Source: a virus. Taken from it: DNA of 45,108 nt. The DNA lies in the UHGV virus genome UHGV-0324336; one strand, given 5' to 3'. Shown here piece after piece: positions 1 through 45,108 of this stretch; positions within the stretch are counted from its first letter, which is position 1; every line of letters starts with the position of its first letter. A model generated the notes under the pieces. That model did not search any database. It saw only the letters and a list, made by a program, of their open reading frames with translations, and was not told the DNA's origin. The position numbers and the translations under genes were made by a program.

Positions 1-152
1 ATCATCTACATGTCACAACGTGCATCTACGCCATCAAACCACGTCAAATAATCAATTATGACGCAGGTATCGTATTAATTGATCTGCATCAACTTAACGT
101 AAAAACAACTTCAGACAATACAAATCAGCGACACTGAATACGGGGCAACCTC

Positions 153-347
153 ATGTCAACGAAGAACAGAACCTGCAGAACAACAACCCGCAACATCCGC
201 TTTCCTAACCAAATGATTGAACAAATTAACATCGCTCTTGAGCAAAAAGGGTCTGGGAATTTCTCAGCCTGGGTCATTGAAGCCTGCCGTCGGAGACTAA
301 CGTCAGAAAAGAGAGCATATACATCAATCCAAAGTGATGATGGATGA
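153..347 (+). CDS. small prophage protein, DUF3950/YlcI-like (64 aa)
   Basis: ORF track; sequence and position (distal to lysis genes, opposite strand) resemble YlcI-type small proteins of DLP12/Qin-like prophages (recalled, not searched). Confidence 0.4.
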   Translation: MSTKNRTCRTTTRNIRFPNQMIEQINIALEQKGSGNFSAWVIEACRRRLTSEKRAYTSIQSDDG

Positions 348-597
348 ACATCCCGGTTTCTTTACCTCCCCTCCCACCCCGCACAGGACTGGCGAGCGTG
401 TGGGACAAATATGTGAGTCATAAACGCCTTATCCTCAGAAATGCAGTTGGCATCCGAACAGGACGATATTGTAAATTCACCTAATTACGAGGCATTGCAG
501 TAGTTGAATTGTAGTTCTGTATTAGCCTGACAGTGACAGAATGCGATATTGACTCTGTCACAGGTGAAATAGTTTGAATGGTTAGCAGTTATGGTGA

Positions 598-804
598 TCA
601 GTCAACCACCAGGGAATAATCCTTCGAATTCTTATCGTGCTTCACCAACGCTGCCTCAATTGCCCTGAATGCTTCCAGAGACACTTGATGTTCTATACAT
701 GCAATTACAACATCCGGATAACTCATAGAAATGGTGCTAGTGAGCATAGTTTTTACACGGACCTGATCCAGGGATGAGTCATCAGTGTATTGATCTTTAT
801 GCAT
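598..804 (-). CDS. hypothetical small prophage protein (68 aa), YdfO/YnfO position
   Basis: ORF track only; synteny with Qin-like late-region small genes; no recognisable motif. Confidence 0.3.
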
Positions 805-1099
805 TTTGTCGCTCCATGCGTTTGCTCTTCACTTGCGGCTAAAAATATAACGTCAAATCACTCAGCATGAAAGTGTGAAAGTTTCAGCGCGTTTCCCTTA
901 CATAATCTGTCGTTTGTATTCTCTCCAGGCATACCGAAAAGACTAGGTATTGTCACACAACCAATACCACCGACTATCGAGATTTATATCTATTCGGTAA
1001 TGTTTAAATATAACAAAACCCCGTAAAAACGAGGTTTATGGGTAAATTGTATTGTTGAATAGCATCTGACAAGAAATTGATGCTAATACTATAAACAGA

Positions 1100-1276
1100 C
1101 TAGATTAAATCAATCTTGATATCATAGCTTTCAAGACCAGTCATTTTTTCCCGTGCAGTAAACTGGATACTGGTAACTTCTTTCCCGGTCTTTTTCTTAA
1201 GCTCAATGATTTTTTTTGTTATATATTCAGAAATATCTGCTTCTGTTTTTGTTTTTAACTCTTCAATGTTCATCAT
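1100..1276 (-). CDS. gnsB: GnsA/GnsB-family small protein (start at internal MMNIEELK)
   Basis: Internal-start product MNIEELKTKTEADISEYITKKIIELKKKTGKEVTSIQFTAREKMTGLESYDIKIDLI closely matches recalled GnsA/GnsB (…FTAREKMTGLESYD…); Qin-like synteny next to csp. Confidence 0.65.
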   Translation of the reverse strand: MMNIEELKTKTEADISEYITKKIIELKKKTGKEVTSIQFTAREKMTGLESYDIKIDLI

Positions 1277-1445
1277 TTCCTCTTTTAGTCTGTTATGACT
1301 TTCCTGGTACACAGTAGTGTCAATTATATGGAGCAAACGTATAAAAGATAAGATGAAACATCGCAATAATCAACATACGACGGTCTAAATTTCACACAAA
1401 CAGATAAAGATGATTATCATTTATTATCAATGCATTAGAATCAAA

Positions 1446-1676
1446 TCAATTCAAGAGTCTCATTGCTGCTTCCAGAATTTCTTCTGAAGTTACATGTCGA
1501 TCCGCTGCTACATAAATGACTTTATGATCTCCGGTCAGAGATGGAAACCCTGCAGCCATTACAGTGAGGTGTGTTGTTTCGCCATTTGGATATTCACGCA
1601 TGATGGTGTTAACTCCGGTCATCACTGGCACTACCATTGCTGGTTCAGAGTTAAAAAAAACTATTATTTTTTTCAT
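1446..1676 (-). CDS. hypothetical small protein (76 aa from MKKIIVFF start), YnfN position
   Basis: ORF track 1446..1715; internal ATG at 1676 gives MKKIIVFF…; sits between gnsB-like and csp as ynfN does in Qin; no motif recognised. Confidence 0.35.
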   Translation of the reverse strand: MKKIIVFFNSEPAMVVPVMTGVNTIMREYPNGETTHLTVMAAGFPSLTGDHKVIYVAADRHVTSEEILEAAMRLLN

Positions 1677-1947
1677 AATGTTACCGTAATATGTGAGTAT
1701 CCATCGACTAGACACTAAGCAAAAAAGCTCCCGAAGGAGCCTTCATTTTCACTTTCTTAAATCTAACGACAGACGGCTAACATTTAAGTATTGTGAAATA
1801 TTATCAAATGTAATCATCATTGATTTACAAAAGATACATTTTGCCCCGAAAGGATTCCTGTCAGAAACATCAAAAGATGATGTTCTATACTGAGAACCAT
1901 GGCAACACGGGCATCTAAAGTGAATATGGTTTGTAATATTTTCTACC

Positions 1948-2163
1948 TCAAAGTGCCACAACATGAACAGCCGCGGGGCCTTTAGGTCCGTTCTCAATAC
2001 CAAATTCGACTTCCTGATTCTCAGTTAACGTTTTGAAATCGTTGCTCTGAATAGCTGAGAAATGGACAAACACATCTTTGCTACCATCTTTCGGCGTGAT
2101 GAAACCAAAACCTTTTTCAGGGTTAAACCATTTCACTAAACCAGTCATTTTGTTAGACATCAT
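1948..2163 (-). CDS. cold-shock protein, CspA family
   Basis: [38 protein letters not shown]… carries the RNP1/RNP2 motifs (KGFGFI, VFVHF) of the 70-aa CspA OB-fold family. Confidence 0.9.
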
Positions 2164-2523
2164 TATTACCTTTTGAAGAAGTTAGCCCTTGGGCAGAATG
2201 GTCCGAAAAAAAATATCAGAGAGAAAAACCAACAAGGAAATCTCAAGAGGTACAAATAATAAAATTATAACAATGACTGCTTCAGATAATTTTGTAACAA
2301 ACCAGAACACCATTAACGCATGATTAACCAACCATAGCAAGGATTACTTTTGTAAAGAAAAACACACGAATGAAACAATAGCTTTATTTATTAATAAAAC
2401 GTGTCATTCTGTCTAATGACCTTTTATCTTACCCTTAAGATTTCAAGGATTTTGACTCATGGAAGAGTCCTTTTTATTTAAATTTCACATTCAGCGCTAA
2501 AAATAATCCGATTTAATATTAAT

Positions 2524-3551
<1,028 letters not shown>

Positions 3552-3664
3552 GGATATTTATCAGGATTTATCGGCTTCAAATCCCCGGATATGTTAAATC
3601 TTACCTCACCAGTGATGGGCACTGGCGGGAGGAGGATGTCAATCTGATAAACACCGAGGCGACT

Positions 3665-3925
3665 ATGGATTACACAAATCTACCAAAACAAACTTTTGCT
3701 GATTTAATCGCACTCAGGCAAGCAGTCGTAGCTCTAATCAACTTGTTGCCGGAGAAGGAAAAGGAATTAGTTAAAGCGCTTCTTAACAGAACTGCCGCCG
3801 ATTTTTCATCATATCCACTGACAGATGACCTTGCGGACCTTCCTGAATTAATTGCAGCGTCCGCCATTAAGCTTACTGAAGAGATTTACCCTCCTCAAAA
3901 ATCTTCACAAAATTCCTGCGAGTAA
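3665..3925 (+). CDS. hypothetical 86-aa protein encoded antisense within the lysis cassette gap
   Basis: ORF track; GAGG 5 nt upstream of ATG; fills a 320-nt gap with no minus-strand ATG ORF; 3' end overlaps convergent 183-aa gene by 53 nt. Confidence 0.3.
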   Translation: MDYTNLPKQTFADLIALRQAVVALINLLPEKEKELVKALLNRTAADFSSYPLTDDLADLPELIAASAIKLTEEIYPPQKSSQNSCE

Positions 3926-4424
3926 CTTCAATGCAATAATCGTAAAACGCCGCAAACTGCTCATCGCGGCGTTTTTTTTCATCTTCAGAAGGAATCAGCA
4001 CCAACAATTTTTTATTCAGATCAGCGACGCTGCTCTCCAGTTTTTCAATGGGCGATTCAATATCATCTTTTTCTGACCGCAATGCCGTCGGTGGCGTCTT
4101 CAGAGAACCTGTAATTCTTCCCGGTAGCTTTCCTTTGTAGGTTATCCACACATTCTGCGCCTCTAAAATTACCGGGCGCTTTTCCGGCGACAGCTCATCT
4201 CCTTCACATAACCCGGCAGCAACATCCAGGAAGAACTGTCTGATGCTCCTTCTCGCTGCTGCCTCATAAAACTCCAGCGCGGCACCTTCAACACGGTCCA
4301 GCGAGATGTCCAAGCCAAAAATTTCACCGTCAAAGCGTTTTTTGTCCCGTAACGCTAAAGTTACCGTAACTTTATTCTCAAAATTGCGGATCCCTTTCAC
4401 AATCAGTTCATAGTTTTGAGTCAT
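3873..4424 (-). CDS. hypothetical 183-aa protein between holin and endolysin (YdfR position)
   Basis: ORF track; start 5 nt after holin stop; same position as ydfR between essQ and rrrQ in Qin; no motif recognised. Confidence 0.6.
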   Translation of the reverse strand: MTQNYELIVKGIRNFENKVTVTLALRDKKRFDGEIFGLDISLDRVEGAALEFYEAAARRSIRQFFLDVAAGLCEGDELSPEKRPVILEAQNVWITYKGKLPGRITGSLKTPPTALRSEKDDIESPIEKLESSVADLNKKLLVLIPSEDEKKRRDEQFAAFYDYCIEVTRRNFVKIFEEGKSLQ

Positions 4425-4428
4425 TGAA

Positions 4429-4644
4429 TTACTCTCCCCGTGCAGCCTTACGCTTGTCTTCTCTGATTTTGAAGTACAGATTTGTCAGATAAGTCAGGAA
4501 GCCCAGAACCAGACTCCCCAGTACACCAATCGCAGCCCACTGTGACGGACTGACCTGATCAAGCCACTGTAAAAACCAGTAGCCAGCACTGCCTGCGGAG
4601 GTGCCGTAGGCAATGCCCGTTGAAATTTTGTCCATGGATTTCAT
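4429..4644 (-). CDS. class II pinholin, phage 21 S-like (dual-start MKSM)
   Basis: 71 aa; MKSMDK dual-start motif and two TM segments essentially as in S21 (recalled); directly upstream of SAR endolysin. Confidence 0.9.
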
Positions 4645-4935
4645 AGCCTCACCTCCGCAAATAACGGATGGCGTAGTTTTACACTGAGAAATGAAAGGGA
4701 TTTGAAAAGAAAAAACCGCAAAAGCGGGCGAAACGATATATACAGAAAGGAAAGCACTCTATCCAACAAACCACCCACAGTTAATCGGAATAAAAGCAGA
4801 GTGCTTATGAATGATCGCCTGCCCGAAGGTTAGTATTTCTGCACAGCAATTTTGCAAAAAAAGGCGATCATTCATAACTTAAACGTCTTTCAGTCACTCC
4901 GGGATTTCCCATCATCGCAGACTGAAAGACTCTAA

Positions 4936-5011
<76 letters not shown>

Positions 5012-5013
5012 AT

Positions 5014-5090
<77 letters not shown>

Positions 5091-5091
5091 A

Positions 5092-5168
5092 CTGGACCGC
5101 CACCGGGGACTCGAACCTCGCACACTCAACTTAAAGGGTTGACGCTCTTTCCTGATGAGCTAGTGGCG
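5092..5168 (-). tRNA. tRNA-like gene with atypical anticodon loop (CCUUUAA; Lys-UUU-like but C33); possible pseudo- or non-canonical tRNA
   Basis: Manual fold: acceptor CCGCCAC/GTGGCGG, D-arm GCTC…GAGC, T-loop TTCGAGT, CCA encoded, but position 33 is C and T-stem has an A·C mismatch. Confidence 0.5.
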
Positions 5169-5169
5169 G

Positions 5170-5245
5170 CTGGTGGCCCTTGCTGGATTTGAACCAGCGA
5201 CCTGGCGATTATGAGTCGCTCGCTCTCACCACTGAGCTAAAGGGC
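5170..5245 (-). tRNA. tRNA-Ile2/Met type (anticodon CAU), ileX/ileZ-like
   Basis: Manual fold: GGCCCTTTAGCTCAGTGGTGAGAGC…CTCATAA…GGTTCAAATCC…GGGCCACCA; closely resembles recalled E. coli ileX (lysidine tRNA-Ile2). Confidence 0.75.
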
Positions 5246-5351
5246 CGGGCGCAGGATAATAACGTTACGAAATCAATGTTGCAAGCATTCAAAAATCACC
5301 CTTATCTCCTCCACCAGCGCATTCACCATGTCTATCCGAGATAAGTGGCAC

Positions 5352-5373
5352 AAAAAACCCGCTTGTGGGCGGG
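5352..5373 (-). terminator. intrinsic terminator (tR'-like) downstream of the late promoter
   Basis: Minus strand reads CCCGC-ccacaa-GCGGG followed by TTTTTT; lies ~50-70 nt downstream of the predicted late promoter. Confidence 0.55.
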
Positions 5374-5428
5374 TTTTGTTTGCTTTTGCCATCACGTACA
5401 AAATCGGCAAAATATCAGATTTGCATGA

Positions 5429-5457
5429 AATATATGCCTTTCAATCTACTTTTGCAA
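5429..5457 (-). promoter_or_regulatory. candidate late promoter (pR'-like) with probable qut region
   Basis: Minus strand -35 TTGCAA (5452-5457), 17-nt spacer, -10 TATATT (5429-5434); immediately 3' of the Q-like gene and 5' of the terminator. Confidence 0.45.
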
Positions 5458-6130
5458 CACTTTGCTTTGAAAATGCCGCCTTTTGTTTTGAACGTGTTCT
5501 CATTACAAACAATAAAGCCTCACTATCAAGTCGGTGAAAAATGTGTTTCATTGCAACCCAGTGACGAGTAAATGTTTTGGACCAGTTTTTAGTTGTCACT
5601 CCCGCCAGTAATGCCAGCTCCTGGTATTCATAACCTTCCCCACCAAAAAGTTCTGCTTTTACTGCCTGCGCCGCCAGCCAGATTAATTTTTTCAGGCGTT
5701 CCTGCGTTTTCCCTGCAATTTTTCTGGTACCGGATTGAGTATTAAATTCATTCCACGCCCACTGTGTTATCGCGATCTGATATTCCCAACAAATAATCCC
5801 GCTGTAACACCACAACAACCAGGCTTTATGATGTTCTTCAAGAGACAGAACTGCCCGTCGCCATGATGATGTCGAAAACTCAACCTGACTTACCAGAGCA
5901 ATTGATGAGCCTTTCGCCAGTGATTGTTTTCCCGGTATCGGTGGACTATCCCGCGTTATCATTCTTCCAGTCACTTCATCGCGGTACCGGATTTTTTTAC
6001 GCCTGTAACGCCCTGTATCAAACATGGCATTCTCCTGCCAGGCTTCAAGCTGACCTTTTGTTGCCCCACTCAAATCAGCGGTAGCGATAATGAGCTGCTC
6101 ACGCACAAACTGTAAATACTGGTTATTCAT
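5441..6130 (-). CDS. putative late-gene antiterminator Q-family protein (229 aa)
   Basis: Position after rusA and before the late promoter/terminator and lysis genes; ATGA overlap with rusA; family not confirmed from sequence. Confidence 0.5.
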   Translation of the reverse strand: MNNQYLQFVREQLIIATADLSGATKGQLEAWQENAMFDTGRYRRKKIRYRDEVTGRMITRDSPPIPGKQSLAKGSSIALVSQVEFSTSSWRRAVLSLEEHHKAWLLWCYSGIICWEYQIAITQWAWNEFNTQSGTRKIAGKTQERLKKLIWLAAQAVKAELFGGEGYEYQELALLAGVTTKNWSKTFTRHWVAMKHIFHRLDSEALLFVMRTRSKQKAAFSKQSVAKVD

Positions 6131-6486
6131 GCGCGCTCCAGTTCTGTGATTTTTATCCCCAGCCGACCACCAGGAACAGGCAGTCCGCGCACAATATTGA
6201 TTTCATCAAACTGCTCGTCGTCTATGAGAAGTCCGGCATGCGTCAGCGCATCCAGTGGTGCCTTCAGGATATTGTCCAGGTCGCGGCGGCGCTTATCCGG
6301 TGGCTCTGCAATAATTTTTATTGCCAGCCTTCCGGACAGGTTTAATTTCAACCGCTGCTGGCGAACAATTAGTGCCACATCACGGCGATAACGCTCACCG
6401 ACTTTTGATACAAAATATGTGTTGCCACGACGTCGCCAGTAAGTATTCACCGTCGGCGGATAAGGCAAAACAAACTCTATACGCAT
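6127..6486 (-). CDS. rusA: RusA-family Holliday-junction resolvase
   Basis: 119 aa; PDxRRRDLDN…LDAL…GxxxDD motifs match RusA (120 aa, …RRRDLDNLQKAAFDALT… as recalled). Confidence 0.85.
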   Translation of the reverse strand: MRIEFVLPYPPTVNTYWRRRGNTYFVSKVGERYRRDVALIVRQQRLKLNLSGRLAIKIIAEPPDKRRRDLDNILKAPLDALTHAGLLIDDEQFDEINIVRGLPVPGGRLGIKITELERA

Positions 6487-6498
6487 CAGTAACCTCTT

Positions 6499-7620
6499 TT
6501 ACCCGAGCACGCCGGTTGCAAAGGCGTGATCAAGAAAACGAAAAATTAAATCAACCTGGGAACCATGCTTTTCTTCGAACGCCAGCGGATCCGCATGAAG
6601 TTCGTTGTGATGTTCCCGGCACAACGGTAGCGTGAAAATATCGTGGGCCTTTGTTCCCATCCCTCCCTGACCGTGACCAATCAGGTGATGGGGATCGTCG
6701 GCTGGCTGACCACAACACGCACACGGCTGTGTCTTCACCCAGCGCGTATATTTCTCATTTACCCAACGGCGACGTTTAGGTCGCCTCATGAAAGATTCCG
6801 GAGACTCCGGATCAACGGTGATGCATACCACCGTCTTTTCCTGTGGTGGGTTCTGTTGCTGGTGGGCATGAGGCAACGGCGCAAGATTTTTTGTGCGCTG
6901 CTTCAGTATGCTGGTGGTGGTCTGCTCTCCCGGTACGATGTCGCTTTCGCGGTACAAGGAGCGGATTTTTTCCGCACGTAACCCCAGAGAACGACGTAAT
7001 ACTGCCTCCGGAAGCGCGTCCGCCACCTGATTGCAGACCGCCCACCAGGATAATTCAGCCAGCGACAATTCCCGCTCCTGCGTGCCATTCATTGCATGGC
7101 GTATGACGTCAATCATCCATGCTGACAGGTTTTGATGAGCAAGTTGCCCGAGTGATTCGGATGTCTGGTCACGCAACTGGTTGTCGCAGTGCCAGCACAA
7201 CACCATCGCGCCGGTACCGTAACAATGTATGACGATTTCACTGTGATGATAGTCACCATGAGGCCACTGGCAGGATTTGACATGACGCAACAGCCAGTCA
7301 GACAGTGCCCCAGCGCCGCCAGCAGCACGAATCACCCGCTCATCGCTGAAAAATGGCAGTAATGATTTATCCTCCGCCAGCGGCTGGCGAACGGCAGGGA
7401 CGACTCCGGACGGCAAACCGCGCATGCTTTTCGGTTCAGGCTCCACCAGCACTCGAGGGTTATGAAATACTTGCATGGATTCACGGCCCGGCCTAAGGAC
7501 CACCAGCCCGAGTTCCGGTACCAGAACAGGTCGAAGTAATATCCGCACGTTACCTCCAGATCCGTTGCTGGTATGTGCGGGATGGGCGCGGTGGGCGTTC
7601 GGAATAAGGGAGCCTGACAT
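6499..7620 (-). CDS. HNH-motif protein, DUF968/YdfU-like (start uncertain; alternative ATG at 7476)
   Basis: C-terminal CACCG…DPHHL…GG…N…CREHHNELH is a typical HNH/ββα-Me arrangement; position matches ydfU in Qin. Confidence 0.5.
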   Translation of the reverse strand: MSGSLIPNAHRAHPAHTSNGSGGNVRILLRPVLVPELGLVVLRPGRESMQVFHNPRVLVEPEPKSMRGLPSGVVPAVRQPLAEDKSLLPFFSDERVIRAAGGAGALSDWLLRHVKSCQWPHGDYHHSEIVIHCYGTGAMVLCWHCDNQLRDQTSESLGQLAHQNLSAWMIDVIRHAMNGTQERELSLAELSWWAVCNQVADALPEAVLRRSLGLRAEKIRSLYRESDIVPGEQTTTSILKQRTKNLAPLPHAHQQQNPPQEKTVVCITVDPESPESFMRRPKRRRWVNEKYTRWVKTQPCACCGQPADDPHHLIGHGQGGMGTKAHDIFTLPLCREHHNELHADPLAFEEKHGSQVDLIFRFLDHAFATGVLG

Positions 7621-7828
7621 AGATTATCCAGTGACGATAATCGAGGCTGAGGGCTTTCTTAATCTCGTATCCGCGTCTGCGATAGTTATGAATTAGCCAT
7701 TCGGCCTGTTCTTCAGTACATGGGTCATGCTGGAACCAGTCAGATTTGAAAGTGCGGGAACGCCGCCCGTGCCTGCTGGCAAAGACGGCAGAATCATCAG
7801 AATTGTGTAATTTGGTATCGTGCGCCAT
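7550..7828 (-). CDS. hypothetical protein (92 aa from MAHDTK start), rem position
   Basis: ORF track 7550..7909; the upstream part of that ORF overlaps a strong terminator, so the ATG at 7828 is preferred. Confidence 0.3.
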   Translation of the reverse strand: MAHDTKLHNSDDSAVFASRHGRRSRTFKSDWFQHDPCTEEQAEWLIHNYRRRGYEIKKALSLDYRHWIIYVRLPYSERPPRPSRTYQQRIWR

Positions 7829-7898
7829 CGGTTGTCTCTGCTGGCGCAGCAGGTGCCAGTTGTTCAGGCTGGCGTGCGAATTGTAAACCAGAATGCCA

Positions 7899-7926
7899 GG
7901 AAAAAACAAAACCCGCCGAAGCGGGT
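7899..7926 (-). terminator. intrinsic terminator downstream of lipoprotein moron
   Basis: Minus strand ACCCGC-ttcg-GCGGGT followed by TTTGTTTTTT. Confidence 0.6.
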
Positions 7927-8124
7927 ATGCTAAAACAAACTGAAAGTAATATACCGGACTTGTAAAGGAACGATAGAATAATTATTGGATTAAACCCTGA
8001 CTCAATCCAGATTTCATAGGCAACAACTACGGACTAATCATCACAGTCATGTTTGATAGACTTAGTCCACATTGGGTGAGGGTTTACGGCGTTTTCACTA
8101 ATAATTTATCGTCCAAGCTATACA

Positions 8125-8517
8125 CTACTGCCCTGTTTTAACGAAGTTTTTAAAGGAAACAACTGCCTGATAGGGGTTTGGTTGACAGCCAAACATATTA
8201 TCGCAAAAAGGCTTGATGAAAATTCTTGAGGATCCATCTTCATTTGGCATTTTACTCACTTGATAAGCGAGGAATGGACTATTTGGAGAGGGATTATAAG
8301 TGGAAATTAGCGTGTCTGTCGCCGTTTGAATTTTCCATGAGGAATTATTAGCCAACCAGAATTGCGCTCGTTTCCAATAAAAGTCACATTGCTTTTCATC
8401 ATTACATGTTAGTGGCTTCATTGCTTCTGCTTTCAACGCTGGATCGACCTTTGCTGCACACCCTCCCAACATTACTGTTGCAATCATTACACCTGCGACT
8501 AAAACAAGTTTCTTCAT
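8125..8517 (-). CDS. secreted lipoprotein (moron), function unknown
   Basis: Signal peptide MKKLVLVAGVMIATVMLGGC with lipobox LGGC; several Cys in mature part; flanked by terminators. Confidence 0.7.
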   Translation of the reverse strand: MKKLVLVAGVMIATVMLGGCAAKVDPALKAEAMKPLTCNDEKQCDFYWKRAQFWLANNSSWKIQTATDTLISTYNPSPNSPFLAYQVSKMPNEDGSSRIFIKPFCDNMFGCQPNPYQAVVSFKNFVKTGQ

Positions 8518-8570
8518 CTCCCTGCCCCATCAATAAAAGTTCGGTTCTCTAATAACTAGAGTTAATCAAC

Positions 8571-8592
8571 GGAAAAAACGCCGAAGCGGGTT
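8571..8592 (-). terminator. weak intrinsic terminator 3' of hok
   Basis: Minus strand CCCGC-ttcg-GCG followed by TTTTTT; short stem. Confidence 0.35.
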
Positions 8593-8660
8593 AAGTGCGG
8601 GTGCGTTGAGGATGCCTGACACATCAGAGGTGGCGAGGGATTTCTCCCCCGCCAGGTCTC

Positions 8661-8816
8661 TTACTCCTCAGGTTCGTAAGCTGTGAAGACAGCGACCTCC
8701 GTCTGGCCGGTTCGGATTCGTACCTCGCAGAGGTCTTTCCTCGTTACCAGTGCCGTCACAATGACGGTTAAACAGATGACGATCAGGGCGATTAACATCG
8801 CCTTTTGCTGCTTCAT
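8661..8816 (-). CDS. hok: Hok/Gef-family type I toxin (51 aa)
   Basis: MKQQKAMLIALIVICLTVIVTALVTRKDLCEVRIRTGQTEVAVFTAYEPEE matches the Hok consensus (…CLTLL…LTRKSLCEIR…REVAAFMAYE); in-frame upstream extension in the ORF track may be mok-like. Confidence 0.8.
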   Translation of the reverse strand: MKQQKAMLIALIVICLTVIVTALVTRKDLCEVRIRTGQTEVAVFTAYEPEE

Positions 8817-9463
8817 AGCCTGCTTCTCCTTGCCTTTCGGCACGTAAGAGGCTAACCTAGATTTGCCGTTCATAGATTGAGCCTCAGATTAATGTTAAGC
8901 GTCTTGCAGGACGCGTAATGTTAACTGGGGCTTTTCTCTATCTGCCTTTGGTGTTCATGCCTGAGGCAGATAGCCTCAAGCACCCGCAGCAATTCTACTT
9001 AACTCACGTCACCTCGCCAATATAAAATCAATCAGAAAGGCGATCCATAAGAACAACAGCAAGGCAATAAATTGCCATTACAGCAGCAATAGCCAGCGCA
9101 CATTTGAGAACCAGCACCACAACCTCCTGTATTGGACGTACACCAGTCCTGATAAATATGAGGCTGTCTCGTCAGTGATTCAATACAACTATTGGGTATA
9201 GTTTCTGTGATTTTGTTCTGTAGAAATGGAACACAACAACCAGTCACCACCAGCACTTCTTTAAATACGCCAAGTCCGACGCAAGCTAACTTTCTAGTCC
9301 GCTTTGAGCGAGAAGAGGAAGTTCATAATTATTACCAGTACAGCGTATTACTAATTATTTTTACACTGAAAGCATTGAGGTGAGAAGGGGGTTTTTATGC
9401 TTGATTTAATTATAAAATTGCAGGAAAGTGACCTTGTATCAGCTGATGATGAGTGGGTAAAAA

Positions 9464-10843
9464 ATGTGGAAAGATAAGTATATTTGTCATAAATGCGTGA
9501 ACGATAAATATGTCATGCAGCATATAATAAAAACCGGAAATAATGTTCGGATTTGCTCTTACTGCAAAAGGAAGCGTAAAAACATCCACCTCAAATATAT
9601 TCTCAAGATGATGAATGAGGTTTTTGAGTACTACTATGATATGTATGAGGATATCTATGATTCCGGGCGCGGTGATAGCGCGCAGGATGTCATCTGCGGA
9701 GAACTGGGCGTCGAATGGGACGTAGCTGAAGATATTTATGAATTTCTTTGTGATGAATATAATCCGCATAACGATTATGACTACATCCGGTATAATGATG
9801 GGTTTGTTTATCGGCACATAAATCACTATAGCGGAGAGCTTGCGCATACCTGGAGTAAAGCCACTGACTCCCTTATGAAAGAAACACGATATTTTAACCG
9901 TGAAGTTAATGATTTCCTGGATTCACTTTTCAGTGATATCGATAAACTAAAAAACAGAGACAGTAATTCACCGATAAAAACTCTGACTGATGAGGTTCAT
10001 CTTTTTCGTGCAAGGGTCTTTGAGGACCAAGAGGAAGTAAAGCAAGCCTTGGAGCAGCCCGAGAAAAATTTTGGACCTCCCCCATCAACTTTGGCTCGGT
10101 CGGGCCGTATGAACGCACAGGGGATTTCAGTATTTTACGGTGCAACCTCAGTGAATTTGGCAATTGCTGAAGTAAGGCCGCCCGTCGGCAGTATTGTAGT
10201 AACGGCCTGTTTTGTACCGTTACGCGAGCTAAAAGTGCTGGACATTTCTGCCCTTGACTCGATTAGTTTCGGCTCAGGTAGTAAATTTGATCCTCAGACT
10301 CGCAAAACCAGTGAGCGCGCGATTTTTTTCAGTACGCTTTCCCGTAAGTTGACGCTTCCTACTTTTGGAAAAAGGCAGGACAGTGATTACCTCATCACCC
10401 AAGTGGTTGCCGATTACCTAGGTGACCGAAATAAATTTAAGCTTGATGGTGTCAGCTTTAAATCTACCCAGGTAGATGCCAACGGTGAGGATGCTGAGAT
10501 AGGATATAATGTCGTTCTGTTTAATAAGTCTTCCGGCGTCAGGCATGCCGCAGATAAATCTCGCCGATATAATGTTGAGATGTATGAACACATCGAAGAT
10601 GACCAGTATGCTTTTGTTCCGGAAATTCAGTTAATAGTTGAGGAACAAATAAAACCGAGACATATGGGTTCATTTTCATCCTCGCATGACAAAAATGATG
10701 CACTACTGTTGAAAACCAACAGTATGACTTATCATAAAATTACTGGTGTAAAATACCAAACAAGTGAGACGGAGATTCATCAGGGAGATAGTGTTCGAAA
10801 ACAAGAGCCACCTCAGAAATTCGATGACCTGATGGACTTCTGA
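9464..10843 (+). CDS. RES-domain protein (putative NAD+-targeting effector) with N-terminal CxxC…CxxC zinc-ribbon domain
   Basis: Candidate RES triad R215 (GRMN), E236 (LAIAEV), S331 (DGVSFKS) with intervening YG; N-terminal C8-x2-C11…C31-x2-C34; AT-rich codon usage. Confidence 0.65.
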   Translation: MWKDKYICHKCVNDKYVMQHIIKTGNNVRICSYCKRKRKNIHLKYILKMMNEVFEYYYDMYEDIYDSGRGDSAQDVICGELGVEWDVAEDIYEFLCDEYNPHNDYDYIRYNDGFVYRHINHYSGELAHTWSKATDSLMKETRYFNREVNDFLDSLFSDIDKLKNRDSNSPIKTLTDEVHLFRARVFEDQEEVKQALEQPEKNFGPPPSTLARSGRMNAQGISVFYGATSVNLAIAEVRPPVGSIVVTACFVPLRELKVLDISALDSISFGSGSKFDPQTRKTSERAIFFSTLSRKLTLPTFGKRQDSDYLITQVVADYLGDRNKFKLDGVSFKSTQVDANGEDAEIGYNVVLFNKSSGVRHAADKSRRYNVEMYEHIEDDQYAFVPEIQLIVEEQIKPRHMGSFSSSHDKNDALLLKTNSMTYHKITGVKYQTSETEIHQGDSVRKQEPPQKFDDLMDF

Positions 10844-11257
10844 TCATCCGTTATATCAGGGTAAACTATTATTAAAGATGATGTGAGGGCAGTTAAGGAA
10901 GGAATTCACCCTGTATCGCCTGTATCGCGTTACTGGCGTCCCTTGATACCAAGCGGGCAGATTGGTGAACAGGCACGTCTGTTTGAGCGAGGAGCTGGCT
11001 TTGTAGAATGCCTCAAGGGATAAAAACACCTTATTTACGCAACTTACTGCGAAAGGACCATGGCTTTGCTGGCTTCGGATACGTTGCTGAGTTCCTCAGC
11101 CACCTTAAGTAACCGGCGTTGTGTTTGATGATAGGATTGTTAGTATGGAATATGAGAATTACCTCTTGTATTGTATAACACTTCGGCCCCATATCAATAC
11201 CAGTAACTCTTAATCTTTCAAAGCCATGTGTCAGATCAAGTCACGACTAATGCAAAT

Positions 11258-11288
11258 AATAGACAGATATCATTCTAATCTGTCTATT
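11258..11288 (-). terminator. perfect 11-bp inverted repeat hairpin between convergent genes
   Basis: AATAGACAGAT-(9 nt)-ATCTGTCTATT, 17 nt 3' of the HExxH gene stop; AT-rich, no clean U-tract. Confidence 0.35.
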
Positions 11289-11304
11289 ATTATGTCAAAA
11301 TTAT

Positions 11305-12228
11305 TTAGTGTAATTCCGAAAGGAGCCTAGTAACAAACTCTTTATATGTTGTAGCTTTATAATCAAGCTTACGGTTTTCCTGTCTCATCACCGCGATGAG
11401 AAGACAAGCTGTAAAACACCAGAAGGGCGATGAATCTGAAAGGTTGTACCCCCCTATCATTGTTTGAATCCTTACTGCTATAGATGGATACTCTTCACCA
11501 CCCCATTTATCGATATCTGATGTTAAAGCGTGTATAGTAAAGGCGGCAAGTGTTATCCCCATTGCTCGTTTTTGCATGACCTCTTCATAGGTATGCCCAG
11601 CTTTTTTAGCATAGACTCCGACGCCCTTAGTTATATATTCACGAGCCCAAGAGTCACAGGCTAACTCTTCTTCATCCTTCTCTTGGGGATTTTCATGTTT
11701 TTTTTCTTCGGCTCGTGCTTGAACATGTTTATACTCATGAAGTATAGAAAAAGACAATGCTAATGCTACTAGATCAAAAACAGCCTGTTCTTGAATATTA
11801 TTCAAACTATCTCGCGCATCTGTTGGAAAAGGAATATCTTGAGGCCATGTAATATCAGCCGTATTCGCAACGCTTAGCAAAGACTTTGAAATATACAAAT
11901 GCTGTTTATAATTTAGTTCAAATTGGCCACGTTCTTCATCAGATTCTAAAGCCGACTCTAACGTCACACCTAGTAAGCATGCTTTTACTAGGGCTGGAGC
12001 ATATGTCTCAATCGTAAACCATGTACTAAACCCAAATAACCAAAAGAAATCGATAGTTTTAGAGTCAAACTCGATGCGCCTACTAGTTGCATTCATTGTT
12101 GATCCTAGGGCATCCTCTGCAAGTTCGACCGTGTGTTTATAGCTCTTCCAGGTCTGACAAAGTTCATCAGCATTCTCAGGAACAGCCCCTCTTAGGAGGT
12201 TTAAAACTATAGTATCTAGTGATGGCAT
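11305..12228 (-). CDS. putative zinc metallopeptidase (HExxH), possibly Lit-like phage-exclusion protease
   Basis: Single HEYKH motif at residues 164-168 of 307 aa; size and motif position close to e14 Lit (297 aa, HExxH ~160-164, recalled); AT-rich. Confidence 0.5.
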   Translation of the reverse strand: MPSLDTIVLNLLRGAVPENADELCQTWKSYKHTVELAEDALGSTMNATSRRIEFDSKTIDFFWLFGFSTWFTIETYAPALVKACLLGVTLESALESDEERGQFELNYKQHLYISKSLLSVANTADITWPQDIPFPTDARDSLNNIQEQAVFDLVALALSFSILHEYKHVQARAEEKKHENPQEKDEEELACDSWAREYITKGVGVYAKKAGHTYEEVMQKRAMGITLAAFTIHALTSDIDKWGGEEYPSIAVRIQTMIGGYNLSDSSPFWCFTACLLIAVMRQENRKLDYKATTYKEFVTRLLSELH

Positions 12229-12605
12229 AAAACTGACTCCTTATTCTACTTGTTATAAAACAACGATGTTATGTTAATCACCTATTTTAGATGTTCATAG
12301 AATTCTTAAGACATCAATCATAGCAAAATAAAAAGCATATAGTGCTATATTAAACCACTAGCAAAAATGAATATAAAATGTGGTTTTGTCCGTTCCAGCC
12401 ACAAGCGATCAAGGGAGAGGAATGAGGTTTTCAATGAGCGTATAGTAAGCATTTTCATTACAACTTAGAAGCATCGAGTAAATATCATTACTAATCCAAT
12501 ATGACTATGATGAACTAAGCTTCAGATTTATAATTATCATCATAACTAGAAGCTAGGTTGCTGAAAAGGAAGTCAATAGCATCCCTTAACTTAAAACCTA
12601 TGATT

Positions 12606-13139
12606 CTATATTCCTTTTTTATAATCTCTAGACAAAAAATCAAACAGGACTTTACGTTTGTAAAGTAACGTAACCCTTACATTTTCAAGATCTGACTCCT
12701 TAATATCAGGTTTGCCATCATAATAATTTCTCCGCATTGCTTTTAAATAATCACCGTAGTCTCTTAAAGCAACTGATGTGTCAGTTAAACCTAAAAGCAA
12801 AAGCTTCGACTCTGCAACTGTCAAGCTTTTAAAATTGTCAAATAAATCTAATTTTGTTTTATTTAACTCCTCTTGCCTTTCTCTGGTAAGATCCAATCCC
12901 TTTTGTTCCTTATTTCTAACCCATTCAATTATCAAAGCCCAATAGCGTAAGGATATATGTGTCATATCCTCAATTTGAGTGCTTACAGATTCTAATGAAT
13001 CATAATAGCGACGACTTTTATCTTTATCAAATTCATGTTTGTGATTCATTTTTGAAATAATAAATGTACCTGTCAGCGTTATTATACCACCAAATCCAAT
13101 CTTCACAGCCGTATCAACAACTTCCACCCAGGTTGTCAT
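12606..13139 (-). CDS. hypothetical membrane-anchored protein (177 aa)
   Basis: N-terminal TM helix (VKIGFGGIITLTGTFIIS) then charged helical domain; AT-rich island gene with own upstream gap. Confidence 0.55.
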   Translation of the reverse strand: MTTWVEVVDTAVKIGFGGIITLTGTFIISKMNHKHEFDKDKSRRYYDSLESVSTQIEDMTHISLRYWALIIEWVRNKEQKGLDLTRERQEELNKTKLDLFDNFKSLTVAESKLLLLGLTDTSVALRDYGDYLKAMRRNYYDGKPDIKESDLENVRVTLLYKRKVLFDFLSRDYKKGI

Positions 13140-13424
13140 CCAAAACTACCTCTTGATGTTATTAAACACTCTACTAAACCAATGCATTGGAAACTAATTA
13201 TTTCTTACGCAAATACATATTCTAATATTATGTCTTCTACTAGAACCAAAATCAATCATTAGTGAAAGTGAAATAAAAGCGACATGGGCATAATGCTGCT
13301 GAGTATTGATCAGCAATTAGTTATGGATGAACGTCCTCTCTTGGCACAAAGCGGACAACCACGCTAGCTCTACCCTGTGCCACAAAATGTCAATTTGCAT
13401 CTGAACTAATGCACTTTAATCTCG

Positions 13425-13847
13425 TCACTTCAATAAATACCGAACATCCCCCTGATAAAACGACAATATGCGCTGCATAACTTCACTCTTCCGGCACTCG
13501 CGACAGATTATGTTCTGACGCCTGTCGTAGCGACGTATTTCTCCGTCAGGTAATGACCAGATAAGGTCCGGATCAACCGCAGATGGTTTCTTCAGCTTTG
13601 CCCTTGAGAGCTTTTTACGGGCATTTTGCCAGTCCTTACGCGCCTGTTCAGACGGGAATAACCCGTAACCAGAGTTGTATACATCGCCGCTGGCAACCAG
13701 CTCTCTTGCGAGAACGCTCATCAGATATCTTGTCGCACCTGTTTTGACTTCCAGTTGCCGTAACGTCTCACGCCCACTCTGGCGTACGAGTTCAACAACC
13801 TGCCCTTTAATTTTTTCTCGCTCTTCTTGTGTAAAAACTTTTGCCAC
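13425..13847 (-). CDS. hypothetical protein (140 aa) downstream of replication initiator
   Basis: ORF track; possible winged-helix segment; occupies the position of a helicase loader but has no Walker motifs. Confidence 0.45.
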   Translation of the reverse strand: MAKVFTQEEREKIKGQVVELVRQSGRETLRQLEVKTGATRYLMSVLARELVASGDVYNSGYGLFPSEQARKDWQNARKKLSRAKLKKPSAVDPDLIWSLPDGEIRRYDRRQNIICRECRKSEVMQRILSFYQGDVRYLLK

Positions 13848-13887
13848 AAGTCCTCCTGAAAATTACCTCATGACCAGAAATCAACAC

Positions 13888-14964
13888 TTACCCCCTGAAG
13901 CCCGGTGGAATTTCGGTATCCGGTTCAGAAATATGATTCACACAACGCTGGTTGTTCGTGCCGCTTACCGGGAGCAGCCAGGGGTTTTCAAAATTCCGGT
14001 CCGGTCCAAAAAACGTCGTTGCTCGCTGAACAAATTCCGTTCCCGTTTTCCCGGTAGCCGCAAGGTATCTTGCGTAACGCCTCACGCCATCCAGCATGGC
14101 CTCTGGTGACACCCCCTCGCGTAATCTGGCCTTCCAAGCACTGAAAGCGGATTTCTTCGGGTTTGCCCCAGCACGCAACGGGTATTCCCGCCAGACCTGT
14201 TCGAACACATCCGGATAATCCACTCGTCCCACAGGCTGCCCGGTGTTTTCCGGGACTACCCGATCGGCTTCCCGCTGAATGGCGGAATCGGCTTCAGGCT
14301 GCTGCAGTTGGTGTGATTGCTCCGGCCTTGCGGTCATCACCTGCTGCACAGCGCCCGAATCGGCTTTCAGCGCATACGCTGAATCGGCTTCCGGTGTCGT
14401 GCCTGCTGGCTGACCAAGATTGACGGTCTGAACATCCCCTGCCTGGTTCGTGGCGTTTTTTACGCCATGGACCATAGTGTTTTGATCTTCTTGATCTGTA
14501 TCTTTATCTGTATCTTTATCTGTCGTGACTCGTCGTGACATGTGCGTGACATTTCGTGACGCACCGTGACAATCGCCATTTTGTTCCCGCTTTCTTTCCC
14601 TCTCTCGCTGCGCCCTCTTGCGCTCTGCAGGAGATTTTGCGGTTTGCGAAATATTGCCGTTGTCCTCTTTAAGAACCTGGCGTTTTTCCCATCCAGTGAT
14701 TAAATCACCATCAAGTACCCGCCCCTGCATCGTCTGCAAAATTGAATCAATTACCTCTTCTGTCACGTCGAGCGCACTTGCCAAATCTTCTGTCGTGACA
14801 TCAATGTGACCTCGCGTGACATTTCGTGACGCGCTCACCAGGAGGTGGATATACACTGCCATCACTGTTGCAATTGGCTGCCCTGACACCCTAGCAATTG
14901 TTCGCCACTTAGGGTCATTTGGCATGTCATGCCATAATCTGAGCCAAGCGTTAGCCATACTCAC
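13888..14964 (-). CDS. replication initiator / replisome organiser (lambda O-like role)
   Basis: Position after cro/YdaT module; N-terminal HTH-like region; two iteron clusters inside the ORF as in lambdoid ori-within-O. Confidence 0.65.
   Translation of the reverse strand: MSMANAWLRLWHDMPNDPKWRTIARVSGQPIATVMAVYIHLLVSASRNVTRGHIDVTTEDLASALDVTEEVIDSILQTMQGRVLDGDLITGWEKRQVLKEDNGNISQTAKSPAERKRAQRERERKREQNGDCHGASRNVTHMSRRVTTDKDTDKDTDQEDQNTMVHGVKNATNQAGDVQTVNLGQPAGTTPEADSAYALKADSGAVQQVMTARPEQSHQLQQPEADSAIQREADRVVPENTGQPVGRVDYPDVFEQVWREYPLRAGANPKKSAFSAWKARLREGVSPEAMLDGVRRYARYLAATGKTGTEFVQRATTFFGPDRNFENPWLLPVSGTNNQRCVNHISEPDTEIPPGFRG
14524..14570. repeat. iteron cluster 1 (5 x CGTGAC at 10-11 bp spacing), candidate ori
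   Basis: CGTGAC at 14524, 14534, 14545, 14555, 14565; preceded by TATCTTTATCTG tandem repeat (14491-14523). Confidence 0.6.
14794..14830. repeat. iteron cluster 2 (4 x (C/T)GTGAC at ~10 bp spacing)
   Basis: CGTGAC at 14794, TGTGAC 14805, CGTGAC 14815, CGTGAC 14825. Confidence 0.5.
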
Positions 14965-15029
14965 CTCTTCTGATACCGAATCTTTTTACTCACGAGTTGC
15001 CGGAAGCGATTCGATATGGCTATTGTCAG

Positions 15030-15455
15030 TCAATGTACTGCCACAGCATTTCCTGCCGGGCCACCACGGTTCATCTGATTGAAACCGGCGATTGCCACTG
15101 CGACAAAATCATCAGCGTCTCTCACCAATCGCTCCCGCGTCTCCACCAGCTCCCGAAAATAAGCTGAACTGTGGCTGCGCATTCTGGCCACCAGCAAAGG
15201 TGGCATTGCCTTTTCGATCGCTGGTAACAACGCCTGAATTTTTTCAACTGCATCAGGGGTGTCTTTCTCTACCCAGCGGAAAATTTTCTGGGTATTGCGA
15301 GCCAGGGCTTCCGGATGGCTGTCGTCATACAGTTCAGGAAACGTCATACCCAACTCAAAATAAGCCTGGGTTATTCCAGCTGCTGGAACTTTTTCGCCAT
15401 CAGGACGCGCCCAGGCATTCATCGCCATGCGGATGTGTTCATGCTTGATTTTCAT
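15030..15455 (-). CDS. YdaT-family protein (Rac YdaT-like; proposed CII-like regulator/toxin)
   Basis: 141 aa, starts MKIKHEHIRMAMNAWA…; ATGA-coupled to the cro-like gene as ydaS-ydaT are in Rac (recalled). Confidence 0.55.
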   Translation of the reverse strand: MKIKHEHIRMAMNAWARPDGEKVPAAGITQAYFELGMTFPELYDDSHPEALARNTQKIFRWVEKDTPDAVEKIQALLPAIEKAMPPLLVARMRSHSSAYFRELVETRERLVRDADDFVAVAIAGFNQMNRGGPAGNAVAVH

Positions 15456-15682
15456 GAATCCCCCCCTTGGTTAGAAGGCGGATTATGATCAGAACCGGGA
15501 ATGACAACCGTCGGTATGTGTAACTCATATTTGAGCGCCCCGGCAGTGACTGCCTGAATTAGCAACGCCCATTTCCACGGAACCTCTTCCCCCCACATGC
15601 TGACTGTGGTTTTTGACGTTCCTAGAGCTGCGGCTGTTTTAACAACTCCGCCAAAATAGCCTAATACTTCTGATTTTTTCAT
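15452..15682 (-). CDS. Cro/YdaS-like HTH regulator (76 aa)
   Basis: MKKSEVLGYFGGVVKTAAALGTSKTTVSMW… HTH; GGAG 6 nt upstream of ATG at 15682; divergent from cI. Confidence 0.7.
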   Translation of the reverse strand: MKKSEVLGYFGGVVKTAAALGTSKTTVSMWGEEVPWKWALLIQAVTAGALKYELHIPTVVIPGSDHNPPSNQGGDS

Positions 15683-15710
15683 AAGTCGCTCCATAAAACT
15701 GAACGCCAAA

Positions 15711-15773
15711 ATTTTAATAATCAAAACCAAAGAAAGTCAAGAAACAAAACCATCTGTGTTTTAAAATCAAAAC
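15711..15773. promoter_or_regulatory. OR-like operator region between cro and cI
   Basis: ATTTTAATAATCAAAAC (15711-15727) and GTTTTAAAATCAAAAC (15758-15773, abutting cI ATG): inverted half-sites GTTTT/AAAAC. Confidence 0.45.
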
Positions 15774-16400
15774 ATGAGCAAGCAAACAATATCTGAACGC
15801 ATAACCCAACGTATGCATGCGCTAAACCTGAAAGGCAAAGACCTTGTCAATGCCACTGGCGCATCAAAAGGCTCCGTAAGTCAATGGATGAACGGTGGAG
15901 GAGCGCCGTCCTCGCGTTACATAAGTTCACTGGCAAAGATATTGAAAGTAAACGAAAATTGGCTTCTTAATGGAGGAGAGTTAAATACAGGTGATTCGCT
16001 TGATCTATCTTTACCGCCGATAAAAACGGTTCCGCTACTATCAGCAAGCTGGAGTGATTATATGAAAAATTCCTCAATAACCTCTTGTGTGCAGCTTGTC
16101 GGAGAAATCCCGGCCAATACCTTTGCAGTTGTTCTAGAGAGTGACAGTATGTCAACATCTGGTGGGGGAGTTTCCATCCCAAATGGTTCAACAGTTTTTG
16201 TTGATCCCGATCGAACCGTACAACCAGGAAATATTGTCCTTGCCTTACCCAAAGGGACCACAACACCTGTCATTCGTAAACTGGAGATAGAAGGGCCGGA
16301 TATTCTTTTAGTCCCCACGAATCCTCGCTACCCTTCAATTATGCTGGATGATCTATCTTGCATATTGGGCGTATGCTTTAAAATTCAACAAGATATTTAA
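15774..16400 (+). CDS. CI-like prophage repressor (HTH_XRE + S24 LexA-type autopeptidase)
   Basis: N-terminal HTH (ATGASKGSVSQWMNG); C-terminal S24 signature with Ser in ESDSMS and Lys in VIRKL. Confidence 0.85.
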   Translation: MSKQTISERITQRMHALNLKGKDLVNATGASKGSVSQWMNGGGAPSSRYISSLAKILKVNENWLLNGGELNTGDSLDLSLPPIKTVPLLSASWSDYMKNSSITSCVQLVGEIPANTFAVVLESDSMSTSGGGVSIPNGSTVFVDPDRTVQPGNIVLALPKGTTTPVIRKLEIEGPDILLVPTNPRYPSIMLDDLSCILGVCFKIQQDI

Positions 16401-16466
16401 CCAACCTCATCTATTTGATTAACTGTATGCCATCGTGGTGATGGCTTAACAGCTGCCTGCTTAAAA

Positions 16467-16512
16467 TGTTTTGATAAAAAACATTGACCTGAAAAGTTCA
16501 TTTTTCTAAGCT
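16467..16512 (+). promoter_or_regulatory. OL/pL-like operator-promoter for the ydfA-dicB early operon
   Basis: Palindrome ATGTTTTgataaAAAACAT (16467-16485) resembling the OR sites, overlapping -35 TTGACC (16484-16489), 17-nt spacer, -10 TAAGCT (16507-16512). Confidence 0.4.
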
Positions 16513-16691
16513 TCATTCATTCCCTCACCCCACCCCACAGAATGCAGGGCAATACTTCGAGTTACCAGGCAGTGGTCAGGGGTTAAGTAGCCAGCCCGAG
16601 GCGTAAGAACATGACGGCAGGGTTCAACTTTAATAACTATGCAGCAGGTTTTTGTTCCGCTACCCCGGCGTTAAGGGGAAATGAGGTCAAC

Positions 16692-16847
16692 ATGGATACT
16701 ATCGATCTTGGCAACAACGAATCTCTGGTGTACGGCGTGTTTCCCAACCAGGACGGCACATTCACCGCGATGACGTATACCAAAAGCAAAACGTTTAAAA
16801 CCGAAAATGGTGCCCGTCGCTGGCTGGAAAGAAACTCAGGTGAGTGA
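16692..16847 (+). CDS. ydfA: YdfA-like small protein (51 aa)
   Basis: MDTIDLGNNESLVYGVFPNQDGTFTAMTYTK…; GAGG 5 nt upstream; first gene of dicB-type operon by synteny. Confidence 0.6.
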   Translation: MDTIDLGNNESLVYGVFPNQDGTFTAMTYTKSKTFKTENGARRWLERNSGE

Positions 16848-16848
16848 T

Positions 16849-16977
16849 ATGGATTTCGACACAATCATGAAAAAGGCTTACGAAGAATACTTCGAAGGCC
16901 TTGCCGAAGGCGAAGAAGCTCTCAGCTTCAGTGAGTTTAAACAGGCGCTTTCCAGCTCGGCAAAATCTAACGGCTGA
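16849..16977 (+). CDS. ydfB: YdfB-like small protein (42 aa)
   Basis: Translated by hand (below ORF-track cutoff): MDFDTIMKKAYEEYFEGLAEGEEALSFSEFKQALSSSAKSNG; size and position as ydfB. Confidence 0.5.
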   Translation: MDFDTIMKKAYEEYFEGLAEGEEALSFSEFKQALSSSAKSNG

Positions 16978-17006
16978 TAAGCGAAGCAGCACCGCGAGGA
17001 ATCAGT

Positions 17007-17225
17007 ATGCAGAAACGAGAACCCGTCATCATCGCGCCAGACTATACCGATGATGAACTTTATGAGTGGATGCGCCAGAAAATTAATGCAGCGCAGGATC
17101 TGAAATGGGCCAATGAAGCCAGGGCTAAGCAGGCTGAAAATCTGTCCGCTCTGGAGCAGGATATCACCAGGCTGGAAAAAGCAGCGGCATTAAGCATTGC
17201 CAGAATGATTACATACCCGCGTTAA
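17007..17225 (+). CDS. ydfC: YdfC-like protein (72 aa)
   Basis: ORF track; AGGA 6 nt upstream; 72 aa as K-12 YdfC; synteny ydfA-ydfB-ydfC-dicF-dicB. Confidence 0.55.
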   Translation: MQKREPVIIAPDYTDDELYEWMRQKINAAQDLKWANEARAKQAENLSALEQDITRLEKAAALSIARMITYPR

Positions 17226-17565
17226 TAGCTAACCAACGAAGCTAAGGTTGGTAATTAAGGAGTTCTCCACGGGTGAGGTGGAGTGCGTGCGCCGGACACG
17301 GGTGAGCATCCGGCACTGACAGTTTACTGAAAGGATATTTCCCTGAAAAGTCAGACCATAACGCGAAAGCGCACGGCGAGGTAGCTGGTTCATAGATAGC
17401 CTGTCGTTAAATTATCGTCGACCGTGCGCTTCCGGTTGTGGCACTCCGCGAAATGGCGCGGCGGTAAGTATGGCGGGGTTATTCCTTCACCGTTGAGGAC
17501 ACCGGGTTGTCAGGTTGACCATACGCTTAAGTGACAACCCCGCTGCAACGCCCTCTGTTATCAAT

Positions 17566-17623
17566 TTTCTGGTGACGTTTGGCGGTATCAGTTTTACTCC
17601 GTGACTGCTCTGCCGCCATTTTT
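17566..17623 (+). ncRNA. dicF: DicF small regulatory RNA (ftsZ-targeting)
   Basis: TTTCTGGTGACGTTTGGCGGTATCAGTTTTACTCCGTGACTGCTCTGCCGCC + T-run matches recalled 53-nt DicF; located between ydfC and dicB as in Qin. Confidence 0.75.
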
Positions 17624-17792
17624 AAAGTGAATTTTGTGATGCGGTGAATGCGGCTAAGCGCACGCGGAACAGTTAAAACCAAAAACAGTGTTATGGGTGG
17701 ATTCTCTGTATCCGGCGTTAATTGTTAACTGGTTAACGTCACCTGGAGGCACCAGGCACCGCATCACAAAACTCATTGTTGAGGGCGCGATA

Positions 17793-17981
17793 ATGAAAAC
17801 GTTATTACCAAACGTTAATACGTCTGAAGGTTGTTTTGAAATTGGTGTCACTATCAGTAATCCTGTATTTACTGAAGATGCCATTAACAAAAGAAAACAC
17901 GAACGGGAGTTATTAAATAAAGTATGCATTGTTTCAGTGCTGGCCCGTTTACGTCTGATGCCAAAAGGATGTGCACAATGA
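17793..17981 (+). CDS. dicB: DicB cell-division inhibitor (62 aa)
   Basis: MKTLLPNVNTSEGCFEIGVTISNPVFTEDAINKRKHERELLNKVCIVSVLARLRLMPKGCAQ; 62 aa, downstream of DicF. Confidence 0.8.
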   Translation: MKTLLPNVNTSEGCFEIGVTISNPVFTEDAINKRKHERELLNKVCIVSVLARLRLMPKGCAQ

Positions 17982-18169
17982 ATCCAGTATTTGCACTTAT
18001 TCTGACGGTTTTTCTTGTTTCCGGAGAGCCAGTTGATATTGCAGTCAGTGTTCACAGAACAATGCAGGAATGTATGGCAGCAGCAACCGAACAGAAAATT
18101 CCAGGCAACTGTTATCCGGTCGATAAAGTTATTCACCAGGATAATAACGAAATCCCGGCAGGATTTTAA
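17978..18169 (+). CDS. ydfD: YdfD-like small membrane protein (63 aa)
   Basis: MNPVFALILTVFLVSGEPVDIA… with N-terminal TM; ATGA overlap with dicB stop. Confidence 0.7.
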   Translation: MNPVFALILTVFLVSGEPVDIAVSVHRTMQECMAAATEQKIPGNCYPVDKVIHQDNNEIPAGF

Positions 18170-18262
18170 AACAGCACCGTAATAAATATCCAGTTTCATT
18201 CTTATATGTCAGCAATGGCAGAGATTTGTTCACCCTTAAATCTGTGATGAGGTTTACCAATA

Positions 18263-20704
18263 ATGAGCACTGATAAAGAAGAATTTGCACTATATTGCGA
18301 AGCAAAAAATGACAAAGTAAGAAAACGCCTAGGAATTAAAGGTGGTTTTTACTGGACTACAGCAAAAAAATTATCTGTTGCAATCTCCCGCTGCATTACC
18401 GCAATGGATGACAACGATTATGATGAAGACGACTTTAAAAAACCCGTCCGCGTCAATTTGCCCGTTGTTGACGACCTTCCGCCAGAAGGCGTGTTTGATA
18501 CTGAATTCTGCAACCGCTATGAAAAAGGCGGGAAAGATGGCATCACAATGACATTTATCGGCCCTTCCCCCTCTGTTCAGGACAAACCAGCCAGCACTGA
18601 CAATACCAACATCAACGGCGAAGACATGACTGAGATTGAGGAGAGCATGCTTCTGCCTGTCTCCGGTCAGGAACTGCCCATTCGTTGGCTTGCTCAACAC
18701 GGCAGCGAAAAACCAGTAACGCACGTTTCACGCGACGAACTCCAGGCATTACACATTGCACGGGCTGAAGAACTACCGGCTGTTACTGCCCTGGCTATTT
18801 CGCATAAAACCAGTCTGCTCGACTCGCTGGAGATTCGCGACCTCCACAAACTGGTTCGTGACACTGACAAAGTTTTCCCTAATCCTGGTAATTCAGACCT
18901 GGGACTAATAACTGCTTTTTTCGAAGCATACCTGGACGCTGACTACACTGATCGGGGTCTGCTGACAAAAGAGTGGATGAAAGGAAATCGTGTTTCACGC
19001 ATCACCCGCACGGCTTCCGGTGCTAATGCTGGCGGTGGGAACAAAACCGATCGCAATCCGAATTTAGTACACACCCTCGACACACTGGATGTGGAGATTG
19101 CAGCAGCCACACTTCCGATGGATTTTAATATTTATGAAATTCCGGGCAGCGTTTATCGTCGCGCAAAAGAAGTAGTCCTGAACAAAGAAAGTCCGTTCAA
19201 AGAATGGTCCGCAGCACTTCGTGCAACCCCGGGTATTCTGGACTATTCCCGCGCCGCTATTTTTGCACTTATCCGAAGCGCACACCCTGAATTTTATCAC
19301 TACCCGGGACGCCTTCAGGGGTATATCAACGCCTATTTGACGGAAACTGATCACGAGAACCCCAGCAAGGAAACTCTCACAGCTGCCCGGCATACGCCGG
19401 AAAAAGATATCCTGGAAGAAATTAACCGCGAGGTGGTTACTGAGCGTGAAACAGAAGAAGAAAAACCACAACCATCTGACGCAATGGCAGGTGAACAGGC
19501 AACAACTGAAACAATGGAACCGGATACAACTGAACATGGCCAGAACGCGCAGTCGCTGGATGCTCAGTCGCAGGTGAGTTCCGCTAACCAAGTAAAAGTC
19601 ACCGCTGACGAAGTAAACAAAATTATGCAGGCAGCCAATATCAGCCAGCCTGACGCCGATAAGTTACTTGCTGTATCGCGTGGTGAATTTGTTGAGGGGA
19701 TTAGCGACCCTAATGATCCGAAATGGGTCAAGGGGATCCAGACTCGCGATTCTGTGAACCAGAACCAGCATGAATCGGAACGGAACGACCAAAAAGCGGA
19801 ACAAAACAGCCCAAATGCGTTACAAAACGAGCCAGAAACGAAACAATCCGAACCAGTAGCGCAACAGGAACCGGAAAAAGTCTGCACCGCCTGCGGTCAG
19901 AGCGGTGGCGGCAACTGCCCTGATTGTGGCGCGGTGATGGGCGACGCAACATACCAGGAAACATTCGATGAAGAGAATCAGGTTGAAGTTCAGGAAAATG
20001 ATCCGGAGGAAATGGAAGGCGCTGAACATCCACACAAGGAGAACCCTGGCGGCAATCAGCATCACGCCAGCGATAATAAAACTGGCGAGGCGACAGATCC
20101 CTTAATTAAGGTGAATGGTCATCATAAGCTCACATCCACCAGCAGAGCGGGGATTCATCTGATGATCGACCTTGAAACCATGGGAAAAAATCCCGATGCC
20201 CCAATTATCTCAATAGGCGCAATATTTTTCGATCCACAAACCGGAGATATGGGACCGGAATTTAGCAAGACCATCGATCTGGATACTGCTGGCGGAGTCA
20301 TTGATCGTGACGTCATTAAATGGTGGCTAAAGCAATCACGTGAAGCGCAGTCTGCCATTATGACCGATGAAATCCCGTTAGATGATGCACTACTGCAATT
20401 GCGGGAATTTATCGACGAAAACTCCGGTGAATTTTTTGTTCAGGTCTGGGGTAATGGGGCCAACTTCGACAACGTGATTTTACGCCGTTCATACGAACGA
20501 CAGGGTATCCCCTGCCCGTGGCGCTACTGCAACGATCGCGATGTACGCACAATCGTTGAGCTGGGGAAAGCCATAGACTTCGATGCCAGAACTGCTATCC
20601 CATTCGAAGGTGAGCGCCATAATGCACTTGATGACGCTCGTTACCAGGCAAAATACGTTTCAGCTATCTGGCAAAAACTGATCCCGAGTCAGGCTGATTT
20701 TTAA
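18263..20704 (+). CDS. RecE/YdfE-family protein with C-terminal DEDDh 3'-5' exonuclease domain (813 aa)
   Basis: C-terminal DnaQ-like motifs: DLETMG (Exo I), NGANFD (Exo II), HNALDDARY (Exo III); acidic low-complexity middle; CTACG…CPDCG zinc-ribbon-like element. Confidence 0.65.
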   Translation: MSTDKEEFALYCEAKNDKVRKRLGIKGGFYWTTAKKLSVAISRCITAMDDNDYDEDDFKKPVRVNLPVVDDLPPEGVFDTEFCNRYEKGGKDGITMTFIGPSPSVQDKPASTDNTNINGEDMTEIEESMLLPVSGQELPIRWLAQHGSEKPVTHVSRDELQALHIARAEELPAVTALAISHKTSLLDSLEIRDLHKLVRDTDKVFPNPGNSDLGLITAFFEAYLDADYTDRGLLTKEWMKGNRVSRITRTASGANAGGGNKTDRNPNLVHTLDTLDVEIAAATLPMDFNIYEIPGSVYRRAKEVVLNKESPFKEWSAALRATPGILDYSRAAIFALIRSAHPEFYHYPGRLQGYINAYLTETDHENPSKETLTAARHTPEKDILEEINREVVTERETEEEKPQPSDAMAGEQATTETMEPDTTEHGQNAQSLDAQSQVSSANQVKVTADEVNKIMQAANISQPDADKLLAVSRGEFVEGISDPNDPKWVKGIQTRDSVNQNQHESERNDQKAEQNSPNALQNEPETKQSEPVAQQEPEKVCTACGQSGGGNCPDCGAVMGDATYQETFDEENQVEVQENDPEEMEGAEHPHKENPGGNQHHASDNKTGEATDPLIKVNGHHKLTSTSRAGIHLMIDLETMGKNPDAPIISIGAIFFDPQTGDMGPEFSKTIDLDTAGGVIDRDVIKWWLKQSREAQSAIMTDEIPLDDALLQLREFIDENSGEFFVQVWGNGANFDNVILRRSYERQGIPCPWRYCNDRDVRTIVELGKAIDFDARTAIPFEGERHNALDDARYQAKYVSAIWQKLIPSQADF

Positions 20705-20762
20705 TGTTCAACCCTAATTGCCGCTAACCGTATATAGTTAGCGGCGGTTATGAGATATAGCT

Positions 20763-20966
20763 ATGAGCAGCTTATTTTTAACCGAAGATGAATTGCTAAT
20801 ATTAACGGGCTGCAAATATGCAAGCCACCAGCGAAAATGGCTAATGGAAAACGGGCTTCCGTTCTATACCAATCGTAGTGGCAAACCGATTGTCAGCCGG
20901 AATCTATTTACCTGCAATAAAACTTTACCACCACGCGAGGTAGAGCCGAATTTTGGTGCGATCTGA
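20763..20966 (+). CDS. DUF4224-like small protein in excisionase position
   Basis: 67 aa MSSLFLTEDELLILTGCKYASHQRKWLMENGLPF…; stop overlaps int ATG (TGATG). Confidence 0.5.
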   Translation: MSSLFLTEDELLILTGCKYASHQRKWLMENGLPFYTNRSGKPIVSRNLFTCNKTLPPREVEPNFGAI

Positions 20967-21289
20967 TGGGAAGACGAAGGAAAAATCCTGAACACGAAAA
21001 ATTACCTCCAAATGTATACCCAAATAAATATAGTTATGTATGGAAACCAACATCCAGAGAATCTGTCACACTAACCGCCATCAAGGATGGTTTAGCTGCT
21101 TTATGGAAAAAGTATGAGGAAACTGTAAATAATCGCGATCGTGCAATGACATTCGGTCGCTTGTGGGAAAAATTCCTCGCCAGCGCCTATTACAGTGACC
21201 TTAGACCGATGATACAGAGTCGAAAAATCAAAGAGTTAAAAATTTTTCTTGGAATAAATGTCTTAAAATCGTACACGAAAAATCAATGA
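20966..21289 (+). pseudogene. int: integrase N-terminal fragment (arm-binding domain only; truncated tyrosine recombinase)
   Basis: MGRRRKNPEHEKLPPNVY… aligns with lambda Int N-terminus (MGRRRSHERRDLPPNLY…) but ORF stops after 107 aa; no catalytic domain (R..HxxR..Y) in any frame before the next gene. Confidence 0.75.
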
Positions 21290-21513
21290 ATTACATAACA
21301 TTAAAGAAGAATATTCCAAGCCTTCTTGAGTCTACCACCTGTTTTCAGGTGTCATTCAGACGTGATTTGCCCCAGATTGGGAAAGCACGCTTTTTTCTCA
21401 GCTTATTCCATTTTGCCTGTGTGTTGAATAATTCCACTGCAGTTATATAAAATCGGTAACGGCTGGAAATAATTCAATACTCGTACTATCGAAAGTTAAC
21501 CAGCCAGCCGCAG

Positions 21514-21552
21514 TATCCTATCATGACAAGTTACTGCGGCTTTTTACTTTTT
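21514..21552 (+). terminator. hairpin plus T-rich tract at int/tail-fibre junction
   Basis: AGCCGCAGTA-(14 nt)-TACTGCGGCT followed by TTTTTACTTTTTA on + strand. Confidence 0.35.
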
Positions 21553-21556
21553 ATAT

Positions 21557-21859
21557 TTAACGGATCAACATCCAGATCAGCAGACACGCCACCACCGGCA
21601 CAGCAAAATCCATCAGGCTTGCCACATCCCACGCGCGCGGATCAAAACCGCCCCACCACGGCATATTCATACGCTTGCCATGCCCGAACATTTCAATCCA
21701 GCGATATTCTGCCTGGGTGTGTTCACGCGCAATGAAGAACGTACAACCGGCTATCGCCCCGTAAGCCCAGTTCCCGGTAAAAAGACCAATCAGTAGCTGC
21801 GCAGCCACAGCACAAAGCGCATGAAGGAAAGGTGTTATATCCATTTTCATCCTACCCAA
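21557..21859 (-). CDS. small integral membrane protein downstream of tail-fibre genes (function unknown; exclusion candidate)
   Basis: 100 aa with several hydrophobic segments; 27 nt after the preceding fibre gene, last gene before the int fragment. Confidence 0.5.
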   Translation of the reverse strand: MGRMKMDITPFLHALCAVAAQLLIGLFTGNWAYGAIAGCTFFIAREHTQAEYRWIEMFGHGKRMNMPWWGGFDPRAWDVASLMDFAVPVVACLLIWMLIR

Positions 21860-21886
21860 TAAAACGGGGCGCTCGGCCCCTTAATA

Positions 21887-22927
21887 TTATTTAGACGCAA
21901 GCGCCGCCTCAATTGCAGATAATCTTTGTCTTAATTCTGCGTTTTCTTCTTCCAGTGCTGTTATTCTGTCGTCTGACTCTCTGGCTACCTGAACAAGCAA
22001 GCCAGTAATACCAGAATAATCTACTGTGTAATAACGTTCACCTTCTTCACCTTCCGATCCGCTTGCACCGTCCTGATATTTCATTGCGGAACCTACAACT
22101 TCCGGGATTGCTTCCAGAGCTTCCTGTGCAATGACACCAGCATAGGGCATACCGTTTTCTTTAAGCGTGTATGTATAGCCGTTCATTTTACGGATGCGGT
22201 CGGTTGCATTATCGATCACCTGAATGTTGTCTTTCAGATCCCGGTCGGAATGCTGGTTAAATGCGGTGGCATGACATGCACCATTAACGCTTAACATATA
22301 GGTGTTATCGGTATTTTTCTGCGCATAGAACATATAAGCGCCACCATCAACACCGACTTCATAAACAACAGGACGGCTGGAGTTGCCCCACAATCGAGCA
22401 GTAACACCAGCATAAGCGGTTCCCCGTGTGTTTAATGTCATGGTTGACCCATGATTGGCATATTTGATCTGTAATGTGTCGGTGTAATCAAATTTAATAA
22501 GCGCGTTACTTCCACGCTTGCTGTATGACATAAGGCAGTTACCCATTTTGAGGTATCCGCTGTCACCGGGAAAAATCATCGTACCGCCATAAAGGTTGGT
22601 AAAGTCCCAGCAAATGTTTGTCCCGTTATCGTTCAGGTTAAGGCGCGCCATTGCGTTACCTGGACTGTCTATCCATTTTTTGAGGTATAGTTCGCAATAC
22701 GCATCCTCAACACCTGCCGTCCTGTGAGTTGAGCGGAGTTTTCTCCCAAATATAGCTCCGCTAGTTGGCAATACCTGCTGATACCATGAAGCAGACCAGT
22801 CACCAACGATTTCATCTTTGCTGTCTACATATAATTTTGTTGCGTAGCTTCCTTGATCGTTTTTTAATTTGCTAACGTCGGATTTTAGCGTTTTGATGTC
22901 ATCAGGAATTACTGTCGATGTAGCCAT
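21887..22927 (-). CDS. tail fibre/spike-like protein with C-terminal S74 intramolecular-chaperone autoprotease domain
   Basis: C-terminal S-D-R-D-L-K-D-N-I motif (Ser-Lys dyad of endosialidase-type chaperone domains), then coiled-coil tail ITALEEENAELRQRL. Confidence 0.65.
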   Translation of the reverse strand: MATSTVIPDDIKTLKSDVSKLKNDQGSYATKLYVDSKDEIVGDWSASWYQQVLPTSGAIFGRKLRSTHRTAGVEDAYCELYLKKWIDSPGNAMARLNLNDNGTNICWDFTNLYGGTMIFPGDSGYLKMGNCLMSYSKRGSNALIKFDYTDTLQIKYANHGSTMTLNTRGTAYAGVTARLWGNSSRPVVYEVGVDGGAYMFYAQKNTDNTYMLSVNGACHATAFNQHSDRDLKDNIQVIDNATDRIRKMNGYTYTLKENGMPYAGVIAQEALEAIPEVVGSAMKYQDGASGSEGEEGERYYTVDYSGITGLLVQVARESDDRITALEEENAELRQRLSAIEAALASK

Positions 22928-22936
22928 TTTTCTTCC

Positions 22937-23218
22937 TCACATCCAGCCACGAAGTTGATGCTCAACAGCAACCACGTATTCATCGAATAATGACGATATT
23001 TGCGAATCATTAATGATGCGCACGTTTACAAAATATCCGTCTTCCTTAACACATACCGGTTCGCCATCTTCAGTCAGTTCTCCGGTTTCTTTGTACACGT
23101 TACCTATCACGTCAATAAGAATATCATCCTGCATCGACTCGTCATCATAATAGCCAATACTCTCCATAAAGGCCGAAAAGTCGGCCCTGTCGGCAAATTT
23201 GAGTGTTAAATCTTTCAT
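22937..23218 (-). CDS. small acidic protein translationally coupled to stf (possible fibre assembly factor)
   Basis: 93 aa; start overlaps stf stop (TAATG); 9-nt gap to next fibre gene; not lambda Tfa. Confidence 0.45.
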   Translation of the reverse strand: MKDLTLKFADRADFSAFMESIGYYDDESMQDDILIDVIGNVYKETGELTEDGEPVCVKEDGYFVNVRIINDSQISSLFDEYVVAVEHQLRGWM

Positions 23219-25452
23219 TAGATTGACTCCCCCACCTGAGCATCAGTCAATGCCTTGTGCCATATTCTGAAATTCCTGACATGACCAAATAAATGACGTA
23301 ACCCGGCTGTAGTCTGACCTCCAATACGGATAATTGCGGTGTTCTGAATACAGGACCATGTGGTTTTTGTTTCGCTGGATATATGCCCGTTACTTACTGA
23401 GCACGTAGACTGCTCTGACTTTACACGCATCCCCATAACCATTTTTTCAAGCGATGCGTTTTCGTTTACCCGTCTGCTAGCTCCTCCAATATCGCAATAA
23501 GGAAATCCGTCGTAATCTGTTGAACGACCGAAGCCAAGAATAATAGCCGCTCCGGTTTGATGACCGCCGGTATCAAAAACACGTGGCGCTGCATTTGGCG
23601 TTTTATACCAGTTCTTATGTACCTCACAAAGAACCGTAAAAGGAAGATTATAAAGATTATTCTTAATTGGAACTGTAACTATATCGCTTGCGCGGGTCGC
23701 CGCCGTCGCTCCTGATATAATAAAAGATGATACACAAGGCCCATCTTCTACTTGTGGGGTGGCCAGATAAATATAGTCACCAGATACGGTTGCCCCGCTC
23801 TGCTTAGGAGAATACTGTATCTGAGAGCCTATTTTTAACTCCCCATCAATTGCCTGAATTGTTGCCTCTGCAAAAATCCATCCGGTAGCTTCGTCCTTTC
23901 TGACTCTCGCTGTAATCCTTGAGGCAGCACCGCCTGTCATATTAATTTCAAGCGTTTGTGTATCAATATACGCATCACCAAGAAAAGTTGTTGCGCTACC
24001 GTCATATTTATCAAACCGGATACGCAACCTTACCTGCAGTTCTGTTTTAAAACGACATGAGGTTGTCACGTGTTTATTATCGCCTGAGACATCAACTGAC
24101 TTTGTTGCAGCAATTGATGCCATATTAATGGCTGAGGTTTGCCCAATCAGAGAATCGTTGCAGACAAACTTTCCATAGGTAAAACCAAAATTATCCGTCC
24201 CTGTTTCGGGCACATCCATATTTGACGATCGCCCCCAACTGGCAGGGCTTTCCGAATTGAGCATGTAGTTTGTTCTTTGCCCCTCAATAAGCAGGCCATC
24301 ACGTTCAAATCGTGGCTCGTCAATGGCAGCCTCTGTCAGCACACCAGATTTATTAATATAGGTTGCTTTCGATGCACGTTTAAACTTAACAATCTTGTCG
24401 CCAGGCATCGTTATTTCGTCGTCACCAATAACAATCTTTTTATATGATGGCGAAAAGCCCGTAATCATATCCAGTGAATCGTTAAACGGTATCCACACAT
24501 CAGGCAGCGGCTGTAAGACATATTTATACGGATCTGCTGCCTGGCTTGCATACTCTCTGGCTGCGTCTTCACTTGCTTTTGCAGCGGTCTGGCTTGCAGC
24601 GGATGCTTTCGCCGAGTTGGCCGCCGCAGTTTCGCTGGCTTTGGCATTCGTTTCGCTGGTCTTCGCTGCCGTCTGGCTGGACTTTGCGTTAGTTTCACTC
24701 GTCTTCGCAGCTTTCTGGCTGTTAGCCGCAGCAGTTGCTGATCCAGCTGCTGAAGTCGCAGAACCGGCTGCCGCGCTCTCGCTTTGGGCTGCTGCAACCT
24801 GGCTGTTTTTTGCCGCAGTTTCACTGGCTTTGGCATTCGTTTCGCTGGTTTTCGCTGCCGTCTGGCTGGACTTTGCGTTGGTTTCGCTCGTCTTTGCGGC
24901 TGTCTCGCTATTTTTCGCGTTGGTTTCTGATTTTTTGGCTGCTGTCGCGGAGTTTTCTGATGCAGTCTGTGAGGTCGCTGCCGCCTGTGCACTATTAGCT
25001 GCATTCGTTTCTGAGGTTTTCGCCGCGTTCTTCGATGATGCCGCTGCAGTTTCGGATTTCTTTGCCGCCGCTGCGCTCTGAGAGGCGGCTTCGGCGTTGC
25101 GTGCCGCTTCTTCCACCATTTCCTCAAAACGACGCAATGCCTCCGGCATGACATCATCTTCCGTCATGGCACCGAGAAAATCATTCAGCGTACCTGGTCT
25201 GGAACCTTCATAGACGGTAATGGTTCCGGCATGTGAAGGCGGAAAACCTTCAACAAGCAGGATAACGCTGTACTGGCCATACTCAACATCCATGCTGTAA
25301 CGCCCGGCTTCATCCGGATTTTCAGAGGCCACCGTGTTCACCAGTACCGTGGTGCTGTTACGCTTTGCCTTCAGTTGAATAGTGCAGTTCTGTATTGGTT
25401 TTCCCGCACCATCTTTCAGCACACCTGAGATTTTTACTGCTGCCATATCCAC
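23218..25452 (-). CDS. stf: side tail fibre Stf (lambda-like N-terminus, non-lambda C-terminal LamG/ConA-like lectin domain)
   Basis: N-terminus MAVKISGVLKDGAGKPIQNCTIQLKA… matches lambda Stf; Ala/Ser/Thr-rich helical repeats; C-terminal …LFGHVRNFRIWHKALTDAQV typical of LamG-type domains. Confidence 0.8.
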   Translation of the reverse strand: MDMAAVKISGVLKDGAGKPIQNCTIQLKAKRNSTTVLVNTVASENPDEAGRYSMDVEYGQYSVILLVEGFPPSHAGTITVYEGSRPGTLNDFLGAMTEDDVMPEALRRFEEMVEEAARNAEAASQSAAAAKKSETAAASSKNAAKTSETNAANSAQAAATSQTASENSATAAKKSETNAKNSETAAKTSETNAKSSQTAAKTSETNAKASETAAKNSQVAAAQSESAAAGSATSAAGSATAAANSQKAAKTSETNAKSSQTAAKTSETNAKASETAAANSAKASAASQTAAKASEDAAREYASQAADPYKYVLQPLPDVWIPFNDSLDMITGFSPSYKKIVIGDDEITMPGDKIVKFKRASKATYINKSGVLTEAAIDEPRFERDGLLIEGQRTNYMLNSESPASWGRSSNMDVPETGTDNFGFTYGKFVCNDSLIGQTSAINMASIAATKSVDVSGDNKHVTTSCRFKTELQVRLRIRFDKYDGSATTFLGDAYIDTQTLEINMTGGAASRITARVRKDEATGWIFAEATIQAIDGELKIGSQIQYSPKQSGATVSGDYIYLATPQVEDGPCVSSFIISGATAATRASDIVTVPIKNNLYNLPFTVLCEVHKNWYKTPNAAPRVFDTGGHQTGAAIILGFGRSTDYDGFPYCDIGGASRRVNENASLEKMVMGMRVKSEQSTCSVSNGHISSETKTTWSCIQNTAIIRIGGQTTAGLRHLFGHVRNFRIWHKALTDAQVGESI
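24623..24900. repeat. two ~89-bp near-identical direct repeats 189 bp apart inside stf
   Basis: GCCGCAGTTTCGCTGGCTTTGGCATTCGTTTCGCTGG… at 24623-24711 and 24812-24900; encode repeated AAKTSETNAKxS units. Confidence 0.7.
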
Positions 25453-25510
25453 TCCACAAAAAAGCCCGCCTGAACCGGCGGGCTGTCATAACACTGTGTT
25501 ACCTGGCTAA

Positions 25511-26110
25511 TCAGAATTTATAACCGACACCCACGATGAAACCGTCAGTGCGCCAGTCACCACTGCCGGAACCTTCATAAGCAAGGTCAATGGCCACGGA
25601 TTCGGTCGGGTTAAACTGCACGCCAGCCCCCCACGCCAGAGACGTGTTGCTGTGGCGACCGTCATCACTTCCGGTCAGCACATCGTGCGTTTTCCCCTTG
25701 TTGTCAGTTACGCGGAGATAATCCCCGGAGAAGGTCGACACACGGCTGTAAGCCATACCCGCCATCGCATAAGCACTGAACCATTCATTCACGCGTACAG
25801 ATGGCCCCGCCATCATGCTGAACCAGCGGTTACGCACGGAATCTTCATGCCAGCGGGTATCGCTGTAATGCGTTTTTTGCTCATCTTTGGCATTGGCATA
25901 ACTGAATGACGTCACCAGCCCCAGCGTGTCCGTAAATTCATAACGGTATTTCACGTTAATGCCCTTCAGGTCATCACTGCCTGGCATATCAGTATGGGTC
26001 TGAAGATACCCGGCGCTTAGTGTGGACTGATGCTCTGCTGCGCTCGCTGGCGTACCAGCGGCAACCAGCCAGACTACTGCGGACAGAATAACAGCACATA
26101 ATTTACGCAT
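25511..26110 (-). CDS. lom: Lom outer-membrane protein (Ail/PagC family)
   Basis: Signal peptide then beta-barrel OMP sequence ending …GVGYKF; position after J as in lambda. Confidence 0.85.
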   Translation of the reverse strand: MRKLCAVILSAVVWLVAAGTPASAAEHQSTLSAGYLQTHTDMPGSDDLKGINVKYRYEFTDTLGLVTSFSYANAKDEQKTHYSDTRWHEDSVRNRWFSMMAGPSVRVNEWFSAYAMAGMAYSRVSTFSGDYLRVTDNKGKTHDVLTGSDDGRHSNTSLAWGAGVQFNPTESVAIDLAYEGSGSGDWRTDGFIVGVGYKF

Positions 26111-26177
26111 AATTACCTCTCGCTTTTCTGCAATAAAAAAGGCGTCATTTCTGACGCCCGTATTGGGGTTATAAAAT

Positions 26178-29100
26178 TCAGCTGATACTGATGCCTGCGG
26201 TGGCTTTCTTCATCACCACAACCAGCAAATCGCTGATACTTGCTGTGGGATACCAGTCATTTACCAGCCATGCTGACACCGAAAACTCCAGCGTCATGTG
26301 ACCGTGACCGGCAGGCATATCAATAACGCCACTGTAAATCAGCGTATTATCCAGCGCGGTACGGTTATAAATTTCAGCACCGTTTTTCCGCACTATCAGA
26401 CGGCATGAGGAGTAAATATCAGTATGCTCTCTCTCATGTTTAGCGCCGCTGAATGCCACCGCCGGAATAACAATCTGCCGGTCAAACGGCTGATCGTCAT
26501 AAATCCTGACGGTAATGGTCCCTGATGGCCACCGTTCCGGTGCACGGGAGTCCCGGGGGAAAGCTTTGCCCACTGTTTTAACGAGATCGCCTTCAATCTG
26601 GTTCGCGGACAGTTTTCCCAGAACCCGGCAGTTCTCGTTAATCGTGACGTTGTTGAGCGTCCCGGAGTTCGCATTCACGTTACCGCTGATATCGGCATTT
26701 TTCGCCGTCAGCCGCCCGTCCGGTGTCAGGGAAAATGCCGGAGGATTACCGCCGCTGGTAATGGTGGGAGCCGTCAGATATTTCAGGAACACTTCATTCA
26801 TAAATATCTGATCGCCCTGACCAACAAACATCGGCTTTGTGTTGCCATTCGCAGGATTAACCATCGCAATCCTGTCCGCCGCCAGCAGCACCTGACTCTG
26901 CATGCCGTCAGGGGTGTTCTCAATACCGGCACCAATACCCGCGATATAAAGGCGTCCGTCCTGCATCTGCTGCAGCTTCACAGCCCACATGCTGTTCAGG
27001 TTATTATTTGTATCAACCTGAACCTTCTGTATCTGCTGAATTGCCGCACTCTGGTCTTCCAGTTTCTTATTGACGGTCTGCGTGATTTCATTGCTGACAT
27101 CCGTAATGGACGTCCTGATTTCAGCCAGGTCAGGCGCAAGCTGACCGTTATCAATCTGCGTCCACAGCTCCTGAGCCAGATGGCTTTTCCCTATCTCGCC
27201 TTTGAAAAAATCCAGATAGCCGGATGCATCATCACTCGGCTGGCCAACAGCCTCCACAAATGCCGATTTGCCAACGGTGTTCACACTGCGGATGTAAAAA
27301 TAATAATCATGGCCCGGTTTGATATTGATACTGGCAGCTATCCAGTACAGCGCCGTGCCAAGATAGCGGGCTGTGGTTTCAACCTGCCTGATATCCGCAA
27401 TCCGCTTTTCCGAGAACCAGAACTCAAACTGTACCGTCGGATCATAAACGGCAAGATGCGGCGTGGCGGTTATCTGAAAATAGCCCGGCGTCAGCTCAAT
27501 CCGCGACGGCGCTGCCGGTGCGGCAATACGGAACGATACCGATGCCGGATCGCCCTGCTGCCCCCAGGCATTTGCCGCCCGGACTGTCAGCCTGTAGTTT
27601 CCCAGCGCCAGTTGCGTGAAGCGGTATGTGGTTTCCGTCGTCCGGGCCGTGCTGACCAGCCGCTCACTGCCGTCATCCGCTGCCACGGTCAGGCGAAGCA
27701 GGAAGCTCACGCCCTTCACCACCTTCGGTGTGTCCCATCGCGCCAGCACCTGATATTCCCCGCTGTCTGCAGTGACTTCTGCGGTCAGGTGCTGCACCGC
27801 TGGCGGCGTGACACCATTCACCGTGCCACTCTGTTCGCCGTCAAAGTGCGCCCCGTTATCCACGATGGCCTCTTTTTCCGGCACATGCTGCACGGCGGTG
27901 ATGGCATACGTGCCGTCGTCGTTCTCACGGATACTCACGCAGCGGAACAGTCGCTGGCGCAGCGTCGGCAGCTTCAGCCCCCATACGCTGTATTCAGCAA
28001 CACCGTCAGGAACACGGCTCACTTTTACCTTCACGCCGTCGGTGACGGACTGAACCTCCACGCTGACCGGATTGCCACTTCCGTCAACCAGGCTTATCAG
28101 CGTGGTACCGGAGGATGGCAGCGTGATTTCACGGTCGAGCGTCAGCGTCCGGGTCTGGCTGTTCACCGCCAGCACGCGACCACCGGTGCTGATACCGGCA
28201 TAGTCATCATCGCAGATTTCAATAACATCGCCCGGCACATGGCGAAGCCCTTCTGCGCCCACGCTGAAATCCACGGTCTGCGTTTCCAGCAGTTCCGTTT
28301 TAATCAGCCACAGCCCGGCGCGGTGTGCCTGCCCCCGGCTGGTACAGCCAAAGGCATCCATCTTCGTGACATTACGACCGTAACGGGCAATGGCCTGCGT
28401 ATCTTCAACAAGCTCTGTCGCCGTCTCCCAGCCGTTGTTCGGGTCAATCCAGTTCACCTCAACGGCATTATGGCGGTCCTTCAGGGCGCTGAAGCTGTAG
28501 CGGAACGGCGCGCCATCATCCGGCATCACCACATTACTGCGGTTATAGGTCCACACCTTATCCGACTGTCGGTCCTGCACGAACGTCAGCGTCTGCCCGT
28601 TCCATACCGGCATACAGCGCATCGCCGAGCAGAAATCACTGAGCACATCCCACGCCTTGCGCTGTGTGGTCAGGTACGCATTACAGGTGATGCGCGGCTC
28701 CGTGCCGCCAAAGCCGTCCGGCACTGACTGGTCGCAGTACTGGCCGATGACATACAGCGCCCATTTGTCCACATCCGCCGCACCAAGACGTTTCCCCATG
28801 CCGTAGCGCGGGTGGGTCAGCATATCCCACAGACACCAGGCCATGTTGTTGCTGTATGCTGGTTTTAACGTTCCGTCCCAGATACCGCTGTATTGTCGCG
28901 TCTGTGGGTTATAGTTCGACGGCACCTGCAGAATGCGCCCGCGAAGATGATAATTACGGCTCACCTGCTGGCTGCCGAACTGCTCCGAGTCCACCTGTAC
29001 GCCGACCAGTGCCGTGTTCGGGTAGCACTGTTTCACATCGATGATCTCGGTGTATGACGACCAGAGCGTTTTGTTCTGCAGCTGGTCTGTGGTGCTGTCC

Positions 29101-29657
29101 GGCGTCATCCTGCGCATCCGGATATTGAACGGGCGCGGCGGCAGGTTATCCACCACCACCGAGGCCAGATACTGCGAGGTGGTTTTGCCCTTAATGGTGA
29201 TGTCTTTTTCCGTCACCCAGCCACCGTTACGCTGTATCTGAACCAGCAGGCGGACTTCCGACGGATTCCTGTCTCCCTTTGAGGTGGTTTCCACCAGTGC
29301 CTGTACACCGAAGGTAAAGCGCAGACGGTCGATGTTTGCCGACGTGATGGTCCGGGTGATCGGCGTTTCATATTTCACTTCCGTACCGAGCACCGTCTCG
29401 GAACCGGAGGATTCAAATCCCTCCGGCGGTGACTGCTCCTGCTCACCTGCCCGGAACACCACCGTGACGCCGGAGATATTGGTATTCCCCTCACTGTCCA
29501 GCACCGGCGTACTGTTCAGCAGCACGCTTTTTAATCCATCCACCGGACCTTCAATCGGCCCTTCGCTGATGGCATCAATCGCACTCAACAGCTGCGTGGA
29601 TTTCAGGTTATCTTTCGCTTCGCGCGGGGTATGCCCCTTACTGCTGCCTTTACCCAT
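26178..29657 (-). CDS. J: tail tip/central fibre protein J (lambda-like N-terminal ~1000 aa, divergent C-terminal receptor-binding region)
   Basis: Starts [24 protein letters not shown]… as lambda J; 1159 aa vs 1132 in lambda; C-terminal ~150 aa differ from recalled lambda J. Confidence 0.9.
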
Positions 29658-29717
29658 TCGTCATGCTCCATAAACGACAAAACCGCCCGGAGGCGGTTTC
29701 ACATAAAACATTTTGCA

Positions 29718-30389
29718 TCAGCGACCAATCACCACAACCTGACCACCGTCCCCTTCGTCTGCCGTGCTGATCTCCTGAGAAACCACCCGCGACCCCACAC
29801 GCATTTCACCGTACAGAACAGGCAGAACATTGCCCTGAGCAACCATGTTATCCAGTGAGGAAAAATAGGTGTTCTGTTTGCCGTTATCCGTTGTCTGTGT
29901 ACGGGGAGTTCTGGCTTTCGGTGCCAGCATCTGCGCCACACCACCGAGCACCATACTGGCACCGAGAGAAAACAGGATGCCGGTCATACCACCGGCCCCA
30001 ATGGCTGCCCCCCATGCTGCAAGGGTGGCTCCGGCAGTAAAGAATGATCCGGCAATGGCGGCAGCTCCCAGGACAATCTGGAATACACCACCTGACTTGG
30101 CCCCGGCGACTCTGGGAACAATATGAATCACAGCGCCATCAGGCAGAGTCTCATGTAACTGAGCCGTTAATCCGGACGTGCTGACATCCCGCCCGGCAAT
30201 CCGTACCTGATACCAGCCGTCGCTCAGTTTCTGACGAAACGCCGGGAGCTGTGTGGCCAGCGCCCGGATAGCTTCAGCCCCCGTTTTCACACGAAGATCG
30301 ATGCGGCGGCCAAATCGTTGCAAATCCCCGTAAAGGCAGATGCGTGCCATGCCCGGTGACGCCAGAGGGAGTGTGTGCGTCGCTGCCAT
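29718..30389 (-). CDS. I: tail assembly protein I
   Basis: 223 aa; coordinates fit lambda map; ubiquitin-like N-terminus and Gly/Ala-rich C-terminus. Confidence 0.9.
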   Translation of the reverse strand: MAATHTLPLASPGMARICLYGDLQRFGRRIDLRVKTGAEAIRALATQLPAFRQKLSDGWYQVRIAGRDVSTSGLTAQLHETLPDGAVIHIVPRVAGAKSGGVFQIVLGAAAIAGSFFTAGATLAAWGAAIGAGGMTGILFSLGASMVLGGVAQMLAPKARTPRTQTTDNGKQNTYFSSLDNMVAQGNVLPVLYGEMRVGSRVVSQEISTADEGDGGQVVVIGR

Positions 30390-31030
30390 TTGTCGGTATA
30401 CCTCTCTCGTTTGCTCAGTTGTTCAGGAATATGGTGCAGCAGCTCGCCATCACCACAGTAAATGGCGGCATGATTCGGCACCGATGAACCAAAACAGCAC
30501 AGCAGCACATCGCCCGGTTGTGCTGATGACAACGGCACCTGATACAGCCCTGTGGCCTCCAGATTATCCAGATAGAGATTCTGACCGTGACGCCACCAGT
30601 CATCCTCGCGATGAAAATCCGGCATCTCAATCCCCGCCAGATGATAAGCATCCCGGAACAGCGTGTAACAGTCCGTCACCCCGTGCTCAAAGCGCCGCCC
30701 GGTGAGATGCGGCACACAGAGGAACTTATGAATCGTCCCCCGGCAGACCAGCCACCACGGCAAATCACTCTGCACCTGCAGCCGCCGGTCGGCTTCACTC
30801 AGCCAGGGCAGACCACCGGGATGGCTGTGGACCAGCGCGACAATCTCACCCTGCATCTCTGCCTGCAGCCAGTCCTCCGGCGACATACGGAAATACGCCT
30901 CCGGCTCACCGGAGATATTCACGCAGGGAAAATATCTTTCCCCCTCCGGCGTTCTCACCACGAAGCCGCACGACTCCGCTGGCGCACATCGCCGGGCGTG
31001 CGCCAGAATCGCTGATTCTGTCTCTGTCAT
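30287..31030 (-). CDS. K: tail assembly protein K (MPN/JAMM + NlpC/P60-like); annotated lambda start would be 30886
   Basis: Extended ORF includes JAMM-type HSHPGG motif; lambda K usually annotated as 199 aa from the internal ATG. Confidence 0.85.
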   Translation of the reverse strand: MTETESAILAHARRCAPAESCGFVVRTPEGERYFPCVNISGEPEAYFRMSPEDWLQAEMQGEIVALVHSHPGGLPWLSEADRRLQVQSDLPWWLVCRGTIHKFLCVPHLTGRRFEHGVTDCYTLFRDAYHLAGIEMPDFHREDDWWRHGQNLYLDNLEATGLYQVPLSSAQPGDVLLCCFGSSVPNHAAIYCGDGELLHHIPEQLSKRERYTDKWQRRTHSLWRHRAWHASAFTGICNDLAAASIFV

Positions 31031-31035
31031 GGGAT

Positions 31036-31734
31036 TTACTGCAAAAGTTTGTTAATGGAAAGGAAGCCGCCAAAGTTGCCGACGTTATTGCGAAACTTAC
31101 AGCCACTCAGGCATTTGCTGCATTTATCCTTCGTGATATCGGACGTCGGCTGGTCATATTCATCCGCGACTGCCGGACCGTTATAACCGCACTCATCACC
31201 GCGATAGGTCCAGGTGCAGGTGTTGGCCAGCATGATGCGCCCCGGAAAAACGGCACCATCCGTTTCCGTCGGCGTGGACAGTACAAAAGAGGCACTGACC
31301 GCGCTCAGTTCGCTGCACTGCTCGATGCGCCAGCGGCTGATCACCTCCTGCTCCGGATCGGCGTCGCTGTTTCCGTTGACGAAGTTCACCGCATCCAGAA
31401 AACGGGCGTAAACCTTACGCCGGACCACCGTTCCGCCGACCAGACTCTGCAGATCTTCCACCATCCCGGTGACCATACCGTACAGGTTAGAAACCGTCAG
31501 CGTGGGGCGCGTACTGGCGCCTTTGCCATTCAGTTCAAAACCACTCCCCTGAATGGGATACGGCTGATACTGTCGCCCCTGCCAGGTGACCGGCTCACCT
31601 TTTTCGTTCTGCTCATTACAGAAAAAATAACGCTCTCCACCGACCTCTGTCAGATCGATTTCCCAGAGCACCACGCTGGCCGACTGCTCCGCACGGGTGC
31701 ATTCATTCAGTGTTTCCTGTTGGATATCCTGCAT
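31036..31734 (-). CDS. L: tail tip protein L
   Basis: 232 aa; lambda-like sequence and coordinate fit. Confidence 0.9.
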   Translation of the reverse strand: MQDIQQETLNECTRAEQSASVVLWEIDLTEVGGERYFFCNEQNEKGEPVTWQGRQYQPYPIQGSGFELNGKGASTRPTLTVSNLYGMVTGMVEDLQSLVGGTVVRRKVYARFLDAVNFVNGNSDADPEQEVISRWRIEQCSELSAVSASFVLSTPTETDGAVFPGRIMLANTCTWTYRGDECGYNGPAVADEYDQPTSDITKDKCSKCLSGCKFRNNVGNFGGFLSINKLLQ

Positions 31735-32063
31735 CAGTTCACCACCTGTTCAAACTCTGCGCTGAACTCAACACGCAACATACTGACCCGCGACGACCAT
31801 TTTGCGCAGGTCACCTTTATCTGCCGGTAGCCATAAGGCGGCGTCCACAGAAAGGCCTTCCAGCCCCCGTGCTCAGCCAGAAACGACTCCAGCGCCGCGG
31901 CCTCCCAACGGGGAACAGAAAGCGTCACGCTGTACGTTTTCAGGTCAGTGTTCAGCCCGGCAGGCGCTCGCTGGGAATAGCCATCACCAAAGCGCACCTT
32001 TCTTACGGAAGGGGCCGAAGCCACATCCATACCGGGTTTCACTTTCCAGCGGAAGGTTTTCAT
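31734..32063 (-). CDS. M: tail tip protein M
   Basis: 109 aa; lambda-like; overlaps H stop. Confidence 0.9.
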   Translation of the reverse strand: MKTFRWKVKPGMDVASAPSVRKVRFGDGYSQRAPAGLNTDLKTYSVTLSVPRWEAAALESFLAEHGGWKAFLWTPPYGYRQIKVTCAKWSSRVSMLRVEFSAEFEQVVN

Positions 32064-34621
32064 CGTCCACCTCCGGAGAACAGACCACCATCGCGCATCT
32101 GCCCGGTCACAACATCCATTGCCGCCTTACGGGCTACGTCATAAACAGCCTTCAGCGCCTGTGGCCCTATCTGACCGTTCGTGCCGTCGTTGTTAATCAC
32201 CACATGGTTATTCTGCTCAAACGTCCCGGACGCCTGCGACCGGCTGTCCGCCATGCTGCCCGGTGTACCGACATAACCACCGGTGGCATAGCCGCGCATC
32301 AGCCGGTAGAGATTCCCCACGCCAATCCGGCTGGTTGCCTCCTTCGTGAAGACAAATTCACCGCGGTGAACAATCCCCGCAGGCTCATATTTGCCGCCGG
32401 TTCCCGTAAATCCCCCGGTCGCAAAATGGAATTTCGCCGCAGCGGCCTGAATGGCTGTACCGCCTGACGCTGATGCGTCACCACCGACAGCACCGCCAAT
32501 GACACTGCCCACACTCCCGACGATCCCCACCATTGCCTGCTTAAGCAGAATTTCTGTCATCATGGACAGCACGGAACGGGTGAAGCTGCGCCAGTTCTGC
32601 TCACTGCCGGTCAGCATCGCCGCCATATTCTGCGCAATACCATCAAAGGTCTGCGTGGCTGCACTTTTAACCTGCGACATACTGTCCGTGGCACTCTCTT
32701 TCCACTCGCTCCAGCCGGACTTGAGGCCAGCCATCCAGTTCCCGCGAAGCAGGTCTTCAGCCGCCCAGGTCTTTTTCTGCTCTGACATGACGTTATTCAG
32801 CGCCAGAGGATTATCGCCATACTGTTCCTTCAGGCGCTGTTCTGTGGCTTCCCGTTCTGCCTGCCGGTCAGTCAGCCCCCGGCTTTTCGCATCAATGGCG
32901 GCCCGTTTTGCCCGTTGCTGCTGTGCGAATTTATCCGCCTGCTGCGCCAGCGCGTTCAGGCGCTCCTGATACGTAACCTTGTCGCCAAGTGCAGCCAGCT
33001 GGCGTTTGTACTCCAGCGTCTCATCTTTATGCGCCAGCAGGGATTTCTCCTGTGCAGACAGCTGGCGACGTTGCGCCGCCTCCTCCAGTACCGCGAACTG
33101 ACTCTCCGCCTTCCACAAATCCCGGCGCTGCTGGCTGATTTTCTCATTTGCTCCGGCATGCTTCTCCAGCGTCCGGAGTTCAGCCTGAAGCGTCAGCAGG
33201 GCAGCATGAGCATTGTCTTCCTGACGATCGCCCGCAGACACCTTCACGCCGGACTGTTTCGGCTTTTTCAGCGTCGCTTCATAGTCCTTTTTCGCCGCCG
33301 CCATCAGTGTGTTGTAATCTGCCTGCAGAATTTTCCCGTCCTTCAGTGCCTTATTCAGTTCTTCCTGACGGGCGGTATATTTCTCCAGCGGCGTCTGCAG
33401 TCGTTCGTAAGCCTTCTGCGCCTCTTCGGTATATTTCAGCCGTGACGCTTCGGTATCGCTCTGCTGCTGCGCATTTTTGTCCTGTTGACTCTGCTGTTCA
33501 GCCTTCTTTCGGGCGGCTTCAAGCGCAAGACGGGCCTTTTCACGATCATCCCAGTAACGCGCCCGCGCTTCATCGTTAACAAAATAATCATCCTTGCGCA
33601 GATTCCAGATGTCGTCCGCTTTCTTAAACGCAGCCTCTGCCTTAATCAGCATCTCCTGAGCGGTATCAGGACGACCAATATCCAGCACCGCATCCCACAT
33701 GGATTTGAATGCCCGTGCTGTCCTGTCTGCCCAGGTTTCCAGCGTGCCCATGTTCTCTTTCAGGCGTCGGGTCTGGTCATCAAACCCTTTCGTTGCGGCC
33801 TCGTTCGCCGCCTGCAATGCCCCGGCTTCATCGCCGGAACGCTGCAACTGAGCAACATACGCAATCTGTTCCGCCGTCACGTTATGGAACTGGCGTGCCA
33901 TCGCCGTCAACCCCGACGTCGGGTCTGTGGTCAGCTTCCCGAAGGCTTCAGCGACCTTGTCCACCTCCACACCGGATGCAGAGGAGAAACGCGCCACACT
34001 CTGACTGATGGACGCAATCTGAGCCTCACCGCTTACCCCCGCCTTAACCAGTGCGCTGAGTGACTCGCTGGTCTGGTTAAACGTCAGCCCTGCCGCCTGC
34101 CCGGCTCTGGACAGGACCAGCATACGATCTGCCGTCAGACCTGACTGATGACCGGAAAGGACCAGCGTTTTGTTGAAATCGGACAGGGTTGAGTTGCCCT
34201 GATACCAGGCATACGCCAGCGCCCCTGTAGCCACCGCCAGCGAGGTGGCCCCGACCATCGGCAGGGTGATCGCACCGGCAAGCCCCCTGAACATGGGGAT
34301 CATCCCGCCGAAGGAGTCCTTCACCTGACCACCCTGTTGCAGCAGGATCAGCCACGGACTTTGCCCGCCTGCAAGCTGCGTGGCCACGTCGGTGAACTGT
34401 GCAGGCAGCATACGCATGGCTGCTTTATACTGCCCGACGGAAATCCCCGCTTTCTGTGCAGCCAGCGCCTGTCGGCTCAGCGACTGTTCAACGACTGCCG
34501 CTGTTTTTTTCGCATCAGTTTCCGTACCGGAAAAATGACGCCTGACTCTGGCCATCTGCTCGTCAAATCTGGCCGCATCCAGACTTAAATCAACGACCAG
34601 ATCGCCTACCGGTTCAGCCAT
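32060..34621 (-). CDS. H: tail tape-measure protein H
   Basis: 853 aa, same length as lambda H; coiled-coil-rich. Confidence 0.95.
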   Translation of the reverse strand: MAEPVGDLVVDLSLDAARFDEQMARVRRHFSGTETDAKKTAAVVEQSLSRQALAAQKAGISVGQYKAAMRMLPAQFTDVATQLAGGQSPWLILLQQGGQVKDSFGGMIPMFRGLAGAITLPMVGATSLAVATGALAYAWYQGNSTLSDFNKTLVLSGHQSGLTADRMLVLSRAGQAAGLTFNQTSESLSALVKAGVSGEAQIASISQSVARFSSASGVEVDKVAEAFGKLTTDPTSGLTAMARQFHNVTAEQIAYVAQLQRSGDEAGALQAANEAATKGFDDQTRRLKENMGTLETWADRTARAFKSMWDAVLDIGRPDTAQEMLIKAEAAFKKADDIWNLRKDDYFVNDEARARYWDDREKARLALEAARKKAEQQSQQDKNAQQQSDTEASRLKYTEEAQKAYERLQTPLEKYTARQEELNKALKDGKILQADYNTLMAAAKKDYEATLKKPKQSGVKVSAGDRQEDNAHAALLTLQAELRTLEKHAGANEKISQQRRDLWKAESQFAVLEEAAQRRQLSAQEKSLLAHKDETLEYKRQLAALGDKVTYQERLNALAQQADKFAQQQRAKRAAIDAKSRGLTDRQAEREATEQRLKEQYGDNPLALNNVMSEQKKTWAAEDLLRGNWMAGLKSGWSEWKESATDSMSQVKSAATQTFDGIAQNMAAMLTGSEQNWRSFTRSVLSMMTEILLKQAMVGIVGSVGSVIGGAVGGDASASGGTAIQAAAAKFHFATGGFTGTGGKYEPAGIVHRGEFVFTKEATSRIGVGNLYRLMRGYATGGYVGTPGSMADSRSQASGTFEQNNHVVINNDGTNGQIGPQALKAVYDVARKAAMDVVTGQMRDGGLFSGGGR

Positions 34622-35048
34622 ACCGGACTCCTCCTGCGATCCCTTCTGATACTGTCATCAGCATTACGTCATCCTCCGTCATGTCCGCCACATCCGGGGA
34701 AGCGGGGATAACTTCATTCCCGTCCGGGCCAAAACGAACGCCTCCGGCAAGCCCTGCCGCTTTCTGCATCAGCACATCATCTTCAGGCTCTTCGTCAGCC
34801 TCACACCGGTTCAGCAGACTGAAATCCAGCGGATGCATCTCCGGATCGCTGAAAAACAGGCTGAGCACGGTGTACGTCAGCCCGGAAAAGTGCATATCCA
34901 GCAGAACATCATGAAAATAATGGGTACTGTAAAAACGGTGCCAGTCGGCATACTCCGTGGATGACATCCCGGCAAGCATGGCGCGCCAGTCGGGTCGCCC
35001 CATCTCACGCGCCAGTTTCAGGGCAAAACTCAGCTCACCGTCGAACAC
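34614..35048 (-). CDS. T: T segment of the G-T tail assembly chaperone (expressed by -1 frameshift from G)
   Basis: ORF in -1 frame relative to G, overlapping G 3' end; slippery heptamer present. Confidence 0.85.
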   Translation of the reverse strand: MFDGELSFALKLAREMGRPDWRAMLAGMSSTEYADWHRFYSTHYFHDVLLDMHFSGLTYTVLSLFFSDPEMHPLDFSLLNRCEADEEPEDDVLMQKAAGLAGGVRFGPDGNEVIPASPDVADMTEDDVMLMTVSEGIAGGVRYG

Positions 35049-35443
35049 TTTCCCGCAGAAACAGGCTCTGCAGGCCCGGCGTCCTCTGCCTGTTCAGGGG
35101 CATTATTCACCACAAACTCATACATACCGGACAGCCGGTACACCACGTTTTCAGCATGAGAAATTGCCTCTGTGGGCCAGGTGGTAAGCACTTCCTGCTC
35201 AATCTGTTTAACGGCTTCATTCATGGACGGCATCTGCGTCTTCTTCGGATGGTTATGCCACAGAGACATCGCCACCACAAAAGCGCCGGTTCTGATGACG
35301 TCTTCCACAGTAAACTTCCGGTTACTGTCGGATTCTGCCTGCTGTTTCATCAGGGCGAGATGCTCAATACGCTGCAGGGCTGACAGTTCAGAAAGCGTGA
35401 CGGTCACGCCGTTATATTCAAATGATTCGGTTTTCAGGAACAT
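35030..35443 (-). CDS. G: tail assembly chaperone G
   Basis: 137 aa (lambda G 140 aa; apparent 9-nt difference from the lambda map). Confidence 0.9.
   Translation of the reverse strand: MFLKTESFEYNGVTVTLSELSALQRIEHLALMKQQAESDSNRKFTVEDVIRTGAFVVAMSLWHNHPKKTQMPSMNEAVKQIEQEVLTTWPTEAISHAENVVYRLSGMYEFVVNNAPEQAEDAGPAEPVSAGKCSTVS
35048..35054 (-). promoter_or_regulatory. programmed -1 ribosomal frameshift slippery site G GGA AAG (G to G-T)
   Basis: Plus-strand CTTTCCC = minus-strand GGGAAAG at the G/T overlap, as in lambda. Confidence 0.8.
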
Positions 35444-35458
35444 CGCTGACTCTCCGGA

Positions 35459-36199
35459 TTAACTGGCGGTGACGGTGATTTCTGCAACCGCAGCAAACTC
35501 ACCATTACCGGATACAACCGGAATGTTGACCTTGCCTGCAGCAACGCCGTTCACGGTGATGGTCATACCACTGACCGACACGGTGGCTTTTGTTTTATCC
35601 GCAGACACCGCACGGAAGCTCTTGTCGGTTACACCTTCCGGCTGGAATGCCACGGTCAGCGTGGTGCTCTGCCCTTTCACTACGGAAGCACTGGCTGGCG
35701 TTACCTTCATGCCGGTTGCTGCCGTCACCGTACTGCGATCTTCAGCCATCGACGGGCGTCCAACATTGGTGACCTTCACCGTGCGGGTGATCACTTCCTT
35801 CGCCGTCACCGCTTTACCGATACTGCTGACCCAGCCACGGAACACATCGACCGTGCCGTTCGGGAAGCGGATTTTATAGGCACGGGTATCACCTTCATTA
35901 AACCACGCCAGCAGCGCCTGCTGCCCCTGCTCTCCGGGCATCCACGCCAGCGTGAAGCTGGTATCTCCGGCTGATTTCTGCCCCTGCCCGGTCGCAGTCC
36001 AGTCTGCATCTTCATCATCGAGATAGCTGTCGTCATAGGACTCAGCGGTCAGTTCGCCGGGCGTCAGGTCTTTAACTTTTGCCAGACGCGACCAGTCAAC
36101 GTCTGAAAGCGGGTTCGCATAAGGGTCACCGTTCCCCTTATAAACCCACAGTGTGGTCCCGGCACCTTTCACCGGCATTGTTGGATTTGGTACAGGCAT
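35459..36199 (-). CDS. V: major tail protein V
   Basis: Start [22 protein letters not shown]… as lambda V; C-terminal Ig-like domain. Confidence 0.95.
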
Positions 36200-36206
36200 A
36201 GCGTCC

Positions 36207-36602
36207 TCACATTTCATAGGTAATGACATACGTCAGATCGGCTGAACTCCACAGGCCCGCATCATCGTCGCGCCGGTAGTCATAGCCACTGGCCACCATA
36301 CTGGTGATCAAATCTGACAGTGCCGGGATATCGCTCATCACCGGATAAATCCGGGACTCCATCCACGAATCCAGCTCTGAATCCGGCACCTGAGCAGGCA
36401 GGAAAACTTCAATATGCAGCTCCGCCTGCCAGGTATCGCTGTCCAGCTCTTCGCCCGTGTATTCAGCGCCGGTGAGATAAACGGCAATTGCCGGAAAATC
36501 TTCCTCATCAAAAACAGCGGGGCGACCATCAAAAAGCGTCGCCCCGGTGTCATGCTTCTCCAGTGCATCCAGTACGGCTGCACGGAGTTCAGTATGTTTC
36601 AT
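36207..36602 (-). CDS. U: tail terminator protein U
   Basis: 131 aa; lambda coordinate fit. Confidence 0.95.
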
Positions 36603-37177
36603 CGCTTTATTACCATTCTCAGTTGATGCTGCAGCGCATAGCCCAGCTCTTTCGGAAGACGTTCACGCCGTATCCGTTCAATATTCTGTTTAAACGCCGT
36701 GGTAAGCGGCACCGCCATCGGGATTTTCACCACATCAATGGGGTAACGGTTTTTCCCGGCCACACGCTGCATGACATGCCACCGGCCATTTTTCAGTTGC
36801 TGAATAAACGCGCCGGGAATACGACGGTTCCCCACCACAAGCACGCTGCCGCCACCTTTCAGGGATGAACGCTGCCCCTTTTTACGACGCCTGCGGCGGG
36901 ACAGGACAACCCGCGCATTACCCAGCTTGATTACGGGCAAATCCCCCCGGTTAACTTTGATTCTGGCCTGCGGGTTTTTGACCGTGGCCCTTTTCAGCCT
37001 GGCCCTTTCCTTTACCAGTTTCCGGCGTACCTTTGTCTCACGGGCAACCTGTGACGCCGACTGCGATATCGCGGATGAAGCAACGCGGTTAATGGCCATT
37101 GCGGCGGCACCGGGCACCGCCGTTTTGCTGATACGGCTGAGGTTTTCAACGGCCTGCTCAAGACCTTTTATGGCCAT
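36599..37177 (-). CDS. Z: tail completion protein Z
   Basis: 192 aa; lambda coordinate fit. Confidence 0.95.
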   Translation of the reverse strand: MAIKGLEQAVENLSRISKTAVPGAAAMAINRVASSAISQSASQVARETKVRRKLVKERARLKRATVKNPQARIKVNRGDLPVIKLGNARVVLSRRRRRKKGQRSSLKGGGSVLVVGNRRIPGAFIQQLKNGRWHVMQRVAGKNRYPIDVVKIPMAVPLTTAFKQNIERIRRERLPKELGYALQHQLRMVIKR

Positions 37178-37188
37178 ACATCCCCCTT

Positions 37189-37542
37189 TCAGCGGCGACG
37201 GTTAACGGCAGGCGGCACGCCCCGTCCAAGCCAGAGATGACAGCTTCCGCCATCATCCGGCGAAACCCGATCTACCCAGAAATTTTCCTCACCGATGGTC
37301 AGCGTGTCTCCACGCCGCAGCTGCCGCACCTCATCAGTCCGGACAAACAGGGACGGGCTGGAGCCTTCAACGCGCACGCCCTGTCCGGCATAGCTGATAT
37401 TTTCAGGGTCATCAAAAACACCACGTATCACCGCACCGGACTGCTCACCGGATGTAATGGTTGCTGACGTTCCCATGTACCCGCGTATCGTTTCATCGGC
37501 GCGGGCAATGGCAGCATCGAACAGGTTATCGAAATCAGCCAC
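37189..37542 (-). CDS. FII: head-tail connector protein FII
   Basis: 117 aa MADFDNLFDAAIARADETIRGYMG… as lambda FII. Confidence 0.95.
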   Translation of the reverse strand: MADFDNLFDAAIARADETIRGYMGTSATITSGEQSGAVIRGVFDDPENISYAGQGVRVEGSSPSLFVRTDEVRQLRRGDTLTIGEENFWVDRVSPDDGGSCHLWLGRGVPPAVNRRR

Positions 37543-37553
37543 AGCGCCTCCCG

Positions 37554-37952
37554 TTATTGCATTCTGGCCAGGCCGCGCTCTGTCATTTCGGCTGCCACAC
37601 CGGCAGAGACACGAAACGCCGTTCCCGGCAGCACAAATGCCACAGGTTCATCCCGCGTGGCGTGAAGTGCATCAGTATGCAGCTTCACCAGTGCCACGAC
37701 CGTGACCAGTTCAGACGTATCCAGAATCACGGTATCCGGCTGCGCTGATCCCACCTCATTTTCATGTCCGGTCAGCACATTTTCCCGGCTGAGAGGGGTG
37801 TCCTGACCGGCAGTTTCATCCGTGTCATCAAGCTCCTCTTCCAGCTCTGCCACACGGAGCGCCAGTTCTTCTTTCGTCCCCGTCAGGCTGACATCACGGT
37901 TCAGTTGTTCACCCAGCGAGCGGAGACGGGCAATCAGTTCATCTTTCGTCAT
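37554..37952 (-). CDS. FI: DNA-packaging protein FI
   Basis: Start MTKDELIARLRSLGEQLN… as lambda FI; 132 aa. Confidence 0.9.
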   Translation of the reverse strand: MTKDELIARLRSLGEQLNRDVSLTGTKEELALRVAELEEELDDTDETAGQDTPLSRENVLTGHENEVGSAQPDTVILDTSELVTVVALVKLHTDALHATRDEPVAFVLPGTAFRVSAGVAAEMTERGLARMQ

Positions 37953-37993
37953 GGACTCCTCCACAGAGAAACAATGGCCCCGAAGGGCCATGA

Positions 37994-39019
37994 TTACGCC
38001 AGTTGTACGGACACGAACTCATCAGGGTCAGCCAGCAGCATCAGCGGTGCTGACTGAATCATGGTGAACTCACGCGCCGGATCGCCGGTGGTCACCCAGT
38101 TTTTCGGGTAACGGGCAGAGGCGTTAATGCCTTCGCGCTGTGCGTCCGCATCCTGAATGCAGCCATAGGTGCGCAGACCGCGTGCCTGAGTGTTCCCCAG
38201 CACCATCGTGTTGTCCGGCAGGAAGTTCTTTTTGACGCCGTTTTCCACGTACTGTCCGGAATACACGACGATGGCCACATCGCCATACATCCCCTTATAG
38301 GACACCGCTTTACCTAGGTCTTTCACCGCTGTCTCCAGCTCGGAATGAGAGCCGCGACGAGTATCCAGCTTCTCCTTGACGGCTTTGAAGGAACGGAACA
38401 GCGCCCAGCCTTTCGGATCGAACACGATGATATTCACCACACCGCTGGCGTTCAGCGCGTAGGCTTCGATATCGTCGGTCGGGTCATACGTGGACTTGTC
38501 ACGCTTGCTCCACTCCGTGCCGCCGGACTGCGTGATGTTATTCTCCTCACTGCGGCCCATATCCACCTCAACCGGATCGAAGGCTTCACCGGTCATGGTG
38601 TATTTGCCCTTAAGCACGGCAGAAACTGCCTGCATCTCTTCGACCTGAGCAATGGCCAGCTCTTCGTCACGCATGTTCTGCATGATGATGCGACGGCGGC
38701 GGTAAGCCGGGTCCGCCAGATTCTGCGGATCTTCATCCGGCAGGCGACGCAGGGTCATCTGCGGATTCACTTCATGCTTCGGCTTGACATATCCCGGCGT
38801 AAATTCAGAGGTGGAGCCGCCACGGGAACGGATAACCTCACCGGAAACAATCGGCGAAACGTACAGCGCCATGTTTACCAGTCCCGGAATTTGTGAGAGA
38901 TAGACTTTCTCCGTGGTGAAGGGATAGCTCTCACGGAAAAAGAGACGCAGAAACAGCGGATCAAACTTAAATTTCTGCTCATTTGCCGCCAGCAGTTGGG
39001 CGGTTGTGTACATCGACAT
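37994..39019 (-). CDS. E: major capsid protein E
   Basis: Start MSMYTTAQLLAANEQKFKFDPLFLRLFFRESYPF… as lambda E; 341 aa. Confidence 0.95.
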   Translation of the reverse strand: MSMYTTAQLLAANEQKFKFDPLFLRLFFRESYPFTTEKVYLSQIPGLVNMALYVSPIVSGEVIRSRGGSTSEFTPGYVKPKHEVNPQMTLRRLPDEDPQNLADPAYRRRRIIMQNMRDEELAIAQVEEMQAVSAVLKGKYTMTGEAFDPVEVDMGRSEENNITQSGGTEWSKRDKSTYDPTDDIEAYALNASGVVNIIVFDPKGWALFRSFKAVKEKLDTRRGSHSELETAVKDLGKAVSYKGMYGDVAIVVYSGQYVENGVKKNFLPDNTMVLGNTQARGLRTYGCIQDADAQREGINASARYPKNWVTTGDPAREFTMIQSAPLMLLADPDEFVSVQLA

Positions 39020-39074
39020 AAAAAAATCCCGTAAAAAAAGCCGCACAGGCGGCCTTTAGTGATGAAGGGTAAAG

Positions 39075-39407
39075 TTAAACGATGCTGATTGCCGTTCCGG
39101 CAAACGCGGTCCGTTTTTTCGTCTCGTCGCTGGCAGCCTCCGGCCAGAGCACATCCTCATAACGGAACGTGCCGGACTTGTAGAACGTCAGCGTGGTGCT
39201 GGTCTGGTCAGCAGCAACCGCAAGAATGCCAACGGCAGCACCGTCGGTGGTGCCATCCCACGCAACCAGCTTACGGCTGGAGGTGTCCAGCATCAGCGGG
39301 GTCATTGCAGGCGCTTTCGCACTCAATCCGCCGGGCGCGGTTGCGGTATGAGCCGGGTCACTGTTGCCCTGCGGCTGGTAATGGGTAAAGGTTTCTTTGC
39401 TCGTCAT
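39075..39407 (-). CDS. D: head decoration protein D
   Basis: [38 protein letters not shown]… as lambda D; 110 aa. Confidence 0.95.
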
Positions 39408-39416
39408 AAACATCCC

Positions 39417-40022
39417 TTACACTGGTGTGTTCAGCAAATCGTTAACGGCATCAGATGCCGGGTTACCTGCAGCCAGCGGTGCCGGTGCCCCCTGCATCAG
39501 ACGATCCAGCGCAGTGTCACTGCGCGCCTGTGCACTCTGTGGTGCTGCGGCCAGAATGCGGCGGGCCGTTTTCACGGTCATACCGGGGGTTTCTGCCAGC
39601 ACGCGTGCCTGTTCTTCGCGTCCGTGAGCCTCCTCACAGTTGAGGATCCCCATAATGCGGCTGTTTTCTGCCGCAACCGCTGCGGTGATCTGCGCGTTCA
39701 CGTCCGGCTGCGCCGCGCTGGCGTTCTCGCCCTCCGTCGCTGGCACCACGTCAGTAACGTCAGCCTGCGAAGCAGTGGCTGAAACAGTTGTTGATTGAGT
39801 CTCTTTGGTCATTCGCCCTCCTGAGAGACGGGATTTACGTGCATCCAGTGCATCACGCATGACGGTGATCGCATCGGTGCTGTTAACAAGTTCATCAGCC
39901 AGTCCGGCATCAATGGCCTCCTGACCGCTGTACACTGCAGCCTCGGTATCCAGCACAGCCTGCACGGACAGGCCGGTATATGCCGACACCTTCTGCGCAA
40001 ACATCTGGCGGGTTGCGTCCAT
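39417..40022 (-). CDS. Nu3: scaffolding protein Nu3 (in-frame internal start within C)
   Basis: C-terminal 201 codons of C starting MDATRQMFAQKVSAYTG…, as in lambda. Confidence 0.8.
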   Translation of the reverse strand: MDATRQMFAQKVSAYTGLSVQAVLDTEAAVYSGQEAIDAGLADELVNSTDAITVMRDALDARKSRLSGGRMTKETQSTTVSATASQADVTDVVPATEGENASAAQPDVNAQITAAVAAENSRIMGILNCEEAHGREEQARVLAETPGMTVKTARRILAAAPQSAQARSDTALDRLMQGAPAPLAAGNPASDAVNDLLNTPV

Positions 40023-40716
40023 CCGGGACTGCAGTGTCTCCCGGACGTCATCCGGAAGATGGCTGTAGGGGTTGCCATCCACCTTATGGCTGCCGCTGTA
40101 AATCAGCGTGATTTCCACACCCTGTTTCTCCAGCGCAGCACCGTAATTACTGTGAGCCATCATGACGCCGATGGAGCCTGTCCGGGCGGTCTGCGTGACC
40201 AGACGCCGGGAGGCGGCACTGGCAAGCAACTGACCTGCACTGCAGTTCATGTCGTTGGCAAGCGCCCATACCGGTTTTATGTCACGCACACGGGCGATGA
40301 TGTCAGCGCAGTCAAATGCCCCCGCCACCATCCCGCCGGGCGTGTCCATATCGAGCAGAATGCCGTCCACCATCGGATCGCTGGCAGCCTGTTGCAGACG
40401 GGCGATAATGCCGTTGTAACCGGTCATCCCCGAGTACGGCTGCAGCGCCCGCGTCCGGCTGACCAGCGTGCCGGACACCGGCAGCACGGCGATGCCGTTC
40501 ATGACCTGATAACTGCGGGCCTGTCGTGGTCCGTCATCATCACCGGATAATGCCAGCGTCGCGAGTGCCTCCTGGGCAGTCAGGCTGTCGCCGGACACCG
40601 CATCCGTCAGGCGGCTGATCCCAAGCTGGCCTGCAAGCGCACAAAAGAAAACCCGCGCATAGGCGGGTTCAAGCATCAGCGGCTCATTAAAGGCCATGCT
40701 GGCAATATGCGGGAGA

Positions 40717-40736
<20 letters not shown>
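39417..40736 (-). CDS. C: capsid assembly protease C (GTG start)
   Basis: 439 aa from VTAELRNLPHIASMAFNEPLMLEP…; coordinate fit with lambda C; S49-type protease. Confidence 0.9.
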
Positions 40737-44417
<3,681 letters not shown>

Positions 44418-44443
<26 letters not shown>

Positions 44444-44963
44444 TCAGCAACCCCGGTATCAGTTCATCCAGCGCGGCTGCTTTGTTCATGGCTTTGATGA
44501 TATCCCGTTTCAGGAAATCAACATGTCGGTTTTCCAGTTCCGGAAAACGCCGCTGCACCGACAGGGGGAGCCCGTCGAGAATACTGGCAATTTCACCTGC
44601 GATCCGCGACAACACGAAAGTACAGAATGCGGTTTCCACCACTTCAGCGGAGTCTCTGGCATTCTTCAGTTCCTGTGCGTCGGCCTGCGCACGCGTAAGT
44701 CGATGGCGTTCGTACTCAATAGTTCCTGGCTGGAGATCTGCCTCGCTGGCCTGCCGCAGTTCTTCAACCTCCCGGCGCAGCTTTTCGTTCTCAATTTCAG
44801 CATCCCTTTCGGCATACCATTTTATGACGGCGGCAGAGTCATAAAGCACCTCATTACCCTTGCCACCGCCTCGCAGAACGGGCATTCCCTGTTCCTGCCA
44901 GTTCTGAATGGTACGGATACTCGCACCGAAAATGTCAGCCAGCTGCTTTTTGTTGACTTCCAT
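44418..44963 (-). CDS. Nu1: terminase small subunit Nu1
   Basis: 181 aa MEVNKKQLADIFGASIRTIQNWQEQGMPVLRGGGKGNEVLYD… as lambda Nu1 (winged HTH). Confidence 0.95.
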
Positions 44964-45108
44964 TGTTCATTCCACGGACAAAAACAGAGAAAGGAAACGA
45001 CAGAGGCCAAAAAGCTCGCTTTCAGCACCTGTCGTTTCCTTTCTTTTCAGAGGGTATTTTAAATAAAAACATTAAGTTATGACGAAGAAGAACGGAAACG
45101 CCTTAAAC
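44964..45108 (-). promoter_or_regulatory. cosB-type terminase-binding region (partial; cosN lies beyond window end)
   Basis: Reverse complement of window end (GTTTAAGGCGTTTCCGTTCTTCTTCGTCATAACTTAATGTTTTTATTTAAAATACCCTCTGAAAAGAAAGGAAACGACAG…) matches recalled lambda left-end sequence ~positions 55-190. Confidence 0.8.

Follow-up and report, generated by a model that had tools for sequence, protein, structure and literature searches.

Phased short iterons and an adjoining purine-rich tract inside the initiator gene of a lambdoid Escherichia coli prophage form a probable replication origin

The window analysed here is the whole 45,108-nucleotide stretch of the virus genome UHGV-0324336, and the surroundings of its replication initiator gene are, judged from the sequence, those of a lambdoid, Rac-like early region, with cI-like, cro-like and cII/YdaT-like genes on one side and a DUF977/LygF gene on the other (Table 1). 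Past the DUF977/LygF gene lie accessory genes, one for a RES-domain protein and one for a Peptidase_U49 protein, and then DUF968, RusA, and Q. Genes for a helicase, a helicase loader, or a primase are absent from the prophage, and the stretch from the initiator gene to Q likewise contains no helicase or loader gene. Nearly identical DNA occurs in phages Tritos, Evi, 204576, and several vB_Eco phages, and of 5426 complete E. coli genomes, 2210 (41%) carry the initiator region.

Table 1. Coordinates of the initiator gene, its internal repeats, and the neighbouring genes in the window; origin-related roles are putative.
Feature	Position	Strand	Details
Replication initiator gene	13888..14958	-	356 aa from ATG at 14958
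Array A (putative accessory array)	14794..14830	-	GTCACG, GTCACG, GTCACA, GTCACG; gene nt 129-165; spacing 10, 10, 11 bp
Single inverted iteron copy	14762..14767	+	gene nt 192-197; codons D-V-T
Array B (candidate core array)	14524..14570	-	five GTCACG iterons; gene nt 389-435; spacing 10, 10, 11, 10 bp
A-rich, purine-rich, low-GC tract (candidate unwinding element)	14476..14523	-	GATAAAGATACA x3, then GATCAAGAAGATCAAAACAC
Imperfect inverted repeat	14444..14474	.	13-pair stem, 5-nt loop; strand unassigned
DUF977/LygF gene	13425-13847	-	directly downstream of initiator
cII/YdaT-like gene	15030-15455	-	
cro-like gene	15452-15730	-	
cI-like repressor gene	15774-16400	+	

The full open reading frame on the minus strand spans 13888-14964, and both repeat arrays as well as a 12-bp tandem repeat fall within it, as had been claimed in a preliminary description of this DNA. 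Translation most probably begins at the ATG at 14958, with GAGGTG ahead of it; the relatives start there too. The product matched phrog_3729, "replication initiation protein", over its full length (E 1e-257), and its remote PHROG matches were to replisome-organizer and DnaD-like families, the former being weak (phrog_4880 at 4e-6 and phrog_5968 at 2e-4). A Pfam scan of the protein returned no family at E <= 0.01, PF09681 (replisome organizer) included, and NCBI/PGAP labels the gene either "phage replisome organizer" or "hypothetical protein". From its N-terminus the protein consists of a winged-helix domain (aa 1-95), then a basic helix (aa 110-127) and a disordered linker encoded by the DNA of the putative origin; a C-terminal domain follows, and the chain ends in a DnaT-like tail, SEPDTEIPPGFRG.

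In an AlphaFold model covering residues 1-159, the prediction was confident at residues 11-90. The model comprises helices at 3-14, 16-25, and 29-45, a loop at 46-55, a helix-turn-helix at 56-77 with a beta wing, and the basic helix at 110-127, with disorder from residue 128 on; by this layout, array A supplies the codons for the 43-55 loop of the DNA-binding domain (ASRNVTRGHIDVT), and array B those for a stretch of the disordered linker, CHGASRNVTHMSRRVT. The loop encoded by array A is surface-exposed and tolerates insertions. A fold search with the N-terminal domain found a generic winged helix with a likeness to the DnaD N-terminal domain (DnaD-NTD) and nothing more specific, and we class this domain as a DnaD-NTD-type winged helix of the "replisome organizer" type. 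The gene had been described as O-like, a designation that we do not retain: there was no Pfam match, and pairwise BLASTP against lambda O gave a best E of 0.08, confined to the low-complexity linker.

The last ~25 residues (NHISEPDTEIPPGFRG) resemble the C-terminus of DnaT, primosomal protein I, with an E of around 0.02. The alignment pairs residues 332-356 with the C-terminal ends of 6aep, 2ru8, and 9zbt, and the DnaT C-terminal tail motif SEPDxxIPPGFRG is present. The full-length DnaT equivalog NF002770 scored 18.2 bits against a cut-off of 201, the match being limited to profile positions 156-179, and the NCBIfam scan of the initiator revealed no family beyond this tail match.

Repeat analysis located exact plus-strand copies of CGTGAC at 14524, 14534, 14545, 14555, and 14565 (spacing 10, 11, 10, and 10 bp), so the five copies with 10-11 bp phasing reported earlier at 14524-14570 are all present; hereafter the repeat is written in gene orientation, as GTCACG. 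The second cluster had been described as four further copies at 14794-14830, of which three are exact (plus-strand CGTGAC at 14794, 14815, and 14825), while the fourth, at 14805-14810, reads TGTGAC and carries one mismatch; an inverted copy between the two arrays had been left unlisted. This inverted copy possibly belongs to array A, for which the evidence is weak. It occupies the same position in most relatives that carry GTCACG and has no equivalent in the relatives whose repeat is CGAACGC, and we therefore do not claim it as a feature of the family.

Across both strands of the 45-kb window, 33 copies of the hexamer were counted against 20 expected, a rate at which the 307 bp spanned by the two arrays should hold ~0.14 copies; they hold eight on the same strand. 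No other iteron cluster was found within the window. The nine copies, the variant included, lie in reading frames 2, 0, 1, and 0 in array A and 1, 2, 0, 2, and 0 in array B, so that the hexamers encode SR, VT, GH, or CH depending on frame. When the gene was recoded 20,000 times with synonymous codons drawn according to the window's own codon usage, keeping the protein unchanged, the mean number of GTCACG copies was 0.72 and the maximum was 5, compared with 8 observed. The repeats are DNA-level features, neither a by-product of the peptide nor a product of chance.

Tandem Repeats Finder, a repeat finder of the kind that had been proposed as a check, recovered TCTTTATCTGTA x2.9 (period 12, 95% matches) at 14489-14523. 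The tandem repeat noted earlier is thus real, although it had been placed before the array and in gene orientation comes after the five-copy array. It forms part of an A-rich tract adjoining array B, and the GC minimum of the gene, 0.33 compared with 0.53 across the gene, falls at 14460-14519. The tract contains two GATC sites (14484-14487 and 14493-14496), and is the candidate DNA unwinding element. Directly distal to it lies the imperfect inverted repeat, with a DNA fold z of -3.0, which might act as a hairpin or cruciform element, as a signal for single-strand initiation, or as a terminator for antisense transcripts. No DnaA boxes and no matching Rfam family were found in the origin region. 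Membership of the tract in the DnaA-trio group was considered and dropped, as its trinucleotide pattern, judged by eye, does not fit the published trio consensus.

A scan with the N-terminal domain alignment, using one genome per species, yielded 60 loci with 39-99% identity and a locus GC of 33-69%, from Enterobacterales, Pseudomonas, Bordetella, Acidovorax, Pseudothauera, Entomomonas, and metagenome-assembled genomes of Acidobacteriota and Gemmataceae. The two-array layout recurs among 55 homologous genes, with array B present at the same place in 3-7 copies. In 25 genes, including that of the window, GTCAC stands at gene nt 129, 139, 149, and 160, and further copies lie at ~370-500. Third-codon positions were tested in 20 genes that align without gaps and come from hosts of 34-69% GC: mean conservation was 0.83 in the array A interval (nt 127-166) and 0.55 outside it (p = 6e-4), and within array A it reached 0.85-1.0 in the hexamers compared with 0.3-0.5 in the spacers.

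The iteron words of the family fall into the classes GTCACG, GTAACG, CGAACGC, and TGACGC, which share the pattern xxN-ACG. A 5-mer occurred at least three times in region A of 48 of the 55 genes, and in 42 of these 48 the same word occurred at least three times in region B, compared with 8.8% in cross-gene controls. Word density was 1.79 per 100 nt in region B and 0.10 in the rest of the gene, and spacing was 10 bp in 98 cases and 11 bp in 29. Array copy number changes by whole units: a 21-nt insertion in array A, found in an E. albertii relative and in E. coli clusters that comprise 222 and 87 sequences, adds two iterons to the DNA and seven residues to the protein. The repeat word follows the N-domain subfamily of the gene that carries it.

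Array A is missing or unrecognisable in 7 of the 55 relatives; three low-GC relatives without it retain 2-3 degenerate repeats and the tract. Two relatives have another arrangement, based on CTACGTA. In at least 41 of the 55 relatives, array B runs straight into an (A)GATAAA-type tract, independently of iteron word, host GC, and reading frame. The tract occurs in every iteron class, with the sequence (C/T)AGATAAAGATAAAGA... or one close to it and likewise rich in purines, including genes from hosts of 65-69% GC, and its first GAT lies in any of the three reading frames, gene by gene.

Perfect stems were also longer beside array B. In the 100 nt after array B they averaged 6.1 bp, compared with 4.9 bp in all other windows of the same genes, and stems of at least 7 bp made up 36% and 8%, respectively (p = 9e-9). 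The stem sequences differ from gene to gene, with loops that are often TAAC, TATC, or TGAC. The hairpin is enriched among relatives and not universal. The minimum free energy of the 60 nt past the automatically detected tract end gave no signal, the tract end being misdetected in many genes.

What surrounds these elements varies. C-terminal domains, immunity genes, and downstream genes (DnaB helicase, DnaC-like ATPase, or unrelated ORFs) differ among the relatives, and the N-terminal domain alone accompanies the repeats throughout; together, this domain and the origin cassette therefore make up the conserved unit. The initiator of phiSTEC1589 combines a C-terminal half like that of the window with another N-terminal domain and lacks the repeats, and the mEp460-type initiator has the same C-terminal half, again another N-terminal domain, and, at the same position in the gene, five GGTCAAAATG at 23-bp spacing with an A-rich tract. 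The N-domain family is large, with 1947 cluster representatives at E <= 1e-3 in public data clustered at 50% identity. In a tblastn search of a phage collection, the domain was found in recently sequenced, unstudied phages only and in no classical phage. Our literature search found no description of the family or of its origin; an older account in subscription journals is possible.

From these observations we consider it likely, with a probability of about 0.75, that 14444-14830 is the replication origin of a lambdoid E. coli prophage, situated within the gene of its own initiator. At least three phased direct repeats, an adjacent low-GC tract, and a linked initiator gene, the generic marks of a theta origin built from iterons and an unwinding element, are found together here. 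The proposal that the iterons are initiator-binding sites of a candidate origin had already been made from the repeats; it finds strong comparative support in synonymous conservation, covariation of the repeat word, and the adjoining conserved tract and hairpin, while its identification of the protein, its equal treatment of the arrays, and its copy count have been corrected. The two arrays are not equivalent, and the core consists of array B and the (GATAAA)n tract. Array B is the candidate core initiator-binding array, adjoining the putative unwinding tract, and array A may be an accessory binding array, whose role is uncertain because it is missing or unrecognisable in some relatives. In kind, this is a classical arrangement of iterons and an unwinding element inside the initiator gene.

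Since the layout is that of proven origins (lambda and SPP1 oriL), we infer from it initiator binding, melting, helicase recruitment, and origin firing. The N-terminal winged-helix domain would bind the 6-7 bp iterons, GTCACG(A/C). The iterons lie one helical turn apart and hence on the same face of the duplex, so that cooperative binding is expected. On the five copies of array B, an O-some-like complex would nucleate beside the ~48-bp A-rich purine tract, (GATAAA/GATACA)n, which would melt with the help of negative supercoiling and of early transcription passing rightward through the gene. The inverted repeat past the tract may extrude and could aid melting, priming, or helicase loading, while the four copies of array A, ~225 bp promoter-proximal, might add further initiator as a looping enhancer or serve as an autoregulatory site. 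The C-terminal half, with its DnaT-like tail at the end, would recruit host DnaB/DnaC. How DnaT itself recruits DnaB/DnaC is still unsolved (PMC13377028). Many of the E. coli copies of the prophage may be defective, and the element may therefore not fire in every host.

Several other explanations of the repeats were weighed against the origin reading. The arrays could be initiator sites used for regulation only, by autorepression, a transcription roadblock, or handcuffing copy control, with replication starting elsewhere. Plasmid iterons serve in copy control, array A is in the 5' portion of the gene and well away from the A-rich tract, and some relatives dispense with it. We nevertheless regard a purely regulatory role as quite unlikely because array B abuts the conserved low-GC purine tract and the hairpin, a classic origin signature, and because the 45-kb window offers no other iteron cluster; moreover, the lambda and SPP1 origins occupy the same relative position. 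It is less probable still that another protein binds the repeats (the immunity repressor, the CII/YdaT-like protein, DUF977/LygF, or some host factor) or that they serve as a signal in packaging or recombination. The small DUF977 protein encoded directly downstream does match phrog_2391, annotated as DNA-binding, weakly (E 1.7e-5), yet the arrays are kept in relatives in which the immunity and downstream genes differ, the repeat word tracks the N-domain subfamily, and DnaA boxes are absent from the region; that the N-terminal domain alone co-occurs with the arrays is what makes binding by another protein so unlikely.

The hairpin and the T-rich complement of the tract might instead form an intrinsic terminator or RNA element for antisense transcription that lies outside the origin. 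A terminator scan flagged 14444-14474 on the plus strand, followed by TAGTGTTTTG, and several relatives have a perfect stem followed by TTTATCTTTATC on the antisense strand. As an account that removes the hairpin from the origin, this is improbable: no antisense promoter or gene is evident, Rfam gave no match, the T-run of the window is interrupted and lies several bases from the stem, and in the lambda ori, too, a palindrome adjoins the A-rich tract. A terminator role of the hairpin is possible and is compatible with a role in the origin. As for the repeats being a by-product of a repeated peptide motif, or chance, the motif SRNVT-x5-VTT does appear in both arrays; with copies in three reading frames, the recoding result (0.72 against 8), synonymous sites inside the hexamers conserved across phyla, and a linker that is predicted to be disordered, this explanation has a negligible probability.

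Under the origin reading, the relation between the arrays and the protein that would bind them invites a further suggestion. Inside the folded domain, the GTCACG and CGAACGC classes are told apart only by residues 45, 46, 48, and 51, encoded by array A, and 66, encoded by the inverted copy; residues 115 and 117 in the basic helix are also class-specific. The loop residues may have been carried along by the change in the DNA, or they may take part in reading the iteron. If the loop does help to read it, one and the same stretch of nucleotides would serve as the target of the peptide and also encode that peptide, and a change of the iteron word would alter the reader simultaneously. The (GATAAA)n tract, for its part, is conserved in sequence beyond its AT content, in every iteron class and with every type of C-terminal domain, and may therefore be read in single-stranded form by an initiator oligomer, in the manner of a DnaA-trio, instead of acting as a passive unwinding element. 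That specificity is self-referential in this way, with the array A-encoded loop helping to read the iteron, or that the tract is a sequence-specific single-strand element, is a speculation we hold to be unlikely.

The proposed origin constitutes a testable four-part module of array A, array B, the (GATAAA)n tract, and the hairpin. Its natural specificity classes would allow the co-change of initiator and iteron to be studied where one stretch of DNA is both coding sequence and binding site, and the DnaT-like tail is a candidate route to the host helicase without a phage loader. Possible uses include orthogonal replication modules and the prediction of replication cross-activation or exclusion among the prophages of polylysogens. 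The gene involved is common in E. coli (2210/5426 genomes) and is still labelled "hypothetical protein" or "phage replisome organizer" by PGAP.

Comparison with known systems places this locus close to the classical intragenic origins in layout and apart from them in its components. The initiator resembles DnaT at the tail only, and the DnaD-NTD has no known role as a sequence-specific reader of iterons. The origins of PICIs and SaPIs likewise have short iterons in two sets and an AT-rich putative melting site; there, the iteron sets flank the AT-rich region and lie downstream of the pri-rep gene pair, whereas both arrays of the window are on one side of the tract and within the initiator coding sequence. 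The IncQ plasmid RSF1010 has 20-bp iterons and its own primase and helicase; the window differs in encoding no primase, and the role of its hairpin is putative. A likeness to RSF1010 is the presence of a hairpin-forming inverted repeat within an iteron-type origin, and the ssiA and ssiB hairpins of oriV are described as priming sites (PMC8567376).

In oriL of the Bacillus phage SPP1, AB boxes and an AT-rich unwinding element lie inside gene 38 and are sufficient for replication in vitro (PMC5737612, PMC6316719). SPP1 oriL, with its replisome organizer G38P, thus shares with the window the position of the origin in the initiator gene and the combination of direct repeats with an adjoining AT-rich unwinding element. 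SPP1 differs in having its own loader G39P, the helicase G40P, and a second origin, oriR, whereas the window has no loader, helicase, or second iteron cluster.

The lambda origin comprises four iterons, an A-rich tract, and a palindrome in the middle of gene O (PMC7466680; lambda sequence read directly), and the parallel with lambda drawn in the preliminary description holds for this layout. In both, the origin is situated mid-gene, with the DNA-binding domain encoded on its N-terminal side and the recruitment domain on its C-terminal side; iterons come first, followed by an A-rich purine-skewed tract and a palindrome, and early rightward transcription crosses the origin. Variation in iteron copy number adds residues to O in lambda and Stx phages as well, and the O proteins of Stx phages carry extra iterons. 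Lambda O, however, has no detectable sequence similarity to the window initiator. The lambda iterons are imperfect palindromes of 18-19 bp placed 20-24 bp apart, whereas those of the window have an asymmetric core of 6-7 bp, GTCACG(M), repeated every 10-11 bp. The window differs further in its second array inside the codons of the DNA-binding domain, in the DUF977/LygF-like gene downstream in place of a P-type loader gene, and in the DnaT-tail-like C-terminus. The points in which the window departs from lambda and SPP1 are a non-homologous initiator, the lack of a loader in combination with a DnaT-like tail, asymmetric iterons of 6-7 bp spaced by one turn, a second array in the codons of a loop of the DNA-binding domain, a (GATAAA)n tract conserved in sequence and common to all iteron classes, and a frequent hairpin.

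The copy number of array A, one of the two iteron (GTCACG) arrays inside the initiator gene, varies among relatives. In the Escherichia albertii locus L005, a 21-nt insertion in array A (gene nt 129-181) added two iterons, giving six copies in total, and the same insertion lengthened a loop of the DNA-binding domain by seven residues (TCHGVSL) in L005 and in the homologue clusters P0016 and P0017. Judged from the sequences, this insertion is a common natural copy-number polymorphism, because these clusters comprise 222 and 87 member sequences, respectively. Within the late (structural gene) region of the window, two inverted iteron hexamers form a perfect 13-bp palindrome, CGTGACgGTCACG (35396-35408), which may be a chance occurrence or a distant initiator site.

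Other layouts were observed among the compared loci. The initiator of phage mEp460_ev081 has an N-domain from another family. On the minus strand of L003 (3990-4110), its gene contains five repeats of approximately 12 bp with the core GGTCAAAATG, spaced 23 bp apart; an A-rich repeat of the ACAGAGAAT type comes after them, at a gene position equivalent to that in the window's initiator. Two relatives, L048 and L060, lack the usual arrays and contain clusters of CTACGTA-type palindromic repeats at gene nt ~320-380 and ~640-700; their proteins are longer, with an inserted segment. Several metagenomic proteins, 178-193 aa in length (P0042, P0060, P0061, P0073, P0099, P0101, and P0109), share the N-terminal winged-helix domain (N-domain) of the window's initiator, but the linker and C-terminal domain are replaced by an HNH endonuclease domain (PF01844, PF14279) that is joined directly to it. 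Such fusions might act as nucleases directed to iterons, or they might be domesticated derivatives.

The positions of Dam sites and neighbouring prophage features are listed in the table. The pair of GATC sites in the A-rich candidate unwinding tract, together with AGATCT at the tract end in enterobacterial relatives, hints that the origin could be influenced by methylation or SeqA. The three accessory genes, which lie between the replication region and the Q region, probably represent cargo for defence or toxin genes.

Dam sites and neighbouring features of the prophage
Feature	Position	Strand	Remarks
GATC (Dam) site	14484-14487		Within candidate unwinding tract
GATC (Dam) site	14493-14496		Within candidate unwinding tract
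DicF sRNA	17567-17618	+	73 bits, E 3e-15
STnc100-like match	17630-17770	+	Sub-threshold; adjoins DicF
HEPN/RES-N-terminal + RES-domain protein	9464-10843	+	Accessory gene
Peptidase_U49 (Lit-like) protein	11305-12228	-	Accessory gene
177-aa ORF, no family	12606-13139	-	Accessory gene

The last 25 codons (about 13888-13965) of the minus-strand initiator gene (14958-13888) encode NHISEPDTEIPPGFRG, a match to the very end of the C-terminus in DnaT, a host replication-restart protein. As the same tail is present in the mEp460-type and phiSTEC1589 initiators, whose N-domains are unrelated, its distribution suggests an adaptor peptide for host replication proteins that is common to several initiators. 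The acidic linker of the window's initiator contains four plus-strand copies of (A)ATCGGCTT (at 14263, 14286, 14359, and 14382), arranged as two 36-nt units 96 bp apart and encoding EADSA/KADSG/EADSA/EADR. This repeat region (14263-14394) is shared with the phiSTEC1589 initiator despite the different N-domain of the latter. The copies could represent an acidic repeat at the protein level or an additional DNA site; as an acidic repeat, they would perhaps resemble the PriB-binding acidic linker of DnaT.

Follow-up and report, generated by a model that had tools for sequence, protein, structure and literature searches.

An 813-aa protein encoded in the early region of a viral genome joins a front part resembling that of RecE to a nuclease domain of another kind, with no annealase gene at its side. 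What such a protein might be, whether a recombination exonuclease, the intact form of a K-12 pseudogene or an enzyme with another role, is the question raised by this locus. The window analysed here is the whole 45,108-nt stretch of UHGV virus genome UHGV-0324336, and all coordinates refer to it. Judged from its sequence, the protein is a domain-swapped sibling of RecE, not RecE. It probably acts in the lytic phase of lambdoid prophages, as a 3'-5' exonuclease on DNA that needs no annealase.

Make-up of the exonuclease gene and its neighbourhood

The open reading frame lies where a sequence-only reading had placed it, on the + strand at 18263-20704 with an ATG start and 813 codons, and its product is 100% identical to a protein annotated by PGAP as '3'-5' exonuclease' (WP_000102141.1 in NZ_CP038791). 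Its parts and neighbours are as follows.

17567..17618, +, DicF sRNA, part of the same early-left operon, upstream of the exonuclease gene (Rfam RF00039, 73.4 bits versus a gathering score of 48)
17793..18169, +, dicB and ydfD (DUF1482), directly upstream (Pfam PF05358 and PF07358; PGAP annotation of prophage L001)
18249..18252, +, Shine-Dalgarno sequence GAGG, 10 nt 5' of the ATG of the 813-aa frame (direct sequence reading)
18263..20704, +, exonuclease gene, ATG start, 813 aa, made up of an N-terminal scaffold of RecE type, an acidic linker and a DEDDh exonuclease (open reading frame list, Pfam)
18263..18562, +, N-terminal alpha/beta head of RecE-N type, aa 1-100 (AF2 with alignment, pLDDT 81-97)
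18431..18829, +, match to PF06630 (Exonuc_VIII), aa 57-189 (Pfam, 125.3 bits, cutoff 25, E 3.8e-36)
18953..19432, +, conserved helical middle domain, aa 231-390 (pLDDT 80-97; conservation in the alignment)
19445..20140, +, disordered acidic linker of ~230 aa, aa 395-626 (pLDDT <50; D+E 20%, K+R 7%)
19673..19732, +, short conserved motif in the linker, aa 471-490, VSRGEFVEGISDPNDPKWVK (an island of conservation, the rest of the linker being variable)
19883..19927, +, putative Cys4 knuckle, C541-x2-C544 ... C552-x2-C555 (direct sequence reading; low model confidence)
20156..20671, +, DEDDh 3'-5' exonuclease domain, aa 632-803 (PF16473; catalytic D636, E638, D736, H786, D791)
20720..20745, +, 9-bp hairpin GCCGCTAAC-N8-GTTAGCGGC, 15 nt past the stop codon, without a T tract (direct reading)
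20763..20966, +, gene in the excisionase position, directly after the exonuclease gene (DUF4224, Pfam PF13986; PHROG excisionase families)
20966..21289, +, truncated integrase frame, 107 aa (homology to int of L001, which is of intact length, stops at 21204)

The annotation of dicB and ydfD comes from prophage L001, which is 99.8% identical. The gene in the xis position directly follows the exonuclease gene, as had been proposed, and matches both DUF4224 and excisionase PHROGs. The truncated integrase frame lacks a Pfam integrase domain, and the contiguous form of the truncation junction was absent from the complete E. coli genomes and phage records searched.

The sequence-only reading had proposed a C-terminal DnaQ-like domain, to be abandoned if no DEDD-family profile matched. 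The Pfam search it called for gave PF16473 (Rv2179c-like) at 222.9 bits versus a gathering score of 27 (E 3e-66), spanning positions 2-177 of the 177 in the profile; the E-values for PF16473 and PF06630 are both far beyond chance. All of the quoted motifs are present, namely IDLETMG (D636, E638), NGANFD (D736) and HNALDDA (H786, D791), and the five catalytic residues fall in invariant columns common to T4 DexA, an EcD-like E. coli protein and gp51 of phage PY54. For modelling, single-sequence AF2 gave a pLDDT of 35.5 and was not usable, and the alignment-backed model was used instead; homologue diversity was drawn from a representative search, the first big-database search having been swamped by near-identical E. 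coli copies. The modelled domain has a DnaQ/RNase-T-like fold resembling solved PF16473 members, with T4 DexA as the closest solved structure in Foldseek and Rv2179c also matched. The domain is under strong purifying selection, with a dN/dS of 0.10-0.11, versus about 0.41 for the linker (linker compared with Tritos and mEp460).

How far the label 'RecE-family' applies depends on the part of the protein. It holds for the non-catalytic part, which carries PF06630 and aligns by BLASTP over aa 58-615 with RecE 50-591 at 59% identity; K-12 recE DNA is 92% identical to window stretch 18601-19054. The label fails for the nuclease, which is absent: tblastn with RecE aa 588-866 found no match, the BLASTP alignment stops at RecE 591, and PF12684, which Pfam detects in K-12 RecE, is missing from the 813-aa protein. 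The NCBIfam RecE equivalog model NF007259 scored 947.7 bits versus a cutoff of 1269, over model positions 1-603 of 877.

Within the non-catalytic part, the first 57 residues of the head diverge from K-12 RecE (28% identity) and the helical region at aa 120-250 belongs to the RecE-type scaffold. The middle domain is the conservation peak of a 56-sequence alignment. It occurs in nearly all long family representatives, regardless of which head or C-terminal domain accompanies it, and is 37% identical to aa 245-371 of the Tritos protein. The acidic linker and the CxxC...CxxC element described earlier are both there, the four cysteines being read directly from the sequence. K-12 RecE is identical at the core of the linker motif, GISDPNDPKWVKGIQTRD, and keeps the knuckle as CNACGQTGGDNCPDC. 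Structure and profile searches found no structural relative of the scaffold. We know of no function for the N-terminal 560-aa part of RecE.

The proposal that this gene is the intact form of K-12 ydfE does not survive for the gene itself, as BLASTP shows no similarity to YdfE, but it points to the right family. Between the window and Qin, ydfA to ydfD are 96.3% identical; homology then ends at 18254, 8 bp before the ATG. Both ydfE and the 813-aa gene occupy the slot directly after ydfD, each beginning 93 nt past its stop codon. K-12 YdfE aa 1-256 is 99% identical to the N-terminus of an 823-aa exonuclease of Tritos/mEp460 type, a sister allele whose head is unrelated to that of the 813-aa protein, and an IS2-associated deletion in K-12 took the rest of the Tritos-type gene together with xis and the start of int. 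This settles the identity of the pseudogene ydfE as the first 256 aa of a sister DEDDh exonuclease.

Annealases in the window and in related loci

A missing RecT- or Bet-like partner had been claimed for this locus, with an overlooked annealase in the flanks as the way in which the claim could fail. Every early-region frame of at least 90 aa was searched with Pfam and PHROGs, and none of them encoded an annealase. tblastn of K-12 RecT against the window gave nothing below E = 1, and HMM and phmmer searches of all six-frame window ORFs with RecT, Bet and Rad52-like profiles were likewise empty. The positive controls (lambda, Rac-type loci and locus L177) all scored. For the families covered, the absence is thus upheld and an overlooked flanking annealase is rejected. 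Erf, Sak4 and Gp2.5 types were covered within the window, by Pfam and PHROGs; RecT, Bet and Rad52-like types were also covered beyond it.

The same pattern extends to related loci. None of 69 DEDDh-type sister loci had RecT, Bet, Gam or lambda Exo, and neither RecT nor Bet was found within about 7 kb in any of 61 cross-species loci (20 fused, 39 stand-alone and 2 intermediate). By contrast with these DEDDh-type loci, recT is present in 6/6 close RecE-type loci, with a 4-nt overlap, and two further loci (L091 and L095) pair a DUF3799 PD-(D/E)XK gene with RecT. Annealase presence therefore tracks nuclease type. By sequence, the 813-aa gene would appear to have neither mark of a SynExo, an adjacent annealing protein and a 5'-3' dsDNA exonuclease; its sole nuclease domain has the DEDDh fold, and 3'-5' degradation is the rule for every characterised member of that fold.

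Some family members carry a third kind of C-terminal domain on the scaffold, which may be a Rad52-like annealase. In 7/7 of them the Rad52-like match was sub-threshold by Pfam. Aligned by hhalign with an approximate RAD52 sequence, this domain gave an E of 0.005 at low probability, and a PDB profile search was negative.

Probable function and competing readings

At least 80% of the exonuclease gene is present in 1243 of 5,426 complete E. coli genomes (23%). The gene is thus already catalogued in databases and very common in E. coli prophages, and the literature searched contained no study of a RecE-scaffold/DEDDh fusion. As roughly one complete E. coli genome in four encodes the protein, and several inducible phages do too, an unstudied nuclease activity would be switched on at induction in many E. 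coli strains.

The function that we favour can be laid out as a series of steps. The gene would be co-transcribed with dicF, dicB and ydfD from the repressor-controlled early-left promoter, so that induction or infection would bring about its synthesis, while the quiescent lysogen would not make the enzyme. Lytic-phase expression seems probable because the gene lies inside a dicB-type operon, and consensus scans of the stretch from ydfD to the ATG, which are weak and did no better than on shuffled sequence, gave no promoter or terminator that convinces. The enzyme would remove nucleotides from free 3'-OH ends by two-metal DEDDh chemistry, most probably on DNA, whether single strands, 3' tails or duplex ends. 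The DNA preference is suggested by the nearest studied relatives, DexA (23%) and EcD (37%), both being DNA exonucleases, and by the scaffold otherwise carrying a dsDNA-end nuclease. The enzyme would act without an annealase and so would not be a RecET/Red-type two-component recombinase. The scaffold probably directs it to RecE's destination, DNA ends or some partner; that the destination is shared is a guess. Candidate purposes are the trimming of ends, the breakdown of DNA from the host or a competitor so that its nucleotides can be salvaged, as T4 DexA does, and the clearing of 3'-ended defence intermediates.

Four other readings compete with this one. An RNA exonuclease like Rv2179c, which is reportedly an exoribonuclease, could shorten phage or host transcripts from their 3' ends and, for example, mature or turn over co-transcribed DicF or host mRNAs during induction. 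RNase T and similar DEDDh enzymes also cut DNA, so that the fold alone does not discriminate between DNA and RNA. The DNA activity of the EcD-like and DexA relatives, the rank of DexA as the top Foldseek PDB match and the joining of the scaffold elsewhere to a dsDNA exonuclease nevertheless make an RNA substrate unlikely; RNase III and RNase E are the enzymes credited with processing DicF. An enzyme equivalent to RecE or lambda Exo, working with host RecA/RecFOR or with an annealase of an unrecognised family, is improbable. It would fit the occupied exo slot just upstream of xis-int and the ~560 aa of scaffold in common with RecE, and the possible Rad52-like domain on the same scaffold in some members is a weak tie to recombination. 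However, a 3'-5' exonuclease yields 5' overhangs, not the 3' tails used by RecT, Red-beta and RecA (PMC11611040), neither Pfam nor PHROGs recognise an annealase in the window, and RecT occurs only beside PD-(D/E)XK siblings. Decay, with the gene as a non-functional fusion remnant of a cryptic prophage, is very improbable. The integrase of the window is truncated, a frameshift splits the gene in one phage record and K-12 retains only a fragment of the sister allele, but the catalytic domain has the low dN/dS given above with all five catalytic residues intact, and most copies are full length (exactly 813 aa in 45/80 retrieved sister loci; at least 784 aa in about 60/69 DEDDh-type loci). The gene is also found in Tritos and mEp460, and the fusion in several Enterobacterales genera.

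The remaining reading, a prophage defence nuclease of HREX/EcD type that shields the lysogen by destroying the 5hmC DNA of superinfecting T-even phages, is unlikely. EcD, a stand-alone E. coli homologue of DexA, cuts 5hmC DNA only and guards against T4 even at leaky expression (Kang et al. 2025, PMC12153337). The DEDDh domain here is 37% identical to putative EcD, and the prophage carries further exclusion genes (Lit-like, RES-domain and hok/sok). Against this, the positions of W152 and D169, the 5hmC readers proposed for DexA (PMC12153337), are C756 and K769 here and W and E in the EcD-like protein, with K769 less securely assigned than C756 given a 4-residue alignment gap near D169. The HREX signature is thus not seen. 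Neither is the EcD-type loss at the tetramer position, where DexA D90 is kept as D708 and EcD has Ala; the equivalent of DexA S87 is P705. The gene also sits within a repressed early-left operon and is retained by free-living temperate phages, and PADLOC on the prophage returned only a weak, generic Cas-associated DEDDh match (E 1e-4). The TONDO/ISG20 proteins described in a preprint, which act against RNA phages, are of another DEDDh clade and under 500 aa (PMC13344964), and so offer an analogy only.

Beyond the lytic-phase exonuclease that we favour, a broader reading that we regard as speculative and unlikely would make the RecE-type scaffold a delivery platform with interchangeable lambdoid phage effectors, and the DEDDh version an unrecognised, annealase-independent early function at DNA ends. 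The platform would consist of the middle domain, the acidic linker and the GISDPxDPKW motif. Its effectors would be a PD-(D/E)XK nuclease of 5'-3' polarity that comes with RecT, a DEDDh nuclease of 3'-5' polarity that has no annealase and, possibly, an annealase of Rad52 type beside a Gp157-family gene. The DEDDh version might, for instance, counter defence systems or RecBCD by clearing 3'-ended DNA, whether 3' tails or the ssDNA and cDNA that retron- or DRT-type systems produce; the acidic linker might then be a DNA mimic or a partner-binding tether.

A scaffold kept under selection while the polarity of its nuclease was swapped and the annealase dropped argues for an autonomous, RecT-independent scaffold role, for example targeting or partner binding, and the RecE-type and DEDDh-type genes form a natural comparison set for finding it. 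RecE/RecT is a recombineering workhorse. If the enzyme counters host defence or discriminates DNA modifications as DexA and EcD do, it would be a widespread new player in phage-host conflict; if it only scavenges DNA, it would be an ordinary accessory nuclease.

Comparison with known exonucleases

The founder of PF16473 is the Mycobacterium tuberculosis protein Rv2179c (PDB 4HEC), a cellular protein that stands alone and is only distantly related; phmmer does not recover it at E <=0.01. The closest stand-alone relatives of the domain are exonucleases of prophages and phages, such as gp51 of Yersinia phage PY54 and the exonuclease of Salmonella phage F1055 (53-57% identity); exonucleases of this type, like the 813-aa protein, lack equivalents of the DexA W and D. 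Stand-alone PF16473 genes of Enterobacterales prophages often lie ~1.1 kb upstream of an integrase. The stand-alone exonucleases differ in that scaffold and linker are both absent, and their loci contain no N-module gene at all. T4 DexA (PDB 8KEL/8KEN), a 3'-5' DNA exonuclease (PMC12153337), shares both its Pfam family and its PHROG with the domain here, is its top sequence as well as Foldseek match among solved structures and aligns at all five DEDDh residues. It differs in coming from a lytic phage, in standing alone at 227 aa and in its additional loops, and the identity is only 23-28%. EcD/HREX of E. coli (GenBank HAK9828821.1) likewise has a PF16473 domain with an intact pentad. It was represented by a 189-aa EcD-like ORF, identified by an exact match to the EcD forward primer and by A78 at the DexA D90 position, in agreement with the published residue, rather than from a deposited sequence. 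EcD differs in standing alone and in its W, E and Ala at the 5hmC-reading and tetramer positions, where the 813-aa protein has C, K and Asp.

Closer in context is the 823-aa exonuclease of Tritos and mEp460, which has the same operon position and neighbours, a PF16473 domain and, again, no annealase. The two phages share the layout cI, ydfABC, DicF, dicB, ydfD, exonuclease, xis, int, and are viable with it. Their enzyme matches the 813-aa protein at 81-86% identity in the linker and at 94-96% in the DEDDh domain, whereas its first ~245 aa are unrelated and give no PF06630 match; of the part before the linker, only aa 270-383 align, at 37%. RecE (exonuclease VIII) of the K-12 Rac prophage occupies the same early-left operon slot, upstream of xis-int, and has PF06630, the middle domain, the GISDPNDPKW motif, the Cys4 knuckle and the acidic linker in common with the 813-aa protein. 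It differs in having a recT partner, whereas no recT follows the exonuclease gene here, and in its C-terminal PD-(D/E)XK 5'-3' nuclease (PF12684; PDB 3H4R), in whose place the 813-aa protein carries the DEDDh 3'-5' domain.

Architecture and operon position of the exonuclease gene

The ORF listing confirmed the ORF of 813 amino acids (aa) that the sequence-only reading had placed at 18263-20704, and the Pfam search proposed in that reading returned two domains above threshold: PF06630 ('Enterobacterial exodeoxyribonuclease VIII', 125 bits) on aa 57-189 and PF16473 ('3'-5' exoribonuclease Rv2179c-like', 222.9 bits, E 3e-66) on aa 632-803. The second match, together with the DEDDh catalytic residues D636/E638 in IDLETMG, D736 in NGANFD and H786/D791 in HNALDDA, bears out a DnaQ-like 3'-5' exonuclease at the C-terminus, and the CxxC…CxxC element noted from the sequence consists of C541/C544 and C552/C555. 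AlphaFold, run with a family alignment of 56 sequences (a single-sequence model was useless), was confident at aa 1-100, 120-250, 260-390 and 630-810 and predicted disorder for the linker, aa 395-626. A short motif, GISDPNDPKW (aa 471-490; 19673-19732), is kept within this otherwise variable, acidic segment, and the copy in K-12 RecE is identical; it has the look of a linear motif for binding a putative partner.

Features of the window
1902-2318, minus: cspA-type thermoregulator 5' UTR (Rfam)
4940-5246, minus: four tRNA genes (Rfam), just downstream of the Q antiterminator gene
8811-8985, minus: sok antitoxin RNA (Rfam), with hokD nearby
9464-10843, plus: RES-domain protein with a HEPN/RES N-terminal domain (PGAP: RES family NAD+ phosphorylase)
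11305-12228, minus: Lit-like peptidase U49 exclusion protein (PADLOC Lit, E 1e-18)
12606-13139, minus: 177-aa ORF between the Lit-like and Ren-like/DUF977 genes (PGAP counterpart hypothetical)
15774-16400: cI-like repressor, early-left operon
17567-17618: DicF sRNA (Rfam, 73 bits)
18263..20704, plus: exonuclease gene, ATG start, Shine-Dalgarno GAGG 10 nt upstream of the ATG
20720-20745: perfect 9-bp hairpin GCCGCTAAC-N8-GTTAGCGGC, 15 nt past the exonuclease stop and 18 nt before xis, no T tract
20763-20966: xis, a DUF4224/excisionase-PHROG gene (Pfam, PHROGs)
From 20966: truncated integrase ORF (int'), 107 aa, following xis
23218-25452, minus: 744-aa tail-fibre protein with long near-identical Ala/Ser/Thr-rich repeats (…KTSETNAKSSQTAAKTSETNAKASETAA…)

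The exonuclease gene is the final large gene of the early-left operon, which runs cI-like repressor, ydfA, ydfB, ydfC, DicF, dicB, ydfD, exonuclease gene, xis, int'; the gene directly after it is thus the xis-position gene that had been described there. Consensus scans, which performed no better than on shuffled sequence, found no convincing promoter or terminator in the ydfD-to-ATG interval, and the hairpin past the stop could be a candidate RNA processing or stability element. Positions 4089-21204 match, with 99.8% identity, a lambdoid prophage of E. coli PF9285 located at tRNA-Ser/mtfA; there PGAP names the identical protein '3'-5' exonuclease'. The match to the full-length int of this prophage stops at 21204 and minus-strand tail-fibre accessory genes come after the truncated int; the window order (lysis, Q, replication, cI, exonuclease, xis, int', then tail fibres, tail, head, terminase) is therefore that of an excised phage genome, here without the int catalytic part and the attP/b region. 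Among complete E. coli genomes and phage records, none has the int'/tail-fibre junction in contiguous form, and two genomes carry ~900 bp more at this point. Elsewhere in the window, the RES and Lit-like genes lie side by side, with hok/sok on one side and the replication genes on the other, as a small candidate defence island; the RES protein matched no PADLOC model, and the 177-aa ORF no Pfam, PHROG or PADLOC family.

Distribution, the sister allele and ydfE

Of 5426 complete E. coli genomes, 1243 carry at least 80% of the gene and 4745 carry at least a part. The exact protein has NCBI and UniRef entries in which the PF06630+PF16473 architecture is precomputed. Public databases list this PF16473 exonuclease on a RecE N-terminal scaffold under a sensible name; we found no paper on such a gene. 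Among the 80 IMG/VR sister loci, 45 have a gene product of exactly 813 aa; of the 69 that are of the DEDDh type, about 60 encode at least 784 aa. The fusion also occurs in Enterobacter, Kluyvera, Citrobacter, Kosakonia, Phytobacter and Atlantibacter (domain identity 53-65%). Phage vB_EcoM-606R7 carries the same gene (8001-10444, 99.3% identical), split by a frameshift into two CDS; this record contains host flanks (tRNA-Ser, mtfA, yersiniabactin genes) and therefore represents a prophage region rather than a packaged genome.

In phages Tritos and mEp460, the corresponding slot is occupied by an exonuclease of 823 aa. Its linker is 81-86% and its DEDDh domain 94-96% identical to those of the window protein, whereas the first ~245 aa are unrelated and only aa 270-383 align (37%); the Tritos protein has PF16473 and lacks PF06630. 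Against these two alleles, dN/dS was 0.10-0.11 in the DEDDh domain and ~0.41 in the linker.

The sequence-only reading had suggested that the gene might be the intact form of K-12 ydfE, which holds for the family and fails for the gene itself. K-12 YdfE (306 aa) has no similarity to the window protein, and DNA homology to the K-12 Qin prophage (96.3%, ydfA through ydfD) ends at 18254, 8 bp before the ATG. Instead, YdfE aa 1-256 (Qin locus, 7079-7999) are 99% identical to aa 1-256 of the Tritos exonuclease (Tritos locus, 4641-7112). K-12 DNA follows that of Tritos as far as aa 256 and picks up again inside int, such that an IS2-associated deletion took the remainder of the exonuclease (aa 257-823), xis and the first part of intQ. 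By sequence comparison, ydfE is therefore a remnant of the 823-aa sister allele, which settles its identity; no paper was found stating that ydfE is the start of an 823-aa DEDDh exonuclease.

Annealases and the scaffold family

The absence of a recT/bet-like annealase, proposed from the sequence, held up throughout. Pfam and PHROGs placed no annealase family in any ORF of the window's early region, tblastn gave no RecT match in the window, and these searches turned up none overlooked in the flanks. Across 80 scaffold-sharing loci, RecT, Bet, Gam and lambda Exo were found within about 7 kb of 0 of 69 DEDDh-type genes, whereas recT overlapped by 4 nt in all six loci with a close RecE-type nuclease. 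At loci L091 and L095, a DUF3799 PD-(D/E)XK gene is followed by RecT and Lar. HMM and phmmer searches over all six-frame ORFs from 147 sources, in which positive controls scored, gave the same pattern, and 61 loci from different species had no RecT or Bet. The annealase thus accompanies the PD-(D/E)XK domain but in no case the DEDDh domain, as would fit two nucleases of opposite polarity.

When 1.84 billion representative proteins were scanned in full with aa 1-616, only 265 clusters were recovered. Nearly all of the 80 long representatives have the middle domain (aa 231-390); their heads are of the RecE type, the YdfE type or another kind, and their C-termini are PD-(D/E)XK (23), DEDDh (15) or unrecognised (42). 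At least seven clusters (P0129, P0179, P0199, P0200, P0203, P0230 and P0267) share a third C-terminal domain of ~150 aa with the motif YG.TPY...GEA.KKSLTDA.KKALS.LGFSADI.LGLYD. Pfam Rad52_Rad22 was the top family in 7 of 7 members, below threshold (best E 0.003, 18 bits versus 20.3); hhalign with an approximate RAD52 query aligned the signature at E 0.005 with low probability, and a PDB profile search was negative. One such gene (locus L177, 5001-7445) occupies the same slot, followed by a Sipho_Gp157 gene. These proteins may be scaffold-annealase fusions, a lead rather than a result.

Function and comparison with known nucleases

The data best support a 3'-5' exonuclease that sits on a RecE scaffold, needs no annealase and would act in the lytic phase. 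The operon position suggests that it would be expressed only on induction, the scaffold would do the targeting, and the substrate, by analogy with DexA, EcD and the RecE context, would be DNA. T4 DexA (8KEL/8KEN), a 3'-5' DNA exonuclease (Kang et al. 2025, PMC12153337), is the only solved relative by sequence (E 3e-5). Foldseek against the PDB likewise ranked DexA first (E 4e-7), followed by RNase T, Orn and REXO2, and BFVD matches were phage DexA-like exonucleases, in both cases over the C-terminal domain only. An RNA exonuclease heads the rivals and is unlikely.

An EcD-like defence nuclease, second among them, is improbable. EcD, a stand-alone E. coli DexA homologue, cleaves DNA only if it contains 5hmC and gives protection from T4; in DexA, W152 and D169 read 5hmC and D90 is required for the tetramer (PMC12153337). 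We took as putative EcD a 189-aa ORF with an exact forward-primer match and, as published, Ala78 at the D90 position. It is 37% identical to the DEDDh domain of the window protein; both belong to PF16473 with DexA and PY54 gp51, and an alignment with DexA, putative EcD and gp51 shows no variation at the five catalytic residues. The window protein, however, has C756, K769 and D708 at the W152, D169 and D90 positions (K769 less certainly, given an alignment gap near D169), and is therefore, as aligned, not an HREX-type 5hmC reader by the criteria of PMC12153337. The analysis establishes the architecture, the integrity of the catalytic residues, purifying selection, a wide distribution and the lack of an annealase. 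A recombination exonuclease with an unknown partner, third among the rivals, is likewise improbable, and a dead remnant, the last, is barely credible. Carried by about 23% of complete E. coli genomes, the unstudied nuclease would be worth a simple assay.

The closest domain relatives are stand-alone temperate phage or prophage exonucleases of 180-240 aa (PY54 gp51, 53%; Salmonella phage F1055, 57%). In other Enterobacterales, stand-alone DEDDh genes lie ~1.1 kb upstream of an integrase in 16 of 34 loci and downstream of recurrent ORFs of 179 aa (13 loci) and 274 aa (8 loci). These ORFs may resemble K-12 YfdR (HD 5'-nucleotidase) and YfdQ; if they do, this would hint at nucleotide salvage.

The term 'RecE-family' in the sequence-only reading stands for the N-terminal region and linker, with 59% BLASTP identity to K-12 RecE over aa 58-615 (RecE 50-591) and no match beyond. 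It does not extend to the nuclease: K-12 RecE joins PF06630 to a C-terminal PD-(D/E)XK domain (PF12684; PDB 3H4R) that the window protein lacks, and the NCBIfam RecE equivalog scored 947.7 bits against a cutoff of 1269, over model positions 1-603 of 877 only. By these comparisons, the window protein is a domain-swapped sibling of RecE, not RecE. The RecE nuclease works without its N-terminal region, yet that region boosts linear-linear recombination (PMC11611040); the domain swap singles out this unexplained module as an independent unit.

Follow-up and report, generated by a model that had tools for sequence, protein, structure and literature searches.

A truncated integrase gene beside the tail-fibre genes of a lambdoid phage genome is probably the scar of one 897-bp deletion

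Deletions anchored at the cleavage region of a phage's own recombinase were inferred by lambda genetics half a century ago, and have rarely been documented in environmental phage genomes. The lambda b2 mutant and the Int-promoted deletions at the att crossover reportedly go back to Kellenberger, Zichichi and Weigle, to Parkinson 1971 and to Davis and Parkinson 1971. These laboratory-selected mutants are viable, cos-packaged lambdoid genomes, in which the immunity genes are intact and site-specific integration is lost. Lambda b2 produces turbid plaques and abortive, non-integrated lysogens (PMC4951002). The lambda bio-type specialised transducing phages, products of aberrant excision, have acquired host DNA and lack a piece of their own that reaches from att into int, towards the int side of the vegetative map; their tail end and P arm remain. 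Nearest in sequence to the locus described here are intact phages and prophages which sit between zinT and the tRNA-Ser(CGA) gene serU, namely phage vB_EcoS-689R5 (ON470583, below 689R5) and the prophages PF9285, M15 and M7424. Tandem lysogens are also on record; E. coli M15 has one at serU, with a vegetative int-attP-tail-fibre junction inside the chromosome, and Islander lists 125 tandem islands (PMC4383910).

We analysed UHGV virus genome UHGV-0324336, a stretch of 45,108 nucleotides which as a whole is called the window below. It derives from contig k141_15535 (45,119 bp, MEGAHIT) of the ENA metagenome assembly ERZ27314033 and is a metagenome consensus. A truncated integrase gene, int', lies here beside the tail-fibre genes, and we explain this arrangement as a scar: a lambdoid phage lost 897 bp in one deletion, and its genome was then sequenced as linear, cos-ended virion DNA. 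To this reading we give a probability of about 0.85. As in the lambda att/int deletion mutants, the genome appears to be a viable, cos-packaged one with its deletion anchored at the att crossover, its immunity genes intact and site-specific integration lost. Lambda b2 lost the P arm and the b region and kept int, whereas the window lost the P' arm, the core and most of int and kept the P arm; its att is furthermore of the tRNA anticodon-loop type and not the gal-bio site of lambda, and it was recovered from a metagenome assembly and not by selection in the laboratory. The loss from att into int and the retained tail end and P arm are shared with the bio-type phages, but unlike these the window acquired no host DNA. 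The P arm is as in the intact serU relatives, which in contrast to the window have a full 341-aa Int, three P'-arm repeats and a 62-bp core identical to serU; PF9285 and M15 moreover carry HK97-type late genes, whereas those of the window are lambda-type. Compared with the tandem lysogens, the window has neither the intact junction nor the host genes at the outer ends. The features of the region are listed in Table 1.

Table 1. Coordinates of the features discussed, numbered from the first letter of the window.
Feature	Coordinates	Strand	Basis or remark
cos-proximal sequence, right end	1..60	.	Start lies 47 nt from cosN; comparison with PhiR42_1 across cos
cI-type repressor, 208 aa, HTH and S24 autopeptidase	15774..16400	+	Pfam Peptidase_S24 2.6e-13, HTH_3 1.7e-4
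recE-like exonuclease, 813 aa	18263..20704	+	Pfam Exonuc_VIII 3.8e-36, Rv2179c-like 3.1e-66
DUF4224 gene, 67 aa, at the xis position, intact	20763..20966	+	Pfam DUF4224 2.8e-15
int', integrase-derived part, codons 1-79	20966..21204	+	Arm-binding N-domain and ~18 residues of the core-binding domain
Deletion junction, AG common to both parental sequences	21203..21204	.	Alignments A1, A2
int', read-through tail, codons 80-107 and stop	21205..21289	+	att-arm DNA, not integrase coding
Surviving P arm of attP	21205..21556	.	97-99% collinear with the M7424 zinT-proximal junction (phage side) and the M15 internal attP
Arm-type repeat ATTCCAAG, P-arm copy 1, candidate site for the Int N-domain	21248..21255	-	One of 2 in the 45-kb window
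Arm-type repeat ATTCCAAG, P-arm copy 2	21313..21320	+	Same counts as copy 1
10-bp hairpin (21506-21515 / 21532-21541), then a T-rich run	21506..21552	+	Fold
End gene of the tail-fibre operon, 100-aa ORF	21557..21859	-	ORF list
Tail-fibre module	21887..25452	-	Pfam Peptidase_S74 6.2e-14, phage_tail_N 5.4e-67
cos-proximal sequence, left end, upstream of Nu1	44964..45108	.	Window end lies 44 nt from cosN

Measured against the attP of M15, the window is without 897 bp, comprising Int residues 80-341, the three P'-arm repeats and the tRNA-derived attP core except ACCG. The recE-DUF4224-int flank up to codon 79 is 96-99.5% identical to the serU relatives, and the flanks of the junction are 97-99.5% collinear with them. 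On the left side int runs into the junction as ...GTGACCTTAG; on the right the overlap TTTCGAG of the anticodon loop is represented by its final two bases, after which comes ACCGATGATAC, the loop coordinates being taken from ARAGORN and the sequence. In both alignments the window goes straight from int into ACCGATGATACAG, the opening bases of the P arm. A 2-bp microhomology is also left by Int-independent illegitimate recombination. An earlier note on this DNA had considered a phage-genome-type record with a decayed int; the absence of host genes and the ends some 45 nt from cosN agree with the record type, whereas decay is too vague a word for one clean deletion that took the attP core and the P' arm as well.

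This junction was found in the window only. The exact 23-mer spanning it, GTGACCTTAGACCGATGATACAG, had 0 matches in IMG/VR, the GTDB species-representative genomes and the JGI metagenome contigs, and BLAST searches of the INPHARED phages and of 5,426 complete E. coli genomes gave no record that carries it. The seemingly full-coverage matches in M15 and noe1104 turned out to be two pieces ~900 bp apart, i.e. an intact int-attP. Homologues of int' were likewise limited to partial or frameshifted integrase copies with different tails, and no second such deletion was detected among them. Capture of host DNA, as in lambda bio, was considered for the sequence to the right of the junction and rejected, because this sequence is phage P arm from its first base, as in the M15 internal attP and unlike the K-12 attB.

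The int' ORF (20966-21289, plus strand, 107 codons) is the stump of a lambda-Int-family integrase. It had been described as an int ORF that stops after a 107-aa arm-binding domain; the length is right, but integrase sequence makes up residues 1-79 only, and the remaining 28 residues are read-through. Up to residue 79 the sequence is identical to that of the intact 341-aa Int of 689R5, and from residue 80 onwards it is unrelated; in M15 and M7424 the DNA of the tail belongs to the P arm and is non-coding. From its first residue the intact Int aligns with lambda Int (1Z1B, E=1.2e-12, lambda residues 1-64, MGRRR...LPPN.Y); by this alignment and by its identity to the intact Int, int' contains the N-terminal arm-binding domain, and the Pfam arm-domain model gave no match on Int. 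The core-binding (SAM-like) domain, residues 62-154 of the intact Int (Pfam Phage_int_M, SAM_3), is kept only through residue 79, and the catalytic domain (PF00589, residues 183-317) is missing. The earlier note had pointed out that this domain might turn up in another frame, and we looked for it by tblastn in all six frames of the window, where none was found (best other match E=0.3). A frameshifted but otherwise intact int is ruled out because no frame holds a catalytic domain. In comparisons with 2,609 E. coli records and 76 phage records the homology to intact int breaks off sharply at 21204-21207, and by these comparisons the truncation is a true structural difference and not a chance ORF.

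Between int' and the tail-fibre operon on the opposite strand lie 267 bp, in agreement with the ~270 bp of non-coding DNA noted earlier, but this is the surviving P arm rather than an anonymous spacer. What remains of the core is the half-site ACCG(A) at 21205-21209 together with the ambiguous AG; the tRNA-identity block, which in the intact relatives agrees with the 3' part of serU over all its 62 bp, is deleted along with the P' arm, so that the tRNA-derived core of the window is incomplete, and ARAGORN detected no tRNA remnant at the junction. In 689R5, PF9285 and M15 the tRNA-Ser(CGA) gene adjoins the intact int. We compared four att sequences (K-12 attB, the zinT-side junction of M7424, the attP of M15 and the int-side junction of PF9285), and found that A/T alleles of the host segregate with the host flank, and G/C alleles of the phage with the P' arm; the crossover is therefore confined to ACTCCGGTTTTCGAGACCG (19 bp). 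The junction AG falls inside this interval, at the end of the anticodon loop, and one endpoint of the deletion thus lies within the att overlap region. Among tRNA att sites, those that recombine in the anticodon loop form a recognised class (PMC4383910).

The intact attP has three copies of the arm-type repeat ATTCCAAG in its P' arm and two in its P arm, a lambda-like 3+2 layout. In M15, five of the six copies in 13.7 kb cluster round the att core, and six copies were reached in 0 of 200 shuffles; we presume that the repeat is bound by Int. The window keeps two of the five, both in the P arm, and has none on the P' side. For this common family of E. coli serU prophages the anatomy of attP is hereby defined in terms of a core, a 19-bp crossover interval and five arm repeats.

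The source contig contains 0 host genes in its 45,119 bp and is without host flanks. Comparison with PhiR42_1 places the ends of the window 44 and 47 nt from cosN, which makes it a nearly complete cos-to-cos genome: exactly 91 nt, AGGTCGCCGCCC among them, separate the homologues of both ends in that phage. The window end matches approximately position 45 (range 32-46) of cos-started phage records, and the late genes are collinear with cos-started lambda-like records. It had been remarked that the window ends do not join to cos-proximal sequence, which is literally true because the 91 nt around cosN are missing, but misleading, as both ends are themselves lambda cos-proximal. The gene order, Nu1-A...J-stf-[att]-int'-xis-recE...cI/cro...Q-lysis, is vegetative and not prophage-collinear, as the earlier note had it, and this is borne out by the ORFs, the Pfam annotation and the comparison with relatives. 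Together with the unit length and the Nu1/A terminase genes at the left end (Nu1 ORF at 44418-44963, minus strand), it is that of a cos-type lambdoid virion genome. Judged from these comparisons the record is the linear cos-ended virion form of a lambda-like genome; cosN itself lies outside the contig, hence the physical ends are deduced and not observed.

We propose the following origin. The parent phage would have carried a lambda-Int-type integrase specific for the serU tRNA-Ser(CGA) gene, and an attP in which int was followed by three P' repeats and by the 62 bp of serU 3' part, where crossover took place in the anticodon loop; next would have come the P arm, bearing two arm-type repeats and the terminator-like hairpin, and finally the end of the tail-fibre operon. 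By the deletion, codon 79 of int would have come to lie against the overlap region of the anticodon loop, at its P-arm edge. The P' arm, the core except ACCG, the entire catalytic domain and the greater part of the core-binding domain would have been removed, and xis, the hairpin, a stump of the Int N-domain and two orphan arm sites would have stayed.

Whether Int itself initiated the deletion is in our view an even bet. On this view the cut by Int would have fallen in the attP core, or in the zinT-side junction of the prophage, and Int would have joined this end to a weak pseudo-site within its own gene, the presumed cut being TTAG|TCC within AGTGACCTTAGTCCAAGAAC, and the 2-3 nt of homology beside the cleavage point (AG) could have permitted the first strand swap. 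The same product could also have come from an aberrant excision, with the zinT-side junction and a site in int as its ends. Lambda deletions that depend on Int and have the att crossover as one endpoint are said to have been described by Parkinson 1971, by Davis and Parkinson 1971 and by Weisberg and Landy in Lambda II; our full-text literature search on Int-promoted deletions returned nothing specific. Lambda Int is known to use hundreds of non-canonical sites (PMC5605937).

The same deletion, with the same consequences, may also have arisen independently of Int by microhomology-mediated illegitimate recombination, through replication slippage or gyrase-/topoisomerase-mediated joining, the end at the att core then being due to chance. 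We hold this for a serious possibility, though one with less than even odds. Exactly 2 bp (AG) are common at the junction, and the interrupted match AG.CC.A is typical of illegitimate joins. Aligned on AG, the pseudo-site in int matches the core at 7 of 17 positions and at 2 of 7 in the overlap, without dyad symmetry; a complete Int reaction there would be very inefficient. Against an origin without Int speak the positions of both breakpoints. The right one lies at the loop/stem boundary within the 19-bp crossover interval; the dispensable DNA from int to the next gene measures ~440 bp, which makes this a chance of ~4% by simple arithmetic and post hoc. The left one falls, in the 99.5%-identical int of PF9285, within TAGTCCAAG, which is one mismatch from the arm-site motif and 1 of only 8 matches (<=1 mismatch) to TATTCCAAG in 45.7 kb, or ~0.2% by arithmetic, again post hoc; both figures rest on one event. 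The breakpoint positions thus suggest, short of proof, that Int started the deletion.

A chromosomal origin of the window had also been put forward, in which two tandem prophages, one lambda-like and the other Qin-like, abut and int is disrupted at the joint. This we find quite improbable, even if M15 does have two prophages at serU whose internal junction shows int, attP and tail fibre in the same order. Packaging from cos to cos out of a tandem array would likewise give a genome with this gene order. However, the contig holds no host gene over its whole length and stops ~45 nt from cosN at each end, and the junction is present in 0 of the 5,426 complete E. coli genomes. Moreover, int on one side of the junction and its own P arm on the other belong to a single serU-type attP, with no chromosomal DNA, therefore no joint between unrelated elements is needed. 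As tandem serU prophages do exist, with an intact int-attP-tail-fibre junction, a tandem array may be a way in which a genome such as this one is maintained or packaged.

An assembly or sequencing artefact, by which int would truly be intact and the deletion absent from the phage (frameshift, collapsed region or chimeric join), is hardly credible: the record is a short-read metagenome assembly, and many public assemblies contain this int in partial or frameshifted form, but here 897 bp are absent and catalytic-domain sequence occurs in no frame, hence it is no frameshift, the flanks are otherwise 97-99.5% collinear with relatives, and a de Bruijn assembler (k up to 141) should need spanning reads to join sequences that share 2 bp.

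Returning to the deletion scar, the phage should no longer be able to insert into the host tRNA-Ser gene, since most of int and the attP core are deleted. Site-specific integration and excision are presumably lost even with Int supplied in trans, though cI looks intact, and by analogy with lambda b2 and the att-int deletion phages turbid plaques and abortive lysogens should be expected. Its other means of persistence would be lytic growth, homologous recombination into resident prophages, or residence in a tandem array. The window phage is a natural instance of a long-known type of phage mutant, ordinary in kind and neat in detail, and shows, at a tRNA-type att and resolved to the base pair, a deletion that is anchored in the region where the recombinase itself cleaves. 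It also calls for caution in annotation, as an int fragment and cI are not sufficient to label a contig as prophage or a phage as integration-proficient. As a long shot, we speculate that Int-catalysed self-deletion between attP and a pseudo-att is a recurrent natural route to integration-dead lineages of the serU type, and that the retained unit might be a decoy; the Int stump, the two orphan arm sites and xis would then interfere with integration or excision of related resident serU prophages.

The recE-like gene is the final early-left gene ahead of xis/int, and is annotated as exodeoxyribonuclease VIII in relatives. The stop codon of the DUF4224 gene overlaps the start codon of int, and the gene is found at the equivalent position in 689R5, M15 and PF9285; from this position we take it to be xis-like, with a putative role as excisionase. 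The cI-type repressor is apparently intact, and cro (15452-15730, minus strand, P22_Cro match) is divergent from it. Three ORFs make up the tail-fibre module: one for a fibre of 346 aa that carries a Peptidase_S74 chaperone domain, one of 93 aa, and one for a protein of 744 aa whose N-terminal domain is of the side-tail-fibre type; beyond the module follow lom and then J (Pfam). The end gene of the operon had no match in the Pfam search; its homologues are 95-aa products in relatives and a 'putative membrane protein' in phage 21, and it is kept beside the tail-fibre genes in many lambdoid phages.

The hairpin in the P arm folds with -18.1 kcal/mol (z=-3.4), and 0 of 200 shuffles were equally stable. 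It is a candidate terminator for the xis-int transcripts, at the position of tI/sib in lambda. With a loop of more than 8 nt, it was not picked up by a scan for consensus terminators. M15 shares the inverted repeat (I2).

The junction between the 107-codon integrase ORF (int') and the tail-fibre genes is the scar of a deletion through att and int in a virion-form lambdoid genome. Over residues 1-79, int' and the 341-aa integrase of phage vB_EcoS-689R5 (ON470583) are identical, and from residue 80 the two are unrelated. The 107-aa integrase ORF described in the earlier note exists as an ORF, but residues 1-79 alone are integrase and the rest is read-through. The intact Int can be aligned with lambda Int from end to end (1Z1B, E=1.2e-12), the alignment beginning at MGRRR...LPPN.Y, and by Pfam its core-binding domain spans residues 62-154 and its catalytic domain 183-317; by these boundaries the integrase part of int' consists of the arm-binding N-domain followed by about 18 core-binding residues. 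A tblastn search of the window with the intact Int found no further Int sequence (best other match E=0.3) and no catalytic domain in another frame, and the truncation thereby stands. In the intact Int (689R5, L001:5367-6392; also L002:6065-7115 and L007:31503-32553) HDLK is found in place of HELR of lambda Int, hence the equivalent of the active-site arginine R311 is a lysine. PGAP marks the intact-family int gene 'frameshifted' in E. coli M15 and PF9285, and public assemblies hold many frameshifted or partial copies of the 689R5-type integrase.

Beyond the gene following int' lie a Peptidase_S74-chaperone tail fibre, a 93-aa ORF, a 744-aa protein bearing a prophage tail-fibre N-terminal domain, and then lom and J; the vegetative gene order noticed earlier is real. 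The gap to the tail-fibre operon, previously put at about 270 bp of non-coding DNA, does measure 267 bp, but the P arm, the tail-fibre-side flank of the attP core, survives within it. The side-tail-fibre gene (23218-25452, minus strand) contains a long run of Ala/Ser/Thr-rich repeats with KTSETNAKSSQTAA-like units at about 24395-25157; the long ORFs that this run creates on the opposite strand and in the remaining frames are spurious.

Features around the integrase stump (window coordinates)
Feature	Position	Strand	Remark
recE-like exonuclease gene	18263-20704	+	first of three consecutive genes
DUF4224 gene, 67 codons, xis position	20763-20966	+	
int' ORF, 107 codons	20966-21289	+	start overlaps DUF4224 stop
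Candidate arm-type octamer, surviving P arm	21248-21255	-	
Candidate arm-type octamer, surviving P arm	21313-21320	+	
10-bp hairpin then T-run	21506-21552	+	-18.1 kcal/mol, z=-3.4
Next gene after int'	21557-21859	-	

For all relatives the window's homology with intact int genes ends at 21204-21207, and from 21203 the window is homologous to a segment that thousands of E. coli prophages carry beside tail-fibre genes. We aligned the window with K-12 attB (the empty site in serU, the tRNA-Ser(CGA) gene), the zinT-side junction of the M7424 prophage, the internal attP of M15 and the int-side junction of PF9285. A 62-bp block, TGGCGGAGAGAGGGGG...CTCCGGTTTTCGAGACCG, is common to all four references; in reverse complement it corresponds to the 3' part of tRNA-Ser(CGA), reaching through the anticodon loop to take in four 5' anticodon-stem bases. 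To the right of ACCG the host reads GTCCGTTCAG, the 5' half of serU, and the phage reads ATGATACAGAGTCG, the P arm. At the junction the window reads ...TTACAGTGACCTTAG-ACCGATGATACAGAGTCG, int codon 79 running directly into the last core bases, and AG (21203-21204) are the sole bases common to both parents at the join. As measured on M15, the deletion spans 897 bp and removed Int residues 80-341, the post-int spacer and, apart from ACCG, the whole tRNA-identity block.

Two compensatory polymorphisms in the variable arm distinguish the host allele A...T (K-12 attB and M7424 zinT side) from the phage allele G...C (M15 attP and PF9285 int side). Each allele remains with its own flank, hence the crossover lies within ACTCCGGTTTTCGAGACCG, which runs from the last polymorphism to the point where identity ends. 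This 19-bp interval contains the 7-nt anticodon loop, TTTCGAG when read in this direction, flanked by the stem halves CCGGT and ACCG(A/G), as in tRNA att sites of the anticodon-loop class (PMC4383910). The deletion junction falls at the last two anticodon-loop bases, on the loop/stem boundary of the P-arm side. Deletions of att and int are a known kind of event, here resolved to the base pair in a natural tRNA-type att site.

M15 carries the octamer ATTCCAAG as three tandem copies at the int 3' end (P' arm) and as two copies in the P arm, one of them inverted. Five of the six copies within 13.7 kb are clustered at att, and six copies were reached in none of 200 shuffles. The arrangement resembles the 3+2 arm-type sites of lambda, and we suggest these octamers as candidate arm-type sites bound by Int. 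The 45-kb window has just two copies, both in the surviving P arm. The hairpin occupies the place of lambda tI/sib and is a putative terminator of transcripts exiting xis-int.

We put the probability that Int cut at the core and started the deletion at roughly one half; circumstantially, the endpoints point to an integrase that excised its own gene. Dispensable DNA from int to the next gene amounts to ~440 bp, of which the right endpoint hits the 19-bp crossover interval (~4% by simple arithmetic), and the left breakpoint, when placed on the int gene of PF9285 (99.5% identity with the window), falls within TAGTCCAAG, one of eight sites in 45.7 kb with at most one mismatch to the arm motif TATTCCAAG (~0.2% by arithmetic), both figures being post hoc and from a single event. 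Parkinson in 1971, and Davis and Parkinson in the same year, are said to have described lambda deletions that depend on Int and have one endpoint at the att crossover, and such deletions are reportedly reviewed in Lambda II. Int may have acted on attP in a circular or replicating genome or, during excision, on the zinT-side junction; AG beside the cut would permit a strand swap with a pseudo-site in int, after which replication or a junction resolvase could resolve the intermediate. Lambda Int has been found to use hundreds of non-canonical sites (PMC5605937). The pseudo-site is a poor likeness of the core, with 7/17 matching positions, AG.CC.A at the join and no dyad symmetry, and Int-independent illegitimate recombination is a serious rival for the origin of the deletion, which we consider possible without favouring it.

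The junction 23-mer is absent from IMG/VR, the GTDB representative genomes and JGI metagenome contigs, the junction is found in no INPHARED phage and no complete E. coli genome, and a homologue search with the stump gave only frameshifted or partial integrases carrying other tails. The join is unlikely to be an artefact of assembly, since sequences sharing 2 bp can be joined by a k-mer assembler only via reads that span the join.

The window begins with ATCATCTACATGTCAC and ends in ...GAACGGAAACGCCTTAAAC. In phage PhiR42_1, deposited in permuted order and used as reference across cos, exactly 91 nt separate the homologues of both ends (CGGAAAATTTTCATAAATAGCGAAAACCCGCG-AGGTCGCCGCCC-CGTAACCTG...ATAATAATT), so that the window ends are 44 nt and 47 nt short of cosN. 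By alignment, the window end corresponds to about position 45 (range 32-46) in cos-started lambda-like records. The 107-aa ORF has an exact protein match in one source, contig k141_15535 (45,119 bp) of the ENA metagenome assembly ERZ27314033; from the gene offset of 11 nt the window is this contig minus 11 nt at the left, and the contig carries no host genes. Ends tens of bases from cosN on both sides are the pattern expected of linear cos-cut DNA, and the record appears to be virion DNA whose cohesive ends lie outside the contig. The suggestion of a phage-genome-type record with a decayed int was right in outline, and that of a lambda-like and a Qin-like prophage in tandem, with int disrupted at their junction, is not right. 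A mosaic joint lies at about 3018, at the boundary of the R lysozyme and Rz ORFs: 3018-21207 matches the serU prophage of PF9285, whose head and tail genes are HK97-type, at 99.5% identity, and the remainder of the window is lambda-type late-gene DNA with 95-97% identity to PhiR46_1, ev243 and similar phages.

With neither catalytic domain nor core, the phage should be unable to integrate at serU, even if Int were supplied in trans. Its cI (ORF 15774-16400, plus strand; 208 aa with HTH and S24 peptidase domains), cro and remaining genome look intact, and no other recombinase was seen by tblastn for an Int-type catalytic domain or among the genes annotated in the early region of PF9285, which has 99.5% identity. 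By analogy with lambda b2, the precedent for turbid plaques and abortive lysogens (PMC4951002), the deleted phage should give both. Lytic spread, homologous recombination into resident related prophages and residence in a tandem array are possible routes by which the lineage persists. In M15 two head-to-tail prophages, joined by an intact int-attP-tail-fibre junction, occupy the interval from zinT to serU, hence tandem lysogens of the 689R5-type integrase family exist. In lambda genetics, cos-to-cos packaging from a tandem array would need no excision.

The M15 pair, whose members are related, occupies about 1,263,000-1,348,600 of NZ_CP185789.1 at serU, between zinT and mtfA (loci L004 and L005), and the copies differ in their immunity and replication regions. 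In the zinT-proximal copy, IS903B is inserted in the tail-fibre gene and, beside the tRNA-Arg genes, an IS5 family transposase gene stands at the position that a tRNA-Ile gene has in the other copy. For cI, the source-contig gene call and the PF9285 PGAP call span the C-terminal 112 aa only, and PF9285 cro is marked frameshifted.

Between the replication module and Q the window encodes a 459-aa RES-family NAD+ phosphorylase (9464-10843, plus strand) and a 307-aa Lit-family phage exclusion protein (Peptidase_U49; 11305-12228, minus strand), named from the annotation of the 99.5%-identical PF9285 prophage and a precomputed Pfam match; they are likely anti-phage or abortive-infection cargo. A tRNA cluster (4937-5246, minus strand) between Q and the lysis genes comprises Gly-TCC, Thr-TGT, Lys-TTT and a CAT-anticodon tRNA, the last being tRNA-Ile according to the PF9285 annotation.

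What the first reader, a model, noticed from the sequence alone, without database searches (positions are those of the whole stretch)
21557..21859. Small membrane protein as the last gene of the fibre operon: possible receptor-blocking exclusion factor
A 100-aa polytopic membrane protein lies 27 nt downstream of the second fibre gene and next to the int fragment. Phages often place receptor-masking genes right after their receptor-binding genes (T5 llp, phi80/HK022 cor), which makes this a superinfection-exclusion candidate.
Basis: inference. Interest (0 to 1): 0.45.

Follow-up and report, generated by a model that had tools for sequence, protein, structure and literature searches.

The report
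Conserved membrane protein trailing phage receptor-binding genes
The small gene is real and belongs to a widespread, completely uncharacterised family of three-helix inner-membrane proteins that sits directly behind the receptor-binding (tail fibre/spike) gene in many unrelated phages, but its features argue against the proposed receptor-masking role and for a receptor-independent job at the inner membrane.

Summary
The ORF at 21557..21859 (-) is real. Its likely start is the ATG at 21844, giving 95 aa. It is under purifying selection (dN/dS 0.14) and belongs to PHROG 1443 (function unknown). It has no Pfam, NCBIfam, PADLOC or PDB relative, no source name beyond 'hypothetical'/'Ybl63', and no literature.

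AlphaFold gives a confident three-helix membrane bundle.

Homologues lie directly 3' of the receptor-binding gene or its chaperone, often with overlapping stop and start codons. This is seen in lambda-like, P22-like, P2/HP1-like, phiHAP-1, BPP-1-like DGR, gpJ-type and tailspike phages of Alpha-, Beta- and Gammaproteobacteria and Desulfovibrio.

A Cor/Llp-type receptor mask is unlikely:
- There is no signal peptide or family-wide lipobox.
- Almost nothing is predicted to face the periplasm.
- Identical alleles follow different fibre tips.
- Identity is about 55-65% across genera.
- No promoter of its own was found.
- Orphan copies sit in conserved non-phage chromosomal synteny in Aeromonas, Leclercia, Silvania and sphingomonads.

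It is not the holin: the window has its own lysis cassette.

Best guess (about 0.35): a late-expressed, receptor-independent inner-membrane factor acting after adsorption, in exclusion or envelope conditioning. The function is untested.

The parts
21557..21844 (-). Gene X: 95-aa three-helix inner-membrane protein (PHROG 1443; 'Ybl63' in some UniRef entries). The mechanical ORF with a TTG start extends to 21859.
   Evidence: start and family. (AF2, pLDDT 92, helices 4-23, 26-53, 74-94). (dN/dS 0.14). (homologues).
21850..21853 (-). Shine-Dalgarno AGGA, 5 nt before the ATG at 21844
   Evidence: Read from the sequence. Phage 21 annotators mark an RBS at the equivalent place.
21858..21880 (-).
   Evidence: scan. 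(fold, -17.1 kcal/mol; z only -1.3, so modest).
21506..21555 (.). Strong hairpin (10+5 bp) just 3' of gene X. On the + strand it is followed by TTTTTACTTTTTAT, making it a tI/sib-like terminator for transcripts coming from xis/int.
   Evidence: z -3.8 on the - strand, -2.8 on the + strand. HK97 has an annotated sib site at the equivalent place between tfa and attP.
21887..22927 (-). Second fibre gene (346 aa) with a C-terminal Peptidase_S74 intramolecular chaperone domain
   Evidence: PF13884, 6e-14. (PHROG 4563 tail fibre, 1e-219).
22937..23218 (-). 93-aa protein (PHROG 1361, function unknown). It lies between the side tail fibre and gene X in every E. coli lambdoid locus examined and may be a fibre chaperone (inference).
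   Evidence: present in 9 of 9 annotated E. coli-type loci.
23218..25452 (-). Side tail fibre (744 aa): phage_tail_N domain, Ala/Ser/Thr-rich repeats and a GTA_spike_fiber-like C-terminal domain
   Evidence: PF08400, 5e-67. (NF048003). (PHROG 1419).
20966..21289 (+). Integrase N-terminal fragment. The gene lacks about 900 bp relative to E. coli noe1104.
   Evidence: PHROG 22903..
2524..4644 (-). The phage's own lysis cassette: holin 4429..4644, endolysin 3018..3551, Rz 2524..3021 and Rz1 2574..2870. This shows gene X is not the holin of this phage.

Best explanation
Gene X encodes a small integral inner-membrane protein.

Predicted structure and topology: a TM1-TM2 hairpin, an amphipathic extension carrying the near-invariant motif G-R-E-x-x-Q-A-E-Y-R-x-I, a Trp-rich loop, then TM3. 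The N-terminus and the conserved loop most probably face the cytoplasm, and almost nothing is exposed to the periplasm.

Expression: it is carried as the 3'-terminal passenger of receptor-binding-protein modules. In phages it is made from the late tail-fibre transcript, frequently by translational coupling.

Proposed action: its target is independent of which receptor the neighbouring fibre recognises. The most likely role is to change a conserved property of the cytoplasmic membrane or envelope-precursor machinery, so that the producing or carrying cell becomes refractory at a post-adsorption step such as DNA entry or a membrane event. That would be an inner-membrane-level exclusion or envelope-conditioning factor, not a receptor mask. 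Bacteria appear to have kept stand-alone copies.

Shown here: gene reality, fold, family, synteny, lack of co-variation with the fibre tip, chromosomal orphans.

Inferred: topology, late-only expression, the protective or exclusion function, and the direction of transfer.
For: Family and fold:
- PHROG 1443.
- AF2 model with pLDDT 92 and three helices.
- GxxxG-type glycines in both TM1 and TM2, and near-invariant H8, R40, E41, Q44, A45, E46, R58, W72, D79 and P83 across 93 diverse members.

Topology: mean K+R counts are 5.46 in the loop and 0.48 at the N-terminus, against 0.09 in the TM1-TM2 turn and 0.66 at the C-terminus.

Position directly after a receptor-binding gene or its chaperone in unrelated phages:
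- E. coli lambdoids and the phage-plasmid PhiR41_1.
- P22-like JEP4, 4-nt overlap with the tailspike gene.
- phiHAP-1, 4-nt overlap with the fibre-assembly gene, followed by the sheath gene.
- Aeromonas HP1/P2-like prophage, 4-nt overlap.
- Chelativorans, Leclercia and Desulfovibrio fibres and spikes.
- DGR cassettes, between the Mtd-like gene and avd.
- gpJ-type Comamonas and Pantoea phages.
- Cobetia phage Carin-5, between spike genes.
- Metagenomic viral contigs of 36-65% GC.

Receptor independence: identical X alleles follow different fibre-tip clusters. Mean identity is 94% between different-tip contexts and 96% within the same tip.

Autonomous value to cells:
- Conserved phage-free synteny in 5 Aeromonas species, 5 Leclercia genomes and 3 Silvania-type loci, and next to ligA or pnp in sphingomonads.
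- These clades nest among phage copies in an NJ tree.
- An intact copy persists in the heavily decayed Rac remnant of BL21 and behind an IS-disrupted stf in SMS-3-5.
- X is present in 1924 of 5426 complete E. coli genomes.

Known small inner-membrane proteins in tail regions do block DNA entry, for example HK97 gp15 and T4 Imm (established knowledge).
Against: - No experiment and no informative homologue exists, so the function is inferred from position and conservation only.
- Known injection-stage exclusion proteins are narrow in range, whereas X is conserved across classes and across all three tail types. A single universal entry target is hard to name.
- Overlap with the upstream gene, the lack of a detectable sigma-70 promoter and an upstream terminator-like hairpin all argue against expression in lysogens, where exclusion genes normally act.
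- X also occurs in phages that appear to be virulent (lifestyle not verified here): Carin-5 and the Aeromonas jumbo phages.
- Topology is uncertain. The phage 21 annotators' TMHMM run gave 2 TMDs, N-in/C-in, which would put the loop in the periplasm.
- The near-invariant His/Glu/Asp/Arg cluster could equally mark a small enzyme or a metal site.
- The NJ tree on about 95 residues is weak evidence for the direction of transfer.
Confidence: 0.35

Rival explanations
1. X is a small membrane enzyme, or a metal- or lipid-binding protein, with a cellular housekeeping-type role. An example would be action on a lipid-linked phosphate or glycan carrier at the cytoplasmic face. Phages would carry it as an auxiliary gene, and its place behind the fibre gene would only reflect that the 3' end of the late operon tolerates cargo.
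For: - Near-invariant H8, R40, E41, Q44, E46, R58, D79 and P83 across 93 sequences at 27% mean column identity. These lie at one membrane face in the AF2 model.
- Stable chromosomal orthologues sit next to ligA, pnp, pirin and RIO1 with no phage genes nearby.
- About 60% identity holds across genera.
- X is independent of fibre type.
- DgkA shows that a roughly 120-aa, 3-TM protein can be an enzyme (established knowledge).
Against: - No conserved operon partner in the chromosomal loci.
- Cargo tolerance alone does not easily explain stop/start overlap with the receptor-binding gene in many independent lineages, or positions in the middle of tail modules, as in phiHAP-1 and Carin-5.
- The polar cluster could be a structural salt-bridge network.
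Confidence: 0.25
2. X is a lysis accessory protein, such as an antiholin, a holin modulator or a releasin-like factor, made late.
For: - It is a small 3-helix membrane protein in the late operon.
- In gpJ-type Comamonas and Pantoea phages and several viral contigs the order is RBP - X - holin - endolysin.
- In L160 it lies about 370 nt upstream of (not adjacent to) an endolysin carrying an N-terminal TM segment, i.e. SAR-like.
- In Aeromonas phage 62AhydR11PP it sits beside PHROG 1544 and PHROG 3108 proteins, which flank lysis genes elsewhere.
- T7 and T4 place their holins right after the fibre genes (established knowledge).
Against: - In the window the holin, endolysin and Rz/Rz1 cassette is 17 kb away.
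- In P22-like, P2-like, phiHAP-1 and DGR contexts no lysis gene is adjacent.
- Separate holins are present where X abuts a lysis cassette.
- X has no charged C-terminal tail and no dual-start motif.
- Orphan chromosomal copies conserved across species are unexpected for a lysis factor.
Confidence: 0.12
3. X helps the neighbouring receptor-binding protein to fold, trimerise or join the virion, as a membrane-bound assembly factor.
For: Tight adjacency and translational coupling to RBP or chaperone genes in many lineages.
Against: - The partner RBPs are structurally unrelated: S74 fibres, P22-type spikes, P2 H, gpJ and Mtd-like proteins.
- Identical X alleles follow different tips.
- Dedicated chaperones (a tfa-like gene, the 93-aa gene, the S74 domain) are already present.
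- An integral membrane location is odd for virion assembly.
- Orphan chromosomal copies have no RBP nearby.
Confidence: 0.08
4. One reading: X masks or inactivates the outer-membrane receptor used by this phage's fibre, as Cor and Llp do.
For: Its position after the fibre genes and next to att matches that of cor in HK022. It is a small protein. Prophage copies are widespread.
Against: - No lipoprotein signal, whereas Cor has an LSGC lipobox. BLASTP finds no similarity at E<=100.
- It is predicted to be an inner-membrane protein with minimal periplasmic exposure.
- There is no co-variation with the fibre tip.
- It is conserved across hosts whose receptors differ.
- It is coupled to late genes and no promoter was found.
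Confidence: 0.05

Closest known systems
PHROG 1443 (phage protein family, function unknown); some members are named 'Ybl63' in UniRef
   Same: Full-length profile match: E 4.9e-58, residues 6-100 against profile positions 1-95 of 97. Size and position match those in phage 21, Lambda_2E9, HannyBb, Tritos and mEp460.
   Different: Nothing differs; this is its family. The family has no assigned function, no Pfam model and no literature.
Cor (HK022, phi80, N15, T1) and Llp (T5): receptor-inactivating exclusion lipoproteins
   Same: They are small proteins encoded next to receptor-binding genes. In HK022, cor lies between J and att/int, as X does in lambdoid phages.
   Different: - Cor has a lipoprotein signal (MKRLIICIAGALMLSGC) and acts on FhuA at the outer membrane. 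X has no such signal and is a 3-helix inner-membrane protein.
- No sequence similarity was found.
- Cor and Llp are receptor-specific, whereas X does not co-vary with the fibre tip.
- Llp was not compared by sequence here.
HK97 gp15 and T4 Imm: small inner-membrane proteins that block phage DNA entry
   Same: They are small inner-membrane proteins. gp15 is encoded inside the tail gene region. They work after adsorption, which is the step favoured here for X.
   Different: - gp15 is 62 aa with one TMD, lies before the tape-measure gene and is flanked by its own annotated putative terminators, and it shows no similarity to X.
- No Pfam family of any kind was matched by X, which on my recollection includes a T4 Imm model.
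- Both are narrow in range and are expressed early or from the prophage, whereas X looks like a late gene.
Class I holins (lambda S; T7 gp17.5 and T4 T as holins placed right after fibre genes)
   Same: X is about 100 aa with three helices, is a late gene, and sometimes lies immediately upstream of a holin-endolysin pair.
   Different: - Separate holins exist in those cassettes, and the window has its own holin.
- X has no charged C-terminal tail.
- X has a strongly conserved polar loop.
- X has chromosomal orphan copies.
The P2 Z/fun slot (cargo position between tail-fibre assembly gene G and sheath gene FI)
   Same: In phiHAP-1, X occupies exactly this position, between the fibre-assembly gene and FI.
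   Different: This is a positional analogy only, recalled from knowledge of P2. No sequence comparison was made.

Membership tests
PHROG 1443 | Full-length match to the family profile | tested here: met
   E 4.9e-58, 194 bits, residues 6-100 against profile positions 1-95 of 97.
Cor-type exclusion lipoprotein | N-terminal lipoprotein signal peptide with a lipobox | tested here: not met
   HK022 Cor has LSGC at residues 14-17. In X the only lipobox-like strings (IAGC 31-34, VVAC 84-87) lie inside helices. There is no positively charged n-region, and C34 is present in only 15% of the family.
Cor-type exclusion lipoprotein | Sequence similarity to Cor | tested here: not met
   BLASTP of X against HK022 Cor finds no alignment at E<=100.
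Cor-type exclusion lipoprotein | Inactivates the receptor (FhuA) and so blocks adsorption | not testable with these tools
   This needs adsorption and plating assays.
Llp (T5) receptor-blocking lipoprotein | Lipoprotein signal, and specificity for the receptor of the adjacent RBP | tested here: not met
   No lipoprotein signal. Identical X alleles follow different fibre tips. No direct sequence comparison with Llp was done.
HK97 gp15-type injection blocker | Sequence similarity and single-TMD architecture | tested here: not met
   No BLASTP alignment. gp15 is 62 aa with one N-terminal hydrophobic segment, whereas X has three helices.
T4 Imm (a Pfam model exists on my recollection; its presence in this copy was not checked) | Match to the family profile | tested here: not met
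   No Pfam family was matched at E<=0.01. The Imm model is not among the weak matches listed for 93 members at E<=10 (only the top 25 of 42 families were shown).
Holin (class I) | Small protein with TMDs encoded next to the endolysin, acting as the phage's holin | tested here: not met
   The window's holin (4429..4644), endolysin and spanins lie 17 kb away. Where X abuts a lysis cassette, a separate holin sits between X and the endolysin. Only 1 of 93 members gives a weak Phage_holin_8 match.
Holin (class I) | Hydrophilic, charged C-terminal tail | tested here: not met
   The protein ends 0-6 residues after TM3. Mean C-terminal K+R is 0.66.
Known anti-phage defence proteins (PADLOC-DB 2.0) | Match to any defence-system profile | tested here: not met
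   0 families at E<=1.
Moron (autonomous promoter-gene-terminator unit expressed from the prophage) | Own promoter upstream of the gene | tested here: inconclusive
   The consensus scan found no sigma-70-like site on the minus strand just upstream. In JEP4, phiHAP-1, L008 and L035 the start overlaps the upstream stop codon. A promoter inside the upstream gene cannot be excluded without transcript data.

The most novel reading that the evidence does not exclude
X is a previously unrecognised, pan-proteobacterial phage late protein that is functionally coupled to receptor-binding modules of all three tail morphotypes. It would be a minimal inner-membrane 'lock' or small enzyme whose cytoplasm-facing H/RE/QAEYR/D site changes a universal membrane or lipid-carrier step, making a cell refractory to phage entry whatever the receptor. 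Bacteria (Aeromonas, Leclercia, Silvania, sphingomonads) would have repeatedly domesticated it as a one-gene defence.
Probability: 0.2. Interest if true: 0.8.

Novelty: new variant of a known kind. Interest (0 to 1): 0.55.

Why it matters
Gene X is present in about 35% of complete E. coli genomes, with up to seven copies per genome. It follows the host-range determinant in lambda-, P22-, P2- and BPP-1-like phages and in many uncultured phages, yet it has no name, no Pfam family and no literature.

If it controls what happens after adsorption, through exclusion, entry or envelope conditioning, it would be a receptor-independent layer of phage-phage competition. That would bear on phage therapy, on prophage-mediated resistance and on engineering of receptor-binding modules, because X would be co-transferred whenever fibre modules are swapped.

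If it is instead a minimal membrane enzyme, it would be among the smallest known.

Either way, the conserved synteny gives a practical handle. X marks the 3' boundary of receptor-binding modules in unannotated phage genomes.

Tried and rejected
Searches that found nothing:
- Pfam, NCBIfam and PADLOC scans of the protein: no hit.
- Pfam scan of 93 family members at E<=10: only scattered chance-level matches to PhoR, VirB3 and cytochrome b561.
- Profile search of all PDB sequences: 0 hits at E<=10.
- Foldseek against BFVD: nothing at E<=0.001.
- The afdb50 library was not available.
- Two searches of the large protein database, one with a profile of distant members: every hit is 'hypothetical' with no Pfam domain.
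- Cluster look-up: the only name is 'Ybl63'.
- Literature searches for Ybl63, for accession numbers, and for tail-fibre-adjacent exclusion or membrane proteins: nothing relevant.

Hypotheses considered and rejected:
- Holin: rejected.
- Lipoprotein: rejected.
- Cor and gp15 homology: rejected.

Noted but not pursued:
- A resemblance of 'MPWWGGFD..W' to the WWD motif of haem-handling proteins (CcmC/CcmF). This is recalled from memory, has no profile support, and the loop is predicted on the wrong side of the membrane.
- The DgkA analogy (smallest membrane kinase) is conceptual only.

Method limits:
It was redone with the family ORF forced in.
- The first IMG/VR scan returned only near-identical E. 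coli copies, so single distant queries were used instead.

Full report

The window is a complete lambda-like genome read in reverse. Terminase lies near 42.5-45 kb, gpJ at 26178..29657, lom at 25511..26110 and the side tail fibre at 23218..25452, all on the minus strand. A recE-like exonuclease, xis and an integrase fragment are on the plus strand.

The ORF at 21557..21859 (-) exists, with a TTG start and 100 aa. It begins 27 nt after the stop of a 346-aa fibre gene that carries a Peptidase_S74 chaperone domain. The integrase fragment lies 267 nt beyond its stop.

The family profile (PHROG 1443, E 4.9e-58) starts at residue 6. RefSeq and the phage 21 annotators start at that Met. The TTG lies in the U-tract of a hairpin, and an AGGA sits 5 nt before the ATG at 21844. 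The real gene is therefore most likely 21557..21844, encoding 95 aa.

It is a genuine gene. Among 55 distinct E. coli alleles dN/dS is 0.14. There are 566 homologues at E<1e-3. A profile search of 1.84 billion representatives finds 440 clusters, all single-domain proteins of about 65-145 aa.

**2. The protein**

AlphaFold2 on a 33-sequence alignment gives pLDDT 92 and three helices at residues 4-23, 26-53 and 74-94.

Hydropathy shows two strongly hydrophobic segments and one moderately hydrophobic, Gly/Ala-rich one. G20xxxG24 in helix 1 and G29xxxG33 in helix 2 fit a tight transmembrane hairpin.

Across 93 diverse members (27% mean column identity) three positions are invariant: R40, E41 and W72. 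H8, Q44, A45, E46, R58 and P83 are conserved at 90% or more, and D79, R48 and Y47 at 81-86%.

Mean K+R counts by segment are:

| Segment | Mean K+R |
|---|---|
| N-terminus | 0.48 |
| TM1-TM2 turn | 0.09 |
| Conserved loop | 5.46 |
| C-terminus | 0.66 |

By the positive-inside rule the N-terminus and the loop are cytoplasmic, and only a few residues face the periplasm. This is an inference. The phage 21 record quotes a TMHMM result of two TMDs, N-in/C-in, which would put the loop outside.

The protein has no lipoprotein signal.

**3. What it is related to**

Nothing with a known function. The following all came back empty or uninformative:
- Pfam, NCBIfam and PADLOC.
- PDB sequences.
- Source names, apart from 'hypothetical' and 'Ybl63'.
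- The literature.

**4. Where it occurs**

The X coding sequence alone matches 1924 of 5426 complete E. coli genomes, at 3973 places and up to 7 copies per genome. It also matches 73 phage records.

(a) Phage contexts. X is directly 3' of a receptor-binding gene or its chaperone in each of these:
- E. coli lambdoids: stf, then a 92/93-aa gene, then an optional S74 fibre, then X. Examples are phage 21, Lambda_2E9, HannyBb, PhiR47_1 and the SMS-3-5 prophage.
- The 108-kb PhiR41_1.
- P22-like JEP4: tailspike then X, with a 4-nt overlap, then att/int.
- Halomonas phiHAP-1: fibre-assembly gene then X, with a 4-nt overlap, then the sheath gene.
- An Aeromonas HP1/P2-like prophage: H-type fibre then X, with a 4-nt overlap.
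- Chelativorans: a PHROG 5939/1419 tail protein then X, with an overlap. Leclercia: a 720-aa fibre or spike. Desulfovibrio: a 935-aa tailspike with a 0-nt gap.
- Comamonas nitrativorans, Pigmentiphaga and two viral contigs: X next to Avd in DGR cassettes. In three of these four loci an Mtd-like PHROG 2889 gene lies upstream; in L163 the contig starts there and only an 83-aa ORF is seen upstream.
- gpJ-type Comamonas, Pantoea and Acidovorax phages: J, a small gene, X, holin, endolysin.
- Cobetia phage Carin-5: tailspike, X, fibre, tailspike.
- Viral contigs of 36-40% GC: a collagen-like fibre or a tfa-like gene, then X after 2-3 nt.
- The siphophage HC6: a decayed remnant of X trails the tailspike.

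Exceptions, where no fibre is evident upstream, are Aeromonas phages 62AhydR11PP, 4_4512 and AVP1.

(b) Chromosomal contexts with no phage genes and conserved synteny:
- Five Aeromonas species: pirin, X, RIO1, then two lipid-A acyltransferase genes.
- Five Leclercia genomes.
- Three Silvania-type loci.
- Sphingomonads, next to ligA, pnp or a PhyH gene.

In a neighbour-joining tree the gamma-proteobacterial chromosomal clades nest among phage copies. This is weak evidence because the sequences are short.

**5.

- Cor of HK022 occupies a similar map position but is a lipoprotein (MKRLIICIAGALMLSGC...) and shows no similarity to X.
- HK97 gp15 is also unrelated.
- A receptor mask should track receptor specificity. 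Among 85 E. coli loci, identical X alleles follow two different fibre-tip clusters (227-234 aa and 309-347 aa). X identity averages 94% across different upstream genes and 96% within the same type.
- X remains 55-65% identical in genera with different surfaces.
- No sigma-70-like promoter was found just upstream. A terminator-like hairpin precedes X in the window. In several lineages the start codon overlaps the upstream stop codon. X therefore behaves as a late, co-translated cistron rather than an independent moron, although a promoter inside the fibre gene cannot be excluded.

**6. Is it the holin?**

No. The window has a holin (4429..4644), an endolysin (3018..3551) and Rz/Rz1 (2524..3021 and 2574..2870), 17 kb away. 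Where X abuts a lysis cassette, a separate holin lies between X and the endolysin. A lysis-modulating role remains a minor rival.

**7. Best reading**

X is a receptor-independent inner-membrane protein that travels with receptor-binding modules and is made with them late in infection.

Three observations suggest it has an autonomous, cell-level effect that is not harmful:
- Stand-alone chromosomal copies have been retained repeatedly.
- An intact copy persists in the heavily decayed Rac remnant of BL21.
- An intact copy sits behind an IS-disrupted stf in SMS-3-5.

I therefore favour, at about 0.35, a post-adsorption exclusion or envelope-conditioning function exerted from the cytoplasmic face of the membrane. 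The rivals are:

| Rival | Confidence |
|---|---|
| Small enzyme or metal-binding housekeeping-type protein | 0.25 |
| Lysis accessory | 0.12 |
| Fibre assembly factor | 0.08 |
| Cor/Llp-like receptor mask | 0.05 |

None of these has been tested experimentally.

**8. Novelty and score**

The gene is common and already catalogued as a PHROG of unknown function. What appears to be undescribed, within the literature I could search, is its synteny with receptor-binding genes across morphotypes and bacterial classes, its receptor independence, and its chromosomal orphans. Interest 0.55. I class it as a new variant of a known kind: an accessory membrane protein linked to receptor-binding genes but unlike Cor, Llp, Imm or gp15.

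Noticed in passing
window 20966..21450: The integrase is only an N-terminal fragment (107 aa). Compared with E. coli noe1104, which has the same xis-int-X arrangement but a frameshifted int, the window lacks about 900 bp. Similarity to int-bearing phages stops near 21207 and similarity to the X flank resumes near 21444. This phage or prophage therefore looks unable to integrate or excise.
   Followed up: partly
window 21506..21555: A strong hairpin lies directly after gene X. On the + strand it is followed by TTTTTACTTTTTAT, so it looks like a tI/sib-type terminator or retroregulator for int transcripts. HK97 has an annotated sib site at the equivalent place.
   Followed up: partly
L038 5947..6300, L039 5947..6300, L170 8001..8609, L163 364..639: In BPP-1-like diversity-generating retroelement cassettes, gene X is inserted directly upstream of avd. 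In L038, L039 and L170 an Mtd-like variable receptor-binding gene (PHROG 2889) precedes it; in L163 the contig starts too close to tell. An RT-sized ORF lies downstream in L038 and L039.
   Followed up: partly
L170 8001..8609: Here X reads through into a 202-aa ORF with an extra C-terminal membrane domain containing the motif 'LDxxST...G..ELNP'. This may be a natural fusion, or a missed stop or start in my ORF call.
   Followed up: no
L175 (Escherichia phage HC6) 3465..3620: Only a decayed, unannotated remnant of X ('...ANIPWWGGFDWRAWDLPSLLD') trails the 859-aa tailspike. This suggests X was carried in with the spike module and then lost.
   Followed up: partly
L001 (phage 21) 1445..4894; L002 (Lambda_2E9): In phage 21 and several wild lambda-like phages, the sitABCD manganese/iron ABC transporter operon sits immediately beyond gene X on the opposite strand, as cargo in the b-region.
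   Followed up: no
window 22937..23218: A 93-aa protein (PHROG 1361, function unknown) lies between the side tail fibre and X in every E. coli-type locus examined. gpJ-type phages have a different small protein (PHROG 5084) at the same place. These may be fibre chaperones.
   Followed up: partly
window 24395..25157: The Ala/Ser/Thr-rich repeats of the side tail fibre (AAKTSETNAKSSQT...) create long spurious ORFs on the opposite strand and in other frames (228 and 230 aa).
   Followed up: no
window 3873..4424: A 183-aa gene of unknown function (PHROG 2091) is inserted between the holin and the endolysin of the lysis cassette.
   Followed up: no
L182 (E. coli BL21) 3976..5424: The Rac remnant of BL21 keeps only a fibre C-terminal piece, the 92-aa gene, an intact X and a tfa fragment next to pinR. 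From memory, K-12 Rac has stfR-tfaR at this place instead.
   Followed up: no
L172 (Aeromonas phage 62AhydR11PP) 2499..3780; L164 8270..8752; L006 8970..9521: PHROG 1544 and PHROG 3108 proteins (function unknown) recur next to X and next to endolysins in unrelated phages. They may be undescribed lysis-cassette components.
   Followed up: partly

Follow-up and report, generated by a model that had tools for sequence, protein, structure and literature searches.

Mosaic tail-fibre loci are a textbook site of phage recombination. In phage lambda (Ur-lambda), the accessory adsorption fibre is specified by the Stf-Tfa pair, located after J and lom, and Stf combines a PF08400 anchor with an alanine-rich shaft. 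The T5-like phages DT57C and DT571/2 have two adjacent fibre genes (LtfA/LtfB), of which LtfB encodes an S74 domain. In DT57C, LtfB is attached via LtfA, with a separate O-antigen recognised by each of the two proteins (PMC4728585, PMC10713586), and LtfA carries an S74 domain of its own (PMC4728585). Rcc01080 of the gene transfer agent RcGTA (6tb9 chain F3), a lectin-like beta protein on the capsid vertices, uses its first 10 residues to attach to a pentameric base and was shown experimentally to bind capsular polysaccharide (PMC10218006). K1F endosialidase, T5 pb1, and S16 gp37 each have a C-terminal PF13884 domain with a Ser/Lys motif.

The window analysed here (45,108 nucleotides of the virus genome UHGV-0324336) contains a fibre locus that is like that of lambda in its anchor, shaft, position after J and lom, and accessory adsorption role, and unlike it in that the distal half of Stf is unrelated and a 93-residue protein (p93) and a second fibre with an S74 domain stand in for Tfa. 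In gene arrangement the locus resembles LtfA/LtfB, whereas its Stf gave no S74 (PF13884) match in Pfam, and the DT57C paper mentions no p93-like gene (PMC4728585). We consider it likely that the locus is a lambda-like siphophage side-fibre module in a widespread three-gene form, a reading that includes an inferred glycan-binding head and a branched fibre. Its identity as a fibre module was assigned from Pfam and PHROG matches, its place after J and lom, and 97-98% identity to annotated fibre loci. The type of locus is already known, and as an exchangeable set of receptor-binding genes it is real but unremarkable.

Gene organisation

The genes J (26178-29657) and lom (25511-26110; Ail_Lom, 1.5e-127) lie directly upstream of stf, which thus occupies the lambda-like tail operon position. 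The elements that follow lom are:

25463..25484, minus strand: terminator-like hairpin between lom and stf, found by scan (8-bp stem with 7 GC pairs, then TTTTTGTGGA)
23218-25452, minus strand: stf, open reading frame of 744 aa from GTG, or 742 aa from the ATG at 25446
22937-23218, minus strand: p93, open reading frame for the 93-aa acidic protein
21887-22927, minus strand: gene for the second fibre, 346 aa
21866..21880, minus strand: terminator-like hairpin closing the fibre operon (GGGGCCGAGCGCCCC then GTTTTATT)
21557..21850, minus strand: gene for a small membrane protein, 3' of the operon hairpin (phrog_1443, 4.9e-58)

The stop codon of stf and the start codon of p93 share one base (caatcTAATGaaag), so the TAATG overlap described in the sequence-only reading is present as stated. 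The stop codon of p93 (TGA) lies inside a Shine-Dalgarno-like GAGGAAG string, 9 nt from the ATG of the second fibre gene. Because of the stf-p93 overlap, this short gap with its ribosome-binding site, and a hairpin only after the third gene, the three genes are taken to be expressed together. In the phage 21 record, a terminator is annotated just upstream of stf.

The membrane protein, whose homologue in phage 21 is annotated with two transmembrane domains, is probably the product of a moron and not a fibre component. Its gene was 87-100% conserved in lambdoid loci irrespective of the fibre alleles, and in the locus comparison it was not present in those of ESCO3 or JenP2.

Chance open reading frames were ruled out for the module genes by PHROG matches, dN/dS, and cross-family synteny. 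Two frames within the shaft region (24395-25081, plus strand, antisense; 24465-25157, minus strand, out of frame) were rejected as by-products of repetitive GC-rich codons.

Structure of the side-fibre protein Stf

As a whole, Stf matched PHROG phrog_1419 'tail protein' with an E-value of 0, and a 742-aa Stf product on an ENA contig was identical to the window Stf over the distal 424 aa queried. The protein was divided as follows:

25051..25440, minus strand: residues 5-134, lambda-type N-terminal anchor to the tail tip (PF08400)
24538..25050, minus strand: residues 135-305, Ala/Ser/Thr-rich repetitive shaft (KTSETNAKxSxTAA-type repeats)
24268..24537, minus strand: residues 306-395, conserved linker (PLPDVWIPFNDSLDMITGF...EPRFE..GLLIEGQRTN)
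23653..24267, minus strand: residues about 396-600, variable beta-sandwich, homologue of the RcGTA head-spike fibre
23221..23652, minus strand: residues 601-744, variable LamG/ConA-like terminal domain ending in the conserved RHLFGHVRNFRIWHKALTDAQ motif

The anchor matched PF08400 (phage_tail_N) at an E-value of 5.4e-67 (224 bits against a cutoff of 26.6) and PDB entry 9e7m_Ta, 'Tail fiber protein', at 1.2e-49, and was 83% identical to lambda over 126 aa; the lambda N-terminus claimed for Stf is thereby borne out. The shaft (A68, S34, and T23 in 190 residues) is encoded by imperfect tandem repeats of 42 and 21 nt and aligns with the shaft of lambda orf-401, and its allelic length varies, giving Stf proteins of 686-803 aa in the loci examined. 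The alignment with orf-401 was confined to residues 5-285 (61% identity). BLASTP of lambda orf-314 and Tfa against the module gave no significant alignment, and no Tfa-type family was among the Pfam or PHROG matches of the module. Compared with lambda stf-tfa itself, identity to which had been named as what would overturn a non-lambda assignment, the cluster proved unrelated to the distal part of stf and to tfa, and it stands as a non-lambda cluster.

The distal 430 aa consist of the linker, the beta-sandwich, and the LamG-like part. The linker has the most invariant columns of the distal Stf alignment, includes about 50 aa identical to Nonagvirus JenP2 in proteins that are 40% identical as a whole, and forms a recombination boundary in the locus comparison. 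The adjoining beta-sandwich, present in at least 11 alleles with 45-100% identity, matched NCBIfam NF048003 (GTA_spike_fiber) over Stf residues 388-588 (3e-13, 50.7 bits against a cutoff of 36), and a profile of the distal alignment matched Rcc01080 (6tb9_F3) at 8.9e-16; the homology with Rcc01080 covers about 240 residues. In contrast to Rcc01080, the head domain of the window Stf is joined to the end of a tail-fibre shaft, with a LamG-like domain after it. Direct sequence searches of Stf against PDB gave matches limited to its N-terminus. An AF2 model of residues 300-744, built from a 21-sequence alignment, had a mean pLDDT of 48.6 and was usable only at about 400-570 (pLDDT 75-94); the top Foldseek matches of this confident core were CBM4, CBM6, legume lectins, and fibre proteins of phages Pa193/E217.

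The sequence-only reading had Stf end in a LamG/ConA-like lectin domain, and this was upheld in part. Laminin_G_3 (PF13385) matched all 11 alleles of the terminal region (best E-value 1.5e-7); these alleles were 33-99% identical. In the window Stf itself the match was below threshold (E-value 0.0063, 17.1 bits, under the 27.6 cutoff) and covered only the last 53 or so residues, and AF2 gave no confident model of residues 571-744 (pLDDT about 25). The LamG part amounts to the last 145 aa or so, most of the distal region being linker and RcGTA head-spike-like beta-sandwich.

From the NF048003 match, the profile match to Rcc01080, the Laminin_G_3 matches in 11 of 11 alleles, and the carbohydrate-binding module, lectin, and fibre matches in Foldseek, the beta-sandwich is probably a glycan-binding head. 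An enzymatic role is improbable, in which the distal domain would be no passive lectin but would degrade O-antigen or capsule as a ConA-like lectin/glucanase superfamily glycanase: Laminin_G_3 is a member of that superfamily, and a Klebsiella K2 tailspike and an arabinanase occur among the carbohydrate-binding modules matched by the head, but the top fold matches are the binding modules, lectins, and phage fibre proteins named above, binding is the function described for the RcGTA head-spike fibre, the relative with the best sequence match, and neither Pfam nor NCBIfam returned a catalytic family for Stf.

Second fibre

The 346-aa protein matched phrog_4563 'tail fiber protein' at 1e-219 and consists of three regions:

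22832..22927, minus strand: residues 1-32, conserved N-terminal peptide MxTxT[VI]IPxDIxxLK, candidate docking element
22250..22831, minus strand: residues 33-226, predicted mature body in two independently exchanged parts (33-130 and 131-226)
21890..22249, minus strand: residues 227-346, S74 chaperone domain, predicted to be auto-cleaving, and C-terminal helix

In the N-terminal peptide, M1, T5, I7, P8, D10, I11, L14, and K15 were invariant among second fibres of lambdoid, Nonagvirus, Seuratvirus, and T5-like phages. The bodies of these fibres are otherwise unrelated, and the peptide is the sole part in common with an alternative 234-aa allele. Residues 1-130 occurred as variants of about 55% or about 100% identity, independently of residues 131-346. 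From about residue 150 to the end, the protein is homologous to the lateral-fibre tips of T5-like, rV5-like, and Drexlerviridae phages, and residues 163-219 have weak similarity to the fibre repeats of T4 gp34.

The C-terminal S74 domain and coiled-coil tail reported earlier were recovered: Peptidase_S74 (PF13884) matched residues 227-278 (E-value 6.2e-14, 52.5 bits against a cutoff of 22), SDRDLKDNI begins at residue 227 so that the S-D-x-x-x-K motif is S227-D-R-D-L-K232, and a heptad-like helix after it extends to the C-terminus. Sequence searches against PDB returned matches of the S74 domain only; this domain aligned with the S16 long tail fibre chaperone domain (6f45), with SDRDLK opposite SDRRIK. 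Autocleavage before Ser227 with release of the chaperone is predicted from this motif. Compared with K1F endosialidase, T5 pb1, and S16 gp37, the mature part would be much shorter (226 aa), and it has no recognisable virion anchor except the N-terminal peptide of 15-32 residues.

Names given to related proteins suggest another role, in which the 346-aa protein is a trans-acting chaperone of Stf and not a fibre: homologues are annotated as 'putative lateral tail fiber chaperone' (VogelGryff) and 'endosialidase chaperone' (ESCO3), and the S74 domain is itself named 'chaperone of endosialidase'. This is very improbable, since in K1F endosialidase and T5 pb1 the domain acts in cis on its own polypeptide (as cited in PMC4728585). 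The protein also has a 226-residue body before the cleavage motif, with the gp34-like repeats and the homology to T5-like and rV5-like long-fibre tips, and this body occurs in exchangeable alleles, as in a receptor-binding protein.

The 93-residue protein p93

The protein has a pI of 4.05, with 21 D+E against 7 K+R; the claim of an acidic 93-aa product in place of lambda Tfa thus agrees with its composition and with the BLASTP comparison. It matched phrog_1361 'unknown function' (2.4e-46), and no Pfam or NCBIfam family was matched. The family was found in 198 phage records, nearly always adjoining a fibre gene, and the median dN/dS was 0.24; on these two grounds p93 is a real gene, and the substitution ratio indicates that it is under purifying selection. 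An AF2 model with a pLDDT of 82 gave no informative match in a fold search, sequence searches against PDB yielded only chance-level matches to GAPDH, and neither search found similarity to any known chaperone. In an exhaustive profile search for fusions with 81 representatives, nearly all were stand-alone proteins of about 90-100 aa, which leaves no domain-fusion clue to function. A few long matches to the profile, made in short repeated stretches, were set aside as probable composition artefacts.

Covariation of p93 with the terminal domain of Stf was considered and rejected, as p93 was 94-100% identical beside Stf heads that were 33-100% identical. Such constancy beside diverse heads speaks against a specific contact between p93 and the variable part, and the spread of one allele by recombination would explain it equally well. 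A p93 homologue accompanies Stf in phage 21 and its relatives, which lack the second fibre, so p93 cannot be an adaptor for that fibre alone. The protein is probably a fibre assembly factor or a junction adaptor.

A location 3' of a fibre gene and overlapping it is the classic position of a fibre chaperone, and p93 lies exactly so with respect to stf. It might accordingly be a transient folding or trimerisation chaperone of the Stf head that replaces Tfa and stays outside the virion, with the second fibre an independent, unbranched tail-tip adhesin. Its presence in phage 21 without a second fibre agrees with this proposal, as does the 'cognate chaperone' named for the side fibre in the 9g paper (PMC4276943). 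We regard the proposal as doubtful. The N-terminal peptide of the second fibre co-occurs with this type of Stf and with p93 in every phage group examined, while the tail tips of these phages differ (lambda-like, 9g-like, T5-like), which suggests that the partner of the peptide is inside the module and not on the tail; p93 also lacks similarity to known chaperones in the searches above.

Distribution and segment exchange

At least 80% of the module was present in 379 of 5,426 complete E. coli genomes. The fibre loci of the lambdoid phages Tritos, 2G7b, HannyBb, and PhiR63_1 had 97-98% nucleotide identity to the module, and these four together with vB_EcoS_ESCO3 (Nonagvirus) share its gene content and gene order at 95-98%. 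The lambdoid loci differ in allelic detail only (shaft length and a few substitutions); in ESCO3 the similarity starts at the Stf linker, the anchor and shaft differ, and the membrane gene is missing. The same three-gene order was found in virulent Nonagvirus, Seuratvirus, and T5-like phages, among them Nonagvirus JenP2 (40-43% amino-acid identity), VogelGryff, ESCO3, and T5-like L6jm. In L6jm the module comprises a p92, an LtfA-like protein that shares the linker and head described here, and a second fibre bearing the conserved N-terminal motif. Records of Dhillonvirus and other phages of about 50 kb also contain p93. On this evidence the module is widespread, is already in deposited genomes, and is not peculiar to the source phage; it recurs nearly unaltered in many E. 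coli prophages and also occurs in several phage groups that are unrelated. A direct characterisation of the module was not found in the literature searched, which yielded generic statements on lateral fibre loci.

Comparison of about 155 related loci revealed at least seven independently exchanged segments, and stf and the adjacent second fibre gene each have variable distal segments. By this comparison the locus is assembled from segments that recombine independently, which directly supports the recombination hotspot proposed earlier as likely. We infer that the host range differs from that of lambda, as had also been suggested.

Proposed function and significance

In the reading we favour, the Stf head would bind a surface glycan (O-antigen, capsule, or LPS core) in a first, reversible adsorption, and J would make the terminal contact. 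The second fibre would trimerise and cut itself before Ser227 into a mature fibre of 226 residues, and its N-terminal peptide may dock to a conserved region of Stf, to p93, or to both. By analogy with T5-like DT57C, docking through this peptide would give a branched fibre with two receptor-binding tips, in which p93 would serve as an assembly factor or as a junction piece replacing Tfa. A swap of the head or tip cassette would change the host range.

A stronger form of this proposal is tentative: p93, the Stf linker, the C-terminal strand of Stf, and the N-terminal peptide of the second fibre might form a universal plug-and-socket junction by which lambdoid, Queuovirinae, and T5-like phages build branched side fibres. 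Here p93 would belong to the structural proteins of the virion, with a fold from a new family, and would not be a chaperone, and any second-fibre cassette could be mounted on any Stf head.

As a finding on one window the module matters little, the same module being present in hundreds of genomes. In practice it is useful, as it sits on the lambda chassis that is under engineering for DNA delivery via chimeric Stf (PMC11338833). It offers natural conserved splice points, namely the linker (Stf residues 306-395), the C-terminal motif, p93, and the N-terminal peptide of the second fibre, and it is at these points that nature swaps heads and tips.

Organization of the tail-fibre locus

The window reads as the reverse-oriented genome of a lambda-like phage. 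Terminase, head and tail genes occupy the minus strand, descending from about 45,000 to J and lom, and three tightly packed fibre genes come next:

26178-29657, minus, J
25511-26110, minus, lom
23218-25452, minus, stf (side tail fibre protein Stf, 744 aa)
22937-23218, minus, p93 ORF (93 aa)
21887-22927, minus, second-fibre ORF (346 aa)
21866-21880, GC-rich hairpin and T-run, found only after the third fibre gene

The stop codon of stf overlaps the start codon of p93 in TAATG, and the stop codon of p93 lies in the string GAGGAAG, 9 bases from the ATG of the second fibre. The p93 product is acidic (pI 4.05). The ORFs, overlap and pI matched exactly the anatomy described in the sequence-only reading, namely stf, a TAATG-coupled acidic 93-aa ORF and an S74 protein. 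Two strong terminator-like hairpins (25463-25484 and 26140-26159, minus) flank lom, which is thus set apart as a unit of its own between J and stf. Long ORFs on both strands of 24395-25157 (228 and 230 aa, antisense or out of frame to the stf shaft) were rejected as genes and attributed to repetitive Ala/Ser/Thr codons.

Domain structure of Stf

A lambda-type tail-fibre anchor was detected at residues 5-134 (PF08400, 5.4e-67; PDB 9e7m, 1.2e-49), followed by a repetitive, Ala/Ser/Thr-rich shaft (residues 135-305). Lambda orf-401, the N-terminal part of lambda Stf, was 61% identical across residues 5-285, the shaft still being alignable; past the shaft, sequence comparison of Stf and the downstream genes revealed no resemblance to the lambda Stf C-terminus or Tfa (fibre assembly protein). 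The PF08400 match and this absence of similarity bear out the proposal that a lambda N-terminus is kept and the distal part is non-lambda.

The distal region had been read as a LamG-like lectin. Laminin_G_3 matched all of 11 aligned alleles of this region (best E 1.5e-7); on the Stf of the window itself it reached 17 bits (E 0.006) over the last ~53 residues only, under the 27.6-bit Pfam cutoff, which makes the LamG call weaker than had been assumed. The larger share of distal Stf forms a domain whose homologue is the gene transfer agent (GTA) head-spike fibre of Rhodobacter capsulatus, with a match to NCBIfam NF048003 exceeding its cutoff (3e-13) and a profile match to PDB 6tb9 chain F3 (8.9e-16). 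This GTA-like domain had not been seen in the sequence-only reading. The AF2 model of distal Stf was confident only at residues ~400-570, where a beta-sandwich was predicted; the closest solved folds to it were Pseudomonas phage fibre proteins, CBM4, CBM6 and legume lectins. The R. capsulatus GTA head-spike fibre binds capsular polysaccharide (PMC10218006).

p93 and the second fibre

A median dN/dS of 0.24 (<0.15 in most more-diverged pairs) marks p93 as a genuine gene, and in 198 phage records it nearly always abuts a tail-fibre gene. No family for it was found in Pfam or NCBIfam, and its PHROG is one of unknown function; exhaustive profile search returned only 81 representative p93-like sequences, nearly all stand-alone and about 90-100 aa long.

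In the second fibre, Peptidase_S74 matched residues 227-278 above the Pfam cutoff and the Ser/Lys motif SDRDLK begins at residue 227, in agreement with the proposed S74 domain; predicted self-cleavage there would leave a mature fibre of 226 residues. No anchor domain was recognisable in this protein. The same three-gene order occurs in Nonagvirus JenP2 (40-43% protein identity), Seuratvirus VogelGryff and the T5-like phage L6jm, whose second fibres share with that of the window the N-terminal peptide MxTxT[VI]IPxDIxxLK (eight invariant positions in the first 15 residues), the bodies being otherwise unrelated.

By analogy with lateral fibres of other siphophages, the Stf head would attach to a surface glycan in an initial, reversible adsorption step, and the N-terminal peptide of the second fibre probably docks on a partner inside the module to form a branched fibre. 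JenP2, VogelGryff and L6jm differ in tail tips but share the Stf type and p93, so the simplest partner of the peptide lies within the module. The main rival explanation is that p93 is a chaperone only and that the second fibre is attached at another place. Since Stf and a p93 homologue occur without the second fibre in phage 21 and its relatives, p93 is not solely an adaptor. The proposed branched fibre would resemble LtfA/LtfB of DT57C (PMC4728585, PMC10713586).

Neighbouring genes

A membrane protein of ~97 aa (21557-21850, minus; phrog_1443) is encoded just past the fibre-operon hairpin, with two transmembrane domains annotated in phage 21. Conservation across lambdoid loci was 87-100% regardless of fibre allele, and the virulent relatives ESCO3 and JenP2 lack the gene, which has the look of a prophage moron and may act in exclusion or surface modification. 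Beyond it lie:

20966-21289, plus, 107-aa ORF with an integrase-like N-terminus, without Pfam match, following the next
20763-20966, plus, DUF4224 excisionase-like ORF
18263-20704, plus, 813-aa protein in which an exonuclease VIII N-terminal region (PF06630) and a C-terminal Rv2179c-like 3'-5' exonuclease domain (PF16473) flank a long acidic, low-complexity stretch

At the place of 20763-21556, phage Tritos carries a full integrase, a regulator and PinR, and its homology restarts only at 21566; the integration module of the window may have been truncated or replaced.

Mosaicism and distribution of the module

Across ~155 IMG/VR loci baited by p93 or the second fibre, the parts of the module assort independently. 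Allele identity was 45-100% for the GTA-like head and 33-99% for the LamG-like end; the 80 p93-baited loci yielded 11 or more alleles of distal Stf taken as a whole. p93 was mostly 90-100% identical, with divergent versions of 89-92 aa, and the second gene encoded either the 346-aa form (two N-domain variants) or an unrelated 234-aa form sharing only the first ~32 residues. The 234-aa form, which replaces the 346-aa one in many lambdoid loci (e.g. L013 and L071 of this set, both at 6292-6996), keeps the N-terminal peptide, followed by a predicted coiled coil and, by eye, an S74-type-looking motif (SSIRYKHSVETID...GLIAEEV); its maturation would leave only ~115 residues. An identity map of the window against ten loci (60-nt scale) had sharp boundaries at the linker (Stf residues 306-395), between the two head domains, on both sides of p93, within the second fibre and just ahead of the membrane gene. 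Independent assortment and these boundaries directly support the suggested recombination hotspot.

A search of complete E. coli genomes found 80% or more of the 4.1-kb region in 379 of 5,426, mostly at 96-98% identity. Among isolated lambdoid phages, Tritos, PhiR63_1, HannyBb and 2G7b have it at 97-98% identity, their records labelling the products as tail fibre and hypothetical proteins. The locus is thus of a known, widespread kind with near-identical copies in deposited phages. The virulent Nonagvirus ESCO3 combines a different anchor with a distal Stf half, p93 and second fibre that match at ~95% at the nucleotide level. In the Salmonella phage L6jm (locus L162, 2644-7019), the module (same head, p92, second fibre) sits on a T5-type fibre anchor.

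The earlier observation is confirmed and its interpretation was largely right: a non-lambda distal module does sit on a lambda anchor, but the "graft" is, given how widespread near-identical and diverged copies are, a single combination of alleles of a standard lateral-fibre module common to several siphophage lineages, in agreement with the account of lateral-fibre loci in the BASEL papers (PMC8594841). Its presence in L6jm indicates that the module moves between siphophages of the temperate lambdoid and the large virulent kind.

Follow-up and report, generated by a model that had tools for sequence, protein, structure and literature searches.

A mosaic tail-tip protein J in a lambdoid phage genome, with a receptor-binding domain of the 1A2 class that most likely docks on OmpC

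Introduction

Which outer-membrane protein does a lambda-like phage recognize when the end of its tail-tip protein J departs from that of lambda? The question is raised by the J gene of UHGV virus genome UHGV-0324336, a stretch of 45,108 nucleotides (the window throughout this text) that appears to be a complete lambdoid phage genome lying in reverse orientation, with terminase at its right end and the lysis genes at its left end. The initial annotation of this DNA had singled out positions 26178-26700, which correspond to the 3' end of the minus-strand J open reading frame (26178-29657), and had proposed that a recombination breakpoint at this end of the gene gave the phage a receptor other than LamB. 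The analysis described here leads us to view J as a mosaic tail-tip protein with a receptor-binding domain (RBD) of the 1A2 class that most likely docks on OmpC rather than LamB, a reading drawn from homology to experimentally tested proteins and given a probability of roughly 0.85.

The J gene and its setting in the tail module

The J gene is surrounded by the following features:

26178-29657, minus strand: gene J, tail tip / central fibre protein, a single intact open reading frame of 1159 amino acids plus stop
29718-30389, upstream of J: Lambda_tail_I homologue (Pfam)
30287-31030, upstream of J: K-like JAB/NlpC-P60 protein (Pfam)
26140-26159, minus strand: terminator-like hairpin just downstream of J (pattern scan)
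25511-26110, minus strand: lom, Ail/Lom outer-membrane protein (Pfam Ail_Lom, E = 1.5e-127)
23218-25452, minus strand: stf, side tail fibre protein of 744 amino acids (Pfam phage_tail_N at residues 5-134, E = 5e-67)

The protein starts like lambda J and is 83% identical to it in an end-to-end alignment. Its Pfam domains, all far above their cut-offs, follow the order FNIII-A_GpJ, Phage-tail_3, Ig_J, Ig_J_second, Phage_Tail_Tip (residues 872-1000) and Ig_GpJ_C. The hub domains, the two FNIII/Ig domains, the fibre and the C-terminal RBD are therefore present in the order that defines a lambda-like tip attachment protein, and the gene lies in the corresponding place in the tail module, with K and I upstream and lom and stf downstream. 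As in lambda, lom is the next gene after J, and in phage 21 a terminator is annotated at the equivalent relative place downstream of J. Three open reading frames that overlap J (26515-26811 and 27180-28727 on the plus strand, 26396-26674 on the minus strand) were set aside as by-products of a long GC-rich gene, J being conserved end to end in its own frame.

Side fibres also bear on host range: stf works jointly with J as a second determinant of it, and more fibre genes are found on the downstream side of J. Positions 24500-25000, inside stf (23218-25452, minus strand), show a strong AT-skew anomaly (−0.57, plus strand) and raised GC, which suggests that this segment is compositionally odd or repetitive. 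A 93-codon open reading frame (22937-23218) precedes a gene for a 346-residue tail-fibre-like protein with a Peptidase_S74 intramolecular chaperone domain (21887-22927, minus strand), an arrangement of the fibre tip that differs from the stf/tfa pair of lambda.

Many E. coli prophages that carry J-like genes are cryptic, and the E. coli genomes hold several J-like genes each (median, three places), so that J might be a relic in a defective prophage, without current function. This is very improbable given a full-length reading frame in which every domain scores well above its Pfam cut-off, a window whose lambdoid genes, terminase through lysis, look like a complete set, and the occurrence of a J gene 98.9% identical at the DNA level in PhiR55_1, an isolated, plaque-forming phage.

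Mosaic structure of J

Lambda J was taken from NC_001416 (P03749) and aligned globally with the window J, identity being scored in 30-residue windows; segments were then compared among lambda, phage 21, phage 434, PhiR55_1 and the prophage Stx2a_1447. In the structure of the lambda tail (PMC11101478), the FNIII domains give way to a shaft of alpha-helices, then to a prism of beta-sheets and then to an Ig-like RBD that has four loops at its bottom, and the names of the shaft and prism segments below are carried over from that structure:

27228-29657, minus strand: residues 1-810, hub domains and two FNIII/Ig domains, lambda-type (identity to lambda 98%, phage 21 97%, phage 434 98%, Stx2a_1447 73%)
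26778-27227, minus strand: residues 811-960, alpha-helical shaft and upper beta-prism of the central fibre, phage-21-type (lambda 44%, phage 21 97%, phage 434 45%, Stx2a_1447 60%)
27060-27152, minus strand: residues 836-866, holding 28 residues absent from lambda J, with the same insertion in phage 21, PhiR55_1 and Stx2a_1447
26643-26777, minus strand: residues 961-1005, conserved junction and module boundary (lambda 93%, phage 21 96%, phage 434 89%, Stx2a_1447 84%)
26178-26642, minus strand: residues 1006-1159 plus stop, RBD of the "1A2 / Stx2a-prophage" class, predicted OmpC binder (tblastn, Pfam and the 1A2 match)

The last of these segments can be divided further. Residues 1006-1032 are 48% identical to lambda, 89% to phage 21, 56% to phage 434 and 100% to Stx2a_1447, and residues 1033-1159 are 42%, 61%, 41% and 98% identical to the same four proteins.

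The 30-residue profile against lambda runs at 90-100% over residues 1-810, drops to 33-70% over residues 811-960, recovers to 97% over residues 961-990 and falls again to 34-53% from about residue 1006. The protein had been described as lambda-like over about its first 1000 residues, which overstates the similarity, as identity collapses at about residues 806-811 (window position ~27230). The DNA pattern mirrors the protein mosaic, with identity to lambda down to 10-47% at window positions 27200-27021. The pairwise alignment bears out two further statements of the initial annotation: the C-terminus is not lambda-identical, its last ~150 residues standing at the 42-48% given above against 98% over residues 1-810, and J is 27 residues longer than lambda J (1159 versus 1132). 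The extra length does not come from the receptor-binding end. The alignment gap list places 28 extra residues in the shaft region (836-856 and 860-866), and the only other gap is a one-residue deletion in the window J opposite lambda residue 1106, which together account for the net gain of 27. The insertion probably lengthens the shaft.

The island of 93-97% identity at residues 961-1005 separates two lambda-divergent blocks, and J must therefore have at least two breakpoints relative to lambda. A breakpoint inside J had been placed in the 3' part of the gene; a boundary that delimits the RBD does lie at about residue 969, essentially in the interval that had been flagged, although it is not the single one envisaged. 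This boundary was located by a parental-switch test in which phage 21 and Stx2a_1447 served as alternative parents over the last 1.3 kb, with 418 informative sites. The best split fell between 26752 and 26751: phage 21 is matched at 230 of the 239 sites upstream of this point and Stx2a_1447 at 172 of the 179 sites downstream of it (Fisher p = 1e-95). The switch lies within the conserved junction, which behaves as a recombination linker because it stays similar between J genes whose flanking parts are only 60-70% identical.

We propose that the mosaic arose by homologous recombination at conserved linkers, which would have joined three parts: a lambda-type hub/FNIII body (1-810), a longer shaft of phage-21 type (811-960) and, beyond the junction (961-1005), an RBD (1006-1159) of the class found in Stx2a and other E. 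coli prophages.

Class of the receptor-binding domain

The Pfam family Ig_GpJ_C (PF12421) matches residues 1029-1159 with 128.1 bits against a cut-off of 26.2 and covers profile positions 1-135 of 135. In tblastn searches the RBD was 100% identical to that of PhiR55_1, 98% to those of Stx2a phages, ~63% to the phage-21 type, 43% to lambda and 41% to phage 434; counted from the motif GTLNNVTI to the end of the protein, identity was 66% to A8, 69% to phage 21, 45% to lambda and 47% to phage 434. The domain falls outside the lambda LamB-binding class (lambda J residues ~985-1132), from which it is set apart by its low identity over residues 1033-1159 and by the indel opposite lambda 1106, and outside the phage-21/A8 class, to which it is 61-69% identical and whose 'HENFNSNNQQSYWYS' insertion it lacks. 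Among structures in the PDB, the best sequence match of the last 360 residues is "A8 gpJ 713" (9wca/9wcb, E = 1.9e-127), ahead of lambda J (8xcj, 8iyk), and entry 9wcb also holds three OmpC chains.

The class to which the RBD does belong was recognized from 1A2, the natural C-terminus of an E. coli prophage J; Brödel et al. (Nature 2024; PMC11338833) fused this tip, and likewise the A8 tip, to lambda J at residue 964. Owing to codon recoding of the published 1A2 tip, no exact DNA word of the window occurs in the supplement of that paper, and the tip was found instead through its lambda-derived junction. The supplement is machine-read text with dropped and added bases, which broke the tblastn match to the tip into pieces lying in three frames. 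Identity was counted on the in-frame pieces, which cover nearly all of residues 982-1159, and in this noisy copy the 1A2 tip is ~97% identical to the window RBD. The four or five differences from the window to 1A2 are I1053V, R1076K, D1134N, S1157T and a doubtful F1069L, a few residue calls being uncertain in so noisy a text. Such near-identity, as read from that copy, assigns the RBD to the OmpC-dependent 1A2 class.

The motifs FDRQI, NG, DMPxGxG and KKxxxGIS are common to all RBD classes and look like the core of the fold. Differences and indels concentrate around residues 1035-1045, 1066-1085, 1098-1110 and 1126-1140. Family and fold are settled by the matches to Pfam and to solved structures: the domain keeps the Ig-like fold of the lambda RBD with different surface segments. 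The four variable stretches may correspond to the four receptor-contact loops.

OmpC as the probable receptor

The 1A2 and A8 chimeras deliver DNA into lamB/ompC double-deletion cells only when OmpC is supplied from a plasmid (PMC11338833). The two tips differ in the alleles they accept: A8 uses OmpC of both K-12 (MG1655) and EDL933, while 1A2 uses EDL933 OmpC and not that of K-12 (MG1655) (PMC11338833). Delivery by 1A2 at the top dose reached at least 76% for 20 of 23 OmpC alleles and failed on G1, G2 and G40 (PMC11338833 source data). The 1A2 tip has since been used against O157 strains.

These results bear directly on whether the divergent RBD could be a drifted LamB binder that has undergone no receptor switch. 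Its Pfam family and fold class are those of the lambda RBD, and LamB, OmpC and OmpF are all trimeric porins (PMC11101478), points in favour of such drift. Against this stand a tip ~97% identical that works in lamB-deleted cells and needs OmpC (PMC11338833), the 42% identity to lambda over residues 1033-1159, the one-residue indel opposite lambda 1106, and divergence that lies mostly between the core motifs; continued binding to LamB is accordingly hardly credible. The suggestion of the initial annotation that the receptor is other than LamB, in which no receptor was named, thus gains support from homology to tested proteins, and OmpC is the candidate to which they point.

By sequence homology the phage would use OmpC, and the alleles it accepts and the steps that trigger DNA release are likewise predictions. 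The trimeric RBD at the fibre tip would dock onto the trimeric porin OmpC, not LamB, with a preference among OmpC alleles that probably leaves out the K-12 allele. If lambda and LamB are a guide, the three RBDs would splay at their bases on binding OmpC and the beta-prism would twist; the helical shaft would flip and the tail tip open for exit of the DNA (PMC11101478).

PhiR55_1, whose RBD protein is identical to that of the window, has E. coli C as its recorded host. The OmpC of E. coli C (ompC at L009:12126-13256, compared with K-12 ompC from L006) has 376 residues against 367 in K-12 and is 91% identical to it, with insertions of 8 and 4 residues, and the substitutions and indels cluster mostly between conserved stretches. 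This host record fits a tip that rejects K-12 OmpC, as circumstantial and weak evidence since E. coli C is also restriction-deficient. The OmpC difference between the two strains bears on which lambdoid phages propagate on each. A search of the literature for receptors of the ECOR-derived PhiR phages returned only their use in a study of defence systems and no outer-membrane receptor assignment.

Aspartate 1134 and a possible shift in specificity

One difference between the window RBD and its closest relatives falls at a position of known consequence. In the alignment D1134 stands opposite lambda D1107, a position occupied by Asn in 1A2 and Stx2a_1447, and in lambda the change of D1107 to lysine is one of two universally required for OmpF use (PMC6646904). 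D1134 could shift the range of OmpC alleles, or even the choice of receptor, although a change of receptor through this residue is unlikely. The window variant as a whole (D1134, R1076, I1053, S1157) might accept another range of OmpC alleles or exploit a further porin, which we regard as improbable without being far-fetched; if true, natural polymorphisms of this kind would offer a small-step route to host-range shift within one RBD class.

A stronger form of the argument would give the RBD an outer-membrane receptor other than OmpC (such as OmpF, FhuA or BtuB), or an OmpC range markedly different from that of 1A2, by virtue of a few substitutions that include D1134. The residue aligned with D1134 is critical for the OmpF switch of lambda and is a hotspot of indels and variation in natural J proteins (PMC6646904), and the window departs there from both 1A2 and Stx2a_1447. 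The identity to an OmpC-dependent tip nevertheless remains ~97% (from the noisy 1A2 text), the D-form allele is itself widespread, with 447 E. coli records matching the window J 3' end at 99% or more, and even the A8 class, at 66% identity, binds OmpC. A departure of this size is decidedly unlikely, and docking on OmpC in the manner of 1A2 is the reading that we carry forward.

Prevalence of J tips among E. coli genomes and phages

RBD alleles were counted by megablast in 5426 complete E. coli genomes, a match being counted when it spanned 80% or more of the 523-nt 3' end of the gene in question. The window (1A2) type was found in 3365 of these genomes, the phage 21 type in 2417 and the lambda LamB type in 96, counts that are approximate since one class may cross-match another. 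Of the records shown for the lambda-type allele, the three with the highest scores are laboratory or expression strains. For the J gene as a whole, 3816 genomes had a match spanning 80% or more of its length, and 3323 records lay at 95-99% identity; in the phage collection ~52 records carry the window RBD at 95% or more, many of them Stx2a-converting phages. Two OmpC-associated classes (1A2 and phage 21) are thus each present in thousands of genomes. The window tip is the commonest J tip among E. coli prophages and the LamB-binding tip of lambda is rare, which corrects the expectation that lambda might set.

Other genes in the window

Four clustered tRNA genes (Gly-tcc, Thr-tgt, Lys-ttt and Met-cat; 4937-5246, minus strand) lie just downstream of the Q antiterminator gene (5441-6130). 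The 459-residue product of 9464-10843, a gene on the plus strand and so opposite to its neighbours, has a RES domain and, at its N-terminus, a weak HEPN/RES domain; the gene is possibly a cargo gene for a toxin or anti-phage defence. Near the immunity region, 11305-12228 (minus strand) encodes a 307-residue protein with a weak match (E = 3.7e-07) to Peptidase_U49, which we take to be the Lit protease family; this is another possible defence gene. In the 813-residue product of 18263-20704 (plus strand), a RecE-like exonuclease VIII region is joined to a Rv2179c-like 3'-5' exoribonuclease domain at the C-terminus; related phages carry similar genes under the annotation exodeoxyribonuclease VIII.

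Comparison with known J proteins

Lambda J (P03749) shares with the window protein its domain order, the Pfam family of its RBD and 98% of residues 1-810; it differs in a shaft that is 44% identical and 28 residues shorter, an RBD that is 42% identical and LamB as its receptor. Phage 434 J also has a lambda-type body and is reported to use OmpC (PMC11101478), and replacement of lambda J by the phage 434 gene gives OmpC use (older work as cited in PMC11101478). Its RBD, 41-47% identical to that of the window and with insertions of its own, forms a separate class, and OmpC use therefore occurs in more than one RBD class.

Phage 21 J is 96-97% identical to the window J over residues 1-1005, the longer shaft included, while its RBD is only 61-69% identical. 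The converse holds for J of Stx2a-converting and other O157 prophages (e.g., Stx2a_1447, AP012536), which is 98-100% identical over residues 1006-1159 and only 60-84% identical in the rest of the protein, from which it follows that the RBD moves as an independent module. In an earlier analysis of 1207 natural J homologues the specificity region, defined as residues 960-1132, had a phylogeny different from that of full-length J, with indel hotspots at 1012, 1048-1049, 1077-1078 and 1107 (Maddamsetti et al., 2018; PMC6646904). The one-residue indel of the window J, next to lambda 1107, fits this picture.

The A8 tip (PDB 9wca, 9wcb) is an OmpC binder of the same fold whose RBD is 66% identical to that of the window; it accepts K-12 OmpC, which the 1A2 class does not. 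The closest tested relative is the 1A2 tip itself, ~97% identical (noisy text) over the grafted part, window residues ~992-1159. The window J tip is, in short, an already characterised, very common and ordinary allele. J proteins with such a C-terminus can be annotated as probable 1A2-class OmpC binders, and their host range would then be expected to track OmpC alleles together with the side tail fibres. The 1A2 chimera keeps the shaft of lambda, whereas the window J has a phage-21-type shaft upstream of the same kind of tip; the engineered fusion nonetheless lies in the same conserved junction as the natural module boundary of the window. That nature and design meet at one fusion point adds no new biology, but it backs the engineering choice made for retargeting lambda particles.
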